In this document: in pieces, positions 1-64,000 of the stretch
Position numbering within the stretch: position 1 is the stretch's first letter
Layout: every line of letters starts with the position of its first letter
NCBI GenBank assembly: GCA_021731695.1
Contig: JAKFWZ010000078.1
Coordinates: 25,073-89,072 of the forward strand
Direction: 5' to 3'
DNA: 64,000 nt
Origin: Candidatus Daviesbacteria bacterium
GTDB lineage: Bacteria > Patescibacteriota > Microgenomatia > Daviesbacterales > UBA10151
The notes under the pieces: model-generated
What the model saw: the letters and a program-made list of their open reading frames with translations, nothing else
Told to the model about the DNA's origin: nothing
Databases searched by the model: none
Program-made: the position numbers and the translations under genes

Positions 1-255
1 TATGGAATTTCAACAATTTCCTCAGCTGTCTCGGAAGGCCAGTTTATTGCCTTAGACTCTCTGGCATACCACCGGGGCCGGGAAAGCAACATAGTTGCAA
101 TTATAGTGCAAAGAGAGGTAGGATTAGCGTTAGGAAGATTTATTTTCCTGATTATTTTAGGATTATTGTTTTGGTTTGGATTACCTATAGCAGTAGTTTT
201 TGTGATTGCAGCTCTAACATCACTTCTAACCAGGCTTTATCCGGAAAAGATATAA
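1..255 (+). CDS. 3' end of a membrane-protein gene truncated by the window edge
   Basis: Frame-1 ORF runs from the window start to a TAA at 253-255. It has a hydrophobic C-terminus (...FIFLIILGLLFWFGLPIAVVFVIAALT...). Its stop abuts the ATG of the next gene. Confidence 0.3.
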   Translation, partial: YGISTISSAVSEGQFIALDSLAYHRGRESNIVAIIVQREVGLALGRFIFLIILGLLFWFGLPIAVVFVIAALTSLLTRLYPEKI

Positions 256-1020
256 ATGGAAATTTTAGGCTATATTTTATTTTTTACATTTTTAGGAAGT
301 ATGGGTTCCTTACTCGGAGGACTGGTTTTACTTAGGAGTAAGTCAATCGCCGAAAAAGTCTCGCACTATCTTTATTCGTATGCAGCGGGTGTTTTATTGG
401 GCACCGCATTTTTAGATCTGCTTCCTGAGGCAAGTGCCGAATCAGGAGATACAAATATTTTTCTTTGGACATTAGTCGGCATGCTTTCTTTTTTTCTTCT
501 GGTAAGATTTATTCATTGGTTTCATCATCATGATGATCACACGAAAGGGGGAACTGAATCGACAGTTCCTTTAATAATAATTGGTGATACAATTCATAAT
601 TTTATTGACGGGGTGGCAATTGCAGCAACATTTTTAGTCAGTATTCCCCTGGGGATTTTAACTACAATTGCGGTTGCAGTTCATGAGATTCCTCAGGAAA
701 TTGGTGATTTTGCAATTTTACTAAGAAAAGGGCTAAAGCGAAGTCGCGTTTTATGGATTAATATTTTAAGCGCCTGTGCTGCATTTGCAGGTGCAATTTT
801 AATGTTTTATCTTCAGGATTATCTTGAGGGGTCGCTGCCCATATTTCTGGCTTTAACTGCCGGATTTTTTATATATATCGCTTCATCAGACTTAATTCCT
901 GAAATCCATAAACAGGATAATCAGAGATTGGCATTTATTGAAAGTATATTATTGATTTTGGGGTCTGGTACGGTTTTTATTGTCGCAAAAGTTATAGAAA
1001 GTTTTGGTCTTCATGTCTGA
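256..1020 (+). CDS. ZIP family divalent-metal (Zn/Fe) permease
   Basis: Carries the HEIPQEIGDFAILL motif and a His-rich loop (HWFHHHDDH). It is a multi-TM hydrophobic protein, typical of ZupT/ZIP transporters. Confidence 0.75.
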   Translation: MEILGYILFFTFLGSMGSLLGGLVLLRSKSIAEKVSHYLYSYAAGVLLGTAFLDLLPEASAESGDTNIFLWTLVGMLSFFLLVRFIHWFHHHDDHTKGGTESTVPLIIIGDTIHNFIDGVAIAATFLVSIPLGILTTIAVAVHEIPQEIGDFAILLRKGLKRSRVLWINILSACAAFAGAILMFYLQDYLEGSLPIFLALTAGFFIYIASSDLIPEIHKQDNQRLAFIESILLILGSGTVFIVAKVIESFGLHV

Positions 1021-1552
1021 GCAGATAATTTCAGAAGTTGACGATAACGGTAAGTTTATAAAGTATATCCCCAGAATGTTGGGGCATACAGGAAATGGCA
1101 GAAGACATTTAGGAATAACAATTTTAGTTTATAACTCGGAGGGCCAGTTACTTCTTCAAAAAAGAAAACACATGGTGTTTGATAATGTTTGGTGTTTTAC
1201 TGCGGATACACATCCTTACAGACTTAGAAGCGGTGAAGCTGAAACTGTTGATGAAGCTTCAAAAAGAGCACTAAAAGAAGATTTTAATATTGAAAATATT
1301 TCTTTGGAAGATCTTGGATCATTTAATTATTTTGCGATTGATGGGAAGTATTGTGAGAATGAATACTGTGCAATGATGATTGGGGAGTATGATGGTGAAA
1401 TTAAAATGAACCCTGAAAATGGATATGATTTTGAATGGATGGATAAAAAAGATTTTATTAGAGACTTTAAAGAAAATCCGGATAAATGGGCGCCATGGGT
1501 TTTGGGCGGAATAGAAATATTAAAAGAAAAGGGATTTTTTGATGGAGTATGA
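1004..1552 (+). CDS. idi: Nudix hydrolase, type-1 isopentenyl-diphosphate delta-isomerase-like
   Basis: Nudix fold with an IDI-like core (ILVYNSEGQLLLQKRK...SGEAE...RALKEDFNI). It sits directly upstream of the mevalonate operon. Confidence 0.55.
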   Translation: MVFMSEQIISEVDDNGKFIKYIPRMLGHTGNGRRHLGITILVYNSEGQLLLQKRKHMVFDNVWCFTADTHPYRLRSGEAETVDEASKRALKEDFNIENISLEDLGSFNYFAIDGKYCENEYCAMMIGEYDGEIKMNPENGYDFEWMDKKDFIRDFKENPDKWAPWVLGGIEILKEKGFFDGV

Positions 1553-2078
1553 CGGCGAGCTCATTGATATTGTCAGTGAAAATAATGAAGTTATTGGAAA
1601 AGCTACAAGAGGAGAAGCTCACAGAAAAGGATTAATTCACCGGGCACTTTCTGTTTTAGTTATAAGCTCAAAAGGTGAGCTATTGCTTCAGCAAAGATCT
1701 GCAAGTAGATCAATTCATGCTCTCTCTTGGGATCTTTCAACCTCTGAACATGTTCAATCAGGTGAAGCATTTGAAAGTGCAGGAGAAAGATCTTTAAAAG
1801 AAGAGCTTGGAATCACTGCGAATGTTATTAAAGCCAGTAGTCCAAAATTGCAAAAAAGAGAATACCATTTGAAAAGCGAAATGGTTTATGAGAATGAGAT
1901 AGTTCTATCTTTAACAGCAAATCATGAAGGTCCTTTTAAACCAGATCCGAATGAAGTTGCACAGGTTAGTTTTTTTTCTGTTGATGAAATAGAAAAAATA
2001 ATTGAATCCGGAGAAAAATTTACACCTTGGTTTATTGACGAATGGGAGAATGTTAAATCGTTAATCGTTAATCGTTAA
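1539..2078 (+). CDS. Nudix hydrolase, second IDI-like paralog
   Basis: Region ALSVLVISSKGELLLQQRS...SGEAFESAGERSLKEELGI is paralogous to the preceding gene. Its last 6 codons and the stop are encoded by the heptamer tract. Confidence 0.5.
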   Translation: MMEYDGELIDIVSENNEVIGKATRGEAHRKGLIHRALSVLVISSKGELLLQQRSASRSIHALSWDLSTSEHVQSGEAFESAGERSLKEELGITANVIKASSPKLQKREYHLKSEMVYENEIVLSLTANHEGPFKPDPNEVAQVSFFSVDEIEKIIESGEKFTPWFIDEWENVKSLIVNR

Positions 2079-2128
2079 TCGTTAATCGTTAATCGTTAAT
2101 CGTTAATCGTTAATCGTTAATCGTTAAT
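2059..2128. repeat. Tandem heptamer (CGTTAAT) x10 with stop codons in all six frames, between convergent genes
   Basis: Ten perfect 7-nt units. TAA occurs in every + and - frame. The tract lies between the stops of the Nudix gene and mvaD. Confidence 0.9.
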
Positions 2129-2133
2129 CAGTT

Positions 2134-3111
2134 TTAGAATAAATGCTTATCTGAAAGTTTCGTCCCATCTCCCGGTTCGTTTATTATAATTTGTTTTACT
2201 TCAGGAATTTCTTTAAGTTTCTTTCCTAATTTTTTTACATCCCTCTTTTTAGTTATTAAATGAACATCCTGACCGGTGTTGACAGTAAAGTATACTGTGA
2301 GACCTTCATCCCGCCACTTTTTTGTAAGCTTCATGATTAAAAGCGAGTTAGGGTTCAAATAAATTAACGGTGGGTTTTGAGTCATATAAATCGAGTGGAG
2401 CTCTAATGCTTCCTGCTCAATAAATTCCCCTAATTTGGTAAAGTCTTTTTTCTCTATAATTCTTTTTAGTTCTTCGTTTTTCTTTTTCATTCTCGCAACT
2501 CTTAACTTGAGAAAAGGAGAAGAGTCGGCATTTTCCTGTCCCTCAGAAGTCGGGACTTCTTTTCGGTTTCTCGAAACAACGGCGACTACATCTGCGATAT
2601 CCCAATGATCTTTAGGAAAAATTGTTTTAGCGTAAGAAGTTTCACTTGTATCTCCGTCCATCCATTCTACAATTCCAGACGGAATTGATCTGCAAGATGA
2701 TCCAGATCCCTGGCGGGCTAAAATAGATAATTCTTTTTCAGATAAATTGAGAGCTGCTGCGCTAGCTGCTGCGACAGTCAAAGCAGCAAAACCAGAAGCG
2801 GATGATGATAAGCCGGTTCCGGTAGGGAAAGAATTAACTGAAATCACTTTTGCAAATGTTTCAATTCCGGCGAGGTTTCTGATCCGGTCTAAATGCTTTG
2901 AAACTTTTGCTGCTTCTGTATCAAGTTTTTCATTGTTTATTATTATATCATCTGCTTTTAATTTTTCATCAAACTGCACTGTTGTAGTTGTTAGTAAATT
3001 TGATAAAGTCATGGAAATTGAACCATTTATAGGAAGACGCAAAATTTCATCTTTGCGTCCCCAGTATTTTGTAAAAGCAATATTTGACGGCGCAATCGCA
3101 GTTGTTTTCAT
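2134..3111 (-). CDS. mvaD: Diphosphomevalonate decarboxylase (GHMP kinase superfamily)
   Basis: N-terminus is AIAPSNIAFTKYWGRKDE. Carries the GHMP ATP-binding motif PTGTGLSSSAS. Confidence 0.85.
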   Translation of the reverse strand: MKTTAIAPSNIAFTKYWGRKDEILRLPINGSISMTLSNLLTTTTVQFDEKLKADDIIINNEKLDTEAAKVSKHLDRIRNLAGIETFAKVISVNSFPTGTGLSSSASGFAALTVAAASAAALNLSEKELSILARQGSGSSCRSIPSGIVEWMDGDTSETSYAKTIFPKDHWDIADVVAVVSRNRKEVPTSEGQENADSSPFLKLRVARMKKKNEELKRIIEKKDFTKLGEFIEQEALELHSIYMTQNPPLIYLNPNSLLIMKLTKKWRDEGLTVYFTVNTGQDVHLITKKRDVKKLGKKLKEIPEVKQIIINEPGDGTKLSDKHLF

Positions 3112-4082
3112 TTTTCTATTCTAACTCCTTCTGCATTTACTTCAACTTTTAAAACTTGTCCGCCGACTTTTTTAATAGCATTTTCAATCGCAGATTTTTT
3201 TGATGGGGAAGTGAGAGCAATCATACAATCACCAACTCCAGCTCCTGATAATTTTGCACCAAACGCACCGGCATCTCTTGCGGCATTAATCATATCGTCC
3301 AATTTTTTAGAACTGACCCCTATTTTGAAAAGATGAGTCTGGTTTAGATTCATAAAATCGCCTGCCTTTTTGTAGTTTTCATCAACTAATGCATTTTTCC
3401 CAAGCATCACGACCTTTTCTATTTCGTTAAATATATGAGTATAAAATTCAGGCTTCTTCTTAATTTTTTCCTGAAGCTGTTTAACTATTGTGGGTGTATC
3501 CGCCTTAGTTCCTGAGTATCCAACTACAAGGGAAAAGTTTTTTAAATGAAGCGGCTTTATCGCTTTTCCGCCAGTTAGAAAATAGATGGTTCCGCCATAA
3601 ATGGCAGCGGCTATATCAAATCCTGAACCAACTCCGGCAATTTCCAGAACTGTCTTATACGATAAATCAAAAATTTCTTTGTTAGACAGATTTAAATTTG
3701 AAATTTCAGATAGTGCTTTAATTGCACAAACCGTAGAAGCAGAGGAGGAGCCAAATCCAAAAGTGGATTTAAAATCAGAAATTGTTTTAAATTTAAAGCC
3801 TGACTTTTGAGGATATTCTTTAATGAAATTTTTTAATGCAATCTCTGTAAATTTTGCTCCTTTTGGAATGTCGCCTTTGCCTAAATCAAAAATCTTTTTT
3901 TTGTAACCATCTATTCCAACATCTGGCGCATCTAATTCGAAATATGGTGCTTCAATAGTTGTTAGTTGAAGCTTCAGCCTTTGATCAACAGCAGTAACGA
4001 TACAAGGTCTATTGTAAACAACAGCATGTTCTCCAAAAAGCATTAATTTGCCGGGTGCTGAAACAGTAATTTGGTTTTTCAT
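3108..4082 (-). CDS. GHMP kinase, probable phosphomevalonate kinase (mevalonate-kinase-like)
   Basis: Motifs APGKLMLFGEHAVVY and GFGSSSAS. Overlaps its neighbours by 4 nt within the operon. Confidence 0.6.
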   Translation of the reverse strand: MKNQITVSAPGKLMLFGEHAVVYNRPCIVTAVDQRLKLQLTTIEAPYFELDAPDVGIDGYKKKIFDLGKGDIPKGAKFTEIALKNFIKEYPQKSGFKFKTISDFKSTFGFGSSSASTVCAIKALSEISNLNLSNKEIFDLSYKTVLEIAGVGSGFDIAAAIYGGTIYFLTGGKAIKPLHLKNFSLVVGYSGTKADTPTIVKQLQEKIKKKPEFYTHIFNEIEKVVMLGKNALVDENYKKAGDFMNLNQTHLFKIGVSSKKLDDMINAARDAGAFGAKLSGAGVGDCMIALTSPSKKSAIENAIKKVGGQVLKVEVNAEGVRIEK

Positions 4083-4996
4083 ATTGTGATTGAATAATAA
4101 TCGTATTTGTTTTTCTTTGCAAATTCTACTATGGTATTTGGATCTTCGTGAAAGGCTAAAATCATTCCCGAACCTTCTTTGATTCCACCAGCGCCAGATA
4201 TTTTTCCTGCTCCGCCTAGCGTTTCGATATTGTGAATAATCTGTTTAGCGGCCTCACCAACAACTCCAAGTTTTTCCAGATTTCTTTCAGCTTTTTTTAT
4301 TATTTTAATAAACTTCTCCTGATCTCCCTTTTTTAAAACTTTTGCCATTCGAGTTGCTAATGCTCCCTGGGATTGAAAAATACCAATTATTTCTGATTGC
4401 GACCTTGCATAATTATCTTTGACTAATTGAAGCATTTCAGCTGTTGTCTCAGCTGGTTTTCCTGAATTAATCAAAACCAGATTCGCTATCTCTTCCGGGA
4501 TTTTAAATCCAAGCGGTTTAATTTTATTTGTGGTCTTACCCTTTCTGAATAGAATAATTCCTGATTGTAAAACTGCGGCCAAATCTCCACCAGACGGATT
4601 GCCGTGAAATATTTTTTCTCCCTCGATAGCGATGTCAAAAATATCTTTTTCTGTATAATCAATTTTTAAAAACTTTAGTAAACAAATTGCAAAAGCTGAA
4701 GAAAGCGAGGCGGAAGTTCCGAGACCGGAGCCGACTGGTATTTGTGTTTTATCTATTTCTATTTTATACATGGGAATTTCCACCCCAAATTTTTCTTTGA
4801 TCTTTTTCTCAATAGAATTTTGCAATCTATAAATTGCATCATCATAATGAACAATCCCTAAAATTTCTTTAGTCTTTGATTTAGTTATTTTTGCTGAAAG
4901 ATATAAATTAACCGAAGCTAAAATTGCTGGTTTTCCGTATACAACACTATGCTCACCGATCAAATGAATTTTCCCTGGGATTGATATTTTAATCAT
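4079..4996 (-). CDS. mvk: Mevalonate kinase
   Basis: Motifs IPGKIHLIGEHSVVYG and PVGSGLGTSAS. The start was moved to the ATG at 4994-4996. The 5185 start in the ORF track is a TTG extension through a GC-rich structured element. Confidence 0.65.
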   Translation of the reverse strand: MIKISIPGKIHLIGEHSVVYGKPAILASVNLYLSAKITKSKTKEILGIVHYDDAIYRLQNSIEKKIKEKFGVEIPMYKIEIDKTQIPVGSGLGTSASLSSAFAICLLKFLKIDYTEKDIFDIAIEGEKIFHGNPSGGDLAAVLQSGIILFRKGKTTNKIKPLGFKIPEEIANLVLINSGKPAETTAEMLQLVKDNYARSQSEIIGIFQSQGALATRMAKVLKKGDQEKFIKIIKKAERNLEKLGVVGEAAKQIIHNIETLGGAGKISGAGGIKEGSGMILAFHEDPNTIVEFAKKNKYDYYSITI

Positions 4997-5130
4997 ATTA
5001 ATGAAGCACCACGGGCTTACGCCCGTGGTTTCTTCTAGCTTCAAGCGGCTAAGGTCGCTTGTCCTCACACTACGTGTTCGGAAAATCTTCATCCGCGAGC
5101 TAATGCTCGTGGTTTTAAGATTTGTCGCTA
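4997..5130 (+). ncRNA. GC-rich structured element A, a candidate small RNA or terminator cassette homologous to 11830-11935
   Basis: One hairpin is CCACGGGC-TTAC-GCCCGTGG followed by TTTCTTCT (5009-5036). A second is CGAGC-TAAT-GCTCG followed by TGGTTTT (5096-5117). The shared motif CTTCATCC..CGTGGTTTT is also present in element B. Confidence 0.3.
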
Positions 5131-5230
5131 TAAACCAATAACCCAATATAACAAATAAAGCCAATGTCCAATAAAGTCGCAACAAAAATAATTAGGAATT
5201 GGTTTATTGGGTTATTTATATATTGGTTTA
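5131..5230. repeat. Partial copy of the dyad CCAAT/ATTGG intergenic element
   Basis: Contains aaaccaataacccaat...ccaatgtccaat...aattggtttattgggttat...attggtttatt. It shares motifs with 7791-7915 and 50297-50425. Confidence 0.5.
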
Positions 5231-5581
5231 TTATTTTATGGCGGGCCTCACTTTAACTATATATTCAATAATTTCCGATGGATTAACTTTTTTACCTCTT
5301 CTTATAACAGTCACAACTTTTAAATTTGGTTTTAATGAAGATTCTTCACAATCAACAATTTGAGCTGGCATTTTTTCTCCGTTTTCAAATTCAACAATAC
5401 CAGAAATATACGGAATAAAATCTTCAAAGCCTAAAGGAGGTACTGAAATTTTTGTCCACACCAAAAGTTTACCCGTTCTATTAAGGTACTTATTTAAAGT
5501 TTTATGGTGTCTCCAGACTTGTGATGGGTTAGTCATTTTGTAATATATGTACGGCGACTGTTGCACCTGTTCCTCCGACAT
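5231..5581 (-). CDS. DUF35-type OB-fold protein, partner of the thiolase/HMG-CoA synthase pair
   Basis: 116-aa protein with a C-terminal OB-fold-like region. It lies immediately downstream of the thiolase and HMGCS genes, as in archaeal operons. The true start may be Met16 at about 5536. Confidence 0.5.
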   Translation of the reverse strand: MSEEQVQQSPYIYYKMTNPSQVWRHHKTLNKYLNRTGKLLVWTKISVPPLGFEDFIPYISGIVEFENGEKMPAQIVDCEESSLKPNLKVVTVIRRGKKVNPSEIIEYIVKVRPAIK

Positions 5582-6662
5582 TTTGCGTTAATCCGATTTT
5601 CGGATTCTTAATTTGTCGGTTTACCGCAGTGCCTTTTAATTGTTCATAAACTTCAATAATTTGTTTCACACCAGTTGCACCAACCGGGTGACCGCAGCCC
5701 TTAAGGCCTCCTGAGGTGTTAACTGGCAGATTGCCGCCAAGCTTTGTTATTCCGCTCTCAATAAATTTTCCGCCATCACCTTTTTTGCAAAACCCTAAGT
5801 CTTCCATTGCCAGAATTTCAGCGATTGTAAAACAATCATGCACTTCGAGTAAGTCAACTTCTTTTTGAGTAATGCCTGCTTGTTCGAAGGCTTTTTTAGA
5901 AGCCCTTATTGTTGCTGATATTTCATTCAAGTTTTTTCTTTCTGATAGTCCGACAGAATCACTTGCGACAGCACTGGCACTGATGTAGACATCTGATGGT
6001 TTGGAAGAGCTTAATACAACAGCAGCAGCCCCGTCAGTAATGGGTGATGAATCAAAAAGTGTTAAAGGGTCAGCGATCATTGAAGAATTCAAAACTTTAT
6101 CAACAGAAATTTCAAAAGAGTATTGGGCTTTAGGATTTAAAGAAGCATGATAGTGATTTTTTACTGCAACCGAAGCCAGCTGTTCTCTCGTTGTTCCATA
6201 TTTTTTCATATGAGATTTTGACATCAATGCATAAAGAGCGGGAAAAGTTAGACCGGATTGTCTCTCGGCTTCCGAGGCTGCTCCCATTAGAGCTGTACCG
6301 ATTTCTGAAGTTGATAAATCTGTCATTTTTTCAACACCAATAACTAAAACATTTTCATAAAGTCCGGATAAGACTCCGGTAACTGCCTGATGAACCGCAA
6401 CGCCCCCTGAAGCACAGGCTGCTTCAACATGAGCGCTCGATGTATTAATTCCGAGCTTTTGTGCAACAAGCGCCCCCAGATGATCCTGACCGCTGGCTTT
6501 TCCATATAACATGTTTCCGACAATCACTGCATCAATCTGACCTGCTTTTAATCCAGAATCTTTTAAAGCTTCTGATCCCGCATCATATGCCAGATCCAAA
6601 AGTCCTTTATCCCAAAGTTCGCCAAATTTTGTAATACCGGAACCAAGTATGTTTACTTTCAT
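5529..6662 (-). CDS. Acetyl-CoA C-acetyltransferase (archaeal-type thiolase)
   Basis: N-terminus MKVNILGSGITKFGE. Thiolase Cys motifs (VEAACASGG; CGHPVGATG). Confidence 0.8.
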   Translation of the reverse strand: MKVNILGSGITKFGELWDKGLLDLAYDAGSEALKDSGLKAGQIDAVIVGNMLYGKASGQDHLGALVAQKLGINTSSAHVEAACASGGVAVHQAVTGVLSGLYENVLVIGVEKMTDLSTSEIGTALMGAASEAERQSGLTFPALYALMSKSHMKKYGTTREQLASVAVKNHYHASLNPKAQYSFEISVDKVLNSSMIADPLTLFDSSPITDGAAAVVLSSSKPSDVYISASAVASDSVGLSERKNLNEISATIRASKKAFEQAGITQKEVDLLEVHDCFTIAEILAMEDLGFCKKGDGGKFIESGITKLGGNLPVNTSGGLKGCGHPVGATGVKQIIEVYEQLKGTAVNRQIKNPKIGLTQNVGGTGATVAVHILQND

Positions 6663-6674
6663 AATTTAAAATTT

Positions 6675-7772
6675 TTAAACGTACCCTTTCGACATTAATA
6701 TTTTTAGTAGATAAGAGTAGTTAATATATTCTTTATTTTTGATTTGATCTGCAACCTTTGTTTTTTTCTTCTTTTGATAAGCAGTGATTAGGGGAGTAGC
6801 TTCCAGGATAAAAGCGTCGGATCCGGCTCCTGATCCGTAACTACATAAAAATATTTTTTGGTTTGGTTTAGCGATATCTAAAACTGCAGCTAATCCTAAA
6901 AGAGAAGAGGCAGAGTAGGGGTTGCCGATATCCTCAACTTTAAAACCTGCTTCTAATTGTTCTTTTTTAAAGCCTAATTTTTTTGCCACCTCTTTTGGGA
7001 ACTTACTGTTTGGCATATGAAAAACAACATAATCAAAATCTGAGGGTTTCGTCTTGGTTTTTTCCATCAAATGAGTTGATGCACTCATTACATGAGTGAA
7101 ATACGCCGGATCTCCGGTGAATCTGCCTCCGTGTGAGGGAAATTTTTGTCCGTCGCGTCTCCAAAAATCCGGTGTATCGGATGAATAGGATGTTGATTCG
7201 ATTACATTGGCGATGACTTTCTTGCCGCTTCCTAAAACGGATCCTTCAGCTCCTTTTGGGTTCTTGCTAGTTGAATCGGAACCCAAAATAAAAGCGGCGG
7301 ACGCAGAAGCTGCCGTGTATTCTAAAGCATCCCCGGGTTTTGCTTGTGCAACATCGGACCCAATCACTAAACCGTATTTATTTTTCTTAAGTTCATCCAT
7401 CATGGAGATAAGCCTCATCGCTGCGGTTGCGGCTTTGCAGGCAAATTGAGTGTCGATAGCCAAATAGTTGTGCGGAAGACCCAATATTTCGCCAACGATA
7501 GTAGAAGTAGGTTTTACTGCATATGGGTGAGATTCTGAACCAACCGCTAAAGCTTTAATGTCGGCCAAGGGGATTTGACCAGATTCGATTGCAGCCATAC
7601 CTGCTTCGACAGCAAGTGTCGTGGCGTCCTCGTCCAGTGAAGCTACGGATTTTTCACTGAGCCCTAAACCTCTTTCGATTTCTCCGGCATTCTTATTCCA
7701 GAAATTCGCAATTTCAGAAATCTTAACGCGATATTTAGGAATGTAAGTTCCGTATGAAATTATTCCAATCAT
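6675..7772 (-). CDS. mvaS: Hydroxymethylglutaryl-CoA synthase (archaeal type)
   Basis: N-terminus MIGIISYGTYIPKYRV. Motifs FACKAAT and GSGAGSDAF. Confidence 0.8.
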   Translation of the reverse strand: MIGIISYGTYIPKYRVKISEIANFWNKNAGEIERGLGLSEKSVASLDEDATTLAVEAGMAAIESGQIPLADIKALAVGSESHPYAVKPTSTIVGEILGLPHNYLAIDTQFACKAATAAMRLISMMDELKKNKYGLVIGSDVAQAKPGDALEYTAASASAAFILGSDSTSKNPKGAEGSVLGSGKKVIANVIESTSYSSDTPDFWRRDGQKFPSHGGRFTGDPAYFTHVMSASTHLMEKTKTKPSDFDYVVFHMPNSKFPKEVAKKLGFKKEQLEAGFKVEDIGNPYSASSLLGLAAVLDIAKPNQKIFLCSYGSGAGSDAFILEATPLITAYQKKKKTKVADQIKNKEYINYSYLLKILMSKGYV

Positions 7773-7790
7773 GTTTAATATTTAATAAAC

Positions 7791-7915
7791 CAATAAACCA
7801 ATAAACCAATTTCAAATAAAATTGCCTTGGGACTTCGTCTAAAACCAATTCCCAATGCGCTCCAATCTTATTGAAATTTGTATATTTGACATTGGTTTAT
7901 TTGTATATTCTAGCG
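7791..7915. repeat. Dyad CCAAT/ATTGG intergenic element, copy 2
   Basis: Structure is (aaaccaat)x3, then gacttcgtctaaaaccaattcccaat, then tttgacattggtttatttg. The core is 24/26 identical to 50348-50373. The arms are inverted (aaaccaatgtcaa vs ttgacattggttt). Confidence 0.6.
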
Positions 7916-9055
7916 TCCTTTCCTTCCAAGTTTAACATGCGAACTTGCCAGGGTGCCTTCTGAAAGTGAAGCAAGTAGTGAGAGTTCGCCGGCTAAAACT
8001 GAAGCGGCTATAACTTCAGAAAATTCTAGCACATCTTGAGCACCAATTATATTTAGAGCCTCTTTTTGCGAAGGCAGATTGGTTCCTCCGCCGACGGTCC
8101 CAACCATTAAGGAGGGGAGATAGACAGAGAAATATAAATCACCTTTTTCTGTAACTTCTGCACTGGTTACTCCTAAACTTCCTTCAACAATTTGTCCCAG
8201 GTCCTGTCCCGTTGCAGCAAAAATTGCAGCAATTATATTTGCAAAATGTGCATTAAATCCAATAGATCCGGCCATTGCCGAACCCGTTAGAACTTTTCTA
8301 TAAACTAAGTCAGCTATTTTTTCAGGTGTGGTTTTTAAAATCTCGCGAACGACAGATTTTTTAAGTGTGCAATCTGCCCAAACCATTTTTCCCCGACCTT
8401 CTATAAAATTCAGCCAAGCCGGTTTTTTATCAATATCATAATTTCCTGAAATAGAAATGCAACTTGATCCGGTATTTTTTTCAATAAACGGGATAACATC
8501 AGTAACAGCGATAGTTGCCATATTCATTCCCATTGCGTCTTTTGAATCAAAAGAAAATCTCACAAATAAATTTTTCCCTGCAAGGCTGGAAGTGATTGTA
8601 TTAAGTTTTAAATGAGAAGAGGTGCTTTCGCAAATCTTGGCAATTTTTCCGAAATTTCTCCCCAACCATTTTTTTATTTCAAAAGAGTGAGTGATGCCAC
8701 GGGTTTTAAAAACCGGACTTCTGGTTACACCAACATTTTGGATTTCGACAGAAGCTCCTCCTGAAAGAGCTACGGCTTTGCAGCCTCTTGAAACGGAAGC
8801 AACTAAAGCGCCTTCTGTTGTGGCGAGGGGAATGTAATATTTGCGCGTGGCTTGTGGCGCGTGGCGAATGGAAATTGGACCTGCAATTCCCAGAGGAATC
8901 TGAACAGAACCGATTAAGTTTTCAATATTTTTACCATTTACAGATTCCTCTGAAAAGTTAAAACCGGAAATTGCATTAAGATTTATTTTAAGCTCTGATT
9001 CTAAAAAATCTTTCCTACTCGCAGCTGTTTTAAAATCGCGAAGACTTTTGCTCAT
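7910..9055 (-). CDS. mvaA: HMG-CoA reductase
   Basis: Motifs ENLIGSVQIPLGIAGP, DAMGMNM and GTVGGGT. Confidence 0.85.
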   Translation of the reverse strand: MSKSLRDFKTAASRKDFLESELKINLNAISGFNFSEESVNGKNIENLIGSVQIPLGIAGPISIRHAPQATRKYYIPLATTEGALVASVSRGCKAVALSGGASVEIQNVGVTRSPVFKTRGITHSFEIKKWLGRNFGKIAKICESTSSHLKLNTITSSLAGKNLFVRFSFDSKDAMGMNMATIAVTDVIPFIEKNTGSSCISISGNYDIDKKPAWLNFIEGRGKMVWADCTLKKSVVREILKTTPEKIADLVYRKVLTGSAMAGSIGFNAHFANIIAAIFAATGQDLGQIVEGSLGVTSAEVTEKGDLYFSVYLPSLMVGTVGGGTNLPSQKEALNIIGAQDVLEFSEVIAASVLAGELSLLASLSEGTLASSHVKLGRKGR

Positions 9056-9081
9056 AAGCGAGATGTCATTCTAACAAATCT

Positions 9082-10218
9082 GTGCGCAAATGGGAAATTT
9101 GTGTTACAGTATCGGGCATGGATTTTACAGAGTTCTTAAAACTAAATTCAAAAAAAATTGATGAAGAAGTTGCAGAAATATTGCAGAATGAATTGGTATT
9201 CACTAAGAGATTAACCCCTCAGCTTAATGAATTTAAAAAAGCATCAATAGGCGGAAAAAGAGTTAGAGGAGCACTGGTATTGCTGGGGTATAGAATTGCC
9301 GGTGGAAAAAATTCTAAAGAAATTCTAAAAGCCTCAGCAGCTTTTGAAATCTTTCAAACTTCAATTCTTGCACAAGATGATGTAATCGATAAATCTTTAA
9401 CCAGAAGAGGGAAAAAATCCTTAGCAGCTTCTTTGGGAAATGATCATAAAGCTTTAGCTGATACGATTTGTCTAACAGATCTGGGATTTTTTATATCATA
9501 TAAAACTCTGGCTCTGCTTAAAATTGAGGAAAAATATAAGAATCAGGCGATAGTGCACTTTTCTGAAATGTCTGTGAGTACTGGTTTAGGTGAAATGCTT
9601 GATGTGGAGATTTCAATGAATAATGACATTAGTGAAGGCGAAATTTTAGAAGTGGCAAAGCTCAAAACTGCAATTTATACAATTTCCGGCCCCTTAGTGT
9701 TAGGGGCAATTCTTGCCGGAGCTAAAGATAAGCTAATTGAAGAACTTGAAAATTTTGGAGAGAATTTAGGAGTTGCATTTCAAATTCAGGACGACATATT
9801 AGGAGTTTTTGGAACTGAAAAAAAAACAGGAAAATCAGATACCTCAGACATAGAAGAAGGGAAGAAAACACTACTCTTAAGTCATGCGCTAGAGAATGCA
9901 AAAGTTGAGTCTAAGAGGACTCTGGTAAAAATCTACGGCAGTAGTAATATTGATAAGTTGGATTTAGAACAGGTTAAAAAGATTTTTACTGAAACAGGAA
10001 GTCTTGATTACGCAAAAGCCAGAGCTGAGGATTATTTTAGCAAGGCAGAAAGCACATTGAAAAATCCGCAACTTGATGTTTTAAGAGATCTGATTGATTT
10101 TATTGCCAAGCGGGAAAGTAGTGGGCTTCAGCTGGCGAATAAACAGAAATCATCCCGCGCCGCAAGAGGAGCCGCGGACTTAATTCCGCGGAGACTCATT
10201 AAAAAAAGGAAAAAATGA
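9082..10218 (+). CDS. trans-Polyprenyl diphosphate synthase (FPP/GGPP synthase family)
   Basis: Two Asp-rich motifs (LAQDDVIDKS and FQIQDDILG). The real start may be Met13 at 9118. Confidence 0.8.
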   Translation: MRKWEICVTVSGMDFTEFLKLNSKKIDEEVAEILQNELVFTKRLTPQLNEFKKASIGGKRVRGALVLLGYRIAGGKNSKEILKASAAFEIFQTSILAQDDVIDKSLTRRGKKSLAASLGNDHKALADTICLTDLGFFISYKTLALLKIEEKYKNQAIVHFSEMSVSTGLGEMLDVEISMNNDISEGEILEVAKLKTAIYTISGPLVLGAILAGAKDKLIEELENFGENLGVAFQIQDDILGVFGTEKKTGKSDTSDIEEGKKTLLLSHALENAKVESKRTLVKIYGSSNIDKLDLEQVKKIFTETGSLDYAKARAEDYFSKAESTLKNPQLDVLRDLIDFIAKRESSGLQLANKQKSSRAARGAADLIPRRLIKKRKK

Positions 10219-10304
10219 CTGAAAATTATATTCCAAAACACATAGCAATAATTATGGATGGAAATGAGTCTTTTTCGAAGCCTCTTTCCTGGCGAATTCT
10301 ATGA
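10215..10304 (+). CDS. 29-codon upstream ORF mimicking the UppS N-terminus, ATGA-coupled on both sides
   Basis: Encodes MTENYIPKHIAIIMDGNESFSKPLSWRIL. Its ATG overlaps the TGA of the prenyl synthase and its TGA overlaps the uppS ATG. It is a degenerate copy of uppS codons 10-25. Confidence 0.3.
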   Translation: MTENYIPKHIAIIMDGNESFSKPLSWRIL

Positions 10305-11047
10305 GTATTAATAAACAACCAAGCGAAGAATTTGTTCCTAGACATATTGCCATCATAATGGACGGAAATAGGCGCTGGGCGCGGGTTAGGGGACTTGAGG
10401 ATATCGAGGGACACGAGAAAGGTTCAGAAACTTTGGAAAAAATTGTAGAAGCCGCAGCCAAAGCGGGTGTTAAAACACTTACGGTTTATGCACTCTCAAC
10501 AGAAAATATAAAGGAGCGAGCTAAAAGGGAGATGGGGGGATTATTTAATTTAATGAAATCTTCTTACAACAAAAAAATAAAGAAGATGATGAAAAACGGG
10601 GTGCGGGTAGAAATCTTAGGAGAATTAAATGGTTTGCCTTCTATAATAAAAAATGTAATTAATGAAATCAGAAAAACATATATAGATAACGAAGCGATTA
10701 AATTAAACATTGCCCTAAATTATGGAGGCAAGAAAGAGCTAGTTGAGGCAGTTAAGGACTTAATAAAAGAAGGAATTGATTTAAATGAGCAAAGCTCGAA
10801 ACTTAAAGAATATGTTTCTAAATTAAGCGAATCTGATATCAGTAAAAAACTTTATACTAAAGGAGATACTGATCCCGAACTTGTCATCAGAACCGGCGGA
10901 AGGATTAGACTTTCAAATTTCTTACTCTGGCAGACTGCATACTCAGAGCTTTATTTTACAAAAACTCTTTGGCCGGATTTTGATGAAAAAGAATTTAAAA
11001 AAGCACTTAGCTGGTACAAAAGACAAAAAAGAAATTTTGGGAAGTAA
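10301..11047 (+). CDS. uppS: Undecaprenyl-diphosphate synthase (cis-prenyltransferase)
   Basis: Motifs PRHIAIIMDGNRRWA and RTGGRIRLSNFLLWQTAYSELYF. Confidence 0.9.
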   Translation: MSINKQPSEEFVPRHIAIIMDGNRRWARVRGLEDIEGHEKGSETLEKIVEAAAKAGVKTLTVYALSTENIKERAKREMGGLFNLMKSSYNKKIKKMMKNGVRVEILGELNGLPSIIKNVINEIRKTYIDNEAIKLNIALNYGGKKELVEAVKDLIKEGIDLNEQSSKLKEYVSKLSESDISKKLYTKGDTDPELVIRTGGRIRLSNFLLWQTAYSELYFTKTLWPDFDEKEFKKALSWYKRQKRNFGK

Positions 11048-11088
11048 AATCCATTGACATAGTGTACGCTTGTCAATATTATTAACTC

Positions 11089-11373
11089 ATGAACACTGTA
11101 AAAGTATCCGCCACCAAAGCTAGGAATAATTTCTTCGAACTTTTAAATCAGGTCGTACTTGGTGCCCGCATAATCATTGTGAAAGATAGAAAGGAGATTG
11201 CAGTCCTATCTCCTAAAAAAAACAAAACTGACTGGAAAGCGCTTCGCCTGGCGACCAAAAAATCACACGGAGCTTTAAAAGACTACGATCCAGAAGATAA
11301 CCCGCTTAGGAAAACAGGAGCGGCTGACTTCTTGGGTAAATGGGACACCAAAGATTACAAAATAGGAGGTTAG
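11089..11373 (+). CDS. Phd/YefM-family antitoxin
   Basis: N-terminus TKARNNFFELLNQVVLGARIIIV. Overlaps the downstream PIN gene. Confidence 0.6.
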   Translation: MNTVKVSATKARNNFFELLNQVVLGARIIIVKDRKEIAVLSPKKNKTDWKALRLATKKSHGALKDYDPEDNPLRKTGAADFLGKWDTKDYKIGG

Positions 11374-11762
11374 TTTCACTGAAATTAGTACTGGACACTA
11401 GTATATTGATTGACCATCTAAGAGGTGGTGATAAGTGGAAACGCATTCTAAGCGAGCTCGAAGAAGATACCGAAATCTATATATCTTCCATAGTGCTCTT
11501 TGAATTATATTCAGGAAAAAGTAGTCAGAATCCACAAATTTCCAGCAAAATCCAACAACTGGTCAAAAATTTTCAAAAAATAGAAATTGATGCCTATTTG
11601 GCGCAAAAAGCTGGAGAGCTTTATCGGGATATGAAACAGACTATTCAAATCCCAGATTATATAATAGCTGCCAGTGCATTGGAAATTGGTGCTCAAGTTG
11701 CAACTTTAAACAACAAAGACTTTGAACAGATCCCCGGTCTTAAACTATATTCAGTAACATAA
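11340..11762 (+). CDS. vapC: PIN-domain toxin (VapC-like)
   Basis: Motif LVLDTSILIDHLRGGD and later acidic residues. The start is uncertain: the ATG at 11340 overlaps the antitoxin, and the alternative lies near an AGGAGG at 11365. Confidence 0.65.
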   Translation: MGHQRLQNRRLVSLKLVLDTSILIDHLRGGDKWKRILSELEEDTEIYISSIVLFELYSGKSSQNPQISSKIQQLVKNFQKIEIDAYLAQKAGELYRDMKQTIQIPDYIIAASALEIGAQVATLNNKDFEQIPGLKLYSVT

Positions 11763-11767
11763 AATCC

Positions 11768-11822
11768 TCTGGCTGGATTTTGATGAAAAGGAATTCAAAA
11801 AAGCCCTAAGTTGGTATGAGCC
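11768..11822 (+). repeat. Direct repeat of the uppS 3' end (orphan fragment), about 85% identical to 10968-11025
   Basis: ctctggctggattttgatgaaaaggaattcaaaaaagccctaagttggtatgag matches the uppS C-terminal codons LWPDFDEKEFKKALSWY. Confidence 0.75.
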
Positions 11823-11829
11823 TCTGGGG

Positions 11830-11935
11830 ACTCCTCTTCGCTTCGCCCGTAGTTTCTCTTCCTGCCCGCCTTCGGCGGGATTCGCCTACCGGCGAAGCAA
11901 ACTTCATCCAGGACGCACATCCGTGGTTTTCGTTT
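11830..11935 (+). ncRNA. GC-rich structured element B, a candidate sRNA or terminator homologous to element A
   Basis: Outer stem gcttcgcc/ggcgaagc encloses a cccgcc-TTCG-ggcggg tetraloop hairpin. Then comes CTTCATCC and a weak hairpin plus CGTGGTTTT. Confidence 0.3.
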
Positions 11936-11995
11936 GAAGGAATAAAAAACAAAAAAGATGGAAATGAGGAACTATAAAAAGAGGTAAAGTTAGGT

Positions 11996-12535
11996 CTAAG
12001 GCTGCTTTGCTGATTTTGAGGATTCGCTTGCTCCCATTTCAGCGGGTCTGAACAAAGCTGCTGACCCGGAGGCGGTTGGGATAGGAGGCGGGGCCTTGTA
12101 TGGGACATTGTATATAATTGAAGATATCGTAAACTTATCCTCAACCATATCTAGGTTTACTGTAAGTTGTGTATTTAAATCAATTGACTCTGGGTCAACG
12201 TCTGGGATTTGTTGGTTATCTGAAGTAGTTTTATTTATATAAAATGTTTTGCCTGTTTCAAATGCTCCTTCAGTGCCGTTTTGGTTTTTGACAGTAATCC
12301 ATTTTCCGTCAACTTTTACAACTTTTCCTTCAATCGCGGCCGATTGTCTGGAAAAAACAGGTTTAGCTTTTAGGTTTTCCGGAGTCAATTTATTAGAACC
12401 TAAATTCATCCCCAAAATAAGACCAAAAATAATTCCTACAATTAACCCAAGTAAAATTTTCGCAATTTGAAAGCTTTTGCTCGATGGAATTTTTTGATTT
12501 ATATTAGGTTGGACATAAGGGCTTTCCGAATTCAT
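11996..12535 (-). CDS. Hypothetical N-terminally anchored protein
   Basis: One TM helix (ILLGLIVGIIFGLILG) followed by a soluble domain. Confidence 0.4.
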   Translation of the reverse strand: MNSESPYVQPNINQKIPSSKSFQIAKILLGLIVGIIFGLILGMNLGSNKLTPENLKAKPVFSRQSAAIEGKVVKVDGKWITVKNQNGTEGAFETGKTFYINKTTSDNQQIPDVDPESIDLNTQLTVNLDMVEDKFTISSIIYNVPYKAPPPIPTASGSAALFRPAEMGASESSKSAKQP

Positions 12536-14019
12536 ATTTTTTTCTCAAGCGCCTCGATCCGAGCTTTTAGCCTGTCGTTTTCAAGTTTAAGCTCTTGGAT
12601 TGCCTTTGTCGTGTATGGAATTACATCTCTATAATCCATAGAATAATATCCGCTGCCCTCCATATGTACACTTCCTGGCAGGATTGGCAAAGCATCCTGG
12701 GCAATAAATCCGCTGGCATTCTTTCTGCCGTCCAGATAATCAAATGTAGCGGGTTTTAGTTGGGCAACTATTTCAAGGCCGCTATTGTCACCTTCCAGAT
12801 AGCGGATATTTTCTTTTAACCTTTTGTCTGAGCCGCAATTCCCCATACTGCCTGAATTTGTGAAACATTGAGGATTGGAACCTGGTGCGTTCATAGCCGG
12901 ATCTTTGAAATCTCCAGTACCTCCAGCTAATATAATACTTCCGACTACAGAGAGTTTTTCAGAGGGATTTGTATCTCCAATCCCTACATTACCCAGTACA
13001 TCATTTAATACAATATTCCTCCAGGCAACACCAGGTTCGTGGTATCTAATGGCAAAATAGGGGGGCACAGGCGACGACGGGGTCACTGCAAACATCTCCA
13101 GCCCTTTTGTATTATTAATAGCAGGGGTTCCTAAAAAGATATTCCCTATTCCGGCACCCGGGTTGATCCTGGCGCTGCCGCAGACCATAAACGTAGCCCC
13201 GCCTCCCAGAGCTCCTCCACACCCCGCTCCTGATGGAGATCCGGAGTCGAATCCGTGCTGCATATACACAGGTTTATTGAATGCACGTACCCAACTAGAA
13301 TCCGTCATCCACCAGCCACCTGCATAAGTTTCGTTATACCAGCCAGCAGCCCCATAACTTCTATGCCAGCCTCCTCCCTGATCGATCACAGTTCCCGCAC
13401 TCATTGTTAAAGCTCCCTGAATAAGTGCATTTCCATTTACATCCAATGGCTGACTGGGGTTTATAGTTCCTATACCGACCCTTTTAGTAGTTGGATCAAC
13501 ATATAAAGTTTCTCCGGCCCTGATTTTTCCGATATTCGTACCCGGATCACCAGGAAAGTTTAAGTAGAGTTCTCCTTGGGCATTAATTACAAGATGAGTA
13601 TTCGTTCCTCTAATATAGTTAGTAGTAGTTGAAAATCCGTTATCAGTGCGTATTTGTAAGAGATTTTGGAGACCAGTCAAGTTAAGTTGTTCAACTGATA
13701 GGGTTTTGAGGACTGAGTTGGCACTGGGATCAAGATTATATGCAGCATTATTTAAATCTATCAGACTGCGGATTCCGGCTGCTCCGCCTGGGGTCAGTTG
13801 AAGGCTCTGCCCACTGGTTGCACCATTCCCCTGAAGGTAAAAATTTAAATTGGGAGGACTCGCAGTATCTCTGCTGGTTACCCAGTCTTGATTGTTGGTC
13901 TGAGCGAAACTCACGCTGCTTAAGCTCAAGACCGCTGCAAATCCCAGAAACAAAATTGAAAAAAAAGCATACATGATTTTAAATGGAAATTTTATATCTA
14001 TAGTTTCGAATTTATACAT
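12532..14019 (-). CDS. Tailspike/fibre-like surface protein with C-terminal S74 intramolecular-chaperone (auto-cleaving) domain
   Basis: Signal/anchor at the N-terminus and a Gly/Asn-rich beta-rich body. The C-terminus reads GSDKRLKENIRYLE...GFIAQDALPILP...AIQELKLENDRLKARIEALEKKI. Confidence 0.6.
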   Translation of the reverse strand: MYKFETIDIKFPFKIMYAFFSILFLGFAAVLSLSSVSFAQTNNQDWVTSRDTASPPNLNFYLQGNGATSGQSLQLTPGGAAGIRSLIDLNNAAYNLDPSANSVLKTLSVEQLNLTGLQNLLQIRTDNGFSTTTNYIRGTNTHLVINAQGELYLNFPGDPGTNIGKIRAGETLYVDPTTKRVGIGTINPSQPLDVNGNALIQGALTMSAGTVIDQGGGWHRSYGAAGWYNETYAGGWWMTDSSWVRAFNKPVYMQHGFDSGSPSGAGCGGALGGGATFMVCGSARINPGAGIGNIFLGTPAINNTKGLEMFAVTPSSPVPPYFAIRYHEPGVAWRNIVLNDVLGNVGIGDTNPSEKLSVVGSIILAGGTGDFKDPAMNAPGSNPQCFTNSGSMGNCGSDKRLKENIRYLEGDNSGLEIVAQLKPATFDYLDGRKNASGFIAQDALPILPGSVHMEGSGYYSMDYRDVIPYTTKAIQELKLENDRLKARIEALEKKI

Positions 14020-14120
14020 GTCTTAATCAAAACAGAAAATTAATACTTATGTCAACTAATCTGTTTTTTGGTCGGTTTCATCTGAATATTCCAGAACTCG
14101 ATTTACCCGGTTAAATAACT

Positions 14121-15122
14121 TCAGGTCCTTTGCCATAGGCAACCTGAGATTATTAAATTGCTTATAGTCCAAGATCTGTCAGGAGGAGGATTTAATAGTA
14201 CTTCCGTACAAATAGGAGGGGGGAGAGGTGTGGCTGAAGGATAGGGGGTGCTGGTAACGCCGGGGATAGTATAATGCTGGTCTTCGGTTGTAATAATCAA
14301 ATCCTTTGTAAATATCCCGCCTCTTAAAAGATATAAATACTTGGCCTGTTTATTTACTACTTCGGCAGGCTGGACATTTACCGCAAGGCTTCTAATGAAC
14401 TGGATTGCACTCGCAGAGCCCAGATCGGTTTTGTTTAGGGAAATTAAGCTGCCGTTGATTACGAGTTGCTGGGTTGAAGGAGTATTTACACAGCCTGGGC
14501 CGGTTACATACGAGGAGCAAATATATCCCGTAGTACTAGGCAGAGGTAGTCCATTCCCGGTTGAAATTAATACAGCATTAACCTGAGTAACGTTTGAATA
14601 AATATTTATATTGTCCCGGACTATAAAGACTAAGCCCGAATTCATATCGGCATTGGCATAGGTGATATTCCCTGTGATGTTTAAATCTCCCTGGACAAAA
14701 ATAACCTGAACTCCTGTTCCCGTACCTGTTACATTATTGATAGTTAGGGTGTTGGGTTGTAAATAAACTCCACTTCCTGCAGGAAAGTTTAAGGTTTGTA
14801 CCGGACTTTGGGGAGGCGCTGTAGTTTTTTTCGCCGCCGATCTGTTTAGAGCATAGAACTGGTCTTCAAGATCCTGATAGGTTGGAACTTTGAAATCCCG
14901 GTATTGAGCATTGTTTCCGGTAACGCAGATCTGCCCTGGATTCCCGGTGTTCCCGGTTGAGCCGCCGACTGCTGAAATTAACCCTTCATTTAAATCACTT
15001 AGGAGGCATTGAGCAAAAACCTTGGAATCAGTTTTTGATAACAGATAAACATTATAAAAAGTGGTCACAGCAAGTACAAAAAGCAGGAAAAATTTTAAAA
15101 TATCAAGCCATTGCCGGTTCAT
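14121..15122 (-). CDS. Secreted/anchored Thr/Gly/Asn-rich beta-helix-like protein
   Basis: N-terminal TM helix. Body rich in NITGNITYANADMNSGLVFIV-type repeats. Confidence 0.4.
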   Translation of the reverse strand: MNRQWLDILKFFLLFVLAVTTFYNVYLLSKTDSKVFAQCLLSDLNEGLISAVGGSTGNTGNPGQICVTGNNAQYRDFKVPTYQDLEDQFYALNRSAAKKTTAPPQSPVQTLNFPAGSGVYLQPNTLTINNVTGTGTGVQVIFVQGDLNITGNITYANADMNSGLVFIVRDNINIYSNVTQVNAVLISTGNGLPLPSTTGYICSSYVTGPGCVNTPSTQQLVINGSLISLNKTDLGSASAIQFIRSLAVNVQPAEVVNKQAKYLYLLRGGIFTKDLIITTEDQHYTIPGVTSTPYPSATPLPPPICTEVLLNPPPDRSWTISNLIISGCLWQRT

Positions 15123-15149
15123 TTTTCAGGAAGTATGAGTCGGTACATT

Positions 15150-18100
15150 TTAAGGTATATTAATAAATTCATTGGTGTGGACATCGCCTCCGGTTGTTTT
15201 AAGGAAAGGCTTCTTAAGCTTAATAAAAAAGTTTCTGGTTGTAAATTGAGTCTTTAAAGGGTGTACTGAGGTCAGATTTGTAAGAAGTTGATTAACTTCA
15301 GCGCCGGATAGTGCTTTGTTATACAATCTAAATTCATCAATTCTTCCGTTAAAGTAACCATTAAAACCATTTCCCAAGTAAACCGTTGCTGCATTAGCCT
15401 GAACCGCAACGCCGCCAGTATAAGTACCTACTAAAGCTCCATTAAGATAAAACGACCAGGTGCTTGAATTTGATAAGGTGACTGCTACATGATTCCATGT
15501 ATTCAGGGGAAAGGCAGTGGTTGCCCTGTAATTACCATCAACATAAAACCTCAAGCTATTATTTGCATTTTGCACCAGTATAAATGGACCGCCCGAAGTT
15601 AGAGAATTAGCCCACTGGAAAATCCCCTTCGTGCCTGATTCTGAAGGTGCATTAAACCAGAAAGATACAGTTGTATTGCTCAGTGAAGTCCCGGAAATAT
15701 TAGCAGAAACATAATCATTCGCTCCATCAAAATTCCCGGCATTGGCAAACCTACCTGTTGTGACAGTATTAGCTCCATTAGCAGCAGTGCCATGATTAGC
15801 ATTAGGTCCCGAATCCTTAACCTCACCAGCAGTTCCGTTCCAGCTGCCCTCATTCATACTCCAGTGAACCATCAGGGGATCAGGAGTGGTATTAATTGTA
15901 GAAGTTTTAAGTACATTAATCTCTGATCCCGTAAGTAATTTGTTATATATTCTGACATCATCAAGTCTTCCCCTGAAAAAGCCGTTGTTAAATTGTTTAC
16001 CAATCTGGGCTGTATCCCCGGGAATGTGAGTAATATTTGCAGTTCCGGTATTCTGGACGCTGCTCAAATTCCCGTCAACGTAAAATGACACTGTTCCTGC
16101 GGCTCTATTCCAAACACCGGCCAGGTGGTACCACTGGTTTAAGTTTAAGGAAGTGGTATCCGTATACCATCCCCTTACGCCGCCGTCGTTATAGGCATAG
16201 GCCAATTTTTGGTCTGAGCTTCCGGTGCCTGAACTTAAAATACCCCATTCATAACCGGCATTGCTTATATTGCTGGATCTGGCAAATATTATTCTGACAC
16301 CGGTGTTATAGTGAGCCGTTAAATAAACCCAGGTTGATAAGGTATGATTCTGAACTTGAAGCGAAGGGCCAGTTCCAAGAGAGATAATATCATTGCTCCC
16401 GTCAAAACTGCCCGCCCGGCCAAATTTACCTGCAGATATGGTTGTAACCCCTCCCTGAGCTGTTCCGTGATTATTATTTGCAGTTGAATCGGGAACTTGT
16501 GGAGCGGTTCCAGTCCAATTAGCTTCATCAAGCGCCCAATAACCTGCGAGTCCGGTAGTTATATCAACGGGTGTGCCTGGAATTGTTGAAATAACATCTC
16601 CGATATTATTATTTGTGCATGTTAGTGTGTATAAAGCACTGTTAGCCGGGGGGTTAACGAATTGCTGGGACAGTATTGAACCAGTCAAGGATGGATTTAC
16701 GCTTAGGTTATTCCAGTTGGGGTCTGGACCGGGAGCAGTAGGATTATTTGTAATAGCAGATGTCCCGGTGCAAACATCAGCATGAGATACGTTCCAGGTG
16801 AGATTAACTTTATTACCGGAATCTACATCGGGAAGAAATGAAAGTTCATCCCTGCCATCAACCAAAAGAGAGACGTTGGGTTTATTGCAGTCTTTTATTA
16901 AGGTAGGGGTGGCGGTATTAGACATCCTGGATGCGCCGCTGAAATCGTTGATTGCTTCAACAGAGTATTCAATATTGTGAGTTAAGTCTAAAGGGTCAAG
17001 AGGGAAGGATGGATTGTAAGTATCATCAAAATAATCATAAGTTCCGCCTGCGAACGGGAGAATATTTGAATTTATATCTACGGGGGCAGAGTCCAATCCT
17101 ATTCTCTTTCTGCTGATAACATATCGGGTTGCGTTAGCGGAATTAGAAAGAGTTGTTTTCATTAAAGGCGAAGTTCCTGAGCATGAACCGACAGGGCCCG
17201 AGAGAGTAAAAGGACTTGGAGCCGCGCATTCAATGGTTAGAACGGTTCTAGTTATGGGAGCTGACCAAACGCCACTTACCCGACGCCTTAGGCTATAGGT
17301 GTAGGATTGTCCGCCTGTATTTACGACACTTGGAGTTGTTTGAGTCATGGACAAGTTAGGTCCTGTATAGATTGGACTGGCAATATCACTTCTTGATAAT
17401 TCATATTCTGTAGCTCCCGTTACCGGATCCCATGCCAGTGTAATTTGGCCATTTTCAGTATTGGGTTGGCATCCAGGCGCTGCCACGAAAGCAGTTGAGG
17501 AACTATTGGGGTTAAGTCCAAATCTGACTCTGGTATCTATGTCTAAAGCAAAATATACTCCTTGAGGCGTGGTTCTGTGAAACCCCGTCGCTGCATCGTC
17601 GTGGACCACCAAATAATATCCCCCGGGTACATTGCTGAACCTATATGTTGGCGGTTCACCCGGATTTTGTGGAACTGTTGTTTGCTGTGCGTAAAAAGTA
17701 TATCCGCCGCTAGCTTGTCTCGCCCAAAGGCTTATGCTCTGATTATCTAAAGATACCTCAGTATCCTGATAAAAAGCATCCCCGTTAGGAGGGGGGATAT
17801 CATCTATATAGACCCTGCCGAATACTTCATAGGTAGAGGTTGGATTTGTCGGGGTTATAACCGGATCGTCGACGTATACATATATAGTGTCATTACTTGG
17901 GTCATCATCACTATTTGCAGACCCTCCGGTACCCGACGTTCGTCCATCCTTGTCTCCATTCCCTCCGTAACTATTATCAGCTTCATTAATATCCCCCCCA
18001 TCACCAACATCCTCTTGTACGCCCGAAGGAGAGTCATCTCCTCCATATTGAGCATAAACTTCTTGTACAACGCGTAAATAATCAAATATGGGTATATGAT

Positions 18101-18176
18101 TAAATATAAAAAAACCAACAAAAACTAATGAAGTTGTGATGAAAAATGTGTTGAACAAATGACTTATTTTTTGCAT
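15150..18176 (-). CDS. Giant surface protein with three LamG/concanavalin-like domains
   Basis: N-terminal TM helix. A LamG-like unit (NNHGTA..G...F.G..D....SL..WV......W.HLA.V.....G...FYVDG) recurs three times. Confidence 0.6.
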   Translation of the reverse strand: MQKISHLFNTFFITTSLVFVGFFIFNHIPIFDYLRVVQEVYAQYGGDDSPSGVQEDVGDGGDINEADNSYGGNGDKDGRTSGTGGSANSDDDPSNDTIYVYVDDPVITPTNPTSTYEVFGRVYIDDIPPPNGDAFYQDTEVSLDNQSISLWARQASGGYTFYAQQTTVPQNPGEPPTYRFSNVPGGYYLVVHDDAATGFHRTTPQGVYFALDIDTRVRFGLNPNSSSTAFVAAPGCQPNTENGQITLAWDPVTGATEYELSRSDIASPIYTGPNLSMTQTTPSVVNTGGQSYTYSLRRRVSGVWSAPITRTVLTIECAAPSPFTLSGPVGSCSGTSPLMKTTLSNSANATRYVISRKRIGLDSAPVDINSNILPFAGGTYDYFDDTYNPSFPLDPLDLTHNIEYSVEAINDFSGASRMSNTATPTLIKDCNKPNVSLLVDGRDELSFLPDVDSGNKVNLTWNVSHADVCTGTSAITNNPTAPGPDPNWNNLSVNPSLTGSILSQQFVNPPANSALYTLTCTNNNIGDVISTIPGTPVDITTGLAGYWALDEANWTGTAPQVPDSTANNNHGTAQGGVTTISAGKFGRAGSFDGSNDIISLGTGPSLQVQNHTLSTWVYLTAHYNTGVRIIFARSSNISNAGYEWGILSSGTGSSDQKLAYAYNDGGVRGWYTDTTSLNLNQWYHLAGVWNRAAGTVSFYVDGNLSSVQNTGTANITHIPGDTAQIGKQFNNGFFRGRLDDVRIYNKLLTGSEINVLKTSTINTTPDPLMVHWSMNEGSWNGTAGEVKDSGPNANHGTAANGANTVTTGRFANAGNFDGANDYVSANISGTSLSNTTVSFWFNAPSESGTKGIFQWANSLTSGGPFILVQNANNSLRFYVDGNYRATTAFPLNTWNHVAVTLSNSSTWSFYLNGALVGTYTGGVAVQANAATVYLGNGFNGYFNGRIDEFRLYNKALSGAEVNQLLTNLTSVHPLKTQFTTRNFFIKLKKPFLKTTGGDVHTNEFINIP

Positions 18177-18238
18177 CGGTAGTGAATATAAAGAATACCT
18201 GCAAAAATAGGTTTTATCAACTAAGGATTATGGGGATA

Positions 18239-19423
18239 TTAAAGTATTGAACTTATTTGTTCTGCAGAAATTCTACCTCTATGAACGAAATCGTTTACTA
18301 TTTCAAGCTCTCGACGCCTCTTCTCTTTAGGGTCTTTTAGTACAGCAGCATTGATCCAATCTTGGTAAATCGCTGCTATTCTTCCAGACTCTCCAACCTC
18401 TCCAACCCCAAGTCGAAGTTTTACACTACTGTAAATTCTCATCATGTCTCCTAGCACAAGATGAGAAAATGGGATTTCACCAAGAGGATTATCAATAGAA
18501 AAATAGCCCTGAACGTATTTTGGATTTTTGCCTTCGTTAAGTATTAATTGATCTCCTTTTTTTGAGAAAGCTCGAAGCAATTCAGTATGTAAATACAAAT
18601 TAAATACATCCTCTATTGTTCGACCCGAAGAACTGTCCTCTAGAAGCGCTCCTATTCCATTTAATGCGTAAACCACTTTTGGAAAATTATCAGATGTACC
18701 AATATGAGAGGCTAGCGGTCTACCAGAACTTGGTTGAGATGGATTTTTAGATTCCATTTCAGTCACAAAAACTCCTGTTTTATTAAGTGCTCGATTATTA
18801 TTATCGATTATGAAGTTTATAGTTGCTATTAAATGGGGATCGTTTAAGAAATAAATAGAATCAGATACCCTCTTGAGATGATCTCGCATTCTAAAGCTAT
18901 CCGCAGGCTGAGATTCTAATCTTCTGCCATTTGAAAGCTCGTAAATTTTAATTTTATCTATTCCCTGATGAACGGTATTAACCTCAGAAGGAGCTGTTTT
19001 ACTTAGCTCTGGGCGTGGTGCCGAAAGAATACTTGCGCTTAAATTAGGATCTGTTAAGGGTTTTTCTTCTATAACTTCAGTTGGCGGGATAGTTGGTTCA
19101 ATAATATCGGCAATGCCTGGTGCAGCACCCAATTCGTCAGAGAAGTCATGCTGCCTATCTGGTGCAGCGGCGATGTCGGCGTAAGTGCCTTTTAAATTTA
19201 ATTTTGAAGGATCTCTAAGGGAAATTCTGGCAATCTCAACTGCGCCTTCCGGGATCACAAAATCAACAGCAGGTTTAATAGAACTTGCAGCTCTTATGGT
19301 ATCTGTTGTCGCCTGAGCATTAACATCTCTGCTGTCCAAAAGCATGGCTGCCATGCCCAAACTACCAGCTAGTGGAGCTAATTTTCTAGTTACCCTTGTA
19401 AGAAAATCTCTTTCAGTTAACAT
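18239..19423 (-). CDS. Hypothetical protein
   Basis: 394-aa ORF with no recognised motifs. Confidence 0.4.
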   Translation of the reverse strand: MLTERDFLTRVTRKLAPLAGSLGMAAMLLDSRDVNAQATTDTIRAASSIKPAVDFVIPEGAVEIARISLRDPSKLNLKGTYADIAAAPDRQHDFSDELGAAPGIADIIEPTIPPTEVIEEKPLTDPNLSASILSAPRPELSKTAPSEVNTVHQGIDKIKIYELSNGRRLESQPADSFRMRDHLKRVSDSIYFLNDPHLIATINFIIDNNNRALNKTGVFVTEMESKNPSQPSSGRPLASHIGTSDNFPKVVYALNGIGALLEDSSSGRTIEDVFNLYLHTELLRAFSKKGDQLILNEGKNPKYVQGYFSIDNPLGEIPFSHLVLGDMMRIYSSVKLRLGVGEVGESGRIAAIYQDWINAAVLKDPKEKRRRELEIVNDFVHRGRISAEQISSIL

Positions 19424-19645
19424 TATTGTGTATTATCGCACACTATAAGTCCAAAATCAAATCTTTCGGGCTGAAATCGGCGTATTATTGAGAAAATTGG
19501 ACACAGAAAAGAAGTTGGAGCCTGAGAGTAATCTAATAAATAAGTCTTACTTAGTCTCATTTAGTGATTTATATCTAATGGCATTATACCACCGGCGTCA
19601 ATACTAAAAAAGCCTTAGTTATAAGATATTGCGCTTGGTACTGTT

Positions 19646-20158
19646 TTAAGGGGCTGTTGCTGAGGCGGATGCAGATTTAGGCGGCTGGTTTTTTAGGATT
19701 ACAACTGCGGTAGTCTGATATGTTTTTTGTTTTAACCCTTTTCGTGTAGTTAACTCTATTGTTTGTCCCTTTTGCAAATCTGAGGATGAAGCTGCAATGG
19801 TTTTATCCGCCTCTTTTATGCTAATTTTTGTCTTTGAATCTAGATAAAAAACTGATGGTATCCGTTTTCCCTTCAAATCTGTTGATAGCTGAATCATGTT
19901 TTGTTTATCAACTACTACATTTTCCAAATCCGTTACTTTTGCTTTAAGCGTGTAAACGAACCCGGCGCTTATTACAGCCGGATGATCCGGATCAATTGGC
20001 ACCAAATCATTTAAATTAGCAGATTTATCCGGGTTATTGGATTTTACCTGAGGGGAGGCTGTTTTTGGGGGATTACTGCCGTAAAAAAAGTAAATTCCGG
20101 CAAGAAAAGCAATAATAAGAACAACTAAAACCGCAAAAAAAAGCTTATTTCGGCTCAT
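19646..20158 (-). CDS. Small N-terminally anchored protein (family shared with 28868-30629)
   Basis: Signal-anchor MSRNKLFFAVLVVLIIAFLAGIYFF. Confidence 0.4.
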   Translation of the reverse strand: MSRNKLFFAVLVVLIIAFLAGIYFFYGSNPPKTASPQVKSNNPDKSANLNDLVPIDPDHPAVISAGFVYTLKAKVTDLENVVVDKQNMIQLSTDLKGKRIPSVFYLDSKTKISIKEADKTIAASSSDLQKGQTIELTTRKGLKQKTYQTTAVVILKNQPPKSASASATAP

Positions 20159-20215
20159 GATTTATTTTCTGCTTATTTATTCCTCAATGTCAAGTTATAT
20201 AATTGCACTAATAAA

Positions 20216-21415
20216 ATGTATTTTTATAAAGCCATTATTCTGGCTCTGCTATTTAGTATTCCGTTTGTTCCCATTCAACTAGACCCAATCATAAACTATC
20301 TAATTCATTTTTTAGCCATAATCCTTCTACCAATATTCCTGCCTCAACTTAAAAAAGACCTCCAGTCAAAAAATCTAATCACCATTTTTTTTATTGTTTT
20401 TCTGCTTTCCTCACTAATCTCCACATTTTTCTCCATTAACCCGGGAATAAGTCTTCGGATATTTTTTCTTTATCTATCTTATTTTGTGATATTTACCGCT
20501 TCAAAAAAGATTTTTAGCGAAAGATCTGATCAAAAACTTTTGGTAAGTTTATTAATACTGGCAACCTTATTTTTATCGCTTATATCCTTTTACAATACAG
20601 TTTTTCTAAACTACGTTAATAAAGATTTAATAGGATCAAGTTTTATGTGGCTTTATTATGGACACAACACACTGGCAAATCTGCTTCTTTATATAATCCC
20701 CTTATCGGTTTATTTCCTTCACTTAACATGGGAAAACTCTGTTAAAAGATATTTACTTTCCTTAATAACTGTTTTTTTGCTAATAAGCTTTTATTTGACA
20801 TTTGCCAGGGGAGCTTATCTGGCTCTTATCTTTTCCTTAATAATTACCATACTGCTATTCATAGATTTTTCTAAGAGCAATGTTAGATTGAGTTTAGTTA
20901 TTTTTTTATGGTTGTTAATGATCTCCTTCTTTTCCATAAATCTAATAGCATCAAATTTGAATTTGCATAAATCTGCTAATTTAATATCTGGTAGAGATAT
21001 CTACTGGCAGGAGGCTTTGAAAAATTTTCAGACAAAACCTTTAACCGGAACGGGTCTTAATACTTATAAAATTGTAAGCTTTAAGCAAACAAAAAAAGGT
21101 ATATTAAAAACCGACTCCGCTCATAACTTTTTCCTGCAAATGCTTTCTGATGGGGGAATATTGCTATTTTTATCGAGTATAGGATTAGTCGTAAGCTTAA
21201 TTATTTCAATCTTCAAAAAAATCAAACAAGTTTGTCGCTTCGCGATAAAAGAGCAAAAAAAAGATTATTTCTTACTATCGCTTTGGGTAGGATTTGTAAG
21301 TTCAATCTTGTATAATCTGGTGGATATTGGCTGGCAACTGCCTTTCTGTTTTCTCATTTTCTGGATAATCTCTGCCATTTTAATTCAAGATGAAAACCAT
21401 CTCAAACAAAGCTAA
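20216..21415 (+). CDS. O-antigen ligase/polymerase-family membrane protein
   Basis: About 10 TM segments and the Wzy_C-like loop YWQEALKNFQTKPLTGTGLNTY. Confidence 0.65.
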   Translation: MYFYKAIILALLFSIPFVPIQLDPIINYLIHFLAIILLPIFLPQLKKDLQSKNLITIFFIVFLLSSLISTFFSINPGISLRIFFLYLSYFVIFTASKKIFSERSDQKLLVSLLILATLFLSLISFYNTVFLNYVNKDLIGSSFMWLYYGHNTLANLLLYIIPLSVYFLHLTWENSVKRYLLSLITVFLLISFYLTFARGAYLALIFSLIITILLFIDFSKSNVRLSLVIFLWLLMISFFSINLIASNLNLHKSANLISGRDIYWQEALKNFQTKPLTGTGLNTYKIVSFKQTKKGILKTDSAHNFFLQMLSDGGILLFLSSIGLVVSLIISIFKKIKQVCRFAIKEQKKDYFLLSLWVGFVSSILYNLVDIGWQLPFCFLIFWIISAILIQDENHLKQS

Positions 21416-22379
21416 ATTTACAATTGTTATTCCAACAATCAGAGAAAATAATATTAATGAATTTCTCTCTAAGTGGCAGCATGAGTTCAAAGGTCAAGAC
21501 ATATTAATTATAGAAGACAACCCAACTAAAACTTTTAATCTCCCTAGTTGGGTAGCTCACTTTTCTTGGGAGGACATAGACAAAGAGTTAGGTAAAGATT
21601 CCTGGATAATCCCCAGAAGAGTTGCTGGCATCAGATCTTACGGCTTTTTAAAAGCCTGGCAAAAAAAATCTCAATATATTTTAACTTTAGATGATGACTG
21701 TCTTCCTGAAAAATATGAAGAAAAGTTTCTATCTCTAGTAGAAAAAGCTTTAGAAACAAAATGGGATTCAGATCAGTGGTGGAATACAGTTAAAGGCTTC
21801 TACCCTAGGGGTTACCCCTACAAAATTAGAAAACTAAAACAGGAAACTATTATTCATCATGGACTTTGGTCAAATATCCCAGACCTAGATGGCATCACCC
21901 AAAAACAAAATCCAAACTTAAGAACTGAGCCATTCGCTAAAGTTGAAAAAGTACCTTTTGGAAAGTTTTATTCAATGTGTTCAATGAACTTAAGCTTTAA
22001 AATAAAAGCTGTTCCCATGCTGTACTTTCTTTTAATGAGTGAAGATAGACAAGGGAATAAGTGGGAATATGATAGGTTTGATGATATCTGGGCGGGAATT
22101 TTTTCCAAAAAAATAGCAGACCACTTAGGGTTCGCTATCTCCTCAGGTGCCCCATCTGTTATTCATACCAGGGCATCAAATGTTGATACTAATATTCAAA
22201 AAGAAAAAAAGGGTATAGAGGTAAATGAATGGATATGGGAAAAAATTTCCAAAATCAAATTTCACTCAAATGATCTTAAAGGTTGTTATCTTGAGGTTGC
22301 AGAAGAGATAGAAAATATAAATCCATATTTCAAAAAATTATCACAGGCCATGAAGACCTGGATTAGTCTACTAAAATAA
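21390..22379 (+). CDS. GT-A glycosyltransferase, reversibly-glycosylated-polypeptide (GT75)-like
   Basis: Motif LTLDDDCLPE (DDD). N-terminus FTIVIPTIREN. Confidence 0.45.
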   Translation: MKTISNKAKFTIVIPTIRENNINEFLSKWQHEFKGQDILIIEDNPTKTFNLPSWVAHFSWEDIDKELGKDSWIIPRRVAGIRSYGFLKAWQKKSQYILTLDDDCLPEKYEEKFLSLVEKALETKWDSDQWWNTVKGFYPRGYPYKIRKLKQETIIHHGLWSNIPDLDGITQKQNPNLRTEPFAKVEKVPFGKFYSMCSMNLSFKIKAVPMLYFLLMSEDRQGNKWEYDRFDDIWAGIFSKKIADHLGFAISSGAPSVIHTRASNVDTNIQKEKKGIEVNEWIWEKISKIKFHSNDLKGCYLEVAEEIENINPYFKKLSQAMKTWISLLK

Positions 22380-23149
22380 TGAAAAAAAGATTTTTTAAAA
22401 CTAAGCAAATATTTGATATACCTGTTGCCAATACCTCACTTAAAGAAATAATACCTTTGATTAATACCCTAATTGAAACTTCTAATAAAAAAACTTTTTT
22501 TGGTTTGAACTCACATAATTTATCAGTAAGTCTAAAGAACAAAGGTTATAAGCAAGCCCTGCAAAAAGCAACTATGGTTTATCCTGAAGGGATAGGGACT
22601 ATTATAATTTCAAATATAGTGGGTAGCAAACTAAAGGGAAAAACCACTCTAATGGATTTTATTTATGAAATTTTGTCATCTGCCGAAAAAAATAAATGGT
22701 CAGTTTATTTGCTGGGAGGCAAACCTAATATCGCAAAAGAGGCTGTAGCTGAAATAAAAAAAAAATTTCCTAAAATTAAAATTTCAGGATCAGATCATGG
22801 CTATTTTAAACCCAATCAGGAAAGCAGTATTATTGGTAAAATCAATAAAACCAACACGGATATTCTATTCGTGGCGTTAGGGTCTCCAACCCAGGAACTA
22901 TGGATTGACAGAAATTTAGAAAAAATAAAAGCAAAAGCATTCTTTGGGATTGGGGGATCAATAGATCATCTGTCAGGCAAAATTCCCAGAGCTCCAGCAT
23001 GGATGCACAAGCATGGTTTGGAATGGATTTTTCGCTTAATCAAAGAACCAAAAAGATTATGGAGACGCTATTTATTGGAAAACTTCATTCTTTTAGGAAT
23101 AGTTATGAAAGAAGTTTTGAGTGATAATAATAATGAAGAGAGTTTTTGA
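22379..23149 (+). CDS. WecB/TagA/CpsF-family glycosyltransferase (GT26)
   Basis: Motif LLGGKPNIAKEA...ILFVALGSPTQELWI. Confidence 0.8.
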   Translation: MKKRFFKTKQIFDIPVANTSLKEIIPLINTLIETSNKKTFFGLNSHNLSVSLKNKGYKQALQKATMVYPEGIGTIIISNIVGSKLKGKTTLMDFIYEILSSAEKNKWSVYLLGGKPNIAKEAVAEIKKKFPKIKISGSDHGYFKPNQESSIIGKINKTNTDILFVALGSPTQELWIDRNLEKIKAKAFFGIGGSIDHLSGKIPRAPAWMHKHGLEWIFRLIKEPKRLWRRYLLENFILLGIVMKEVLSDNNNEESF

Positions 23150-23759
23150 TATTTCCATAAGTTTTTTGCTACTAATTTTTCTGATTCCCCTCTGGCTGAT
23201 TTTATTTCTAGTTTTAAAAATTTTTTCACCAGGACCCTTCATCTTTACTCAGCTGCGAATGGGCAAAAATAGCAAGCCCTTTAAAATTTATAAAATCAGG
23301 ACCATGATAAGGGACGCTGAGGAAAAAAAGAAGTCACTCCTGAAATTTAATGAAGTCCAAGCACCAGTTTTTAAAATTAAGAACGATCCAAGGTTCATTA
23401 AATTTGGCAAAGTCTTATCCAGTACCGGCCTTGATGAGTCTATTCAAGTATTGAATGTTTTAAAAGGGGAGATGTCCTTAGTTGGTCCTCGACCATTGCC
23501 TATTAGTGAAGCCAAAAAACTGCCTATTAAATATAAAAAACGCTTTTCCTCACTCCCAGGAATTACCTCAGAATGGGTGATTGAAGGGGCTCACCATATG
23601 AGCTTAAAGCAATGGATGAATTTAGATTTAGAATATGTTAAAAAGGGAAATATCTTTTTTGATTGTTACATTTTATTTGCAACTCTTGAAATAATCTCAA
23701 AAAAACTTATAAACTATGGAAAAGAAATTAATAAAAAACCCAGTCCCCCTAAAGATTAA
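23121..23759 (+). CDS. Undecaprenyl-phosphate sugar phosphotransferase (bacterial sugar transferase)
   Basis: Motifs RVFDISISFLLL and LNVLKGEMSLVGPRP. Confidence 0.8.
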   Translation: MIIIMKRVFDISISFLLLIFLIPLWLILFLVLKIFSPGPFIFTQLRMGKNSKPFKIYKIRTMIRDAEEKKKSLLKFNEVQAPVFKIKNDPRFIKFGKVLSSTGLDESIQVLNVLKGEMSLVGPRPLPISEAKKLPIKYKKRFSSLPGITSEWVIEGAHHMSLKQWMNLDLEYVKKGNIFFDCYILFATLEIISKKLINYGKEINKKPSPPKD

Positions 23760-25746
23760 AAACATTATTTTTATTATTGCTGACACCTTAAGGTTTAAAA
23801 GCACTGGCCTTAGTGGTCTCAACCCATCGCCAACCCCGTTTATAGATTATTTAGCCAGCATGGGTATCAATTTTACTAATGCTTATGCATCCATCACCTG
23901 CACAGATCCTTCTATCACATCTTTGATGAGTGGGAAATATCCCTTATCAATTGGTCTTGTAAACCATGCTAGATTTGTCACGGAAGAAGAAAAAAGCAAT
24001 ATTCATAATTTAGTTTTACTCCCAGAAATATTGAGTAAAAATGGATTTAAAACCATAGCTATAGATTGGGTAGGAAGATGGCATAAAAAAGGTTATCAAT
24101 TCTACTCAAATGGATTAAGCAGTTCTACAAGAAGCGACTTTATTATGGATAAAATTCCCTCACTAGCTATTTTAATGAGAAGTTTTGATAAAATTTCTCT
24201 GAGAACTTTAAACAGAGAATTTTTCATCAACGGTTATTATGCTTTTTACCCAAATCCCAAAATACCGTATGATCCCGCTGATAGAGTAGTTGATGAAGCT
24301 ATTATTAAGTTAAAAAAAAATGAAAAACAAAAAAAATTTATTTATCTTCACCTTTGGGATGCACATTGGCCACACACAAGGTCAACAGGATTGAGCTCTT
24401 ATTTAAAAAACTCTATTGAAGATACATATTTAGCTGAAGTTAGTTTTCTAGATCAGCAATTAGCTCGGCTATTCGCTTATCTAAAACAGTCTGATAAGTT
24501 GAGTGAAACTTTAATAATTTTTACAGCCGACCATGGAGAGAATTTTTACGAACATGATAACCCCCTAACTCATCAAAATTTATATGAGGATGTTGTAAAA
24601 ATTCCTTTAATTCTCTATCATCCCAATCTCAAGCAAAAAAAAACTTCTTCTTTAGTCCAACATACCGATATTTTCCCCACAATACTTGAATTTCTAAAGA
24701 TAAAGTTTAATCAAAAAATTGATGGAGTCAGTCTATTACCACTAATCAATTCCACCAAACAAAGTATTCATAAAGTCGTTTTTTTTGAAGATATAGTTTA
24801 TAGAAGAATAAAATTTAGCAATTTTGTTAAAAGAAGAAGGGGATTAAGAAACAAAAAATATAAATACATCGCCACCTATAAAGGCTCGGAAAAAGAGATA
24901 TATAAAATTAACCTCAGGGAAGACCAGAAAATTTATTCTGAAGAACTTTATGATCTGAGTAAAGATCCTTTAGAGCAATTAAATATAGCAAATATTAAGC
25001 CCAACATAATTAAATCATTAAGAAAAGATTTAACAAAAACTGTACTCCACCAAAATTTTAATAGAATAATAAATGATCCTCTAATCGGTTCAAAAGTTAA
25101 GAATTCAGTTTCAATTCTTAAACAGGCATTTAGAAAATATCCAAGCAAAAAACTAATCATAGCCTGGAAAGGAGGTAAAGATACCACAGTTATGATGCAT
25201 ATTATTCGTTGCATCTTTAAAGAGGAAATACCTATCAGGGTTTTTTTTAATGATACAACTTTGGAGTTTAAGGAGACGTATCAATTTATTGAAAAAATAA
25301 AAAAACTATGGAACCTTAATTTAGTAGTAATCAAACACGATAAAAAAGAACTTTTAGAGTACTACAAAACTAAAGATTTAAATAAAAAGAAAGAACTTTC
25401 CAGAATAATGAAAATTACAGTAATAAATAAAGCTCTTGAAAAATACAAATTAAAAGGTTTCTTGCTTGGGATAAGGAAAGATGAAAATCCAGCTAGGAAA
25501 AACGAAAAATACTTTTCAAAAAGAAAAAACCATATTAGAATCCATCCCTTACTTGATTGGACTGAATCAGACATCTGGTACTACACCCAAAATATGGGAG
25601 TCCCATACTCGGTACTTTATGATCAAGGATATCGTTCAGTTGGAGAACAACCCTTTACTTCTAAATCTTACTCAAATGAAAGATCTGGAAGAGAGCAAGA
25701 AAAAGAAGCATCAATGGGAAGACTCAGAAAACTCGGGTATTGGTAA
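23716..25746 (+). CDS. Fusion protein: sulfatase-family domain (degenerate FGly signature) plus PAPS-reductase/PP-loop domain
   Basis: N-terminal half has CTDPSITSLMSGKYP (sulfatase signature with R changed to I) and TADHGE. C-terminal half has IAWKGGKDTTVMMH, a PP-loop of the PAPS reductase family. Confidence 0.55.
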   Translation: MEKKLIKNPVPLKIKNIIFIIADTLRFKSTGLSGLNPSPTPFIDYLASMGINFTNAYASITCTDPSITSLMSGKYPLSIGLVNHARFVTEEEKSNIHNLVLLPEILSKNGFKTIAIDWVGRWHKKGYQFYSNGLSSSTRSDFIMDKIPSLAILMRSFDKISLRTLNREFFINGYYAFYPNPKIPYDPADRVVDEAIIKLKKNEKQKKFIYLHLWDAHWPHTRSTGLSSYLKNSIEDTYLAEVSFLDQQLARLFAYLKQSDKLSETLIIFTADHGENFYEHDNPLTHQNLYEDVVKIPLILYHPNLKQKKTSSLVQHTDIFPTILEFLKIKFNQKIDGVSLLPLINSTKQSIHKVVFFEDIVYRRIKFSNFVKRRRGLRNKKYKYIATYKGSEKEIYKINLREDQKIYSEELYDLSKDPLEQLNIANIKPNIIKSLRKDLTKTVLHQNFNRIINDPLIGSKVKNSVSILKQAFRKYPSKKLIIAWKGGKDTTVMMHIIRCIFKEEIPIRVFFNDTTLEFKETYQFIEKIKKLWNLNLVVIKHDKKELLEYYKTKDLNKKKELSRIMKITVINKALEKYKLKGFLLGIRKDENPARKNEKYFSKRKNHIRIHPLLDWTESDIWYYTQNMGVPYSVLYDQGYRSVGEQPFTSKSYSNERSGREQEKEASMGRLRKLGYW

Positions 25747-27214
25747 CTTTACTAGATCTCGATTTAGACAGGATATTTATTAGTAAACCGAGCATTAGAA
25801 AAAAAAGTATTCCAACTCTATCTCCAAATGATCTCATTGTCATAAGGCTGTTGAAAAAAAACGTTATATAAGACGCAAATAGAACAAGTGAAAGTTGCTT
25901 TTTCTCCTCAGGAACGAAGCGAATAAAATGCAATATAAAAAAGAAAGATGTCACTGAAAAAACGGACACTATCAATAGTCCAGTTAATCCTTGTTCTGTG
26001 GCAATTAGCAGCTGAAAGTTATGCACAGCAGCAAGAAATTTTGTTGAAGTATCTGACTCTGTAAAGTCATAATTTGCAAAATAATACAAAAACCCACCTC
26101 CGCCAACTCCCAACAAAGGATTACTTCTAATAATCTGAACAGATTGATCCACTAATTCTTCTCTAGTCAAAAGACTATTATCTTCCAAACTGAAGCTTAG
26201 AAATCGATTAGTTCCAAAGCCACTAATTACCATTACTGAAAAAATCAACACTATAGCCAAAAAGTCAATTTTTATCTCCTCAAAAATTTTTCTAATACTT
26301 ATGACTCCGTATCTCCAAAGTAAAAAAATTGTAGTCGCATAAGCAAAAATACAGCTCACTAAGCCCCATCTAGATAAAGCAATAAGTGAAGTAAAAATAC
26401 AAGCAAAAAATGCTAAGTGACCACCAGTCCTATACCATTTATTAGGTGATAAAAACGATAAAACAGCAATGGGTAAAAGAAGAGCTAAATAATTGGTCAA
26501 ATAATTAGGATGAGATAATGTACCGACAACTCTAAACGATGCATATTGAATAGGTCGATTAACTGCTTGATGAGCGTAATTTAAACGGTCGACGCTCTCT
26601 AAAGGTATTCCAATAACCCCACCATATATAAACTGAAAAAAAGAAATAATCCCTTCCAAGAAAATTGTTCCAAGTAAGCCAACTACAATAAAAGAGATTG
26701 CCTGTCTATTAAGGTTGAGCCGGGAGAACACAAAGTAAACTGATAAACTCAAAATAAATTTTAATAACCAAACTGAAGAAGCATCCAAATCAACCCCATT
26801 TAAAATAGAAATTTCCGAAATAATTAAAAAGAATAGTAGTACTAACTCAAAAAAGAAAAGCCTTATTTTTTGATGACTTAAATTGTATTGTCTCACCAAA
26901 AAAAAAGCTAAAAAAACCAGTAACAAGTTAGCAAATGATAAAAAAACAATTCCATATTGACTTTGACTTAAATTAATCTTTTGAGAGGATATGTTAGATA
27001 ATTGGATCTGAGAACTAGGAGCAATTGGTAAAAAAATAATAAATAAAAACAAAACAAGAGGTAGCAAGTTAACCTTATAAATTAAAAATCTTGATAAAAC
27101 TCTAGAAAATAACTTGTAGGACTTGCTTGAAATGGAATTTGTTAAAAAAGCATTGATAATAAAACTGGAATATTCATGGTCAATGGATAAACTTTTGGTT
27201 TTTTTAATTATCAT
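25724..27214 (-). CDS. Polytopic membrane protein, O-antigen ligase/polymerase-like
   Basis: At least 10 TM helices, in glycan-cluster context. Confidence 0.45.
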   Translation of the reverse strand: MIIKKTKSLSIDHEYSSFIINAFLTNSISSKSYKLFSRVLSRFLIYKVNLLPLVLFLFIIFLPIAPSSQIQLSNISSQKINLSQSQYGIVFLSFANLLLVFLAFFLVRQYNLSHQKIRLFFFELVLLFFLIISEISILNGVDLDASSVWLLKFILSLSVYFVFSRLNLNRQAISFIVVGLLGTIFLEGIISFFQFIYGGVIGIPLESVDRLNYAHQAVNRPIQYASFRVVGTLSHPNYLTNYLALLLPIAVLSFLSPNKWYRTGGHLAFFACIFTSLIALSRWGLVSCIFAYATTIFLLWRYGVISIRKIFEEIKIDFLAIVLIFSVMVISGFGTNRFLSFSLEDNSLLTREELVDQSVQIIRSNPLLGVGGGGFLYYFANYDFTESDTSTKFLAAVHNFQLLIATEQGLTGLLIVSVFSVTSFFFILHFIRFVPEEKKQLSLVLFASYITFFFNSLMTMRSFGDRVGILFFLMLGLLINILSKSRSSKVTNTRVF

Positions 27215-28050
27215 TTAACACCAACTATATAAGCCTCAGTAATCTTTGTCCCATTGCTCACAAAAGAAACTTTTTCGCCTATAATTATTGCCTGATCCTT
27301 TTTAAAAACGATGGTATTGCCAAATTTTTGAACTAGCATCTTAACTCTTAAAGTTATGTCAACTTTTTGAGGATCAGTAGTTAGAATCTTCTGTCCATTA
27401 GCATCATCCACTGTAATTTCAGCAGGTACTACTTTTTTTTCTAAAATCTCGACCCTTGCTTGTGGATTCTCTAGATTAGTCATAACGCCAGGTTTAATGC
27501 TATCTGCATACCATGGCCACTGACCATAAATCTTAAGTGCTACTTCAATAGGTTCAAACTTTTCCTCAGTACTACTATCTTCTCTAATTTCAGAAATAGT
27601 TCCATTAATTTGTCCATTAGTCAGCCTTAGCTCAATAGGGGAACCAACTTTAATTATTTTATTTTTATATTCATATTCACCAGTTCTGGAATTAATCTTT
27701 GTTTTAAGCTTTAACTGAACCCTAATATCTTTATTAGAAGTTGGTCCATTAGTTGCATTAACAGAAGATTGTAAATTGCTATAAGTAATTACATCTGAAA
27801 CTTCAGCTATAGTCTCCCCAGTTGGACTTTTCTCAATATCTCCCTCTTTTACAGAATAAGCTCTAAATACTGGAATATTTGCGTCCATCACCTCAACATT
27901 TATCCATTTTTCTTCAGGATTCAGAAACTTATATAATATAAACCCACCCAAAATAACTATGATAATAATCAAATAATCCAGCAGCTTTAGTTTTCTAAGT
28001 AGGGAAGTGAGTTTCATCAAGTGTAAACCTATCTTAAATAGATTTCCCAA
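27211..28050 (-). CDS. N-terminally anchored hypothetical protein
   Basis: One TM helix then a soluble domain. The gene overlaps the upstream gene by 4 nt. Confidence 0.4.
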   Translation of the reverse strand: MGNLFKIGLHLMKLTSLLRKLKLLDYLIIIIVILGGFILYKFLNPEEKWINVEVMDANIPVFRAYSVKEGDIEKSPTGETIAEVSDVITYSNLQSSVNATNGPTSNKDIRVQLKLKTKINSRTGEYEYKNKIIKVGSPIELRLTNGQINGTISEIREDSSTEEKFEPIEVALKIYGQWPWYADSIKPGVMTNLENPQARVEILEKKVVPAEITVDDANGQKILTTDPQKVDITLRVKMLVQKFGNTIVFKKDQAIIIGEKVSFVSNGTKITEAYIVGVK

Positions 28051-28079
28051 AAAGTCAACTTATCTGTTAAAATCACAAA

Positions 28080-28871
28080 ATGAAAAAAGATCTAAAACTT
28101 ACCTCATCATTATTTGTTGGCAGGTTCCAACCCTTTCACAAGGGGCATCAAACTTTAATAGAAACAGTTTTAAAAAAAGGCAAACCTGTGGTTATTGCTT
28201 TAAGAGATACAGAAATCTCTCATAAAAATCCTTATACAGTTCATGAAAGATGGTCCATGATTCAGAAAGCCCTTAAAAAATATGGCGAGCTTGTCAAAAT
28301 TGTAGTAATACCTGATATTGATGAAATTTGTTACGGCAGGGAAGTGGGCTATGACATCAGAAAAATAGATCTGGACGAGAGAACCGAAAGTATCTCCGGG
28401 ACAAAAACCAGAGAAAAAAACCCACCCACAAAACCCATCATCTGGCTGACTGGTCAATCAGGTGCAGGCAAATCAACTTTAGCTAATGCTCTCCAAAAAG
28501 AAATTGGGGGAGTAATCTTAGATGGGGATGAAATGAGGGAAACTATCTCTCAAGGCCTAGGCTTTTCAAAGATAGACAGGGAAACTCATAACTTAAAAGT
28601 AGCAAGTCTTGCTTTGATGCTTGCAAAAAAAAATATAGTTATAGTCTCAGTCATAGCTCCCTTTGCAGATACCAGAGTAAAAATAGATAAATTAATTAAA
28701 CCAATCTGGGTTTATGTTAAAAGAAAATTACCTAAAGATTCGAGTAAGCCTTATGAAGAACCTCGCGATCCTGATATAGGAGTCGAATCTGACAAACAAA
28801 CTACAGCTAAACAGGTAGCAGTAATAACTGAATTTCTTAAAAAAACTAACCATAAATTTGGTAACCTCTAA
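28080..28871 (+). CDS. Fusion: small HxGH nucleotidyltransferase domain plus adenylylsulfate (APS) kinase
   Basis: N-terminal domain has GRFQPFHKGH (cytidylyl/adenylyl-transferase superfamily). C-terminal domain has IWLTGQSGAGKST...LDGDEMR..GLGFS..DR..N..., the CysC signature. Confidence 0.7.
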   Translation: MKKDLKLTSSLFVGRFQPFHKGHQTLIETVLKKGKPVVIALRDTEISHKNPYTVHERWSMIQKALKKYGELVKIVVIPDIDEICYGREVGYDIRKIDLDERTESISGTKTREKNPPTKPIIWLTGQSGAGKSTLANALQKEIGGVILDGDEMRETISQGLGFSKIDRETHNLKVASLALMLAKKNIVIVSVIAPFADTRVKIDKLIKPIWVYVKRKLPKDSSKPYEEPRDPDIGVESDKQTTAKQVAVITEFLKKTNHKFGNL

Positions 28872-29329
28872 GGCGATACGGATGGCTGGACTTTAGTTGC
28901 TAAACTAGGTGCAGGTCTTGGTGAGGATTGCGGAGTCGTGTATTGAATAGAAACTACCTGGTATTTTCCATCCAACATCTCAAGACCTATAACCGCCTCT
29001 TTGTTAAGCTCGATAGTTGATAAATCTCCTTTAGATACCTTATTTGCGGGTGAAATAATTACTAATCCATATGCAGCTCCAAAGGTTTCAGATAAATTAT
29101 TGTTTGTGCTGGTAATTTTTAACTCTTCACTCAAAACTTGGATTATTTTGCCCCGAATATAGGCGTTTTGAGTAAAAAATAGTCTAGTGTCAACTTCAGG
29201 TTGTGCTTGCGGAGTTAGATTGACTGGAGCTGAATTATTACCCCAAATCAAAAATCCAATAATAACTCCGGCGAGAAAAAAAATTACAGATAAAAAATAA
29301 GGCATGCCTCTCTTTATTACATTTACCAT
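28868..29329 (-). CDS. Small anchored protein, paralog of 30174-30629
   Basis: Shared EAVIGLEMLDGKYQVVSIQY block. Confidence 0.45.
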   Translation of the reverse strand: MVNVIKRGMPYFLSVIFFLAGVIIGFLIWGNNSAPVNLTPQAQPEVDTRLFFTQNAYIRGKIIQVLSEELKITSTNNNLSETFGAAYGLVIISPANKVSKGDLSTIELNKEAVIGLEMLDGKYQVVSIQYTTPQSSPRPAPSLATKVQPSVSP

Positions 29330-29419
29330 ACTATATTTTTGCGCTAATTAGTTTTAGTTGTCAACCAAGGCCTTATTTATTATTCTAATGTAATGCTACA
29401 TCGTCTTAGATTGAGTAGT

Positions 29420-30085
29420 TCATGGGACTACTATTTGGGAAGAACTGGTTGCCTGTTGATTCGCGGTTGTGGCATTGCGGTTTAGTTTATGCATAATATT
29501 AATCCTATCCAGCTTTATAACTCCGGACTTTAGCCCCTTGCTGATTGTTATCCTAATTTGTTGGTATTGTTTTAGATCAGTAAGCTTAGCTTTAGCATAG
29601 TACTCTTTGCCTGGTATAACCTGGCCATTGATAGAAAATTTGGCATTTTGACCAAGAGCATAAAACTGAGTTTTACTATCTATTATAAATTTCTGGATCT
29701 CAGGATTTTTCTCCTGCAGGTCAGTTTTAAGTTCTGTTTGGTCACCGGCTTTTACAATATCTTTAACCACAGCATCTAGTATGTAAGTTGTGCGGGCTGA
29801 CTGAACATAAGATTCGTCTAGCGGAAATAGATATTGACCAGAATCAGTTTGATCATCTTTATTAAGAGTGGACGACTCAGGATAAAAATTTCTAACGATA
29901 ATAAAAGAGATTATCCCAGCTAATATTAACCCAATCAGAGTAAAGACTATAGCGAATATAACTTTATATTGTGATTTAGGAGCTTGTCCGATTTGTGTTT
30001 GTTCCGGATGAGAAGCGGGTAGGTTTGGCTGAATATTGGTAGTAGCAGGTTGCAAGACGCCGGAGGCAGAATTCTGATCAGCCAT
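29420..30085 (-). CDS. Small anchored protein
   Basis: TM helix VIFAIVFTLIGLILAGIISFIIV. Confidence 0.4.
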   Translation of the reverse strand: MADQNSASGVLQPATTNIQPNLPASHPEQTQIGQAPKSQYKVIFAIVFTLIGLILAGIISFIIVRNFYPESSTLNKDDQTDSGQYLFPLDESYVQSARTTYILDAVVKDIVKAGDQTELKTDLQEKNPEIQKFIIDSKTQFYALGQNAKFSINGQVIPGKEYYAKAKLTDLKQYQQIRITISKGLKSGVIKLDRINIMHKLNRNATTANQQATSSSQIVVP

Positions 30086-30173
30086 AATTTATTATGCTAT
30101 TAAGGTTAAGTTAAAATCAACTTTGTAGAATATTTGTAGCAGGGATCTGAAGTCTGAAGGCACAAGATTGACA

Positions 30174-30629
30174 TTAAAGGCTTTGTAACTGGGAGGATTG
30201 AGTTGCTGGTTTTAAGGCGGGCCTAAGAAGAGGTGGGGAAGCAGAAATATATTGTATAGTTACTGCCTGATAAGTTCCGTTAATCATTTCGAGCCCAATT
30301 AAAACCTCCTTACCTGCCTCAAGTACTGATAAATCTGATGTGGGCTTATTGTTTCCAGGGATGGTGATAATTATTCTGTCGGAGACTGCAACATTCCCGG
30401 AGATATTATTGTTCAAATTGGTAACTGCAAGATTTTTACCATTAATTTGATCAATTCTGCCACGGATATTTGCAATTTGCGAAGAATACAGAGGATTATC
30501 TATATTTATTTTAGTCTCCTGAATTACAGGCTGAGAAGGTGCGGGTTTGTTGTTTGCAAAAAAGCCCAAACCTATTCCGGCTAAGAATACAATTCCTGTG
30601 AATAAATAAAATCTAATATCTTTTGGCAT
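30174..30629 (-). CDS. Small anchored protein, paralog of 28868-29329
   Basis: Shared EVLIGLEMINGTYQAVTIQY block. Confidence 0.45.
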   Translation of the reverse strand: MPKDIRFYLFTGIVFLAGIGLGFFANNKPAPSQPVIQETKINIDNPLYSSQIANIRGRIDQINGKNLAVTNLNNNISGNVAVSDRIIITIPGNNKPTSDLSVLEAGKEVLIGLEMINGTYQAVTIQYISASPPLLRPALKPATQSSQLQSL

Positions 30630-30807
30630 AATATAATTCTTGCCTTAATTTCTAATGTTGTCAACCTTTAAAAGTAAGGTTCGTAGATAATTGAGTGAAG
30701 CAGAAAACTACGGATTTTAATTCGTGGGTTAAGTGAGTTTCCCCTGGAGAGGAGACTGTCCCGCTCGAGGTTTTAATTTCGCAAAATAAGCTGTTTTCGG
30801 GTAAAAT

Positions 30808-31020
30808 ATGCAGATGAAATTAAATGCAAAACAACTTCGTAATTCGTTATTAGTTAAGTCGTTAAAAAACAAAACGAAAAACGAAACAACGAAAAACGAG
30901 ATCTATATAATCTTAGACAATATTGTAGACACTTATAATATTGGTGCGATTTTCAGGCTGGCTGATGCAGTTGCAACTAAAAAAGCTTACCCTTGGGGAA
31001 AAATGGATTATTCTTCCTAG
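30808..31020 (+). pseudogene. Orphan 5' fragment of a SpoU/TrmH methyltransferase gene, about 88% identical to 31792-31965
   Basis: Encodes MKLNAKQLRNSLLVKSLKNKTKNETTKNEIYIILDNIVDTYNIGAIFRLADA, then diverges and stops. It is interrupted by the TA module. Confidence 0.65.
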
Positions 31021-31433
31021 GGTTCTTTGCGGATTATGTTAGTAATTTTATCAAAATCCTCATCGTAAGAGTAAATTGTCTTGGCTGTTGATTGTTGGGT
31101 AAGCACAGCGAGTATTGCATCTGTGAAGTCGATATTTTTATCAACATAATAATCCAATGCTTGAATGATGACTTGTTTATTCTCAACTTTAAAGTTTGGA
31201 TATCGCAACAGAGGAACTAATAAATCCCTTATCTTGTGTTTGGGCAAATTGTAGAGATTGGGGGATGAAAGTACAAAAACTGCATCAGCAATGACAGTTT
31301 CAGGCGCAGATAAAATTAATTCACCTCCTGAGGCCTTTTCAAAAAGAACTGTCGAATCTTTACGTCTACGCTCATCATCACCGGTTAGAAGTCTAATAAT
31401 TACATTTGTATCAACATATGAATCATTTGCCAT
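31017..31433 (-). CDS. vapC: PIN-domain toxin (VapC-like)
   Basis: Motifs YVDTNVIIRLL...TDAILA...YDEDFD. Confidence 0.7.
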   Translation of the reverse strand: MANDSYVDTNVIIRLLTGDDERRRKDSTVLFEKASGGELILSAPETVIADAVFVLSSPNLYNLPKHKIRDLLVPLLRYPNFKVENKQVIIQALDYYVDKNIDFTDAILAVLTQQSTAKTIYSYDEDFDKITNIIRKEP

Positions 31434-31740
31434 ATTTCTCTTTTAAATAATCCTCACGGGCTATATTTCGCACTTGCTTCCAAGGAAGGGGTTTTTTGAG
31501 TTTTCCTGCACCACCACTTAAGGATTTAATGTCAGGATATTTGGCAGGTGTCACCTGGACTAAGCCGCCTGGGCTGATAACAAAAGCCACTTTATCATTA
31601 GTATCTACTCCTAAATGTTTACGTACCTCAATAGGAATAGTTATTTGTCCTTTACTGCTTAATGTAGTGACTAATTGTTTAGAATGGGTATTTTGTAGCA
31701 TGAGTAAGAATATATTATCATTGTCCTTACTTACCGTCAA
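31423..31740 (-). CDS. AbrB/MazE/SpoVT-fold antitoxin
   Basis: Motif SSKGQITIPIEVRKHLGV. The likely start is Met14. Confidence 0.6.
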   Translation of the reverse strand: MTVSKDNDNIFLLMLQNTHSKQLVTTLSSKGQITIPIEVRKHLGVDTNDKVAFVISPGGLVQVTPAKYPDIKSLSGGAGKLKKPLPWKQVRNIAREDYLKEKYGK

Positions 31741-31789
31741 TAGGTAAAGAATTTGATAAAATTATGCTATTATACAATTTACAATATTT

Positions 31790-32332
31790 ATGAAACTTAA
31801 TGCAAAACAACTTCGTAATTCGTTATTCGCTAAGTCGCTGAAAAAGAAAACGAAAAACGAAACAACGAAAAACGAAATTTATATTGTTTTAGATAATATT
31901 CTGGACACTTATAATATTGGTGCGATTTTCAGGCTGGCTGATGCTATTGCCGCAAAAAAAGTTATGATTTGTGGTGATTCAGAAATTCCGCCAAACCACA
32001 GAATTAAAAAAGCCTCAATTAATACTACAGAAGTTGTGGACTGGAGCTATTCAGAAACAACGGCTGAGGCCATAAAAAATTTGCGTAAAACTGTTTCAGG
32101 GATTCAAATTGTAGCTATAGAGCAGGCGGAAAATTCAATTCGTTATGATGAATTTGAATATAAATTTCCGATAGCTTTAATCGTGGGGCATGAAACCGAC
32201 GGTATTTCTAAAGAGGTTTTGGATGAGTGCGATGGGATTGTAGAAATGCCAATGTATGGAATAAATATCAGTTTAAATGTAATGGTTTCACTGGCGATTG
32301 TTCTGTATAAAGCACTGGAGAAAATTCAGTAA
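31790..32332 (+). CDS. SpoU/TrmH-class RNA 2'-O-methyltransferase
   Basis: Motifs IVLDNILDTYNIGAIFRLADA and IVGHETDGIS. Confidence 0.7.
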   Translation: MKLNAKQLRNSLFAKSLKKKTKNETTKNEIYIVLDNILDTYNIGAIFRLADAIAAKKVMICGDSEIPPNHRIKKASINTTEVVDWSYSETTAEAIKNLRKTVSGIQIVAIEQAENSIRYDEFEYKFPIALIVGHETDGISKEVLDECDGIVEMPMYGINISLNVMVSLAIVLYKALEKIQ

Positions 32333-32363
32333 ATCTGGATTAGTACTATGGTACAATCCCGTT

Positions 32364-32603
32364 ATGACAAGAATTATTATAGATCCCAAGATTATGCTGG
32401 GTAAACCAATAGTAGCCGGGACCAGAATAACAGTAGAGCAGATTCTGAGGCTGTTAGCGCAGAAATTAACTATTAAAGATATTTTAGAAGATTTCCCCCA
32501 GCTTAAAGAAGCTGATGTTAAAGCAGCTGTAGAATATGCTGCAAAAAGAGTTGCAGAGCCGGAGCCCGACGCTATACGCTACCTGCATGAAATTCATCAC
32601 TGA
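32364..32603 (+). CDS. DUF433 antitoxin-like protein
   Basis: Motif IIIDPKIMLGKPIVAGTRITVEQIL. Confidence 0.55.
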   Translation: MTRIIIDPKIMLGKPIVAGTRITVEQILRLLAQKLTIKDILEDFPQLKEADVKAAVEYAAKRVAEPEPDAIRYLHEIHH

Positions 32604-32910
32604 TGAAAACCTGGGGGTCCGGATACCCCGATTCCTTAAGAGTCTGGGCTTCGATATTATCTCCGTAACGGAAGTTGCATTAAGTCACCCTGACACTGAT
32701 GTTTTGGCACTAGCCAATAAAGAAAATAGAATTCTTCTGACGACAGATAAAGATTTTGGCGAACTGGTTTTCAAAGAAAAACTGATTCATTCCGGCGTAA
32801 TACTGCTTAGGTTAAAAGATGAATCGGTTGAGAATAAAAAAAGGGTGTTGTTGCGGGAGTTAAAATCAGGTAAAAATTTTGAAGGAAAATTTACTAGAGT
32901 TAGGGATTAA
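32587..32910 (+). CDS. DUF5615 PIN-like toxin partner
   Basis: Motif MKFITDENLGVRIPRFLKSLGFDI...ILLTTDKDF. Confidence 0.55.
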   Translation: MKFITDENLGVRIPRFLKSLGFDIISVTEVALSHPDTDVLALANKENRILLTTDKDFGELVFKEKLIHSGVILLRLKDESVENKKRVLLRELKSGKNFEGKFTRVRD

Positions 32911-32983
32911 ATGATTTTAAACCCGGAGTCAAAAATATATCCGGCTGGTATATTGCGTATCCGATCAGGAAAAACAGCGAGAT

Positions 32984-33991
32984 TTAACGGATAATCAATT
33001 TTTCGGATAAAGAATTACCTGATTCAATTCTTAAAATTGCCTCAGCGACTAATTCTGCAATGCTAACAACTTCAACTTTAGGGCAATCTAAAACTTTTTC
33101 TGGTTGAGGAAGAGTATCAGTGATTAATATTTTTTCAATCGGGGAATTAACTATTTTTTCTAAAGCGCCTTCGGTAAATACTCCGTGAGTAACAGCAGCC
33201 CAGATTTTGCTTGCACCCTTATCTTTAATTAATTGTGCAGCATTACATAAAGTTCCGGCGGTTGTAACCATATCATCAGCAAGTAAAACTTCCTTTCCGG
33301 CAACATCTCCGATAATATCTAATGCTTCTGATTGATCCTGACTCATGACATCGCGGACTTTATAAACAATCGCAACGCCTTTGGCATCAAGCCTTTTTGC
33401 ATAGGCTGTAGCAGTTGGCACGCCGCCTTTATCTGGAGAGGCAACAACTAAGTCGTTAAATTTTTCTTTTTCGAGCCTTGGGATCATGGAATAACTTGAA
33501 TAAAGATTATCCCAGGGAGCTTTTACAAATCCCTGAAGCTGTTCTGAGTGAATATCAATTGTACAGATTTTATCAGCGCCTGCAAATTCAATAGCCCTTG
33601 CCATAACAGAAGAGCTGATTGGGACCCTCGGACGATCTTTTCGGTCTTGTCTTGCGTATCCAAAATAGGGAATCATTACGATAATTTCTTGAGCTGAAGC
33701 TCTTTTTGCTGCATCAATCATCAGTAAAAGTTCAACAATATGGCTATTGATGTCCGGAGGACAAGTCGATTGCAAAATTACAACACTTCCTCTTCTGATA
33801 TTAATTGGGATCTGAACTCTGATTTCACCGTCTGCAAATTTGGTAATAGGGTTATAAACCGCAGTGTTTAAAAGTTTTGCGACTTTTTTTGCAAGTTCAG
33901 GATTGGAGTTACCAGAAAGGAGAACGAAATCTCCGTTGCCTTTTAGAAGTTCTTCGTCAGAAATTATTGTTACATCAGAGTTCTGAGGCAT
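32984..33991 (-). CDS. prs: Ribose-phosphate pyrophosphokinase
   Basis: Motifs LLSGNSNPELAKKVAK, MIPYFGYARQDRK and VVASPDKGGV. Confidence 0.9.
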   Translation of the reverse strand: MPQNSDVTIISDEELLKGNGDFVLLSGNSNPELAKKVAKLLNTAVYNPITKFADGEIRVQIPINIRRGSVVILQSTCPPDINSHIVELLLMIDAAKRASAQEIIVMIPYFGYARQDRKDRPRVPISSSVMARAIEFAGADKICTIDIHSEQLQGFVKAPWDNLYSSYSMIPRLEKEKFNDLVVASPDKGGVPTATAYAKRLDAKGVAIVYKVRDVMSQDQSEALDIIGDVAGKEVLLADDMVTTAGTLCNAAQLIKDKGASKIWAAVTHGVFTEGALEKIVNSPIEKILITDTLPQPEKVLDCPKVEVVSIAELVAEAILRIESGNSLSEKLIIR

Positions 33992-34134
33992 GTTGCGATA
34001 TTATATTACACTTATGCCTAGCTTTCAAATTGACAAATCAGATTAAAATTTCAAAATCTGATTTGTCATCCCGAACTTAAGAGTGCAACTCGCAAGCTTT
34101 GCTTATTTCGGGATCCCATAGGATTAGCCCGTAA

Positions 34135-35028
34135 CTATGGTTTTAAGTTCGGAAGAAATAGCGCGTAATCGAGTCCGTTAACAGTACCGTCGCCGTTTAA
34201 ATCCGCTTTTTTCTTTAAATCTGTATCAAGCTCATTGCCCCATGCGCTATAAACAACAGAGAGATCGATGCTATTAATTAACGAGTCAGAATTGAAATCA
34301 AACGATGCGGCAGAGGAACTTGCTACAGGATTACGGGAGGCTAAAGGGCGTGAGGTAGCAAGTGGTTTTATTGAGGCTGAAGCAGAGGCTTGAAGAGATT
34401 GAGGGGGGTTTGGGGCTGCGCTTTTAACAGAGACTATGGCATTTTGGACAGGAGCTAAAGAGTTTGTCGTGCTGCCAAGAATATTTATCTGTGTTTGGGA
34501 ATTGTCCAGTGAGATAATTGTTGAGGGCGCTGCTTTTTTTGAAGTAAAACTCAAAGTTGCGACTACTCCGGAACCTGAAATTCCGGCATTGCCATCTGTC
34601 CCCAAGGAAACTGATGCAGAGCCCGGGGCCATTACCGGCGCAATTAAAACTTTGGGCAAAAACTCTTTGGGTGTTATGCTTGTCAACTCTAAAATTTCAG
34701 GATCATATTTTATGGCCAGCTTAGCGCTGGTGATTTGATTGTTATTGGCGTTTGCAAAAATATCAATGCTAAATTTATCTCCAACTTTAGTGTCCGTAGC
34801 CGGTGGTTTAAAGGAGAGATCTGTAGGAGTTAAGTTTGCCTGGGTTTGAGTCTGCTGAGGTCTCTGGGTCAAATAGACTCCTGCTCCAACCCCGACAACC
34901 AATAAAAATACAGCAGTTAAGGAGCCTAAAATTTTGGGATTTAAAATACTGTTTTTAAAAATGCTTTTATTTTTATAGCTTTCAGCTGAGATGACGATTG
35001 GTTTATCTTTGGAAGGTATGATTTGCAT
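34135..35028 (-). CDS. Anchored surface protein with cohesin-like domain and C-terminal dockerin-like EF-hand pair
   Basis: N-terminal TM helix. Block DKFSIDIFANANNNQITSAKLAIKYDPEILEL. C-terminus DLNGDGTVNGLDYALFL. Confidence 0.5.
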   Translation of the reverse strand: MQIIPSKDKPIVISAESYKNKSIFKNSILNPKILGSLTAVFLLVVGVGAGVYLTQRPQQTQTQANLTPTDLSFKPPATDTKVGDKFSIDIFANANNNQITSAKLAIKYDPEILELTSITPKEFLPKVLIAPVMAPGSASVSLGTDGNAGISGSGVVATLSFTSKKAAPSTIISLDNSQTQINILGSTTNSLAPVQNAIVSVKSAAPNPPQSLQASASASIKPLATSRPLASRNPVASSSAASFDFNSDSLINSIDLSVVYSAWGNELDTDLKKKADLNGDGTVNGLDYALFLPNLKP

Positions 35029-35112
35029 AAATCCAGTATAGCCCTAAAAAAAATGAACTGCCAGATATTAAGAATCTCCGGTATCTTTCGGAATAAAATG
35101 AAAAGAGGGGAA

Positions 35113-35220
35113 GGGTCTTGACCCCGTACGAAGCATGTTCATTAATTTAGAGTGTTAATGATTTGTTAAGCCAACATTTAGCGCATTATTTTAAATGCAT
35201 AAACTTCGTACGGGGTTGAC
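35113..35220 (+). promoter_or_regulatory. Long imperfect hairpin H1 (about 20-bp stem, about 60-nt loop) ending in TTGACA
   Basis: Left arm cttgaccccgtacgaagcatg. Right arm cataaacttcgtacggggttgaca. Confidence 0.4.
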
Positions 35221-35251
35221 AGGTGGATGCATAATAATAATGTAATTCTCT

Positions 35252-35659
35252 ATGCCAAACCAATCCCAAAAACTAAGTCAGTCTGGAATCGATCATACAA
35301 TCATTGTGGTTTACAGTCTGCCTGTTAACGAAATGCGTTTAGGGGGCGCTGTGATAAAAGCCGGACATTCTGCGGGAATGGAACTTTCGGGAACTGCTGC
35401 TACAATTTTTCGAAATAGAGGGCATCGGGTCGAGATTGTAAAAACTTCAAGAATGCTGGTTTCAAATCCTGACCCAAATCTTGTAGGAGTTTACCTGGAA
35501 ACTGAGAATACCTTTGTTTCTTCTCAGGAAGAAGTTAATCATGAAACAAGAAAAGGAAGTGGTAGATTTATAACAACGATACTCACGACTTTAGAGAGGG
35601 TTGAAGGAATGGACGAATTGAGAGGCTTATCCGAGCAGCAATTATTGAAAGCAGTATAA
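35252..35659 (+). CDS. Hypothetical 135-aa ORF bracketed by hairpins H1 and H2
   Basis: ORF with no motif. It may be non-coding. Confidence 0.25.
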   Translation: MPNQSQKLSQSGIDHTIIVVYSLPVNEMRLGGAVIKAGHSAGMELSGTAATIFRNRGHRVEIVKTSRMLVSNPDPNLVGVYLETENTFVSSQEEVNHETRKGSGRFITTILTTLERVEGMDELRGLSEQQLLKAV

Positions 35660-35682
35660 TTCAATCTTCTTGATGAGGCAGT

Positions 35683-35790
35683 GTGTGCCTGACCCCGTTA
35701 GAAGTATAGTCATGATATTGAAAAAGTTGATCAACGTAATCAGTTCTTATTTCGGATTATGTTAAGTCAACATACTTCGAACGGGGTTGA
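35683..35790 (+). promoter_or_regulatory. Hairpin H2 homologous to H1, ending in a TTGACA-N17-TTAAAAT promoter-like box
   Basis: Left arm cctgaccccgttagaagtatag. Right arm atacttcgaacggggttgaca, followed by tagcttgcgagcctctg and ttaaaat. Confidence 0.4.
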
Positions 35791-35997
35791 CATAGCTTGC
35801 GAGCCTCTGTTAAAATCTACTTTACCTTTAAATCCATGAGGATTAGGTTAGACTGGAGAAAGTTTCTATCAAGTAATACTACTTACAGTTGAATATTTAG
35901 TTATGGGTAATGAGTTATGAGTGATGAGTTTTCTCGTAACACATAACTCAAAGCAAGCCATAAGGCTAGCGCACTCATCACTAAAAAGCACCTTAAC

Positions 35998-36031
35998 AAC
36001 CGAAAGACAACATTCACTCTTTCGGTTTTTT
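35998..36031 (+). terminator. Rho-independent terminator
   Basis: accgaaag(acaacattcact)ctttcggt followed by TTTTTT. Confidence 0.55.
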
Positions 36032-36341
36032 CTTGCGTAAAAGTAGGAAAAAGACCTGTCGATACTATCTAACCGGATAGCTTCGACTCCAAAAGAGTGG
36101 TGGGAAAAAACACGATCAATTAAATGATTGTGAGACAAGAGTATAAGTTTCATGAAAGTGAAGCCAAGCTCTGTCAATTCCAAATTTTAGTAAGCAAAGC
36201 TTGCGATAGTTCCGGCTAACGCCGTGTAACTATCTAAGTAATACTTACTTCGAAAACAATAAATCGAAATTTCACTTTCACAAGTGATACAGCGTTTTAG
36301 AGTTGGAAAAACTTTTTAAGTGTTTTAAAAACACTTTATTT

Positions 36342-36384
<43 letters not shown>

Positions 36385-36589
36385 TAAGCATGCAAGTCGA
36401 ACGATCTGTAGCAATACAGGTAGTGGCGGACGGTCGAGTAACGCGTGGGGATCTGCCTTAAAGTTGGACATAGCTCATCGAAAGGTGGGGTAATTTCCAA
36501 TGTGAACGTAAGTTCAAAGCCGCAAGGCGCTTTAAGATGAACCCGCGTCCTATCAGCTAGTTGGTGGGGTAAAAGCCTACCAAGGCATC

Positions 36590-36621
<32 letters not shown>

Positions 36622-37159
36622 GGAATAGCACTGAGACACGGGCTATACATCTACGGATGGCAGCAACTGGGAATCTTGCGCAATGGGGGAAACCCTGACG
36701 CAGCGACGCCGCGTGGAGGATTGAAGGCCCTCGGGTTGTAAACTCCTTTTGACTGGGAAGATTATGACTGTACCAGTAGAATAAGCACCTGCTAACTACG
36801 TGCCAGAAGCCTCGGTAATACGTAGGGTGCAAGCGTTATCCGGATTTATTGGGCGTAAAGTGTTGCGTAGGCTGATTTGCGCATTTTGTTTAAAAGGCTA
36901 AGGCTTAACCTTAGTTTTGGGCAAAATATGGCAAATCTTGATGGTTTAAGAGGGTACTGGAACTTAACATGTAGCAGTGAAATGCGTTGATATGTTAAGG
37001 AACACCAAAGGCGTAGGCAGGTACCTGGGAAACTCATGACGCTGAGGCACGACAGCTAGGGGAGCGAAGCAGATTAGAGACCTGCGTAGTCCTAGCCGTA
37101 AACGATGAATGCTAGTTAGTCCCTCTTTTGGGACCGACGTAAGGTAACCCGTTAAGCAT

Positions 37160-37210
<51 letters not shown>

Positions 37211-37671
37211 AGGCGCACAAGCAGTGGAGCATGTGGTTTAATTCGATACAAAGCGAAAAACCTCACCAGGGTTTGACATGTAGTTGCTAAGCCTAAGAAA
37301 CTAGGCCTCCTTCGAGGGTACTACACAGATGGTGCATGGCTGTCGTCAGCTCGTGGCGTGAGCTGTACCGTTAAGTCGGGTAACGAGCGCAACCCGCATC
37401 GTATGTTAAATAATTCATACGAAACAGCCCCAATTTTTGGGGAGGAAGGCGCGGATGACGTCAAGTCAGCACGCCTCTTACACCCTGGGCTACACACATC
37501 CTACAATGGCGAATAACAACGAGTTGCAAGCCGGTAACGGCAAGCTAATCTCTAAAATTTCGCCCCAGTTCAGATTGAGGGCTGCAATTTGCCCTCATGA
37601 AGTCGGAATTGCTAGTAATCGCGAATCAGCAGGTCGCGGTGAATACGTTCTCGCCTCTTGTACACACCGCC

Positions 37672-38603
37672 TTATAGTATTTAACATAATGCTATAAAAA
37701 AACGCGCGTGGCAGCGTAAATATCTAGTTGGTTAAAGTCCAACCTATACTTAATAGTAGTCAAAAAAATTTGGCAGATCCGATAGAGTAATTTATCGATT
37801 TGGAGGGCCTGAGACAAATAGCAGTCCTCAGATAAAAAAATCTTTTAATAAGTGATCTCAGCCGGGCGGTTTGAGAGAAATTTAACGATTAGGAAAAGAT
37901 TTTTGAGGAATGTTAGGAATAGATATTAACGTGACCCATGGAGATCCTACTGGGAAGAAGGTAATTGCCCAGAGGAAGTCAGCAGATTCATAGTAGGTAT
38001 TATTGACATTTGGGTTAGATTCGGGTTAATCTGAATTTATACCAAATAAATACTGAAGGGATCTACGAAATGTTAACACCAGACTATATTGTTGGTTTAA
38101 CCGATGGAGAAGGCTGTTTTCTGGTTCAGATAAGAACCGATTGTCGAATAGTCTTGAGATATTTTATTACACAACGTTTTGATAATGTCGAACTTTTAAA
38201 CAAAGTTTATGGCTTTTTCAAAATAGGCTATGTATATCGAAAATTTCAGGGAAATGACAAAAAGAAAATGACCTTTGTCTATGAGGTAACGAAACAAAAC
38301 GATATTCAAAATGTGATTATTCCTTTCTTTAGGAAATATCCATTAGAAGGTATCAAAAATGAGTCTTTTAGAAGGTTTGCCCGTATTGCTGAGATTGTAA
38401 AAAATCGACAGGATACACGTAAATTATCTGAAGATGAATTAAAAGAAGTCTGGCATTTGAAGCTCTCTATGAATTCTCTTCATAATGAGCCAAAGGATCG
38501 TCTGAGCGGAGCTCGTAATGATCCCAGAAACATTTCGGCTCGCTTAGTGCCGGAAATCGGCTCGCTAAGTGGGAACGGAAAACAACCTTAAGTTATTCCA
38601 ATC
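37672..38603 (+). mobile_element. Self-splicing intron (probably group I) in 16S near E. coli position 1400, carrying a homing-endonuclease ORF
   Basis: Insertion between ACACCGCC and CGTCA. Contains the LAGLIDADG ORF. Boundaries are good to about 2 nt. Confidence 0.65.
38070..38591 (+). CDS. LAGLIDADG homing endonuclease (intron-encoded)
   Basis: Motif YIVGLTDGEGCF. It lies inside the 16S insertion. Confidence 0.75.
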   Translation: MLTPDYIVGLTDGEGCFLVQIRTDCRIVLRYFITQRFDNVELLNKVYGFFKIGYVYRKFQGNDKKKMTFVYEVTKQNDIQNVIIPFFRKYPLEGIKNESFRRFARIAEIVKNRQDTRKLSEDELKEVWHLKLSMNSLHNEPKDRLSGARNDPRNISARLVPEIGSLSGNGKQP

Positions 38604-38785
38604 CGTCAAGGCAGCAAAGTTGGGGGCGCCCGAACTTCTTTTATTAGGAGGAAGGCGAAACCAGCGATGAAGCTTAAGTCGTAACAAGGTATCCCTAGCC
38701 GAAGCTGGGGATGGATCACCTCCTTTCTGGAGACGTTATGTGGCTGAGGATTCCTGTAAAATTTGTTGGTAGAAAGGTCGAAAGA

Positions 38786-38805
38786 CCTGCCTGCCGGCAG
38801 GCAGG
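38786..38805. repeat. Perfect 20-nt GC palindrome CCTGCCTGCCGGCAGGCAGG, copy 1 (58 nt after the 16S 3' end)
   Basis: An exact copy lies at 61412-61431. It is preceded by a ggtc-GAAA-gacc hairpin. Confidence 0.85.
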
Positions 38806-39080
38806 TAGCCTGGCGCACATACATAAACCTTTCACGCGCTTGGAGTTTAACCGCTTCAAGTTCAAGGTTGAGAAGTTCTAAAGTTCTTCTTTAAAAAAAC
38901 TTCCGGGTGAAACCGGAAAACATTCCCACCACTCTTTTGTAAAAAAGGTCAATAATGAAAAGGGTTAAGATCAGCTGTTGATAGTTCTGTTTCGCAGATA
39001 AGCAAACCTTGCGACTTTCAGTCTAAAGCAAACCTTAAAATAGTGCTTAACCCGTTTAAATGTCATTCAGACATTCAAAC

Positions 39081-39103
39081 TCCCCTTTAAAAGGGGATTT
39101 TTA
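39081..39103 (+). terminator. Rho-independent terminator downstream of 16S
   Basis: tcccctt-taaa-aagggga followed by TTTTT. A TATAAT box follows at 39098-39103, ahead of the next gene. Confidence 0.55.
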
Positions 39104-39116
39104 GTATAATCGCTAA

Positions 39117-39662
39117 ATGATGAAACCAAAATCAAAGCCAGTAGTCATCTTATATCCTGAAATTGCCGATAAAATATCACAGATGGTTAAAAGTGATCAG
39201 GAAATGAGAGTAAGAATGCAGGATGATCCAAAAGCTTACAAATCTGATATAGATACGAGGAATACAGATCAATTGAGAAAAATTGTTGAGGAAATTGGCT
39301 GGCCAATTTTTTCTAAAGTTGGTGAAGAAGCGTCAGGGAGTGCATGGCTTCTTATCCAGCATGCCGATCATGATGTTGTCTTTCAGGAAAAGTGTTTGAA
39401 GCTAATGAAAAAAGCTCCTAAAAAACAAATACAAATCCAAAATATTGCGTATCTTGAAGATAGAGTGAGGATTAATCAGGAAAAACCTCAAATTTACGGA
39501 ACACAATTTGAATTAGTCGGGGAGAACGACTGCAAGCCAAAAAACCTTGAGGATCCAAAAAACGTTGACAAAAGAAGGAAATCTATGGGGTTGAATACGA
39601 TTGAGGAATATAAAAAAGAATTTATGGAGTTTTATCAGCTAAAAGCAAAACACCACGGATGA
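39117..39662 (+). CDS. Hypothetical protein
   Basis: 181-aa ORF with a -10 box upstream. Confidence 0.4.
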   Translation: MMKPKSKPVVILYPEIADKISQMVKSDQEMRVRMQDDPKAYKSDIDTRNTDQLRKIVEEIGWPIFSKVGEEASGSAWLLIQHADHDVVFQEKCLKLMKKAPKKQIQIQNIAYLEDRVRINQEKPQIYGTQFELVGENDCKPKNLEDPKNVDKRRKSMGLNTIEEYKKEFMEFYQLKAKHHG

Positions 39663-39795
39663 ATCCGTGGGTGAAAGCTTTACCGCGGAGCGGTCAGCGA
39701 ACAGCTTTTAGCTGTGAAGCTGTATTGAGAAGCTCGCTGCTTTAGCAGTGCAGCTTCATAGAGTCGGCAAGTAAGGCTTTTGATATACTTAAGTT

Positions 39796-40626
39796 ATGGT
39801 TTTGTGGCTAATTAATATTCTTCTCTGGGTTTCAGCAATCCTTGTCTATAAAAAAAGATTTACGTCTCAAGGCAGGATAAGCGGGATGTATTTTGTTCAG
39901 CTCTATTATTTTATTTTGGCAATTGCTGATTCTTTACTGATGATTATGATTGCTCTGAATATTTTTCAAAGGCCAGAACTTCATAACCTGCAGATCTCCT
40001 CATCTTTTGTCTTTGGACTATTTTCAGCGTCTGTGATTACTGCGGCTATTGGCGTTGGAATTCATTCAACTGCGACTTCGGTTTATCAGGCTCTGATAAA
40101 AGAAAAACAAACTGAACTTAAAAGTTTTCGTATCAATGAAATTTTTCATCTTAATTTAAGTCACAATTTAATCTTTATTAGCGTGATTTTAGCTTCTTTT
40201 TTTCTTGCAGTTTTAGAGATAAATCATCCGTCAACGCGTGATTCAATGTTTTTAAACGCAGGCTCAACAATTACGCTAGGTGTAATGATTGGGTTAATTG
40301 AAACAATCGCAATTTTAAGAAGTTCCGGAACAACATTTTCTTCGCATTTGAATTACTGTATTTTAGGGACGTTTTTGGGAAGTGTAGCGATATTTATTTT
40401 TTGCCGGCCTTTTATGACGAGCGTTGATGCGTATCCTGTGGCTTATATTATGTTTGCTTCATTAGTGACCGTATTTTTGTCTTTGATAATTACAACTGCA
40501 ATTTTTATGACATCACATACTTTGAGTTCAAAGATTGTTAAAAGAACTTTTCCCGAAGGTCATCCCTTTAGGGAAGTGTTAAAGCTAAAGGTTTTTTTGA
40601 TAAAAATTGAGAGAGAATGGCTCTAA
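39796..40626 (+). CDS. Polytopic membrane protein
   Basis: Seven or more hydrophobic segments. Confidence 0.4.
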   Translation: MVLWLINILLWVSAILVYKKRFTSQGRISGMYFVQLYYFILAIADSLLMIMIALNIFQRPELHNLQISSSFVFGLFSASVITAAIGVGIHSTATSVYQALIKEKQTELKSFRINEIFHLNLSHNLIFISVILASFFLAVLEINHPSTRDSMFLNAGSTITLGVMIGLIETIAILRSSGTTFSSHLNYCILGTFLGSVAIFIFCRPFMTSVDAYPVAYIMFASLVTVFLSLIITTAIFMTSHTLSSKIVKRTFPEGHPFREVLKLKVFLIKIEREWL

Positions 40627-40630
40627 GGCT

Positions 40631-41866
40631 TTAGCTGTTCGATTGGCATTCTACCTTCAGGTTTTCCGGAAGTCTTGAGCAATAATTTTTGTATTCTTCT
40701 GATCCCTTATTAAAAACTTTGTTAGGATAGTTAATAAGAAATTCATCACATTTTTTGCCGTTTTCTGGTGAAGTTTTAGCTGCTTCCCGGCACATAAAAA
40801 TAGCCTTATCCGTTAGATTAATACTTGTTTGAAGAATTCTACTGGTAGTTTGTAAAAAACATAGCGACTGAAAATTTGTAGGAAGTTTAGTGCAGAAATC
40901 AGCAAGAAAAGGCAAATTATTTTTTTTAAAAGCAAAATGATTTGCAACAGCATTCATAAGAGTTTTGTAGCATTTGGTTTGTTGAGGAAAATCAGACGTG
41001 TATGAACAAAAGTTAGTCAGCCCTTCGGGAGTGCTGATGTCATTCCAAAAATATGGCCAGGATTCTCTATGACATACATAATAGGGTATACCTGTAAAGC
41101 TATCGCAAAACTTATCGATACTTTGTTTGTTCTTCTGAGGAGCAATATTTTCTATAAGTGTAAAATCGTCAGGCTCTAGAGGTTGGAAGAGTTGCATAAA
41201 AACCCCGGAGATACAATTTTCTATATATTCGCGACCTTCAGTTTCCTTACCTATATCTTCGCAAATCTCAACCGATTTTGAGATATTTGCATTTGTTAGA
41301 AACATACTTAAATGACCAAGTCCATGATTGCAGTTATAGACATCAACTTCTTTAGGGTGCCAATCTTCTCTAGGTTCACATATAGTTGCCAGTTCTGATT
41401 TTAAAGAATCTGCTTGACCTTCAGCTATAGTTTCGGTTTTAAATTTCTCGATAAAAGCTCCATGAGAACAGCCGCCGCTACAAAGATTCGAAGGGCATCT
41501 GGCTGCGACATCTTTCCAATTGGCAGGATTCTTTGTGACTTCCGCTGAACCCAAATCGTGAGCTAGAGTATGACAATAGGCAAAAGTGGGATCTTTCTCC
41601 CGGACATTTTCAAGAATTTGGAAGGCCTCTTCCATAGTTAAATTCACTGGATCTTTAGTAAGTTTAAAAATCTTATCACTATAACATTTATCCTTACCTT
41701 TAAATTCCTTACAAGTTTCAAAGATTTTTTCTGCATACTGAGTGAGGGTTGGGGCTGGTGGACTAAGTTTTCTCGAAAGAAATATTGAGAGCATGTAAAT
41801 TAAACCAATAAATATAAAGCAAATTACGAGCTTAAGTAATTGGTTTTTCTTAATGGTTTTTCTCAT
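40631..41866 (-). CDS. Anchored Cys/His-rich protein with repeated C-x-H-x-x-x-H motifs
   Basis: Recurrent motifs YCHTLAHDLG, GCSHGAF and NCNHGLGHL, plus about 20 Cys. Confidence 0.4.
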   Translation of the reverse strand: MRKTIKKNQLLKLVICFIFIGLIYMLSIFLSRKLSPPAPTLTQYAEKIFETCKEFKGKDKCYSDKIFKLTKDPVNLTMEEAFQILENVREKDPTFAYCHTLAHDLGSAEVTKNPANWKDVAARCPSNLCSGGCSHGAFIEKFKTETIAEGQADSLKSELATICEPREDWHPKEVDVYNCNHGLGHLSMFLTNANISKSVEICEDIGKETEGREYIENCISGVFMQLFQPLEPDDFTLIENIAPQKNKQSIDKFCDSFTGIPYYVCHRESWPYFWNDISTPEGLTNFCSYTSDFPQQTKCYKTLMNAVANHFAFKKNNLPFLADFCTKLPTNFQSLCFLQTTSRILQTSINLTDKAIFMCREAAKTSPENGKKCDEFLINYPNKVFNKGSEEYKNYCSRLPENLKVECQSNS

Positions 41867-41966
41867 ACTGAATTGTAGATTTAATATATAGCGGAATTTA
41901 TAACAGAATAATAGTTAACAAAACTTGAGGAGTGGGAAGATCTCAATTTCTTTCAGAAATTATCTC

Positions 41967-42180
41967 ACCAAATCGAAGATTTGTTGATTCCTAATCTCGT
42001 CTAATTTTTCAAATCAAACCACAGGGGTTTGCTTCAAAAAATGAGGCACGAAGGGGATAGCACACCCTCCGCCAAGGCGGAGCCGAACCAAATCAGAGAT
42101 TTGTTTTGATTCCCAATCTCGCTTTAATTTTTAAGCCCAATCTTTGAGATTGGCCCTAAAAATCTGAGGCACGAAGGGGA
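41967..42180. repeat. Tandem duplication (two units of about 92 nt) of the tRNA-Cys 3' end plus its downstream flank
   Basis: accaaatc[ga]agatttgtt..gattcc.aatctcg...taatttttaa....aaaaatgaggcacgaagggga occurs at 41967-42057 and 42087-42180. Confidence 0.7.
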
Positions 42181-42238
42181 ATCGAACCCCTGCATCGAGG
42201 TTTTGCAGACCCCAGCGTTTCCACTTCGCCATCGTGCC
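42167..42238 (-). tRNA. tRNA-Cys (GCA)
   Basis: Cloverleaf with acceptor ggcacga/tcgtgcc, anticodon loop cTGCAaa and T-arm ggttcgattcc. No encoded CCA. Confidence 0.8.
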
Positions 42239-42292
42239 GGTTACATGAGCGAGCAAGTGAATTTTAGCACAAAAGAGTCTTAAAAAATGAAT

Positions 42293-43327
42293 CTAAGCCG
42301 CTTTTTCATATAACTTGGCGACATTTCTAGCTTCATCTATTGTTACAAACGATAAGGCATTCAATGCCGGGAACACTGAGTCACGGCCAATTCGATCTCT
42401 CTCAAACGCGCCTATCTTTACCAAATTTCTGAGAGACCTTATAGGGTTTTCCAGGAGAGTTTGTGCGGGCATCTCAAAATTGGTACTGACATAAAAGACA
42501 TCTTGTCTTGTGCCCTCAGGATCTATCTTATACTCTTCTTCCAAAAGCCTTCTAAAAACTCCGTGGTGGTAATTTTCATCCCGTCCTATTAAGTCAAAAA
42601 TAGCAGCTACTGTAAGTGCACCTTCTCTTAAAGCAGCCTCTTTAATCCTTTCATAATTATTAGCTGTCACTTTTTCTTGAATATTCGCATAAGCTGCAAT
42701 TTGCCGTCTCGTTTTAAAAGGAGGAACCCATGTGTGAGCTAAATTTTTATAATACTCTGCTTCAATTTGCTCGAGAGTCTTAAAAGAATTTTTATCGGGA
42801 GCTTGCTCTTGAGAGTCTGCGTTTACTCCTAGGGGTCTTTTAACACTTGTTAGAATTAAGCCGAATGCATTACCATGTTGATTTTCTTCTGTATCCCACA
42901 TGCCATATACATCGTTATATCCCCAAACTGTTTGAGAAAATTCTTTAGCCCATCTCATGTAAAAGGGTAGCTTATCTTCAACCATTTTTACATCTACAAT
43001 AACTCCCGCGAGAGGTTCAGAAATAGTTTCGTTTGCTAGATTGTCTGTAATTATGATTCTTGACCGAAGATCAGCTTTTCCTTTTTCACCGGGGATACGT
43101 TCTACTTCTCCATCCTTAAGTGGTCTATCTATAGTAATTACTCCATTGCGATAAACCCAAGGCAGGGGTCGTTTTAGTTTGGTGTTAAAAAGTCTATGTG
43201 TTTCAATACCCAGTGCTCGTTCTTGGTGGGTTATAACTAAAGTTTCAGAAGTGTGATCATATCCAGGTCCCAATTCTTTATATTTAAGCATTGGGTTATC
43301 TGCGTGTCTTTCCAGTTGAGTCATAGT
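42293..43327 (-). CDS. Acyl-ACP desaturase-like di-iron protein
   Basis: Motifs EENQHGNAFG and GRDENYHHGVF. The start was trimmed to Met58 so the gene does not run through tRNA-Ile. Confidence 0.65.
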   Translation of the reverse strand, partial: TMTQLERHADNPMLKYKELGPGYDHTSETLVITHQERALGIETHRLFNTKLKRPLPWVYRNGVITIDRPLKDGEVERIPGEKGKADLRSRIIITDNLANETISEPLAGVIVDVKMVEDKLPFYMRWAKEFSQTVWGYNDVYGMWDTEENQHGNAFGLILTSVKRPLGVNADSQEQAPDKNSFKTLEQIEAEYYKNLAHTWVPPFKTRRQIAAYANIQEKVTANNYERIKEAALREGALTVAAIFDLIGRDENYHHGVFRRLLEEEYKIDPEGTRQDVFYVSTNFEMPAQTLLENPIRSLRNLVKIGAFERDRIGRDSVFPALNALSFVTIDEARNVAKLYEKAA

Positions 43328-43435
43328 TAAGGGTATTACTAAAGTAGCCTGGCGTTGTAAACATTTAGTAAACCTAAAGTAGAATCCTAGCTTCGGGCAT
43401 GTTAAAATACCTAGGTTTGGAATGAAAATTTTTTT

Positions 43436-43507
43436 GGGCGCGTAGCTCAGCGGTAGAGCGCGTCTCTGATAAAGACGAGGCCCTTGGTTCGACACCAAGC
43501 GCGCCCA
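43436..43507 (+). tRNA. tRNA-Ile (GAU)
   Basis: GGGCGCGTAGCTCAGCGGTAGAGCG, anticodon loop cTGATAa and T-arm GGTTCGA. Confidence 0.85.
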
Positions 43508-43627
43508 CCCCTAAAATTAATTCCTTGCAATTTCAACCGAAATTGTAAAAACGCAACGCTAGGGGTTCGACACAATCACCGCCCACATTGATACTTTTTG
43601 GTTTCTTCTGTTTAAATTTTCCAAAAA

Positions 43628-44071
43628 TTATGGGCTAGAGGAGGGCGCTGCTGATGCTTCTGGACTTGAAGATGCAGTGGGCGATTCAGCAGGGGATGAG
43701 CTTGGTGAGGATGTTGCAGATGCAGAGGGACTTGGGGTAGGCGTAGGAGTTGAGATTGTTGATGCAGATGGGGAAGGTAAAGCACTTGCCGAAGGAGAAG
43801 GGGTTGCGCTTGGTTTTACAGAAGGCTTTGGTGTGGCTTTAACTGCTGGTTTTATTGAAGCTTTAGCTGAAGCGGACGGACTTGGTGAGGGTTCTGGAGT
43901 GGGTGTAGCGGTCGCAGAAGGTGATGGACTGGATGTTTCCCCTAATACTTCAGGCGAAGGGAAAAAGGTATTTTTAACGAATATTCCACCACCTACGAGC
44001 ATTAGTACTAAAAAAGAAGCTAGCCCTACTGTAAGTTTTGAGGGCTTATTCGCAAAGAGTCTTTGGAACAT
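43628..44071 (-). CDS. Anchored Ser/Pro/Thr/Ala-rich low-complexity protein
   Basis: TM helix followed by (SPSPSASA)-type repeats. Confidence 0.4.
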   Translation of the reverse strand: MFQRLFANKPSKLTVGLASFLVLMLVGGGIFVKNTFFPSPEVLGETSSPSPSATATPTPEPSPSPSASAKASIKPAVKATPKPSVKPSATPSPSASALPSPSASTISTPTPTPSPSASATSSPSSSPAESPTASSSPEASAAPSSSP

Positions 44072-44552
44072 GTAAACATTATATACATAAATTAAATATT
44101 TGCGCTTTCAGGCTCAGAGCAAACAGTTTTTACATAATTCTTTCTCTATTTATATTTGAACTTTCACACTACTTTCGTAAATTACGTGTTATGGATGATG
44201 AAGTTATTGCTGGTCACCAGGCAGATATAGAGGATGCTCAGAATCAGATTCAGGAACAGCAAACCCGGGTTGAAACTGCTCAGGCTGCGATTGACCAGAG
44301 AATGAGTGATTTGCAAAGTCAAGCTGATCAGGCTCAGTCACAGGCTGCTCAAACTCCTTAGGTAGTGTAAAACCTCTTTGTGCGGGTCTTTACGCTTCTT
44401 CAGACAGACTATTAAATTAAGCAGAAAAAGTCCGGATCCGCTAGGATCAAGAATTTTTTAATGACTAAAATCCCTAATTTGGGAAAAATTATAGCAAAAA
44501 AGCAAAAAAAGTTGACTAATTTAGGCCTGGTGAGTTAAACTACTTTTTTGAA

Positions 44553-45488
44553 TTGGCTTCTAAGTTAAAACACATCCTAAAGTCTCAACAATTCAGCCGG
44601 GAATGGCTGGAGAATGAATTTTTCCCTTTATCTTCGGAAATGAAACAATCAGTTTTGAATGGAGAAAGACGCCATGATCTGGACGGAAAAATTGTTTCCC
44701 TTTTATTTTATGAGCCCTCAACCAGAACCAGAACTTCATTTCAACAGGCTGCTTTAAAACTCGGCGCGCTAACTGTTGCCACAGAAAACGCCAAAGAATT
44801 CTCTTCGGCTGTAAAAGGCGAGACTATGAAAGATACAACGCGGATTATGAATGCATATCACTTTGACGCGGTCGTGATCCGCGCAGATTACGAGGGAGCC
44901 GCGGAAGAAGCAGCTTCTGTTTCGGATTCTCCGATTATTAATGCCGGAGACGGTGCAGGGCAGCATCCAACTCAATCTCTTCTCGATATATTCACAATTT
45001 ATGAAAAGTTCGGAAAAATCGATGGGCTTAAAGTTGCCTTTGTCGGAGATCTGAAGTATGGAAGAACTGTGCGGTCTTTATGTTATTTGCTGGGAAAATT
45101 TAAGGATGTTGAGGTTCATTTTGTCGCACCGGATTCGCTTCAGATGAGAGAGGATATTTTGGAATATCTAAAAGAAAGCGGAATTAAATACGAGTTGCAT
45201 TCTGATATCAATGAAGTTGCAGAGATTGCAGATGTTTTTTATATGACCAGAGCTCAAAAAGAGAGGATGAAAGAAGGAGAGGAATTTTCGCCTGACGGTT
45301 ATAGAATTACGGAAGCTTTGCTGAAAAAAATCAGAAAAGAAGCGATTATCTTGCATCCTTTGCCTCGTTCAAATGACTTTAATGAAATTCCGGAGGAGTT
45401 AACCGATGATCCGAGAATTTTAATTTTCAGACAGGCAGAAAACGGATTATTCACCCGCATGGCGCTTTTGAAAATGGTTATTGAGTAG
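44553..45488 (+). CDS. pyrB: Aspartate carbamoyltransferase catalytic subunit
   Basis: Motifs STRTRTSF, HPTQSLLD and HPLPR. Confidence 0.85.
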   Translation: MASKLKHILKSQQFSREWLENEFFPLSSEMKQSVLNGERRHDLDGKIVSLLFYEPSTRTRTSFQQAALKLGALTVATENAKEFSSAVKGETMKDTTRIMNAYHFDAVVIRADYEGAAEEAASVSDSPIINAGDGAGQHPTQSLLDIFTIYEKFGKIDGLKVAFVGDLKYGRTVRSLCYLLGKFKDVEVHFVAPDSLQMREDILEYLKESGIKYELHSDINEVAEIADVFYMTRAQKERMKEGEEFSPDGYRITEALLKKIRKEAIILHPLPRSNDFNEIPEELTDDPRILIFRQAENGLFTRMALLKMVIE

Positions 45489-45786
45489 TTTTTTCTTCTA
45501 CCACTGAATCGCAAATTTTCTCTTTGCAACTTTGGCAGCAAAGTTGCGCAAACTGGGCTCGCTGGAAAGTCGACCTAATTTTACTCAGTCGCTGATCGGG
45601 GAGGCTGCCCCTTCGGCTTTTTTGCTAATCGCAAAAAACCGAAATCCCCTGATAGCTCCTTCATAAAATCTAATACACCCTTTGCTTCGCAAAGCAACGG
45701 TCTTTGTTTCTAAGCTCGCTCTCTAAAAAGCAGCTGCGTTCATGCTCGCAAATAAGACGATTGCTTTATGTGTTAGAATTTAATTC

Positions 45787-46782
45787 ATGCAGGTTGTTGC
45801 CCCGGAATTAATCCAAAACAAGCGCGTACTTCTTCGTTTAGATCTTGATGTTCCTTTAAAAGAAGTTAATGGTGTTATGACTATCGAAGATGATACCCGG
45901 CTGATGGCTGGTATGGAAACTCTCGGTCTTTGTTTAGAATTTGCTTCATCTGTAACTATCTGTGGCCATCTAGGACGGCCTAATCCGCCGGCTGGCGGAG
46001 AAGATCCAAAATTATCAGTTAAACCAATCGTCGATTGGCTTGAGGAAGGATACGGTCATATTCAGCTTCCTGTCGGAAAATTACATATATTGGAGAATTT
46101 AAGATTTGAACCGGGCGAAGATTCCTCGGATCCTGAATTTGCAAAAGAGTTAGCTTCGCATGGTGACTTTTATATATATGAAGCTTTTGCAACTCATCGG
46201 CCTTCAGCTTCCACGACAGTAGTCCCAACACTTTTACCTCATGCAGCAGGTTTGCGGTTTACCAGGGAGGTGGACGAACTGAAACAGGTTAGAGAAAATC
46301 CAATCAGACCTCAAGTTGTAATTTTGGGAGGAGCGAAAGTTGAGGATAAAATGCCGGTTATAAAAGCCATGGCTTCTAAAGCAGATGTGGTTTTAGTCGG
46401 CGGAAAATTAGCCAAAGAAATTAAAGAGCAGGGAATTGAAAACCTTGGAGCAAATGTGATGGTAGGGAAGCTAACTGAGGATGGGTTTGATATTTCGGAC
46501 GAAACAGCAAGTGCATGGGCAAATCTTTTAAAAACAGCAAAAGAAGTCGTCTGGAATGGACCTTTAGGAAAATTTGAAGATGATAAATATTCCAACACTA
46601 AAAAAGTTGCTCAAGCGATTATTGATTCCGGAGCGAAAAGTATAATCGGCGGAGGAGATACTATTTCTGCTGTTACAAAATATGGAATGATTGAAAAATT
46701 TACATTTGTCTCAACCGGTGGCGGGGCAATGCTTAACTTTTTAGCTGATGGTACACTTCCGACTATCGAAGCGCTAAAATAG
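45787..46782 (+). CDS. pgk: Phosphoglycerate kinase (short form)
   Basis: Motifs RVLLRLDLDVPL, LENLRFEPGE and GGGAMLNFL. Confidence 0.8.
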   Translation: MQVVAPELIQNKRVLLRLDLDVPLKEVNGVMTIEDDTRLMAGMETLGLCLEFASSVTICGHLGRPNPPAGGEDPKLSVKPIVDWLEEGYGHIQLPVGKLHILENLRFEPGEDSSDPEFAKELASHGDFYIYEAFATHRPSASTTVVPTLLPHAAGLRFTREVDELKQVRENPIRPQVVILGGAKVEDKMPVIKAMASKADVVLVGGKLAKEIKEQGIENLGANVMVGKLTEDGFDISDETASAWANLLKTAKEVVWNGPLGKFEDDKYSNTKKVAQAIIDSGAKSIIGGGDTISAVTKYGMIEKFTFVSTGGGAMLNFLADGTLPTIEALK

Positions 46783-46844
46783 CCCTCTTTCGAGTAACTT
46801 CACTCAATTGACAATAACCTCGGGGTGAAATACGCTAGAAATCT

Positions 46845-49079
46845 ATGTGGAATGAGTTAATGGGGGATGAAACTCCTAAAAACAGACACAAACTTTATAT
46901 AAAAATTGGTATTTTGGCAATTCTGCTAGTACTAATTCCGTTGGGTGTTTACTTAGTAAGGCAAACTCAAATTTTTAGACCCAAAGCTGTTGATGAGCAA
47001 ATAAACCCGGAAACTAGTTTTAGTCTTGAAGGACCTTTAGAGCAAGTTATATGTGTTAGGGCTCCCTGTCCGCCGGTGCCTGTTTCTACTTTAAATATAG
47101 GTTCAGAATTCGAGGTTAATGTTTTGGTAAGGTCTGATTTTGATTCAGCAAATGTCTTTAAAGCGAATGTTAATTTTCCAAAAGACCTTTTAGAAGTAAT
47201 AGCCATTGACACTCCCATAATAACAAACCCTCCGATTTGTGGAGGGATTGCCGGTTTAAGCTGTCCTAGCGGTTACTATTGCCGTATGAGCGAGCCTGCA
47301 AATATGCCGGACCAATCAGGTGTATGTTTGCCTGAAGATCAAATCACCTGTAATACCAGTGCCCGGGAATCAGGTTGTCCGAGAGGTTACAGTTGCGAAC
47401 AATACTGTCCTCCAGGCTCTGGAGACTGCTCTTTAACTGCAGGAGTATGTAAGGCAATTTCTTCAGAACCTCAAGCTTGTGGCGGGTATCCAGATGAAAA
47501 CGGAAATTCTCCAACCTGTCCTCAGGGTTATACATGTGATTATTCGGGAAATGACGAGCAGGTTGCTGATCAGATGGGAGTCTGTATTCCGTCGGATACA
47601 GCGCCCAAGTCCTGTTCAGGTCCCACCGATAATTCCTGTCCCGCAAATTACACCTGTTATCAGGATTGCGGGCCGCCTGTTGTCCGAGGAGGTGATCCGG
47701 AACCAGGCTATACCTGTTTAAGCCAGGCTCAAATAGCTTCGCGCGAAGTTAGTGGGTGCCCCATATGTCTTTCTTCATCAACGAAAATCTCCACGCCAAA
47801 AGGTTCTGTTTATGTCTCGGAGCTAAAGGAAGGAATGGAAGTTTATTCTCAAGATAAATCTGGAAAGCAAACAATTGCTAAAATCTTAAAAACCTCATCA
47901 GTTAAAGCACCTCTAACTCATAAAGTGGTACATCTGTCATTAAAAGATGGCAGAAATGCATATATATCCCCAAATCACCCAACCATAAGCGGTGTAACCG
48001 TTGGAGAACTAAAAGCAGGTGATAGCTATGACGGTTCTGTTGTAAAAAGCGCAGAACTTGTGCCCTACACCAGAGGTAGAACTTATGATCTTCTCCCCGA
48101 GGGAGAAACAGGTTTCTATTACGCGGACGGGGTTTTAATGGCCTCAACCCTAAAAGGCTCGGTTAAAGGACTCACAGCCAATGCTCAAAATACAGAGAGC
48201 TCGTGCCGGGAAGACGCTCAATGTGCAGAAGGTTTTTACTGTAAGAGCAGGACGCGCTGCCGAACCCTTCCTGATGGGACAGCCCAGTGTACAAATGTAA
48301 TTGGTGGTGATTGTTATCCTAAACCCAGTGAGGGGGAGTGTGCTCAGGTTATCACTAGGGCCTGTTCCAATACAGCCCCCCAGGTTTGCAGGGATTTTCC
48401 AACGCCTTGTGATGTTCCGGATGGTTGGGTAGTTCCGGGATTAAACTCTAGAAATTCCAACTACTTCATAGTAGATTGGGTTCAAAAGTCCTTTGATAAT
48501 GGTGCTGGGACGATCACTTTAAACGGGAAAAGCCAGGGAACTAAAACCAACCTTACACCTCTCACTATGGTCACTATTAAATTTAAGGCTAAAAAAGCTG
48601 GTACGGGGACAATCTCATTTGGGGACTCCACACAAATACTAAGGCTTTCAGATTCACAAAACATACTCCAGACTAAGAGAAACTTGGAGTTCACAGTTGC
48701 CGGAGCAACGCCTTCAGCTTCTGTTATAGGTGATCCTTGTGGGCCTGGTGGGATAGCCCCTTGTCCTTCCGCATCGGCTTCACCTTTGGCAGGCACTTGT
48801 CATACCACACCAGATTGTTCAGCTAATCAATATTGTCAATACGTTGAGGCGGAATGTTCGGTGGGAAATTGTCCCCGATACGGATACTGCGTGGCAAATA
48901 ATGGAGGCAAGGGCGATGCCAACAATGACGGATTTATTGATCTGGCTGATTTATCGATTCTTTATTCCAGCTTTCTTAAGAATGTAGCAAAACTTGACTT
49001 TAATAATGACAATAAAATTAACAGTATTGATTTTGGGTACATGATTTTACTTCTGCGTTCACTGCGCGTTATTAATTAA
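46845..49079 (+). CDS. Cys-rich surface protein with Hint (bacterial intein-like) domain, cohesin-like modules and C-terminal dockerin-like motif
   Basis: Hint module CPICLSSSTKISTPKGSVYV..LKEGMEVYS...SPNHP...TYDLLPE..GFYYADGVLMAS. C-terminus DANNDGFIDLADL...DFNNDNKINSIDF. Confidence 0.6.
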   Translation: MWNELMGDETPKNRHKLYIKIGILAILLVLIPLGVYLVRQTQIFRPKAVDEQINPETSFSLEGPLEQVICVRAPCPPVPVSTLNIGSEFEVNVLVRSDFDSANVFKANVNFPKDLLEVIAIDTPIITNPPICGGIAGLSCPSGYYCRMSEPANMPDQSGVCLPEDQITCNTSARESGCPRGYSCEQYCPPGSGDCSLTAGVCKAISSEPQACGGYPDENGNSPTCPQGYTCDYSGNDEQVADQMGVCIPSDTAPKSCSGPTDNSCPANYTCYQDCGPPVVRGGDPEPGYTCLSQAQIASREVSGCPICLSSSTKISTPKGSVYVSELKEGMEVYSQDKSGKQTIAKILKTSSVKAPLTHKVVHLSLKDGRNAYISPNHPTISGVTVGELKAGDSYDGSVVKSAELVPYTRGRTYDLLPEGETGFYYADGVLMASTLKGSVKGLTANAQNTESSCREDAQCAEGFYCKSRTRCRTLPDGTAQCTNVIGGDCYPKPSEGECAQVITRACSNTAPQVCRDFPTPCDVPDGWVVPGLNSRNSNYFIVDWVQKSFDNGAGTITLNGKSQGTKTNLTPLTMVTIKFKAKKAGTGTISFGDSTQILRLSDSQNILQTKRNLEFTVAGATPSASVIGDPCGPGGIAPCPSASASPLAGTCHTTPDCSANQYCQYVEAECSVGNCPRYGYCVANNGGKGDANNDGFIDLADLSILYSSFLKNVAKLDFNNDNKINSIDFGYMILLLRSLRVIN

Positions 49080-49104
49080 TTTTCGGTATAATGATTTTAT
49101 CGCG

Positions 49105-50298
49105 ATGGATCAAAATACCCAGCAATTACCTCATCTTGTAGTCGAAGACGAACACAAAAGAAGTCCCTGGGCGATTGTCGGAATTGTGACCTTGTCGATT
49201 ACACTTCTCGCGATACCTTTAGGCATTTACTTAGTTGGACAGCGAACTCAGCTTGCTCCGCAAGCTGCAGTAGCAACACCTGCGCCCGAAGCGCCAACCT
49301 CGATTTTTTTAGAATCAAGACTTTCACCTGATTCGGGCGGAGGAGTAATTCCAGTTGACGTCTTTATCAAGTCAACTCAGGATCCACTTAATCTCGCAAA
49401 TGTAAAATTTAAATTTGATCCCTCGTTTTTATCAGTTGATAATATTGCAACTGGTGCTGCTGAACCGGGAAAAAATCAGATTTTTACTAAATGGTTAGAA
49501 GCTTCATCGAATGATGAAAAAGGGGAGATTTCGATTATTGCAGGAGTGCCAAATCCGGGTATTTTATCTTCAGATGTGCCTGAGGGAAAAGTTTATCTTG
49601 CTACATTGAATCTAAGACCAAAAAAATCAGGGACTGCAGTTTTACAAATTGGCAGTAATTCCGAGCTCTTAAGAAATTCAGATAACCAAAATATTTTTCA
49701 GTCAGCTACGGATTTAGTTCTAAATTTACCGAATCAGGTCCCCTCAGCGACTCCTGTGCCTTCTGCAAAATCCCAAAACAATCAGCCATTAATTGTGATC
49801 ACAAATCCGGTAACGGCGGCTAATTATTCCTATTTCACCCCACTAGATATTATCTGGAGCTCATTCAATGTCGAGATTATTTCGCAGATAAATCTTCTCG
49901 TTAACGGTGTTTTATATGGTCCGATTGGAGAAAATGTTGATCCTGCAACAGGTAAATATACATGGAATCCGCAGGATAGTCTGTCCATTCCTTATATTCA
50001 AAGCGCGAATACTTTTTCAATTGAAATTGTCGGACTCGGAAAAGACGGAGAAACAGTCAGAGCACATACCGGACCTTTTGGATTAGTTGGTTCGGATACA
50101 GTTTCTGGTTTAGCACCAAATCTAACCCTGTTCTTACAGAATCAGCTTTCGGTCGCCGATGCCTCAAAACTTCTTGCAAACTATTTAGGTTCTCCTGTTG
50201 CTGATAAAGCTTTAGATTTTAATCGTGACGATATTATTAATGAGCTTGATTTTTATTTGTTAAAGCAAAACCTTACGGGTCGGGGGATAATTAAATAA
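49105..50298 (+). CDS. Anchored surface protein with cohesin-like domain and dockerin-like C-terminus
   Basis: TM helix. Block VIPVDVFIKSTQDPLNLANVKFKFDP. C-terminus LDFNRDDIINELDFYLL. Confidence 0.5.
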   Translation: MDQNTQQLPHLVVEDEHKRSPWAIVGIVTLSITLLAIPLGIYLVGQRTQLAPQAAVATPAPEAPTSIFLESRLSPDSGGGVIPVDVFIKSTQDPLNLANVKFKFDPSFLSVDNIATGAAEPGKNQIFTKWLEASSNDEKGEISIIAGVPNPGILSSDVPEGKVYLATLNLRPKKSGTAVLQIGSNSELLRNSDNQNIFQSATDLVLNLPNQVPSATPVPSAKSQNNQPLIVITNPVTAANYSYFTPLDIIWSSFNVEIISQINLLVNGVLYGPIGENVDPATGKYTWNPQDSLSIPYIQSANTFSIEIVGLGKDGETVRAHTGPFGLVGSDTVSGLAPNLTLFLQNQLSVADASKLLANYLGSPVADKALDFNRDDIINELDFYLLKQNLTGRGIIK

Positions 50299-50425
50299 AC
50301 CAATGAGTAAACTCGCGCTTTGCGCTAAACCAATGAGCAGAGCTTGCGACTTCGTCTTAAACTAATTCCCAATATTGTCTTTTGTGTTTTAATTGGACAT
50401 TTGTTTATTTGGCATTGGGTTATTG
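50297..50425. repeat. Dyad CCAAT/ATTGG intergenic element, copy 3 (upstream of gap)
   Basis: Structure is aaaccaatgag x2, then gacttcgtcttaaactaattcccaat, then ttggacatttgtttatttggcattgggttattgg. Confidence 0.6.
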
Positions 50426-50503
50426 GTTTATTCAAAATTAGAATAATTTTGTTTATTTCTTGTCTGGAATTGCTTAAATATTTATGTTAGGTTTAATTAG
50501 TAG

Positions 50504-51694
50504 ATGATAAAAGTTGCGATTAATGGATTCGGAAGAATTGGGAGAAATGCCTTCAAAGTAGCAGTTGAGTACCACACAGATGCTTTAGAGATAGTAGCTA
50601 TTAACGACCTCTCAAAACCTGAAGTTCTGGCCCATCTTTTGAAATACGACACATCCTATGGAATATGGAATAAAAAAATTGGATTTGATGAGACCAATCT
50701 TATTATTGATGGAAAACCTTACCCTGTTGTAGGTGAAAAAGAACCGGCTAACTTACCCTGGAAAAGGTACGAAATAGATGTGGTTATCGAATCAACCGGC
50801 AGATTTACCGACGCGGAAGGAATGAGGCAGCATTTGTCAGCCGGTGCAAAAGCGGTTGTTTTATCGGCTCCGGCAAAAGGCGATGGGGTTCAAACATTTT
50901 TGATTGGTGTAAATCATGGCCAGTATAAAGGCGAACAGCTGATTAATAACGCTTCGTGTACAACAAATTGTATTGCGCCTGTTGCGGCAATTCTTGAGGG
51001 AAAATTTGGAATCCTAAAAGCCTTGATGACAACAGTTCATTCCGTTACCGCGGAGCAAAATTTAGTTGACGGGCCGCCTCCAGGAGGTAAATCAGGGGAT
51101 TTAAGACGTGCCAGATCAGGGTTTATGAATATGATTCCGACGACAACAGGCGCAGCGATCGCCACAACCGAAGTTATGCCTCAGCTAAAAGGACTTTTCG
51201 ATGGACGTTCAATCAGAGTTCCCACCTTAGTGGGATCCATTACTGACTTTACTCTTTTGCTTAAATCCAAGACAACGGTTGAGGAAGTGAATGAAACATT
51301 TAAACAGGCAGCTGCGTCAGAGCAGTGGAAGGGAATTGTAGCGGTAACTGAGGAGCCCTTAGTCTCGTCGGACATTATCGGTAGGAGTGAGTCTTCAATT
51401 GTTGATCTTGGCTTAACTCAATTGATTGATGGCGATTTTCTTAAAGTTTTTGCCTGGTATGATAACGAATGGGGTTATTCCAATCGCTTAGTAGAGCAGG
51501 TGATTAATGTAGGAAATAATCTTCCGTCTGTTGTGATTCCCGGACCTGAGCATGCTGAAGCTGCATCTCCTGTATCTGAGCCTGAGCAAGCTGAAACTGC
51601 AGAAAAAGAGCCTGAAGCTCCGAAGGATGAGCTAAAAGAATATGATGTGAATCCAGTTGTTCACAAAGCTGAGGATTTAGAAAAAACTTCCTAA
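50504..51694 (+). CDS. gap: Glyceraldehyde-3-phosphate dehydrogenase with an acidic C-terminal extension of about 60 aa
   Basis: Motifs KVAINGFGRIGRN and SCTTNCIAP. The tail reads PEHAEAASPVSEPEQAETAEKEPEAPKDE. Confidence 0.9.
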   Translation: MIKVAINGFGRIGRNAFKVAVEYHTDALEIVAINDLSKPEVLAHLLKYDTSYGIWNKKIGFDETNLIIDGKPYPVVGEKEPANLPWKRYEIDVVIESTGRFTDAEGMRQHLSAGAKAVVLSAPAKGDGVQTFLIGVNHGQYKGEQLINNASCTTNCIAPVAAILEGKFGILKALMTTVHSVTAEQNLVDGPPPGGKSGDLRRARSGFMNMIPTTTGAAIATTEVMPQLKGLFDGRSIRVPTLVGSITDFTLLLKSKTTVEEVNETFKQAAASEQWKGIVAVTEEPLVSSDIIGRSESSIVDLGLTQLIDGDFLKVFAWYDNEWGYSNRLVEQVINVGNNLPSVVIPGPEHAEAASPVSEPEQAETAEKEPEAPKDELKEYDVNPVVHKAEDLEKTS

Positions 51695-52341
51695 GAGATT
51701 TCTTTGAGAGCGGAAAAAGCCCGGTCAATATCTTTTTTATCCAGAAAAATAGTTAGTTCAGTATATGAGGATGCAACCTCAATAATACTAATTCCTTCCC
51801 AGGCTAATTTTTTCAAGATTGCATAATAAACTCCGCTAATATGAGGGGCCTCTTCAGGCAGCATTATTGTTATTGAGGAAAGATTTTCATGCTTTATTTT
51901 TATCCGTTCCTGTTTAAAAACCTCTTCAATTTTATTTTGCAAATTTGTTGAGGCAAATATGGAGCTTTCAAAAATACCGTTAGTTACTGTTAAGAAGCTA
52001 TTAGGTACAGTTAAGATGTGCTCTGAAATCATAGCGACATTTTTCGGTAGAGTAGGAGATTTGCTATAAGTAAATTCGACAATATTTGATCTTACCGTTA
52101 TATCAGTGATTCTGGTAAGGATATTCCGCAAGGGTTTATTTTTACCCTGAGCTTCCCCGGAAAATCTTTTTAGAGCCATGATAATAGCTCCGGTTTGGAC
52201 TTTTTTATAGAGCTTTTCTTCGAGTTCCGGTTTAATTTTTCTGGCGAGTGCGGATAGATTTATTAAATTTTGCGAAAGTCCTTCTTCGAGAAAAGGGGAT
52301 TGGCTAATCAGCTCTTTGACAGCCTCTGGGATAGTAATCAT
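51691..52341 (-). CDS. Hypothetical protein, possibly with tandem ACT-like domains
   Basis: 216-aa ORF with weak ACT-like beta-alpha-beta-beta-alpha-beta periodicity. Confidence 0.35.
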   Translation of the reverse strand: MITIPEAVKELISQSPFLEEGLSQNLINLSALARKIKPELEEKLYKKVQTGAIIMALKRFSGEAQGKNKPLRNILTRITDITVRSNIVEFTYSKSPTLPKNVAMISEHILTVPNSFLTVTNGIFESSIFASTNLQNKIEEVFKQERIKIKHENLSSITIMLPEEAPHISGVYYAILKKLAWEGISIIEVASSYTELTIFLDKKDIDRAFSALKEIS

Positions 52342-52425
52342 GTTAAGAATTTAACAAATTGTATTAAATTTGTCAAAAATATTTAAAAATTTGTTAAATT
52401 CAGATCTGCATAGTATATTCACGTA

Positions 52426-52713
52426 ATGAGATCAGAAATTTTAGGACTTAGGCTTAATCCCCGACAAAGAAGGAATTTAATGCATAAACCAAGTGAGGTG
52501 TACGCTACTGATGAGGGAGAGAGCAGGATTCATTTTACAAGGAGCGGAGATGGTAGGTTGCGCTGGATTGGGATGCAGGAAAATCCTGATGGTCGCTGGG
52601 TTTTTGATCCCTCCAAGGCGGGATTCGCAATTGGTCCTAAAGGTCATACCTCAATTCAGCATATTGCTGAATCAGCAGGTTATAAGAAAAGATTAGTTGC
52701 CGCATCTTCCTAA
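52426..52713 (+). CDS. Hypothetical small protein
   Basis: 95-aa ORF with no motif. Confidence 0.25.
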   Translation: MRSEILGLRLNPRQRRNLMHKPSEVYATDEGESRIHFTRSGDGRLRWIGMQENPDGRWVFDPSKAGFAIGPKGHTSIQHIAESAGYKKRLVAASS

Positions 52714-52754
52714 AAGTAGCAAAGAAATTGATTCTTTAGTACTATTACTCCTGA

Positions 52755-53885
52755 ATGTTAAGTGTTTTAAGCGAATTCTTAAGTAGAAAATTCACTCCTT
52801 TAAATTTAATTACAATATCAAAATCCAGGCTAATCCAGAATTACGAAAGCTTGAGCAAAATTAATCCGGAAATAAAAGTTGCACCGGTTTTAAAATCAAA
52901 TGCTTATGGTCACGGGATAAAACTCGCGGGTAAAATTCTTGATGAAGTTGACGCACCGTTTTTATGCGTAGATTCCTTATACGAAGCCTTTCAGTTAAGA
53001 ACTCACGCCAAAGTAAAAACTCCTATTTTGATTATGGGTTATATTCATCCGGAAAGCTTAAAGATAAAACAGCTTCCTTTTTCTTTTGCTGTTTACGATC
53101 TGGAGCATGTAAAAGCTTTGAATAAGTATCAGGAAAAAGCCCGGGTTCATATCTTTGTCGATACAGGAATGCACAGAGAGGGAATTGATTTGGATAATCT
53201 TGAGGAATTTTTAGAAAGACTAAAAAAACTTGAAAATATTGAAGTCGAAGGCTTGATGTCGCATCTTGCAGAAGCATCAAAACCAGAGTCTCTATTAACT
53301 AAAAAGCAGATAGAAAATTTTGCAAAAGCTAAAGAGATAGTTTTAAAGAAGGGCTTTAAGCCAAAATGGTTTCATATTGGCGGAACTTACGGACTTTTGA
53401 ACAATTTAGCTGCCGGATGTAATTTAGTCCGGATTGGCAGAGCTGTTTACGGGATAGAAGAAAAAGGGGTGGCGGGAATAAATCTCGAACCTGCTTTAAA
53501 ACTGACTACAACTTTGGTTCAGATAAAAAAAGTTAAAAAGGAGGAAAAGATTGGTTATAGCGGAACTTTTACAGCAGATAAAAATATGAGCATAGGGATT
53601 TTGCCATTAGGCTATAACGAAGGTGTAGACCGGAGGCTTTCAGATAAGGGGGTGGTGCTGATTGACGGTATTAAATGTCCCATTGTCGGGCTTGTTAGTA
53701 TGAATATCACGACTATTGATATATCGAACGTAAAAAGACCTGTTTTGGGGCAGGAAGTGGTTGTTTTTTCGGATAATGATGAAGATCCAAACTCTTTAAT
53801 TAAAGCCTGTAAAGCCGGAGGAATTTTGCCGCATGAGATGTTAATTCATATCGCAGAATCAACCAAGAGAGTTATTATTTCCTAG
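52755..53885 (+). CDS. alr: Alanine racemase
   Basis: PLP motif VLKSNAYGHG. C-terminal barrel region. Confidence 0.8.
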   Translation: MLSVLSEFLSRKFTPLNLITISKSRLIQNYESLSKINPEIKVAPVLKSNAYGHGIKLAGKILDEVDAPFLCVDSLYEAFQLRTHAKVKTPILIMGYIHPESLKIKQLPFSFAVYDLEHVKALNKYQEKARVHIFVDTGMHREGIDLDNLEEFLERLKKLENIEVEGLMSHLAEASKPESLLTKKQIENFAKAKEIVLKKGFKPKWFHIGGTYGLLNNLAAGCNLVRIGRAVYGIEEKGVAGINLEPALKLTTTLVQIKKVKKEEKIGYSGTFTADKNMSIGILPLGYNEGVDRRLSDKGVVLIDGIKCPIVGLVSMNITTIDISNVKRPVLGQEVVVFSDNDEDPNSLIKACKAGGILPHEMLIHIAESTKRVIIS

Positions 53886-53953
53886 TGATTAGTGATTAGT
53901 GATTAGTGATTAGTGATTAGTGATTAGTGATTAGTGATTAGTGATTAGTGATT
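53883..53953. repeat. Tandem heptamer (TAGTGAT) x10 with six-frame stops, between convergent genes
   Basis: The first unit supplies the alr TAG stop. The minus-strand neighbour has its TAA stop at 53945-53947, inside the tract. Confidence 0.9.
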
Positions 53954-54487
53954 TAGGGAGTTGAGGGCTTGGTTAAATTTACCGTTTGATTCGATCCTGA
54001 CCTTTAAAACTTTTATTGCGCCAATCTCTCCGTTTCTGTCGCTTGCGATAATAAGTTGATATGAATCAGGGATTGTTTCTGTCGGGATCTGAAAACTGAA
54101 ATTTCCTTCATAATCCGGAGTTATGCCATGCTTTAATCCATCCGGTGCCAGCCATATTTGAAGTGTTGTGCCGGCAGTAGTTGTCCCGCTGATAAAATCG
54201 CCCTGTTTCATTAAATATTGCCTATCAGGATCAAGAGAATCAATCGCGTAATTGTTGGGTTGGACAGCCAGATATTTTTGATAGAGAGGAATTCTTAAAA
54301 ACCAAATTAAAACAAGAATGCCGATAATTTCTGTGATAATTAGCGGAAAGATAAGTTTTTTTCGTTTAGCGCGGGTTAAACCGAATTGATAAGTAATAGC
54401 ATTCATATAAATTTGACGGTAGACGATTGAAGATGGAAGATTGTGGGAGATGGTAGAGAATGGAAAGTAGATAAAATCTATCTTCAA
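53945..54487 (-). CDS. Anchored hypothetical protein
   Basis: TM helix ILVLIWFLRIPLY followed by a soluble domain. Confidence 0.4.
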   Translation of the reverse strand: MKIDFIYFPFSTISHNLPSSIVYRQIYMNAITYQFGLTRAKRKKLIFPLIITEIIGILVLIWFLRIPLYQKYLAVQPNNYAIDSLDPDRQYLMKQGDFISGTTTAGTTLQIWLAPDGLKHGITPDYEGNFSFQIPTETIPDSYQLIIASDRNGEIGAIKVLKVRIESNGKFNQALNSLNH

Positions 54488-54539
54488 TTTTCTATCATCA
54501 AAATACTATCCTCCATTTTCTACCGTCTATAGTCTAAGA

Positions 54540-54842
54540 TTAATTCCCCTCAAGTGCTCTCTGTATTTCTTCAGGAGTTAGGTCTTCAGGATCGCTATTA
54601 ATGGTTTCACAATCTGCGTTATAAGGGTCATTGCATGCAGTATCATCCTCAACCGGATCGGAGACTGGAATAGGGGAAACCGGAATTTTACCGTCACCAA
54701 TTTTAATTACCCCCGTTCCGATCAATGCAAGAGTTGTGGCTAAAATAAGTCCAATCATAGTTAAAACCGCAAGAGCAGAAAAACCTCTGAAAGTGATGAG
54801 TGATGAGTGATGAGTGATGAGTCGGGCAGATTTTTTTATCAT
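54540..54842 (-). CDS. Small single-pass protein with acidic C-x8-C tail and a (GTGATGA)x4 tract in codons 8-17
   Basis: ATGA overlap with the upstream gene. Codons 8-17 (LITHHSSLIT) are encoded by the heptamers. C-terminal motif ACNDPYNADC. Confidence 0.45.
   Translation of the reverse strand: MIKKSARLITHHSSLITFRGFSALAVLTMIGLILATTLALIGTGVIKIGDGKIPVSPIPVSDPVEDDTACNDPYNADCETINSDPEDLTPEEIQRALEGN
54793..54820. repeat. Heptamer tract (GTGATGA) x4 inside the 5' coding region
   Basis: Four perfect units. One unit is 7 nt, not a multiple of 3. Confidence 0.85.
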
Positions 54843-55765
54843 TGTTGTAGGGCTTTTACGGTGATCTCGTTAATTTTGCGTCCGAGTGAATAAAGTATAA
54901 AAGTCTGACCATTTGGCCCGATGTCGAGAATATCTTCACTGCCGTTTCTTGATCTTTCAACAAATTTGCCATCTTTTGTTTTTACTTCAACCGGATCAGA
55001 TGTTTCATCAGAAACATCCCATTCAATTTCAACTTCTCCGCAAGTTGATGTGCCTGCAGGAATTATGCACGGATTAGGATTTGCAGAAATTACGCCTGAA
55101 GGTTGCGTCAAACCCATTTTTTTAACCAGAATATCAAAAGCATCTTTTGGTGGTATATTTTTCATCTGGAGATCTTCTCTTTTAGCATCGGCTTCGCTAA
55201 TTGGCAATAATTTCCCCTTGTATGAAACCCTTAAAATCTTTTCGCCCGAATCATTTGTACAAAGATAAACGGTCGCATCGTCTTTTATGCTTTCTCCGGT
55301 GCCGTCTTCTAAAGGAACATCGATCATAACTTTAAGCGATGTGTTTACTCCTAAATCAGCTTTAACGCAAAGATTTGGTTTTCCTTCTTCAATTTGTAAA
55401 TACTTTAAAACACGGTTGAATTTTTTAGCCAGTTTATAGTCAAACTTAATTTTTCCGCGGCAGGTTCTTAAAGCATCTGGGTCCTGAGACTGCAAACAGG
55501 TACTGTCTTCGGAAACCACCCGGCTTAAATATGATTTGAATTCCTGTGCAGTTCTTATTCCCAGATCTTTTTTAAATACACCATATTGTCCTTTTTCACT
55601 CCAGTCTAAATATGTCTGCATAACTTTGAGTCTTTCCTGGCTAACCTGGACTTTGTTTGCAGAATCCTGTGCAAAAACAGCCTGATTTATTGAGATAATG
55701 ATTATGAGAAATAAAAGAGTTAATAGATAAACTTTAGAAGTAGTGGACAGTGAGAAAAATTTCAT
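54839..55765 (-). CDS. Secreted protein of the CV[KP]ADLG-domain family
   Basis: Signal peptide. Block YLQIEEGKPNLCVKADLGVNTS is shared with 56445-58817 and 59337-60071. Confidence 0.5.
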   Translation of the reverse strand: MKFFSLSTTSKVYLLTLLFLIIIISINQAVFAQDSANKVQVSQERLKVMQTYLDWSEKGQYGVFKKDLGIRTAQEFKSYLSRVVSEDSTCLQSQDPDALRTCRGKIKFDYKLAKKFNRVLKYLQIEEGKPNLCVKADLGVNTSLKVMIDVPLEDGTGESIKDDATVYLCTNDSGEKILRVSYKGKLLPISEADAKREDLQMKNIPPKDAFDILVKKMGLTQPSGVISANPNPCIIPAGTSTCGEVEIEWDVSDETSDPVEVKTKDGKFVERSRNGSEDILDIGPNGQTFILYSLGRKINEITVKALQQ

Positions 55766-55829
55766 GGCTCATTCTCTAGAATATAACCTTTGCTCAGGAG
55801 TTTGCAACATTTTCTGTAGGATTCTTACA

Positions 55830-56039
55830 CTAAGGAAGAAGGAAAACATCATTGCTATCGTTGCAATTTCCTTCTTCTCCTGACTCACAAATAACCTGAG
55901 GCTGATTTGCCTGCTCAATTTTTTTTTGTTTATCCACCTCGGAAAAATAGGTGAATGTCTGGGTAAATTCCCACATTATAAAGATGCCGATTACCACAAT
56001 GAAAAGTAACGATAGGGGTGATATGCCTTTTTGATTCAT
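55830..56039 (-). CDS. Small single-pass protein with acidic C-x8-C tail
   Basis: N-terminus MNQKGISPLSLLFIVVIGIFIMW. C-terminal motif ICESGEEGNC. Confidence 0.35.
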   Translation of the reverse strand: MNQKGISPLSLLFIVVIGIFIMWEFTQTFTYFSEVDKQKKIEQANQPQVICESGEEGNCNDSNDVFLLP

Positions 56040-56196
56040 AATTTATGGACGCTTGAAGATAGAAAATGGAAGATAGTGGTAGAGAATGGAAAATTGAGAA
56101 TGGACGTCTTAGACGAAGTCGCAAGCCTCGCTTATCTTCGATTCTCAATCTTCAAAATACTATGTTCTATCCTCGATAATCTATCGTCTAATATTT

Positions 56197-56442
56197 CTAA
56201 TTATTATCATCCTGATTAACAGTCGAAAGTATTTCAAGCTGTTCCTGATCAAGTTGGTATTTTTCCTGAACAGGTGCGTATTTTGGATCATTGGAAATGT
56301 TATAAGGGGTAGACTCGGGTGAGGGAGTTACCGAAGCAATTGGAGATTGTTTAAAAAAACCCATGTAAAATGCAAAGCCTAAAAAGGCAAGAAAAAGTAT
56401 TCCGATTATTATAAAAATTCCACTTGATGCTTTTTGGTTCAT
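56197..56442 (-). CDS. Small single-pass protein (MNQK paralog)
   Basis: N-terminus MNQKASSGIFIIIGILFLAFLGF. It starts 2 nt after the upstream gene's stop. Confidence 0.35.
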   Translation of the reverse strand: MNQKASSGIFIIIGILFLAFLGFAFYMGFFKQSPIASVTPSPESTPYNISNDPKYAPVQEKYQLDQEQLEILSTVNQDDNN

Positions 56443-56444
56443 AC

Positions 56445-58817
56445 TTAATTAATAGGACACGTATCTATAGCATTAGGTGTTCCCGGATATATTTGATTTG
56501 ATGAATTCCTGCACTGTCCACATGAGTCGCAAGTTGGATAATTCCCGGGGCAACTGTGAGAGTATTCTGAGTCAGGGCTAAGCTTATTGCAGTAGAAATC
56601 CTTATTAAAGACTCCTTTAATAGTACAGTATAAGTTGTCGTCAATTCTCGATAAGTTGCATGCACCTGTAGAAAGAGAGCAGGTGAAATTGGATTCATAA
56701 CATCTTGGCAGTGATGAATTCGACGGTGAGGAAGTGGAATTGGAAGTTAGGGAGGTGTCATTTCCTGACTCGACTGAAGTTTTGCCGTCACAGAAGGTGT
56801 TTTGGATAAACCCGGGCTGATTTTTGAAAAGAGTTTCCGCGTTTCGGTAGTGGGTTATGACATCCGTTGGCAGGGTTGCGCAGGTTGGATTCGGTTTAAA
56901 CTTTTGATCTGTTGAAAGAATCGGCGTAAAAGTACCGCCTGCAAAAATCATCCAAATTTTTTGCGGGACCCGCCTGTCGTTACAAATATTAACTCTTCCG
57001 GTTGTGTTGTTTGCGGAAGTTGCAGTGAATAGCGGATTTAAACCTAAATCAGCTTTAACGCAAATTCCCGGAATGTCATTAAAAACTGCATAAAATGCGG
57101 ATAATCTGGCGGCGGTTTTAGCCAGATCAAATCTGGTTCTGAATTTTGAATCGATACATTGTCCGACGTTTGCATTATCCGGGCATGTAGGTAATTCGTT
57201 GACGATTGAAGTTAATTCATTCTTGGCGAGGGTTGAGACGATTCGGAGATTGCCGCTTGGAGAAGCGGGCAACCTTTGGTTTAATGCATCAAAACTTGAT
57301 TTAAATCCAATAATTTCTGCCTTAGTTAAGCTAATTGGAATTGTACCTCCTCCGCCGGAACTTGCAGATGGAGCAGGGCTTGTGCTTGCAGCGGGAGAAG
57401 CACTTCCTGATGGAGATGCTGATGCACTGCCTGAGGGTGAAGATGAAGCAGAGGATGATGGGGATGGTGAGGAGGAAGGTGAAGCAGCAGCACACTGATT
57501 ATTAACGCATTTGTTGGATGCACAATCTTTGTTTTCGTTACAGGCTCTTCCTGTGGCTGTGGTGCCTCCTGCGCATTTATTGTTTGTGCAGGTTCCCGAC
57601 TGGCACTCCGACCCGCTGGTGCAGGAAGAGCTGCCGGTTTTCGTGCCTGTTGAATCACATTTTCCGTTAGTGCAGGATCCTGATGCGCAATCGGTGCCTT
57701 TAGTGCATGATGAACCTGAGGTTTTCGCTCCTCCGACGCATTTTCCTCCCGAACAATCGCCGGATTTACACTGGGAGTCCTTACCGCAAGACTTTCCTGC
57801 ATCCAATAGACTGCCGGTGCTGTCGTTTTTGCTTCCCGGGGCGCATTTTATATTCTGGTTTTCCGGATCCTTAGGAACAAAAGCCACGATTTCGCTGGGG
57901 GTTATCTGTAGAATTGCCGGGAAAGGTGTCCAGCCGTTATATGAGACAGCGTCTGGGGTCCCGATGGTATTCGGCACGCCCGAATCATTTTGCCCCGAAC
58001 CGCCGGTTACATAGTTCGTATAGATGACAATTCGGTCATTATCATAGCCTGTGGCTACATAACCGCTGGTTGACTGTTTATCGTTCCCGGTTCCTCTTTG
58101 CTGGAATTTTTCTCCGTTTGGATCCTTGACCGATGTTTCGATCATCGTTCCCCGGTCAAAATGAGACATTGTGGCTAGAGGGAATTTTCCGTTTGCCGGG
58201 CTTGCGGTCCCCGGGTTTTCGGTTAAGCATGAATTAGAGTTTGCATCATAACCTAAATTTTCGCATTTATAATATTGGTTCCAATCTTTAACTTTGAGAT
58301 ATTCATCCTTATACGGGTCCTCTTTTAAAGTATCGTTGGGGTTTTTGCCCTTTCTTATTGTATATATCCATTCATCACCGTCCGCGCTAAATTTATAAAC
58401 CACATCCTTAAACTCCTTTGCTCTTAGCTCTTCGCCTTTTTTACCATCGAATCCGCTGTCCCGGCCGAATTGTTCATATTCGGGACCTGAACTTTTCTTT
58501 GGTTCAATATTGTCTTCGTTGGAATTTTTAAACGCCACATAGCGGTTACTCTCACTAAGACCAACCTTTACGCATCCGTCGGGCGGGGTGGGGAGAGTGG
58601 CCGCGAACGGGACTATGTTTGTCCTTTGCTGGACTAAGTAAACCGTCAGGCCGATTGCCGCAACTAAAAATAAGGGAAGGAGTATCTGGGAAATGCCCCG
58701 CTGGTTCAGCGTTATTCGTTGTTCGTTATTCGTTGTTCGTGATTCGTTATTCGCTGCAGACAGAGGCTGTTTTTTTTGATGAACGATGAACGAAAAACGA
58801 TTAACCAGATCGGGCAT
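56445..58817 (-). CDS. Large N-terminally anchored Cys-rich surface protein (CxxGxxCxSGxCxxGKC x5 and CVKADLG domain) with heptamer tract in its 5' end
   Basis: Cytoplasmic tail KKQPLSAANNESRTTNNEQRIT, then a TM helix. Five Cys-knot-like repeats, a Ser/Pro linker, and the block SAFYAVFNDIPGICVKADLG. Confidence 0.55.
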   Translation of the reverse strand: MPDLVNRFSFIVHQKKQPLSAANNESRTTNNEQRITLNQRGISQILLPLFLVAAIGLTVYLVQQRTNIVPFAATLPTPPDGCVKVGLSESNRYVAFKNSNEDNIEPKKSSGPEYEQFGRDSGFDGKKGEELRAKEFKDVVYKFSADGDEWIYTIRKGKNPNDTLKEDPYKDEYLKVKDWNQYYKCENLGYDANSNSCLTENPGTASPANGKFPLATMSHFDRGTMIETSVKDPNGEKFQQRGTGNDKQSTSGYVATGYDNDRIVIYTNYVTGGSGQNDSGVPNTIGTPDAVSYNGWTPFPAILQITPSEIVAFVPKDPENQNIKCAPGSKNDSTGSLLDAGKSCGKDSQCKSGDCSGGKCVGGAKTSGSSCTKGTDCASGSCTNGKCDSTGTKTGSSSCTSGSECQSGTCTNNKCAGGTTATGRACNENKDCASNKCVNNQCAAASPSSSPSPSSSASSSPSGSASASPSGSASPAASTSPAPSASSGGGGTIPISLTKAEIIGFKSSFDALNQRLPASPSGNLRIVSTLAKNELTSIVNELPTCPDNANVGQCIDSKFRTRFDLAKTAARLSAFYAVFNDIPGICVKADLGLNPLFTATSANNTTGRVNICNDRRVPQKIWMIFAGGTFTPILSTDQKFKPNPTCATLPTDVITHYRNAETLFKNQPGFIQNTFCDGKTSVESGNDTSLTSNSTSSPSNSSLPRCYESNFTCSLSTGACNLSRIDDNLYCTIKGVFNKDFYCNKLSPDSEYSHSCPGNYPTCDSCGQCRNSSNQIYPGTPNAIDTCPIN
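58711..58752. repeat. Heptamer tract (GTTATTC/GTTGTTC/GTGATTC) x6 inside the 5' coding region
   Basis: Six 7-nt units encode NNESRTTNNEQRIT. Confidence 0.85.
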
Positions 58818-58991
58818 ATAAATTAACTATATAAATTGAAGGAGCGTTTGTCCAGTTAATGATGAGGGATAGGTTTAGAGTTATACGGTTAGGAGGCTGG
58901 TATCGTGAGGAGGTTAGGAAGATGGTGCCTAATACCAAAAACCCTTTAACCCTAAACCATACGAGCTTCGTTACCCTTTAACTCTAAGCTA

Positions 58992-59333
58992 TCATTTAGC
59001 GTAAATAGTAGATTCGGACTCTGTAGGATTTCTTTCACCGTCATCTGTCCAGGTCATAAATTGAGACGAAGTGTCGCATCCTGTGTAATCAGTATCAGGA
59101 CACTCAGGATCAGCAGGGTGAATGATAGCAGTAGAAGAGTTTTGGTTTTGAACAGGAACTTCAGAAGCTGCCTCTTTAGGTTTAGATTGCGCAGCCCAAA
59201 AACCATAAAAAATTACTCCTGAAACGAAAATTACAGCAACTGAAATAAATATAATTAACGATGTAATACCTTTTTCTGAGTTTGGCATTTGCTTGTACTG
59301 AGTAAAGCGAACGCTAAGTTTGACATTTTTCAT
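58992..59333 (-). CDS. Small single-pass protein with acidic C-x8-C tail
   Basis: TM helix LIIFISVAVIFVSGVIFYGFW. C-terminal motif ECPDTDYTGC. Confidence 0.35.
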   Translation of the reverse strand: MKNVKLSVRFTQYKQMPNSEKGITSLIIFISVAVIFVSGVIFYGFWAAQSKPKEAASEVPVQNQNSSTAIIHPADPECPDTDYTGCDTSSQFMTWTDDGERNPTESESTIYAK

Positions 59334-59336
59334 TTT

Positions 59337-60071
59337 TTACAGCCCCACCTTTTCTTTGGCTAGTTTGATTTGTTCCGCAAAACCCTGCTCAATAGTATCT
59401 CTTGAAGGATCTTCCTTACCTGTGGCTGGCTTTAGCTGATTGTTAACAACAACTCTCCAAACTAAAGCACCATCATTGCCGGAGCATAGCAGCAATCTTC
59501 CTGAACCTCCGCCTGCTGCATTTGCAGGGATTTGTGTGCCTACTCCTAAGTCTGCAGGAACACATAGTCCTGCGACACCTTCTTTAATAGCATAAAATCT
59601 TGCTAAGTTATTAGCAACTTTTGCATCATAATAGGAAGTTGCAACTGTTGTTTTATCTTCAGGTGTTTCTTTGCAGACAGGGGAAGAGGTTGAAGTTGAT
59701 GTTGACGAAGAAGATCCGGAGCCTTTATAAGCTTTTTCACCTTTACCGATTCCGGGAGCATATCCACCAGGATCTTTGCAGGGAATTCCTTTTGTAATAA
59801 GTTCTTTTTCGTGCTCAGCAACCCACTCTTCAACAGCGTTTGGTCCGTAAACAGCTGCAAAGTCAGCTTTAGACTGCTCGCTTTGTCCGCCTAGAGTTTG
59901 TCCGTCGCAGGCTACAGTTTTTCCCGCGGCCCACGGTAAAAAGCCCGTGCCGCTTTGAACTAAAAGAGTTCCGGCAATAATGCCTACTGCCACTAAAGCT
60001 AAAATTAAAACAGGGGAAAATCCTGATTGTTTATTAATATAGTATGTTTTGTTTTTCATTTTGCTATACAC
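59337..60071 (-). CDS. Anchored protein of the CV[KP]ADLG-domain family
   Basis: Block RFYAIKEGVAGLCVPADLG. The gene overlaps the upstream gene by 16 nt. Confidence 0.5.
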   Translation of the reverse strand: MYSKMKNKTYYINKQSGFSPVLILALVAVGIIAGTLLVQSGTGFLPWAAGKTVACDGQTLGGQSEQSKADFAAVYGPNAVEEWVAEHEKELITKGIPCKDPGGYAPGIGKGEKAYKGSGSSSSTSTSTSSPVCKETPEDKTTVATSYYDAKVANNLARFYAIKEGVAGLCVPADLGVGTQIPANAAGGGSGRLLLCSGNDGALVWRVVVNNQLKPATGKEDPSRDTIEQGFAEQIKLAKEKVGL

Positions 60072-61537
60072 GCGTTTGCTTTAGCTTTTGCAGCTTCAAG
60101 TTTTTCTTTAGCCTTTGCTTCGATTTCGCTGTTAATTTTTCCTTTAACATTGCTTAAGATTTGATTAAATTCATCGTATCTCGTAAGCGCGATTTTTGCA
60201 TCTGCCTCAGTTGCGGCCAGATCTTCAGGAGTAAATACACCGATTGCATAGCAGGGGATATTAAGACCATTTGAATCAACTCCGCAGGTACCTGAAGATG
60301 AAGATTTGCCTGGAGCTGATTGAGAAGCGGGGGCTTCACCGCCTGTTGATTGTGCTGACGGAGCTTTATTTGTACTTGCTCCAGTACTTCTACTGCCTGA
60401 ATTGGTCACAGCTAATTTAGCCGCTGTGCAGCGTGTGTATTGAACAGCAACAGCCGCACCATTTTTTATCACAGAGGTTTCGCCTATCTCGCACCCTTCT
60501 CTTTTGTCTGTATCAGTTGGATCGTTATCGCCTCTACACCAGGAGGTTTCTACTTGTGTACACTTAGCAGTCGTATAAGTACATCTGGCTTTCTTTTCAA
60601 TTACGTAACAGCCCAGTGTATTTCCAGCACATTCGTCACTGCATTGCTGCGTATCAGTTGCTGAAGCAGCTGATTGCCCCTTAGGTGAGCAGCCGTCGGC
60701 ATAAGGGCCAGTATAACCTCCCCGACATTCAAGATTGGTCTGGCTGTGTTTTTTATTGCACCAGTTTAGATCATCAGAATTAAATTCTTCACAGCTTGTC
60801 TGATTTGCTTTTACAACGCAGCCATCGTTAAACGGTCCTCCGGATCCACCAAAGCATTCATAATTGGCACCATGTGATTTACAGAATGAAGTTGGTTCTC
60901 CTTCGCAGGTGTTAGTCATAGTATTGATCTGCGGTACATTCGTGAGAGTGCAGAGACCGGTATTAATATTAATTGAAGTATTCACTCCATAACCTGCGCA
61001 ATCATCAAGATTACGGGGTGGTGCACAGCGGGCCTCACTTGAAGAGATATTTATACAGATTTTCCCAAAATTGCTACCCTGACTGCAATTTTCAACTATT
61101 TGACCATTTTGATTCCGGATTTCATTGCCACCACCACAATGTGTTTGGTTTAGATTAGTTGGGGAATTAATACAACTTGCCTGACCGGCAGCTTCAACGC
61201 ATACATAATCTGCACCATAATCTGCGCAATTCTCTTTAAAACCATTATTAGCCTTGAACCTGACAGATGCGCCATTACAATAGGTGTCGAAAGAATTTGT
61301 AGGATTGGAGGCATCATCTGCTCTAGGTAAAAAGTTAACACCATTCTGAATAAGTAAAACGCCTGCGGCAATGCCGAAGAGGAGCAAAACTAAAACGGGG
61401 ATGGGGGCGAAACCTGCCTGCCGGCAGGCAGGGCCTTTTTCGTGATTCGTTATTCGTTCATCGTTTGTCGTCAGCGCAGGTCGCTTTTTGCTATGAACTA
61501 ATAACCAATAACGACGAACTATTTTCGGCAGGTTCAT
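60056..61537 (-). CDS. Anchored Cys-rich surface protein. Its 5' coding region carries degenerate heptamers and the 20-nt GC palindrome
   Basis: Tail KKRPALTTNDERITNHEKGPACRQAGFAP, then a TM helix, then a domain with about 40 Cys. Confidence 0.5.
   Translation of the reverse strand: MNLPKIVRRYWLLVHSKKRPALTTNDERITNHEKGPACRQAGFAPIPVLVLLLFGIAAGVLLIQNGVNFLPRADDASNPTNSFDTYCNGASVRFKANNGFKENCADYGADYVCVEAAGQASCINSPTNLNQTHCGGGNEIRNQNGQIVENCSQGSNFGKICINISSSEARCAPPRNLDDCAGYGVNTSININTGLCTLTNVPQINTMTNTCEGEPTSFCKSHGANYECFGGSGGPFNDGCVVKANQTSCEEFNSDDLNWCNKKHSQTNLECRGGYTGPYADGCSPKGQSAASATDTQQCSDECAGNTLGCYVIEKKARCTYTTAKCTQVETSWCRGDNDPTDTDKREGCEIGETSVIKNGAAVAVQYTRCTAAKLAVTNSGSRSTGASTNKAPSAQSTGGEAPASQSAPGKSSSSGTCGVDSNGLNIPCYAIGVFTPEDLAATEADAKIALTRYDEFNQILSNVKGKINSEIEAKAKEKLEAAKAKANACIAK
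61412..61431. repeat. 20-nt GC palindrome, copy 2 (inside the coding region, followed by a T-run on the + strand)
   Basis: CCTGCCTGCCGGCAGGCAGG followed by GCCTTTTTC. It encodes PACRQAG on the minus strand. Confidence 0.85.
61443..61470. repeat. Degenerate heptamer tract (GTGATTC GTTATTC GTTCATC GTTTGTC)
   Basis: Four related 7-nt units encode TNDERITNH. Confidence 0.7.
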
Positions 61538-61790
61538 TTTTGTATTCTTACATTAATATTAAGTAATTTTTCAGCTTGACACAAGTGTGAATAATCTAGT
61601 AGAATTGCTTACTGATGTTTTCTAAGAGAAACAACGTATTTAATTTAGCTTCCGTTTAAGCTTGGCAACCGTTCGTCCGCCAGCTGGCGGAGGCGGATAG
61701 TCCCAAGCGTTGCACCCCTCGAATTTAAAAGTGAATAAATTAGTTAATGACAAGTCTAAACCGCTTGTTGGTTTTGTGGAGCAGAGGTTC

Positions 61791-61862
61791 GGGCCCGTAG
61801 TTCACCGGTAGAACGCTTCATTTGCAATGAAGATGCAGGAGGTTCGACTCCTCTCGGGTCCA
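61791..61862 (+). tRNA. tRNA-Ala (UGC)
   Basis: GGGCCCGTAGTTCACCGGTAGAACG, anticodon loop tTTGCAa and T-arm GGTTCGACTCC. Confidence 0.85.
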
Positions 61863-62254
61863 CAGGTTTAATGATTAAAGAATGATGATTAAGGATTAAT
61901 GAATAAAATCATTAATCGTAAATCTTTAATCACTAATCAATCTTTTTTTGACTTGGATATGGATTTTTGACGAAGAATAGTTGAAAGTCCATATCCGGGC
62001 CGAAGATATGGCTTTAATTCTATTAATTCCCACTAGGGAAAGAGGAATAAAGTTTAAGTCCTTGGAGTTTGTACTTTGAAATGTGAATACGACATAAATG
62101 AAGAGCAATCAGCTCTCAGTCAACAGTCGTCAGCCAATCGCAAGAAAAGCTGAAGTCTGAAAGCTGAAGTCTGAAAGCTCTTTTATGAGAAGGCCAATAA
62201 GGGTCAGATTTAACATCTGATCCATGAGCGTCGTCGAGACGCTCAAAATAGTCA

Positions 62255-64000
<1,746 letters not shown>

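Follow-up and report, generated by a model that had tools for sequence, protein, structure and literature searches.

Heptamer repeat elements in the leader-coding and intergenic DNA of a membrane-protein operon of Candidatus Daviesbacteria

An operon of uncharacterised membrane-anchored proteins from Candidatus Daviesbacteria (CPR) carries tandem 7-nt tracts in the 5' coding ends of three genes. We give an even chance to the reading that these tracts are repeat elements, similar to the STRR of cyanobacteria and the palindromic elements of Rickettsia (RPEs), which are tolerated in leader-coding DNA and occur lineage-wide in Daviesbacteria. On this reading the elements come in two forms (solitary arrays of about four units and imperfect palindromes of ~83 nt) and would persist only where extra sequence is harmless, between genes and within the first ~40 codons. 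Throughout, 'the window' is the whole 64,000-nt stretch of DNA that was analysed, and relatives are designated by L numbers.

The operon is syntenic in more than 10 related contigs. Its proteins have no relative in Pfam, NCBIfam or PDB and, as had been stated, no recognised domain was found for the module in the searches run. The ORF listing confirmed all nine minus-strand ORFs previously described at their coordinates. The operon genes are:

60056-61537, minus strand: B493, first operon gene, 493 aa, N-terminally anchored, Cys-rich
59337-60071, minus strand: b244, anchored, with a CVKADLG domain; likely start ATG 60059, overlapping the B493 stop
58992-59333, minus strand: b113, small single-pass protein; loop CPDTDYTGC, invariant in 5 orthologs
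56445-58817, minus strand: A790, 790 aa, anchored
56197-56442, minus strand: a81, small single-pass protein without the C-x8-C loop; orthologs seen
55830-56039, minus strand: a69, small single-pass protein; C-x8-C loop followed by NDSND
54839-55765, minus strand: C308, secreted or anchored, with a CVKADLG-type domain
54540-54842, minus strand: c100, small single-pass protein
53945-54487, minus strand: d180, last operon gene, anchored; weak Ig-like match, probable true start ATG 54406

The gene junctions are indeed tight, with ATGA overlaps for B493/b244 (60056-60059, where the ORF finder instead gives GTG at 60071) and C308/c100, and gaps of 3 nt (b244/b113) and 2 nt (A790/a81). The cluster is composed of related N-terminally anchored, Cys-rich proteins, which are probably surface-exposed, together with small single-pass C-x8-C proteins. 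It is not, as had been proposed, three equivalent repeats of one plan. The block [FY]YA[IV]..G.CV[KP]ADLG attributed to the large proteins occurs in A790 and C308, and also in b244, but not in B493; by BLASTP the shared region covers ~100 aa (A790 aa 536-632, b244 124-215, C308 77-195). B493 and A790 have in common only the N-terminal 78 aa (33% identical) and Cys-rich stretches (BLASTP). Both are N-terminally anchored as described, whereas the N-terminus of C308 is of a different, ordinary signal-peptide-like type. B493, without a family match in domain searches, has orthologs at the same operon position in relatives, while the d180 position is variable, with other genes there in L001, L013 and L014. 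A790 consists of an N-terminal domain, four 4-Cys repeats, a P/S linker, the CVKADLG domain and a Cys-rich tail. In c100 a variable leader is followed by an invariant G|F[ST], a TM helix, a Pro-rich stretch, the loop CNDPYNADC and an acidic tail; its AF2 model (pLDDT 67.7) has one TM helix, with the remainder extended. The three acidic loops (ECPDTDYTGC, ACNDPYNADC and ICESGEEGNC) are all present and are kept in orthologs.

The 7-nt tracts themselves are real. TRF identifies AGTGATG x4.4 at 54792-54822 in c100 (100% identity), a tract of x6.3 at 58710-58753 in A790 (83% identity, or 93% at period 14) and one of x2.9 at 61439-61458 in B493 (92% identity). Two of them belong to larger structures: a complementary partner array, omitted from the preliminary description, lies upstream in the same leader of A790 (58778-58805) and B493 (~61493-61520). 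In each case the tract (at 58.7 and 61.45 kb, respectively) forms the right arm of an imperfect palindrome ~83-103 nt long, built from 4+4 heptamers with a conserved core. The leader features are:

61438-61520, minus strand: B493 leader element, ~83-nt imperfect palindrome, in frame
58706-58808, minus strand: A790 leader element, palindromic heptamer element, in frame
54792-54822, minus strand: solitary exact c100 array (CTCATCA on the coding strand, x4.4), beginning 20 nt past the c100 ATG
61413-61432: 20-nt GC palindrome CCTGCCTGCCGGCAGGCAGG, in frame in the B493 leader, encoding PACRQAG

The B493 element has a left arm of 4 heptamers (~61493-61520), a core AGCAAAAAGCGACCTGCGCTGAC (~61470-61492) and a right arm (~61438-61469), which corresponds to the tract placed earlier at 61443-61470. 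Its arms pair at 22/28 positions (16.4 ± 1.2 in shuffles) and its RNA fold has z = -2.5. Gap-free alignments link it to elements in c100 of L021, in the B493 genes of L019 and L010 and at a noncoding site in L010, with a core that hardly varies among them. The general plan of the ~83-nt palindromes is four heptamers, a conserved core GTTCAT-AGCAAAAAGC-N3-CTGNGCTGAC and four complementary heptamers. The A790 element comprises a left arm (58778-58805, x4), a spacer with an A8 run (~58754-58777) and a right arm (58710-58753, x6.3); arm pairing is again 22/28 (16.2 ± 1.0 in shuffles), with z = -1.4. Arms drawn from different unit families pair at only 12-15/28. Across elements, fold z-scores span -1.4 to -3.3, two leader hairpins being at -1.4. 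In A790 orthologs that lack the element, the protein begins M-x-L-x-L-NQRG at the same conserved ATG, and the upstream motif is retained; empty sites therefore exist. The GC palindrome of the B493 leader, distinct from the heptamer elements, has a second exact copy at 38786-38805 (two copies against 0 expected), and the peptide GPACRQAG precedes G|F in the c100 homolog P0041. In all, two leaders carry this palindrome as an in-frame insertion. The 64-kb window yielded no transposase, target-site duplication or near-identical recent copy of the heptamer elements, and they may have spread by ectopic recombination or arisen locally.

The c100 array of the window has no complementary partner that we could find and no RNA structure, folding less than shuffled sequence (z = +1.7). 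The c100 leaders of L001, L003, L005, L013, L014 and L017 carry an array of another unit at the same position (~4.3-4.7 copies), with four full units in 5/5 leaders printed unit by unit; by inspection, solitary c100 arrays of other species are almost G-free. Heptamer arrays also occur in the leader of some a69 orthologs. Orthologous leaders use differing units but nearly always four copies, and the 7-nt periodicity is conserved in the DNA of relatives whereas the encoded amino acids are not, which argues that the tracts are not ordinary coding repeats. Several arrays are perfect (in c100 of the window, in L003 and in L010). This points to recent homogenisation by slippage or conversion, as a mutable switch would also show.

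Similar arrays, absent from the preliminary description, are found elsewhere in the window (2056, 30871, 31847, 35899, 53883, 61864-61939 and 62146), including:

53883-53953: TAGTGAT x10.1, exact, between the convergent 3' ends of d180 and alanine racemase
2056-2129: AATCGTT x10.6, exact, between convergent NUDIX and mevalonate decarboxylase genes
61864-61939: inverted heptamer arrays between tRNA-Ala and the 23S rRNA gene
31811-31880, plus strand: SpoU/TrmH methyltransferase heptamer element, in frame, codons ~8-30

Arrays that reach 4 copies at 85% identity or above occur at period 7 alone (4 in the window, 0 in shuffles). In 230 kb of non-redundant sequence of the lineage this period accounts for 36/43 tandem arrays (at least 3.5 copies); 21 of the 36 fall within the first 150 nt of an ORF and 14 between genes, with none in a real gene interior. 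Copy number is 3.6-4.7 in 20 of the 21 leader arrays across species. The TrmH element consists of a TTCGTnA arm, an A-rich spacer and AAAACGA x4.3, and a duplicated copy is present at 30832-30899. The SpoU domain covers only aa 30-173, and TrmH orthologs have a hypervariable insert at the element site (AGCCATC x4.3 in L022). Across Daviesbacteria the gene of this cytoplasmic housekeeping enzyme behaves like the operon leaders.

Long hairpins and a promoter-like site lie between the operon genes:

58850-58995, minus strand: hairpin H1, b113/A790 spacer, long and imperfect; RNA fold -40.6 kcal/mol, z = -2.6
56045-56190, minus strand: hairpin H2, a81/a69 spacer, arms of degenerate heptamers GATAGAn / nTCTATC; z = -4.3
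54400-54545, minus strand: hairpin H3, c100/d180 spacer; -42.9 kcal/mol, z = -6.3
58826-58854, minus strand: promoter-like site TGGACA-17-TATAGT, ending 8 nt before the A790 ATG

The H2 position is kept in 5/6 species while its sequence changes (z = -5.2 in L013, -6.0 in L016, -4.7 in L014 and -3.0 in L015). The motif TATATAGTTAATyyATG is conserved upstream of all A790 orthologs, and the promoter-like -10 boxes of A790, B493 and TrmH end 4-8 nt before the ATG. For A790, this spacing would give a leaderless or near-leaderless mRNA.

These features bear on a possible, though rather improbable, alternative in which selection acts on what the arrays do to the transcript itself. Where arrays are paired, they would form a 5' hairpin setting the stability or initiation rate of the leaderless mRNA, solitary G-poor arrays would keep the region past the start codon unstructured, and the intergenic hairpins would set stoichiometry between sub-operons. 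The position of the -10 boxes, the co-varying arms, the constant position of the intergenic hairpin, the poor folding of the c100 array with its nearly G-free counterparts and the presence of arrays at the same site in most orthologs are all consistent with this. As a point against tolerated insertion, some array occupies the same site in about three quarters of c100 orthologs; so large a share would be unusual under pure neutrality and hints that a repeat is selected for there. On the other side, many orthologs have no array at all, the hairpins are weak in several cases, no Rfam family matches, and structured and unstructured versions at equivalent sites are hard to fit to a single function.

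The elements of the operon leaders are flanked by a conserved start codon on one side and, on the other, by an invariant Gly-Phe junction ahead of the membrane helix, so that the additional 7-35 residues are translated within a variable leader. In c100, leaders fall into length classes of 5-15 aa (no array), 18-21 aa (one x4 array) and 26-50 aa (two arrays and a spacer), and one 90%-identity cluster holds members with quite different leaders. Conservation of the protein is high from G|F onward, the Gly being invariant in 46/46 aligned sequences. Array-bearing 5' ends are in frame in 27/27 cases checked at the DNA level, a count dominated by orthologs of a few genes since the loci were gathered through this operon. 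No OFF allele was found among ~66 c100-family proteins, two suspicious calls proving intact at the DNA level.

The preliminary description had interpreted the tracts as classic slipped-strand phase variation, in which gain or loss of one heptamer would switch each gene off or on. Such a change at replication would shift the frame between the ATG and the mature protein, and each surface protein would be switched reversibly in a subpopulation. We consider this improbable. In its favour, the unit length cannot be divided by 3, the arrays separate the mature part from the only start codon that can be used, and several are perfect. The unit also differs between species at one site while copies within an array are alike, which requires repeated contraction and expansion. 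The leader-coding position, moreover, resembles that in the opa genes of Neisseria, where CTCTT repeats lie in the signal-peptide region and a change of one unit shifts the frame. Against this, in-frame reading by chance would be expected in one third of cases, and no OFF allele was seen in the 5' ends and proteins surveyed. Classic contingency loci have long arrays whose copy number typically varies widely between strains, but here leader copy number is nearly always ~4 and does not differ between L022 and L023, which are independent assemblies of one species. Of the three tracts, two each make up one arm of a palindrome of defined length. Arrays of this kind are also found in TrmH and its orthologs, in rRNA/tRNA spacers and in gaps between convergent genes. 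It is very improbable that the encoded peptides are what counts, be it as targeting or as regulatory leader sequences: AACGA-type copies all read in one frame and similar peptides (..LLVHSKKQ..TNNE..) occur in A790, B493 and c100 homologs, but the common frame is explained by avoidance of stop codons, the peptide is not conserved between orthologs, and even 90%-identical proteins have unrelated or absent leaders.

If the elements are tolerated insertions, as we favour, purifying selection would keep every copy in frame and the arrays may turn over rapidly by replacement or concerted change. The leader would probably be cleaved at G|F, as the conservation boundary suggests, or simply tolerated. 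Paired arrays would form moderate RNA hairpins just past the start codon of (near-)leaderless transcripts, and the long heptamer-armed hairpins between sub-operons are probably transcript-end or stabiliser structures. Some elements might confer a regulatory benefit. Since the leader hairpins are only moderately stable and the solitary arrays structureless, a single RNA-structure role cannot cover every case. One-unit slippage is mechanically possible, yet would be a by-product rather than the organising principle.

Among known systems, the leaders resemble type IV pilin-like (class III) signal peptides, in which a variable basic leader terminates at an invariant Gly and Phe/Ile-Ser/Thr then leads into a hydrophobic helix of ~20 residues. 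In L015 and L016, canonical N_methyl pilin genes adjoin the operon. The operon proteins differ in that position +5 is not Glu and the N_methyl model does not match them at E<=1, the A790 homologs P0008 and P0012 have no NQRG motif at all, and the window contains no prepilin peptidase gene. With the opa CTCTT loci the arrays share a non-triplet repeat in the leader-coding part of surface-protein genes, but they are short (~4 units), show no copy-number polymorphism or OFF alleles, extend to housekeeping genes and noncoding DNA, and often form palindromic pairs.

RPEs are inserted in frame into ORFs, adding a peptide segment without destroying the gene, and their sites are empty in orthologs (PMC10969869). 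Like these and intragenic MITE-like repeats, the Daviesbacteria elements are palindromic and in frame in unrelated protein-coding genes. They are shorter (~83 against ~150 nt), have arms of tandem heptamers, are confined to the 5' end or leader rather than internal loops, and show no hallmarks of transposition. The STRR of heterocystous cyanobacteria are 7-bp repeats forming hairpins between genes, for which transcript stabilisation or translational coupling has been suggested as a function (PMC2670836). Both groups have 7-bp units in short tandem arrays, many copies per genome, and arrays in inverted orientation that form hairpins between operon genes. The phylum and unit sequences differ, however, and, unlike STRR, many of the Daviesbacteria arrays lie in frame inside ORFs, within the first ~40 codons, and include a defined 4+4 palindrome with a conserved core.

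The nine minus-strand ORFs described earlier between 53945 and 61537 are all present. The genes are named here by a letter and the length of the product in amino acids. B493 and b244 are joined by an ATGA overlap, as are C308 and c100, and b244/b113 and A790/a81 are separated by 2-3 nt. More than ten related contigs share the arrangement B493-b244-b113-A790-a81-a69-C308-c100, with variable genes next and then an alanine racemase in convergent orientation. None of the nine proteins scored above threshold in Pfam or NCBIfam, PDB sequence searches with an A790 profile and with B493 gave no match, and lookup of the exact A790 protein (P0001) returned no contig on record. The homologs P0033, P0197 and P0215 (of c100 and TrmH) come from Candidatus Daviesbacteria by NCBI naming, which places the organism in the Microgenomates, within the Candidate Phyla Radiation (CPR). 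The three C-x8-C loops of the small proteins were found and are kept in orthologs. A globular-pilin reading of these proteins was dropped: the AF2 model, of low confidence, is one transmembrane (TM) helix with an extended chain. The 'CVKADLG' block, which the preliminary description placed in the large proteins, extends over about 100 amino acids and occurs in A790, b244 and C308; it is absent from the 493-aa protein named there. We conclude that the operon encodes an uncharacterised, lineage-restricted set of cell-surface proteins, and the earlier proposal of an undescribed surface system stands.

Nearly every operon protein opens with a basic leader whose last residue is Gly; Phe/Ile-Ser/Thr and then a hydrophobic helix come next, an arrangement reminiscent of the class III (prepilin-type) signal. 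In c100, Gly at -1 precedes F/I-S/T and a TM helix; this residue (G20) is invariant in 46 aligned sequences, and conservation begins exactly there. However, position +5 of c100 is Ala, Pro or Leu and not Glu. The N_methyl model PF07963 matched none of the nine operon proteins at E<=1, the Gly motif is missing from two A790 homologs, and the ORFs scanned in the window included no gene for a peptidase A24 (prepilin peptidase). In two relatives the operon has canonical N_methyl pilin genes as its neighbours. The link with pili is only a lead.

The three heptamer tracts were recovered by TRF as AGTGATG x4.4, exact, at 54792-54822 (c100); x6.3 with 83% identity, or 93% at period 14, at 58710-58753 (A790); and x2.9 at 61439-61458 (B493). 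The heptamers begin 12-64 nt past the conserved ATGs of these genes. Upstream of both the 58.7- and the 61.45-kb tract, at a distance of a few dozen bases and within the same leader, lies a complementary partner array that the preliminary description overlooked. The c100 array is solitary: a complementary partner was sought and found in no species, and the RNA is unstructured. Other elements at coding ends, with one intergenic copy, are the following.

58710-58805, minus strand: A790 insert, with four heptamers (58778-58805), a spacer with an A8 run, and six heptamers (58710-58753), the last set complementary to the first
61438-61520, minus strand: B493 insert, with four heptamers, the core AGCAAAAAGCGACCTGCGCTGAC and four complementary heptamers
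61413-61432 and 38786-38805: two exact copies of a 20-nt GC palindrome, CCTGCCTGCCGGCAGGCAGG, the first in frame in the B493 leader, the second intergenic
31790-32332: gene for a SpoU/TrmH methyltransferase, a cytoplasmic protein, with the same kind of heptamer element in codons 8-30, outside the catalytic domain

The paired arms are complementary at 22 of 28 positions, compared with about 16±1 in shuffles, and arms of different unit families pair at 12-15/28 only. The RNA hairpins of the paired arrays are moderate (z -1.4 to -3.3). The B493 element gives a gapless alignment of about 83 nt with elements in the c100 gene of the related contig L021, in the B493 genes of L019 and L010 and at a noncoding site of L010; the core is almost identical among the aligned B493, c100 and noncoding copies. 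This conserved core with 4+4 arms occurs in B493, c100 and A790 leaders of several species as well as at the noncoding site. The ~83-nt elements are homologous copies of a palindromic element of defined length, found across genes and species. The peptide encoded by the GC palindrome, GPACRQAG, also precedes the Gly-Phe junction that ends the leader in P0041, a c100 homolog from another species.

The A790 ATG (58817) and its upstream motif, TATATAGTTAATyyATG, are kept in all orthologs. Most of these read M-x-L-x-L-NQRG directly from the start; the window, L010, L001 and L020 have an additional 50-100 nt between the start and NQRG. B493 leaders show the same pattern of insert and no insert. We considered whether the arrays might be 5' UTR included in over-extended ORFs. 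This was rejected from the universal ATG and upstream motif and because no in-frame start exists downstream of the arrays, which are therefore translated.

In the c100 leader, six other species (L001, L003, L005, L013, L014 and L017) carry about 4.3-4.7 copies, placed equally far from the ATG, and each has a unit of its own. The window unit is CTCATCA; others are CyCATmA, CTCTTCA, CTATACG, AATCTTA, AAATTTC and TCTATAC. Exactly four full units are present in the five leaders printed unit by unit. The c100 gene of L004 is without an array, and about three-quarters of c100 orthologs have some array at this one site. By length, the leaders of 66 members form three classes: array-free (5-15 aa), single-array (18-21 aa) and double-array with a spacer (26-50 aa). 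Even where the mature parts of two proteins are 90% identical or more, the leaders can be completely different, and in this lineage the length of the leader is a weak guide to homology. One c100 leader (L020, 6560-6634) contains paired period-8 arrays, ATTGCTCC x4.8 and AACAATGG x3.8; the architecture is therefore not strictly tied to a 7-nt unit.

Two c100 homologs are called, in public annotation, downstream of a repeat-bearing leader.

L018, 1152-1424: P0033
L017, 391-600: P0062

Both were considered as OFF alleles and rejected, the DNA having intact in-frame upstream ATGs; they are gene-calling artefacts. Gene callers mis-set start codons at repeat leaders in such cases, and start-codon annotation at these sites in the lineage is therefore systematically unreliable.

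The TrmH site is variable as well. Daviesbacteria orthologs share MKLNAKQLR and NEIYIILDN on either side of a hypervariable stretch, which in one ortholog is occupied by AGCCATC x4.3, identical in L022 and L023 (two independent assemblies of one species). In the window, the first ~190 nt of the gene, including the heptamer element, are duplicated (30808-31020 and 31790-31980; about 85% identity as judged by eye). Between the copies lies a PIN/MazE toxin-antitoxin pair (31017-31740), as if this module had been inserted with duplication of the TrmH 5' end.

Period 7 alone gives at least four near-exact copies in the window (four arrays vs none in shuffles), where TRF returns 14 period-7 rows over 64 kb. 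Non-redundant lineage sequence totalling 230 kb holds 43 tandem arrays of 3.5 copies or more, 36 of them with period 7. Twenty-one of these 36 lie in the first 150 nt of ORFs, a count dominated by orthologs of a few genes since the loci were gathered through this operon. A further 14 are intergenic and one is in a doubtful ORF beside the 16S gene; no period-7 array lies in the interior of a real gene in the 230 kb surveyed. Copy numbers are 3.6-4.7 in 20 of the 21 leader arrays, and intergenic arrays reach 10.6. Units are alike inside one array and differ in sequence between species, and several arrays are perfect.

The longest arrays seen, both perfect x10, are at 2056-2129 (AATCGTT) and 53883-53953 (TAGTGAT), each between convergent 3' ends. 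The rRNA genes are unlinked (16S, 36336-37743; 23S from 62260, closely preceded by tRNA-Ala). The tRNA-Ala/23S spacer is taken up by inverted heptamer arrays (61864-61939), a further array lies just upstream of 23S (62146-62179), and L010 has a copy of the palindromic element (850-945) in an apparently equivalent noncoding region. Rfam, at gathering thresholds, matched only rRNA and tRNA in the window. The 16S gene (region 36336-38730) may contain an intron because the Rfam match, which covers only 1408 nt for 1533 model positions, is closely followed on its 3' side by a LAGLIDADG homing-endonuclease ORF (38070-38591), and a motif near 38720, CTCCTTTCT, looks like a 16S 3' end. The window also includes (2134-9055, 12532-18176, 34135-35028, 46845-49079) a complete mevalonate-pathway operon, a Shufflon_N + Peptidase_S74 pilin-like protein beside a 1008-aa LamG protein, and cohesin/dockerin-domain proteins.

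Within the operon, the three spacers b113/A790, a81/a69 and c100/d180 each fold into a long hairpin whose arms are degenerate heptamers (z = -2.6, -4.3 and -6.3). The position of the a81/a69 hairpin is kept in five of six species, with a changed sequence. Promoter-like -10 boxes end 4-8 nt ahead of the ATGs of A790, B493 and TrmH. We infer a plausible role at the RNA level: leader hairpins would stand at the 5' end of leaderless or near-leaderless mRNAs and intergenic hairpins could mark sub-operon ends.

The preliminary description saw in the tracts a classic phase-variation design that switches surface proteins by slipped-strand gain or loss of a unit. Classic contingency loci have variable repeat numbers and a sizeable share of OFF alleles among genomes. 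Here, a non-triplet repeat does lie between the start codon and the functional protein, but variation in copy number, OFF alleles and concentration in surface genes were not seen with it in the sequences compared. Leader arrays are nearly constant in copy number across species, and L022 and L023 are the same. All of the 27 array-bearing 5' ends checked at the DNA level are in frame, and no OFF allele occurs among these or among ~66 c100-family proteins. Nor are the repeats concentrated in surface genes: SpoU/TrmH and its orthologs have them, and so do rRNA/tRNA spacers and the gaps that separate convergent genes. The classic design is not supported by these cross-species data. Switching by slippage at a low level is a more modest proposal, as loss or gain of one unit would shift the frame, and the likeness of units within arrays, their change between species and the perfect arrays may reflect frequent slippage or conversion. 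We nevertheless consider it improbable in view of the nearly constant leader copy number, the lack of any OFF allele among those seen, the same arrays in a housekeeping gene and in noncoding DNA, and the fact that two of the three tracts are arms of a fixed-length palindrome. Our literature search found no report of heptanucleotide repeats or phase variation in CPR/Patescibacteria; should reads reveal arrays of mixed length, the system would be, as far as we know, the first set of contingency loci described in CPR.

Constant copy number, absence of OFF alleles, housekeeping and noncoding sites and fixed-length palindrome arms lead us to view the tracts as belonging to a family of repeats built from heptamers. 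Such a family would survive only at sites that tolerate additional sequence, namely intergenic spacers and the codons of leaders or N-terminal extensions, and purifying selection would keep the copies within ORFs in frame. The recurrence of an array at one site in most c100 orthologs, with like units and perfect arrays, may reflect selection for a repeat there, and these features hint at something beyond passive junk. A bolder proposal, which we also consider improbable, is that a dedicated process of a new kind introduces or swaps cassettes of about 4x7 nt just after start codons, either singly or as hairpins. This would create a hypervariable, sequence-independent 5'-coding control module that tunes or reversibly switches the surface-protein operon and some housekeeping genes. 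If true, the module would represent a new type of regulatory or mutable element in 5' coding sequence, as opposed to passive repeats.

CPR bacteria are uncultivated, and the building and regulation of their surface structures are almost wholly uncharted. The locus provides a conserved operon of lineage-restricted anchored proteins, one domain of which is modelled with confidence and lacks a relative among solved PDB structures. It also provides a heptamer-based repeat system outside cyanobacteria, whose elements are routinely translated in N-terminal leaders and turn over faster than the proteins behind them. The arrays could be used as natural strain markers.

Among known systems, the Daviesbacteria elements share with cyanobacterial STRRs the 7-bp unit size, short tandem arrays and many copies per genome (PMC2670836). 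Inverted arrays able to form intergenic hairpins (here those of the three operon spacers and 61864-61939) are a further likeness. However, the host is a CPR bacterium, and the units AACGAnn, ATCACTn and others probably differ from the published STRR units, so that the elements would fall outside the cyanobacterial STRR sequence families. As with Rickettsia palindromic elements (RPEs; PMC10969869), copies sit in frame inside ORFs and homologous copies occur at unrelated sites. Preservation of the host ORF by in-frame insertion and orthologs with empty sites are shared with RPEs and MITEs. No target-site duplication is evident at the insertion borders of the elements, and the ORFs scanned in the 64-kb window include no transposase. 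We class the elements as STRR-like/RPE-like repeats in a CPR lineage, unusual in their restriction to 5' coding ends and in their fast turnover.
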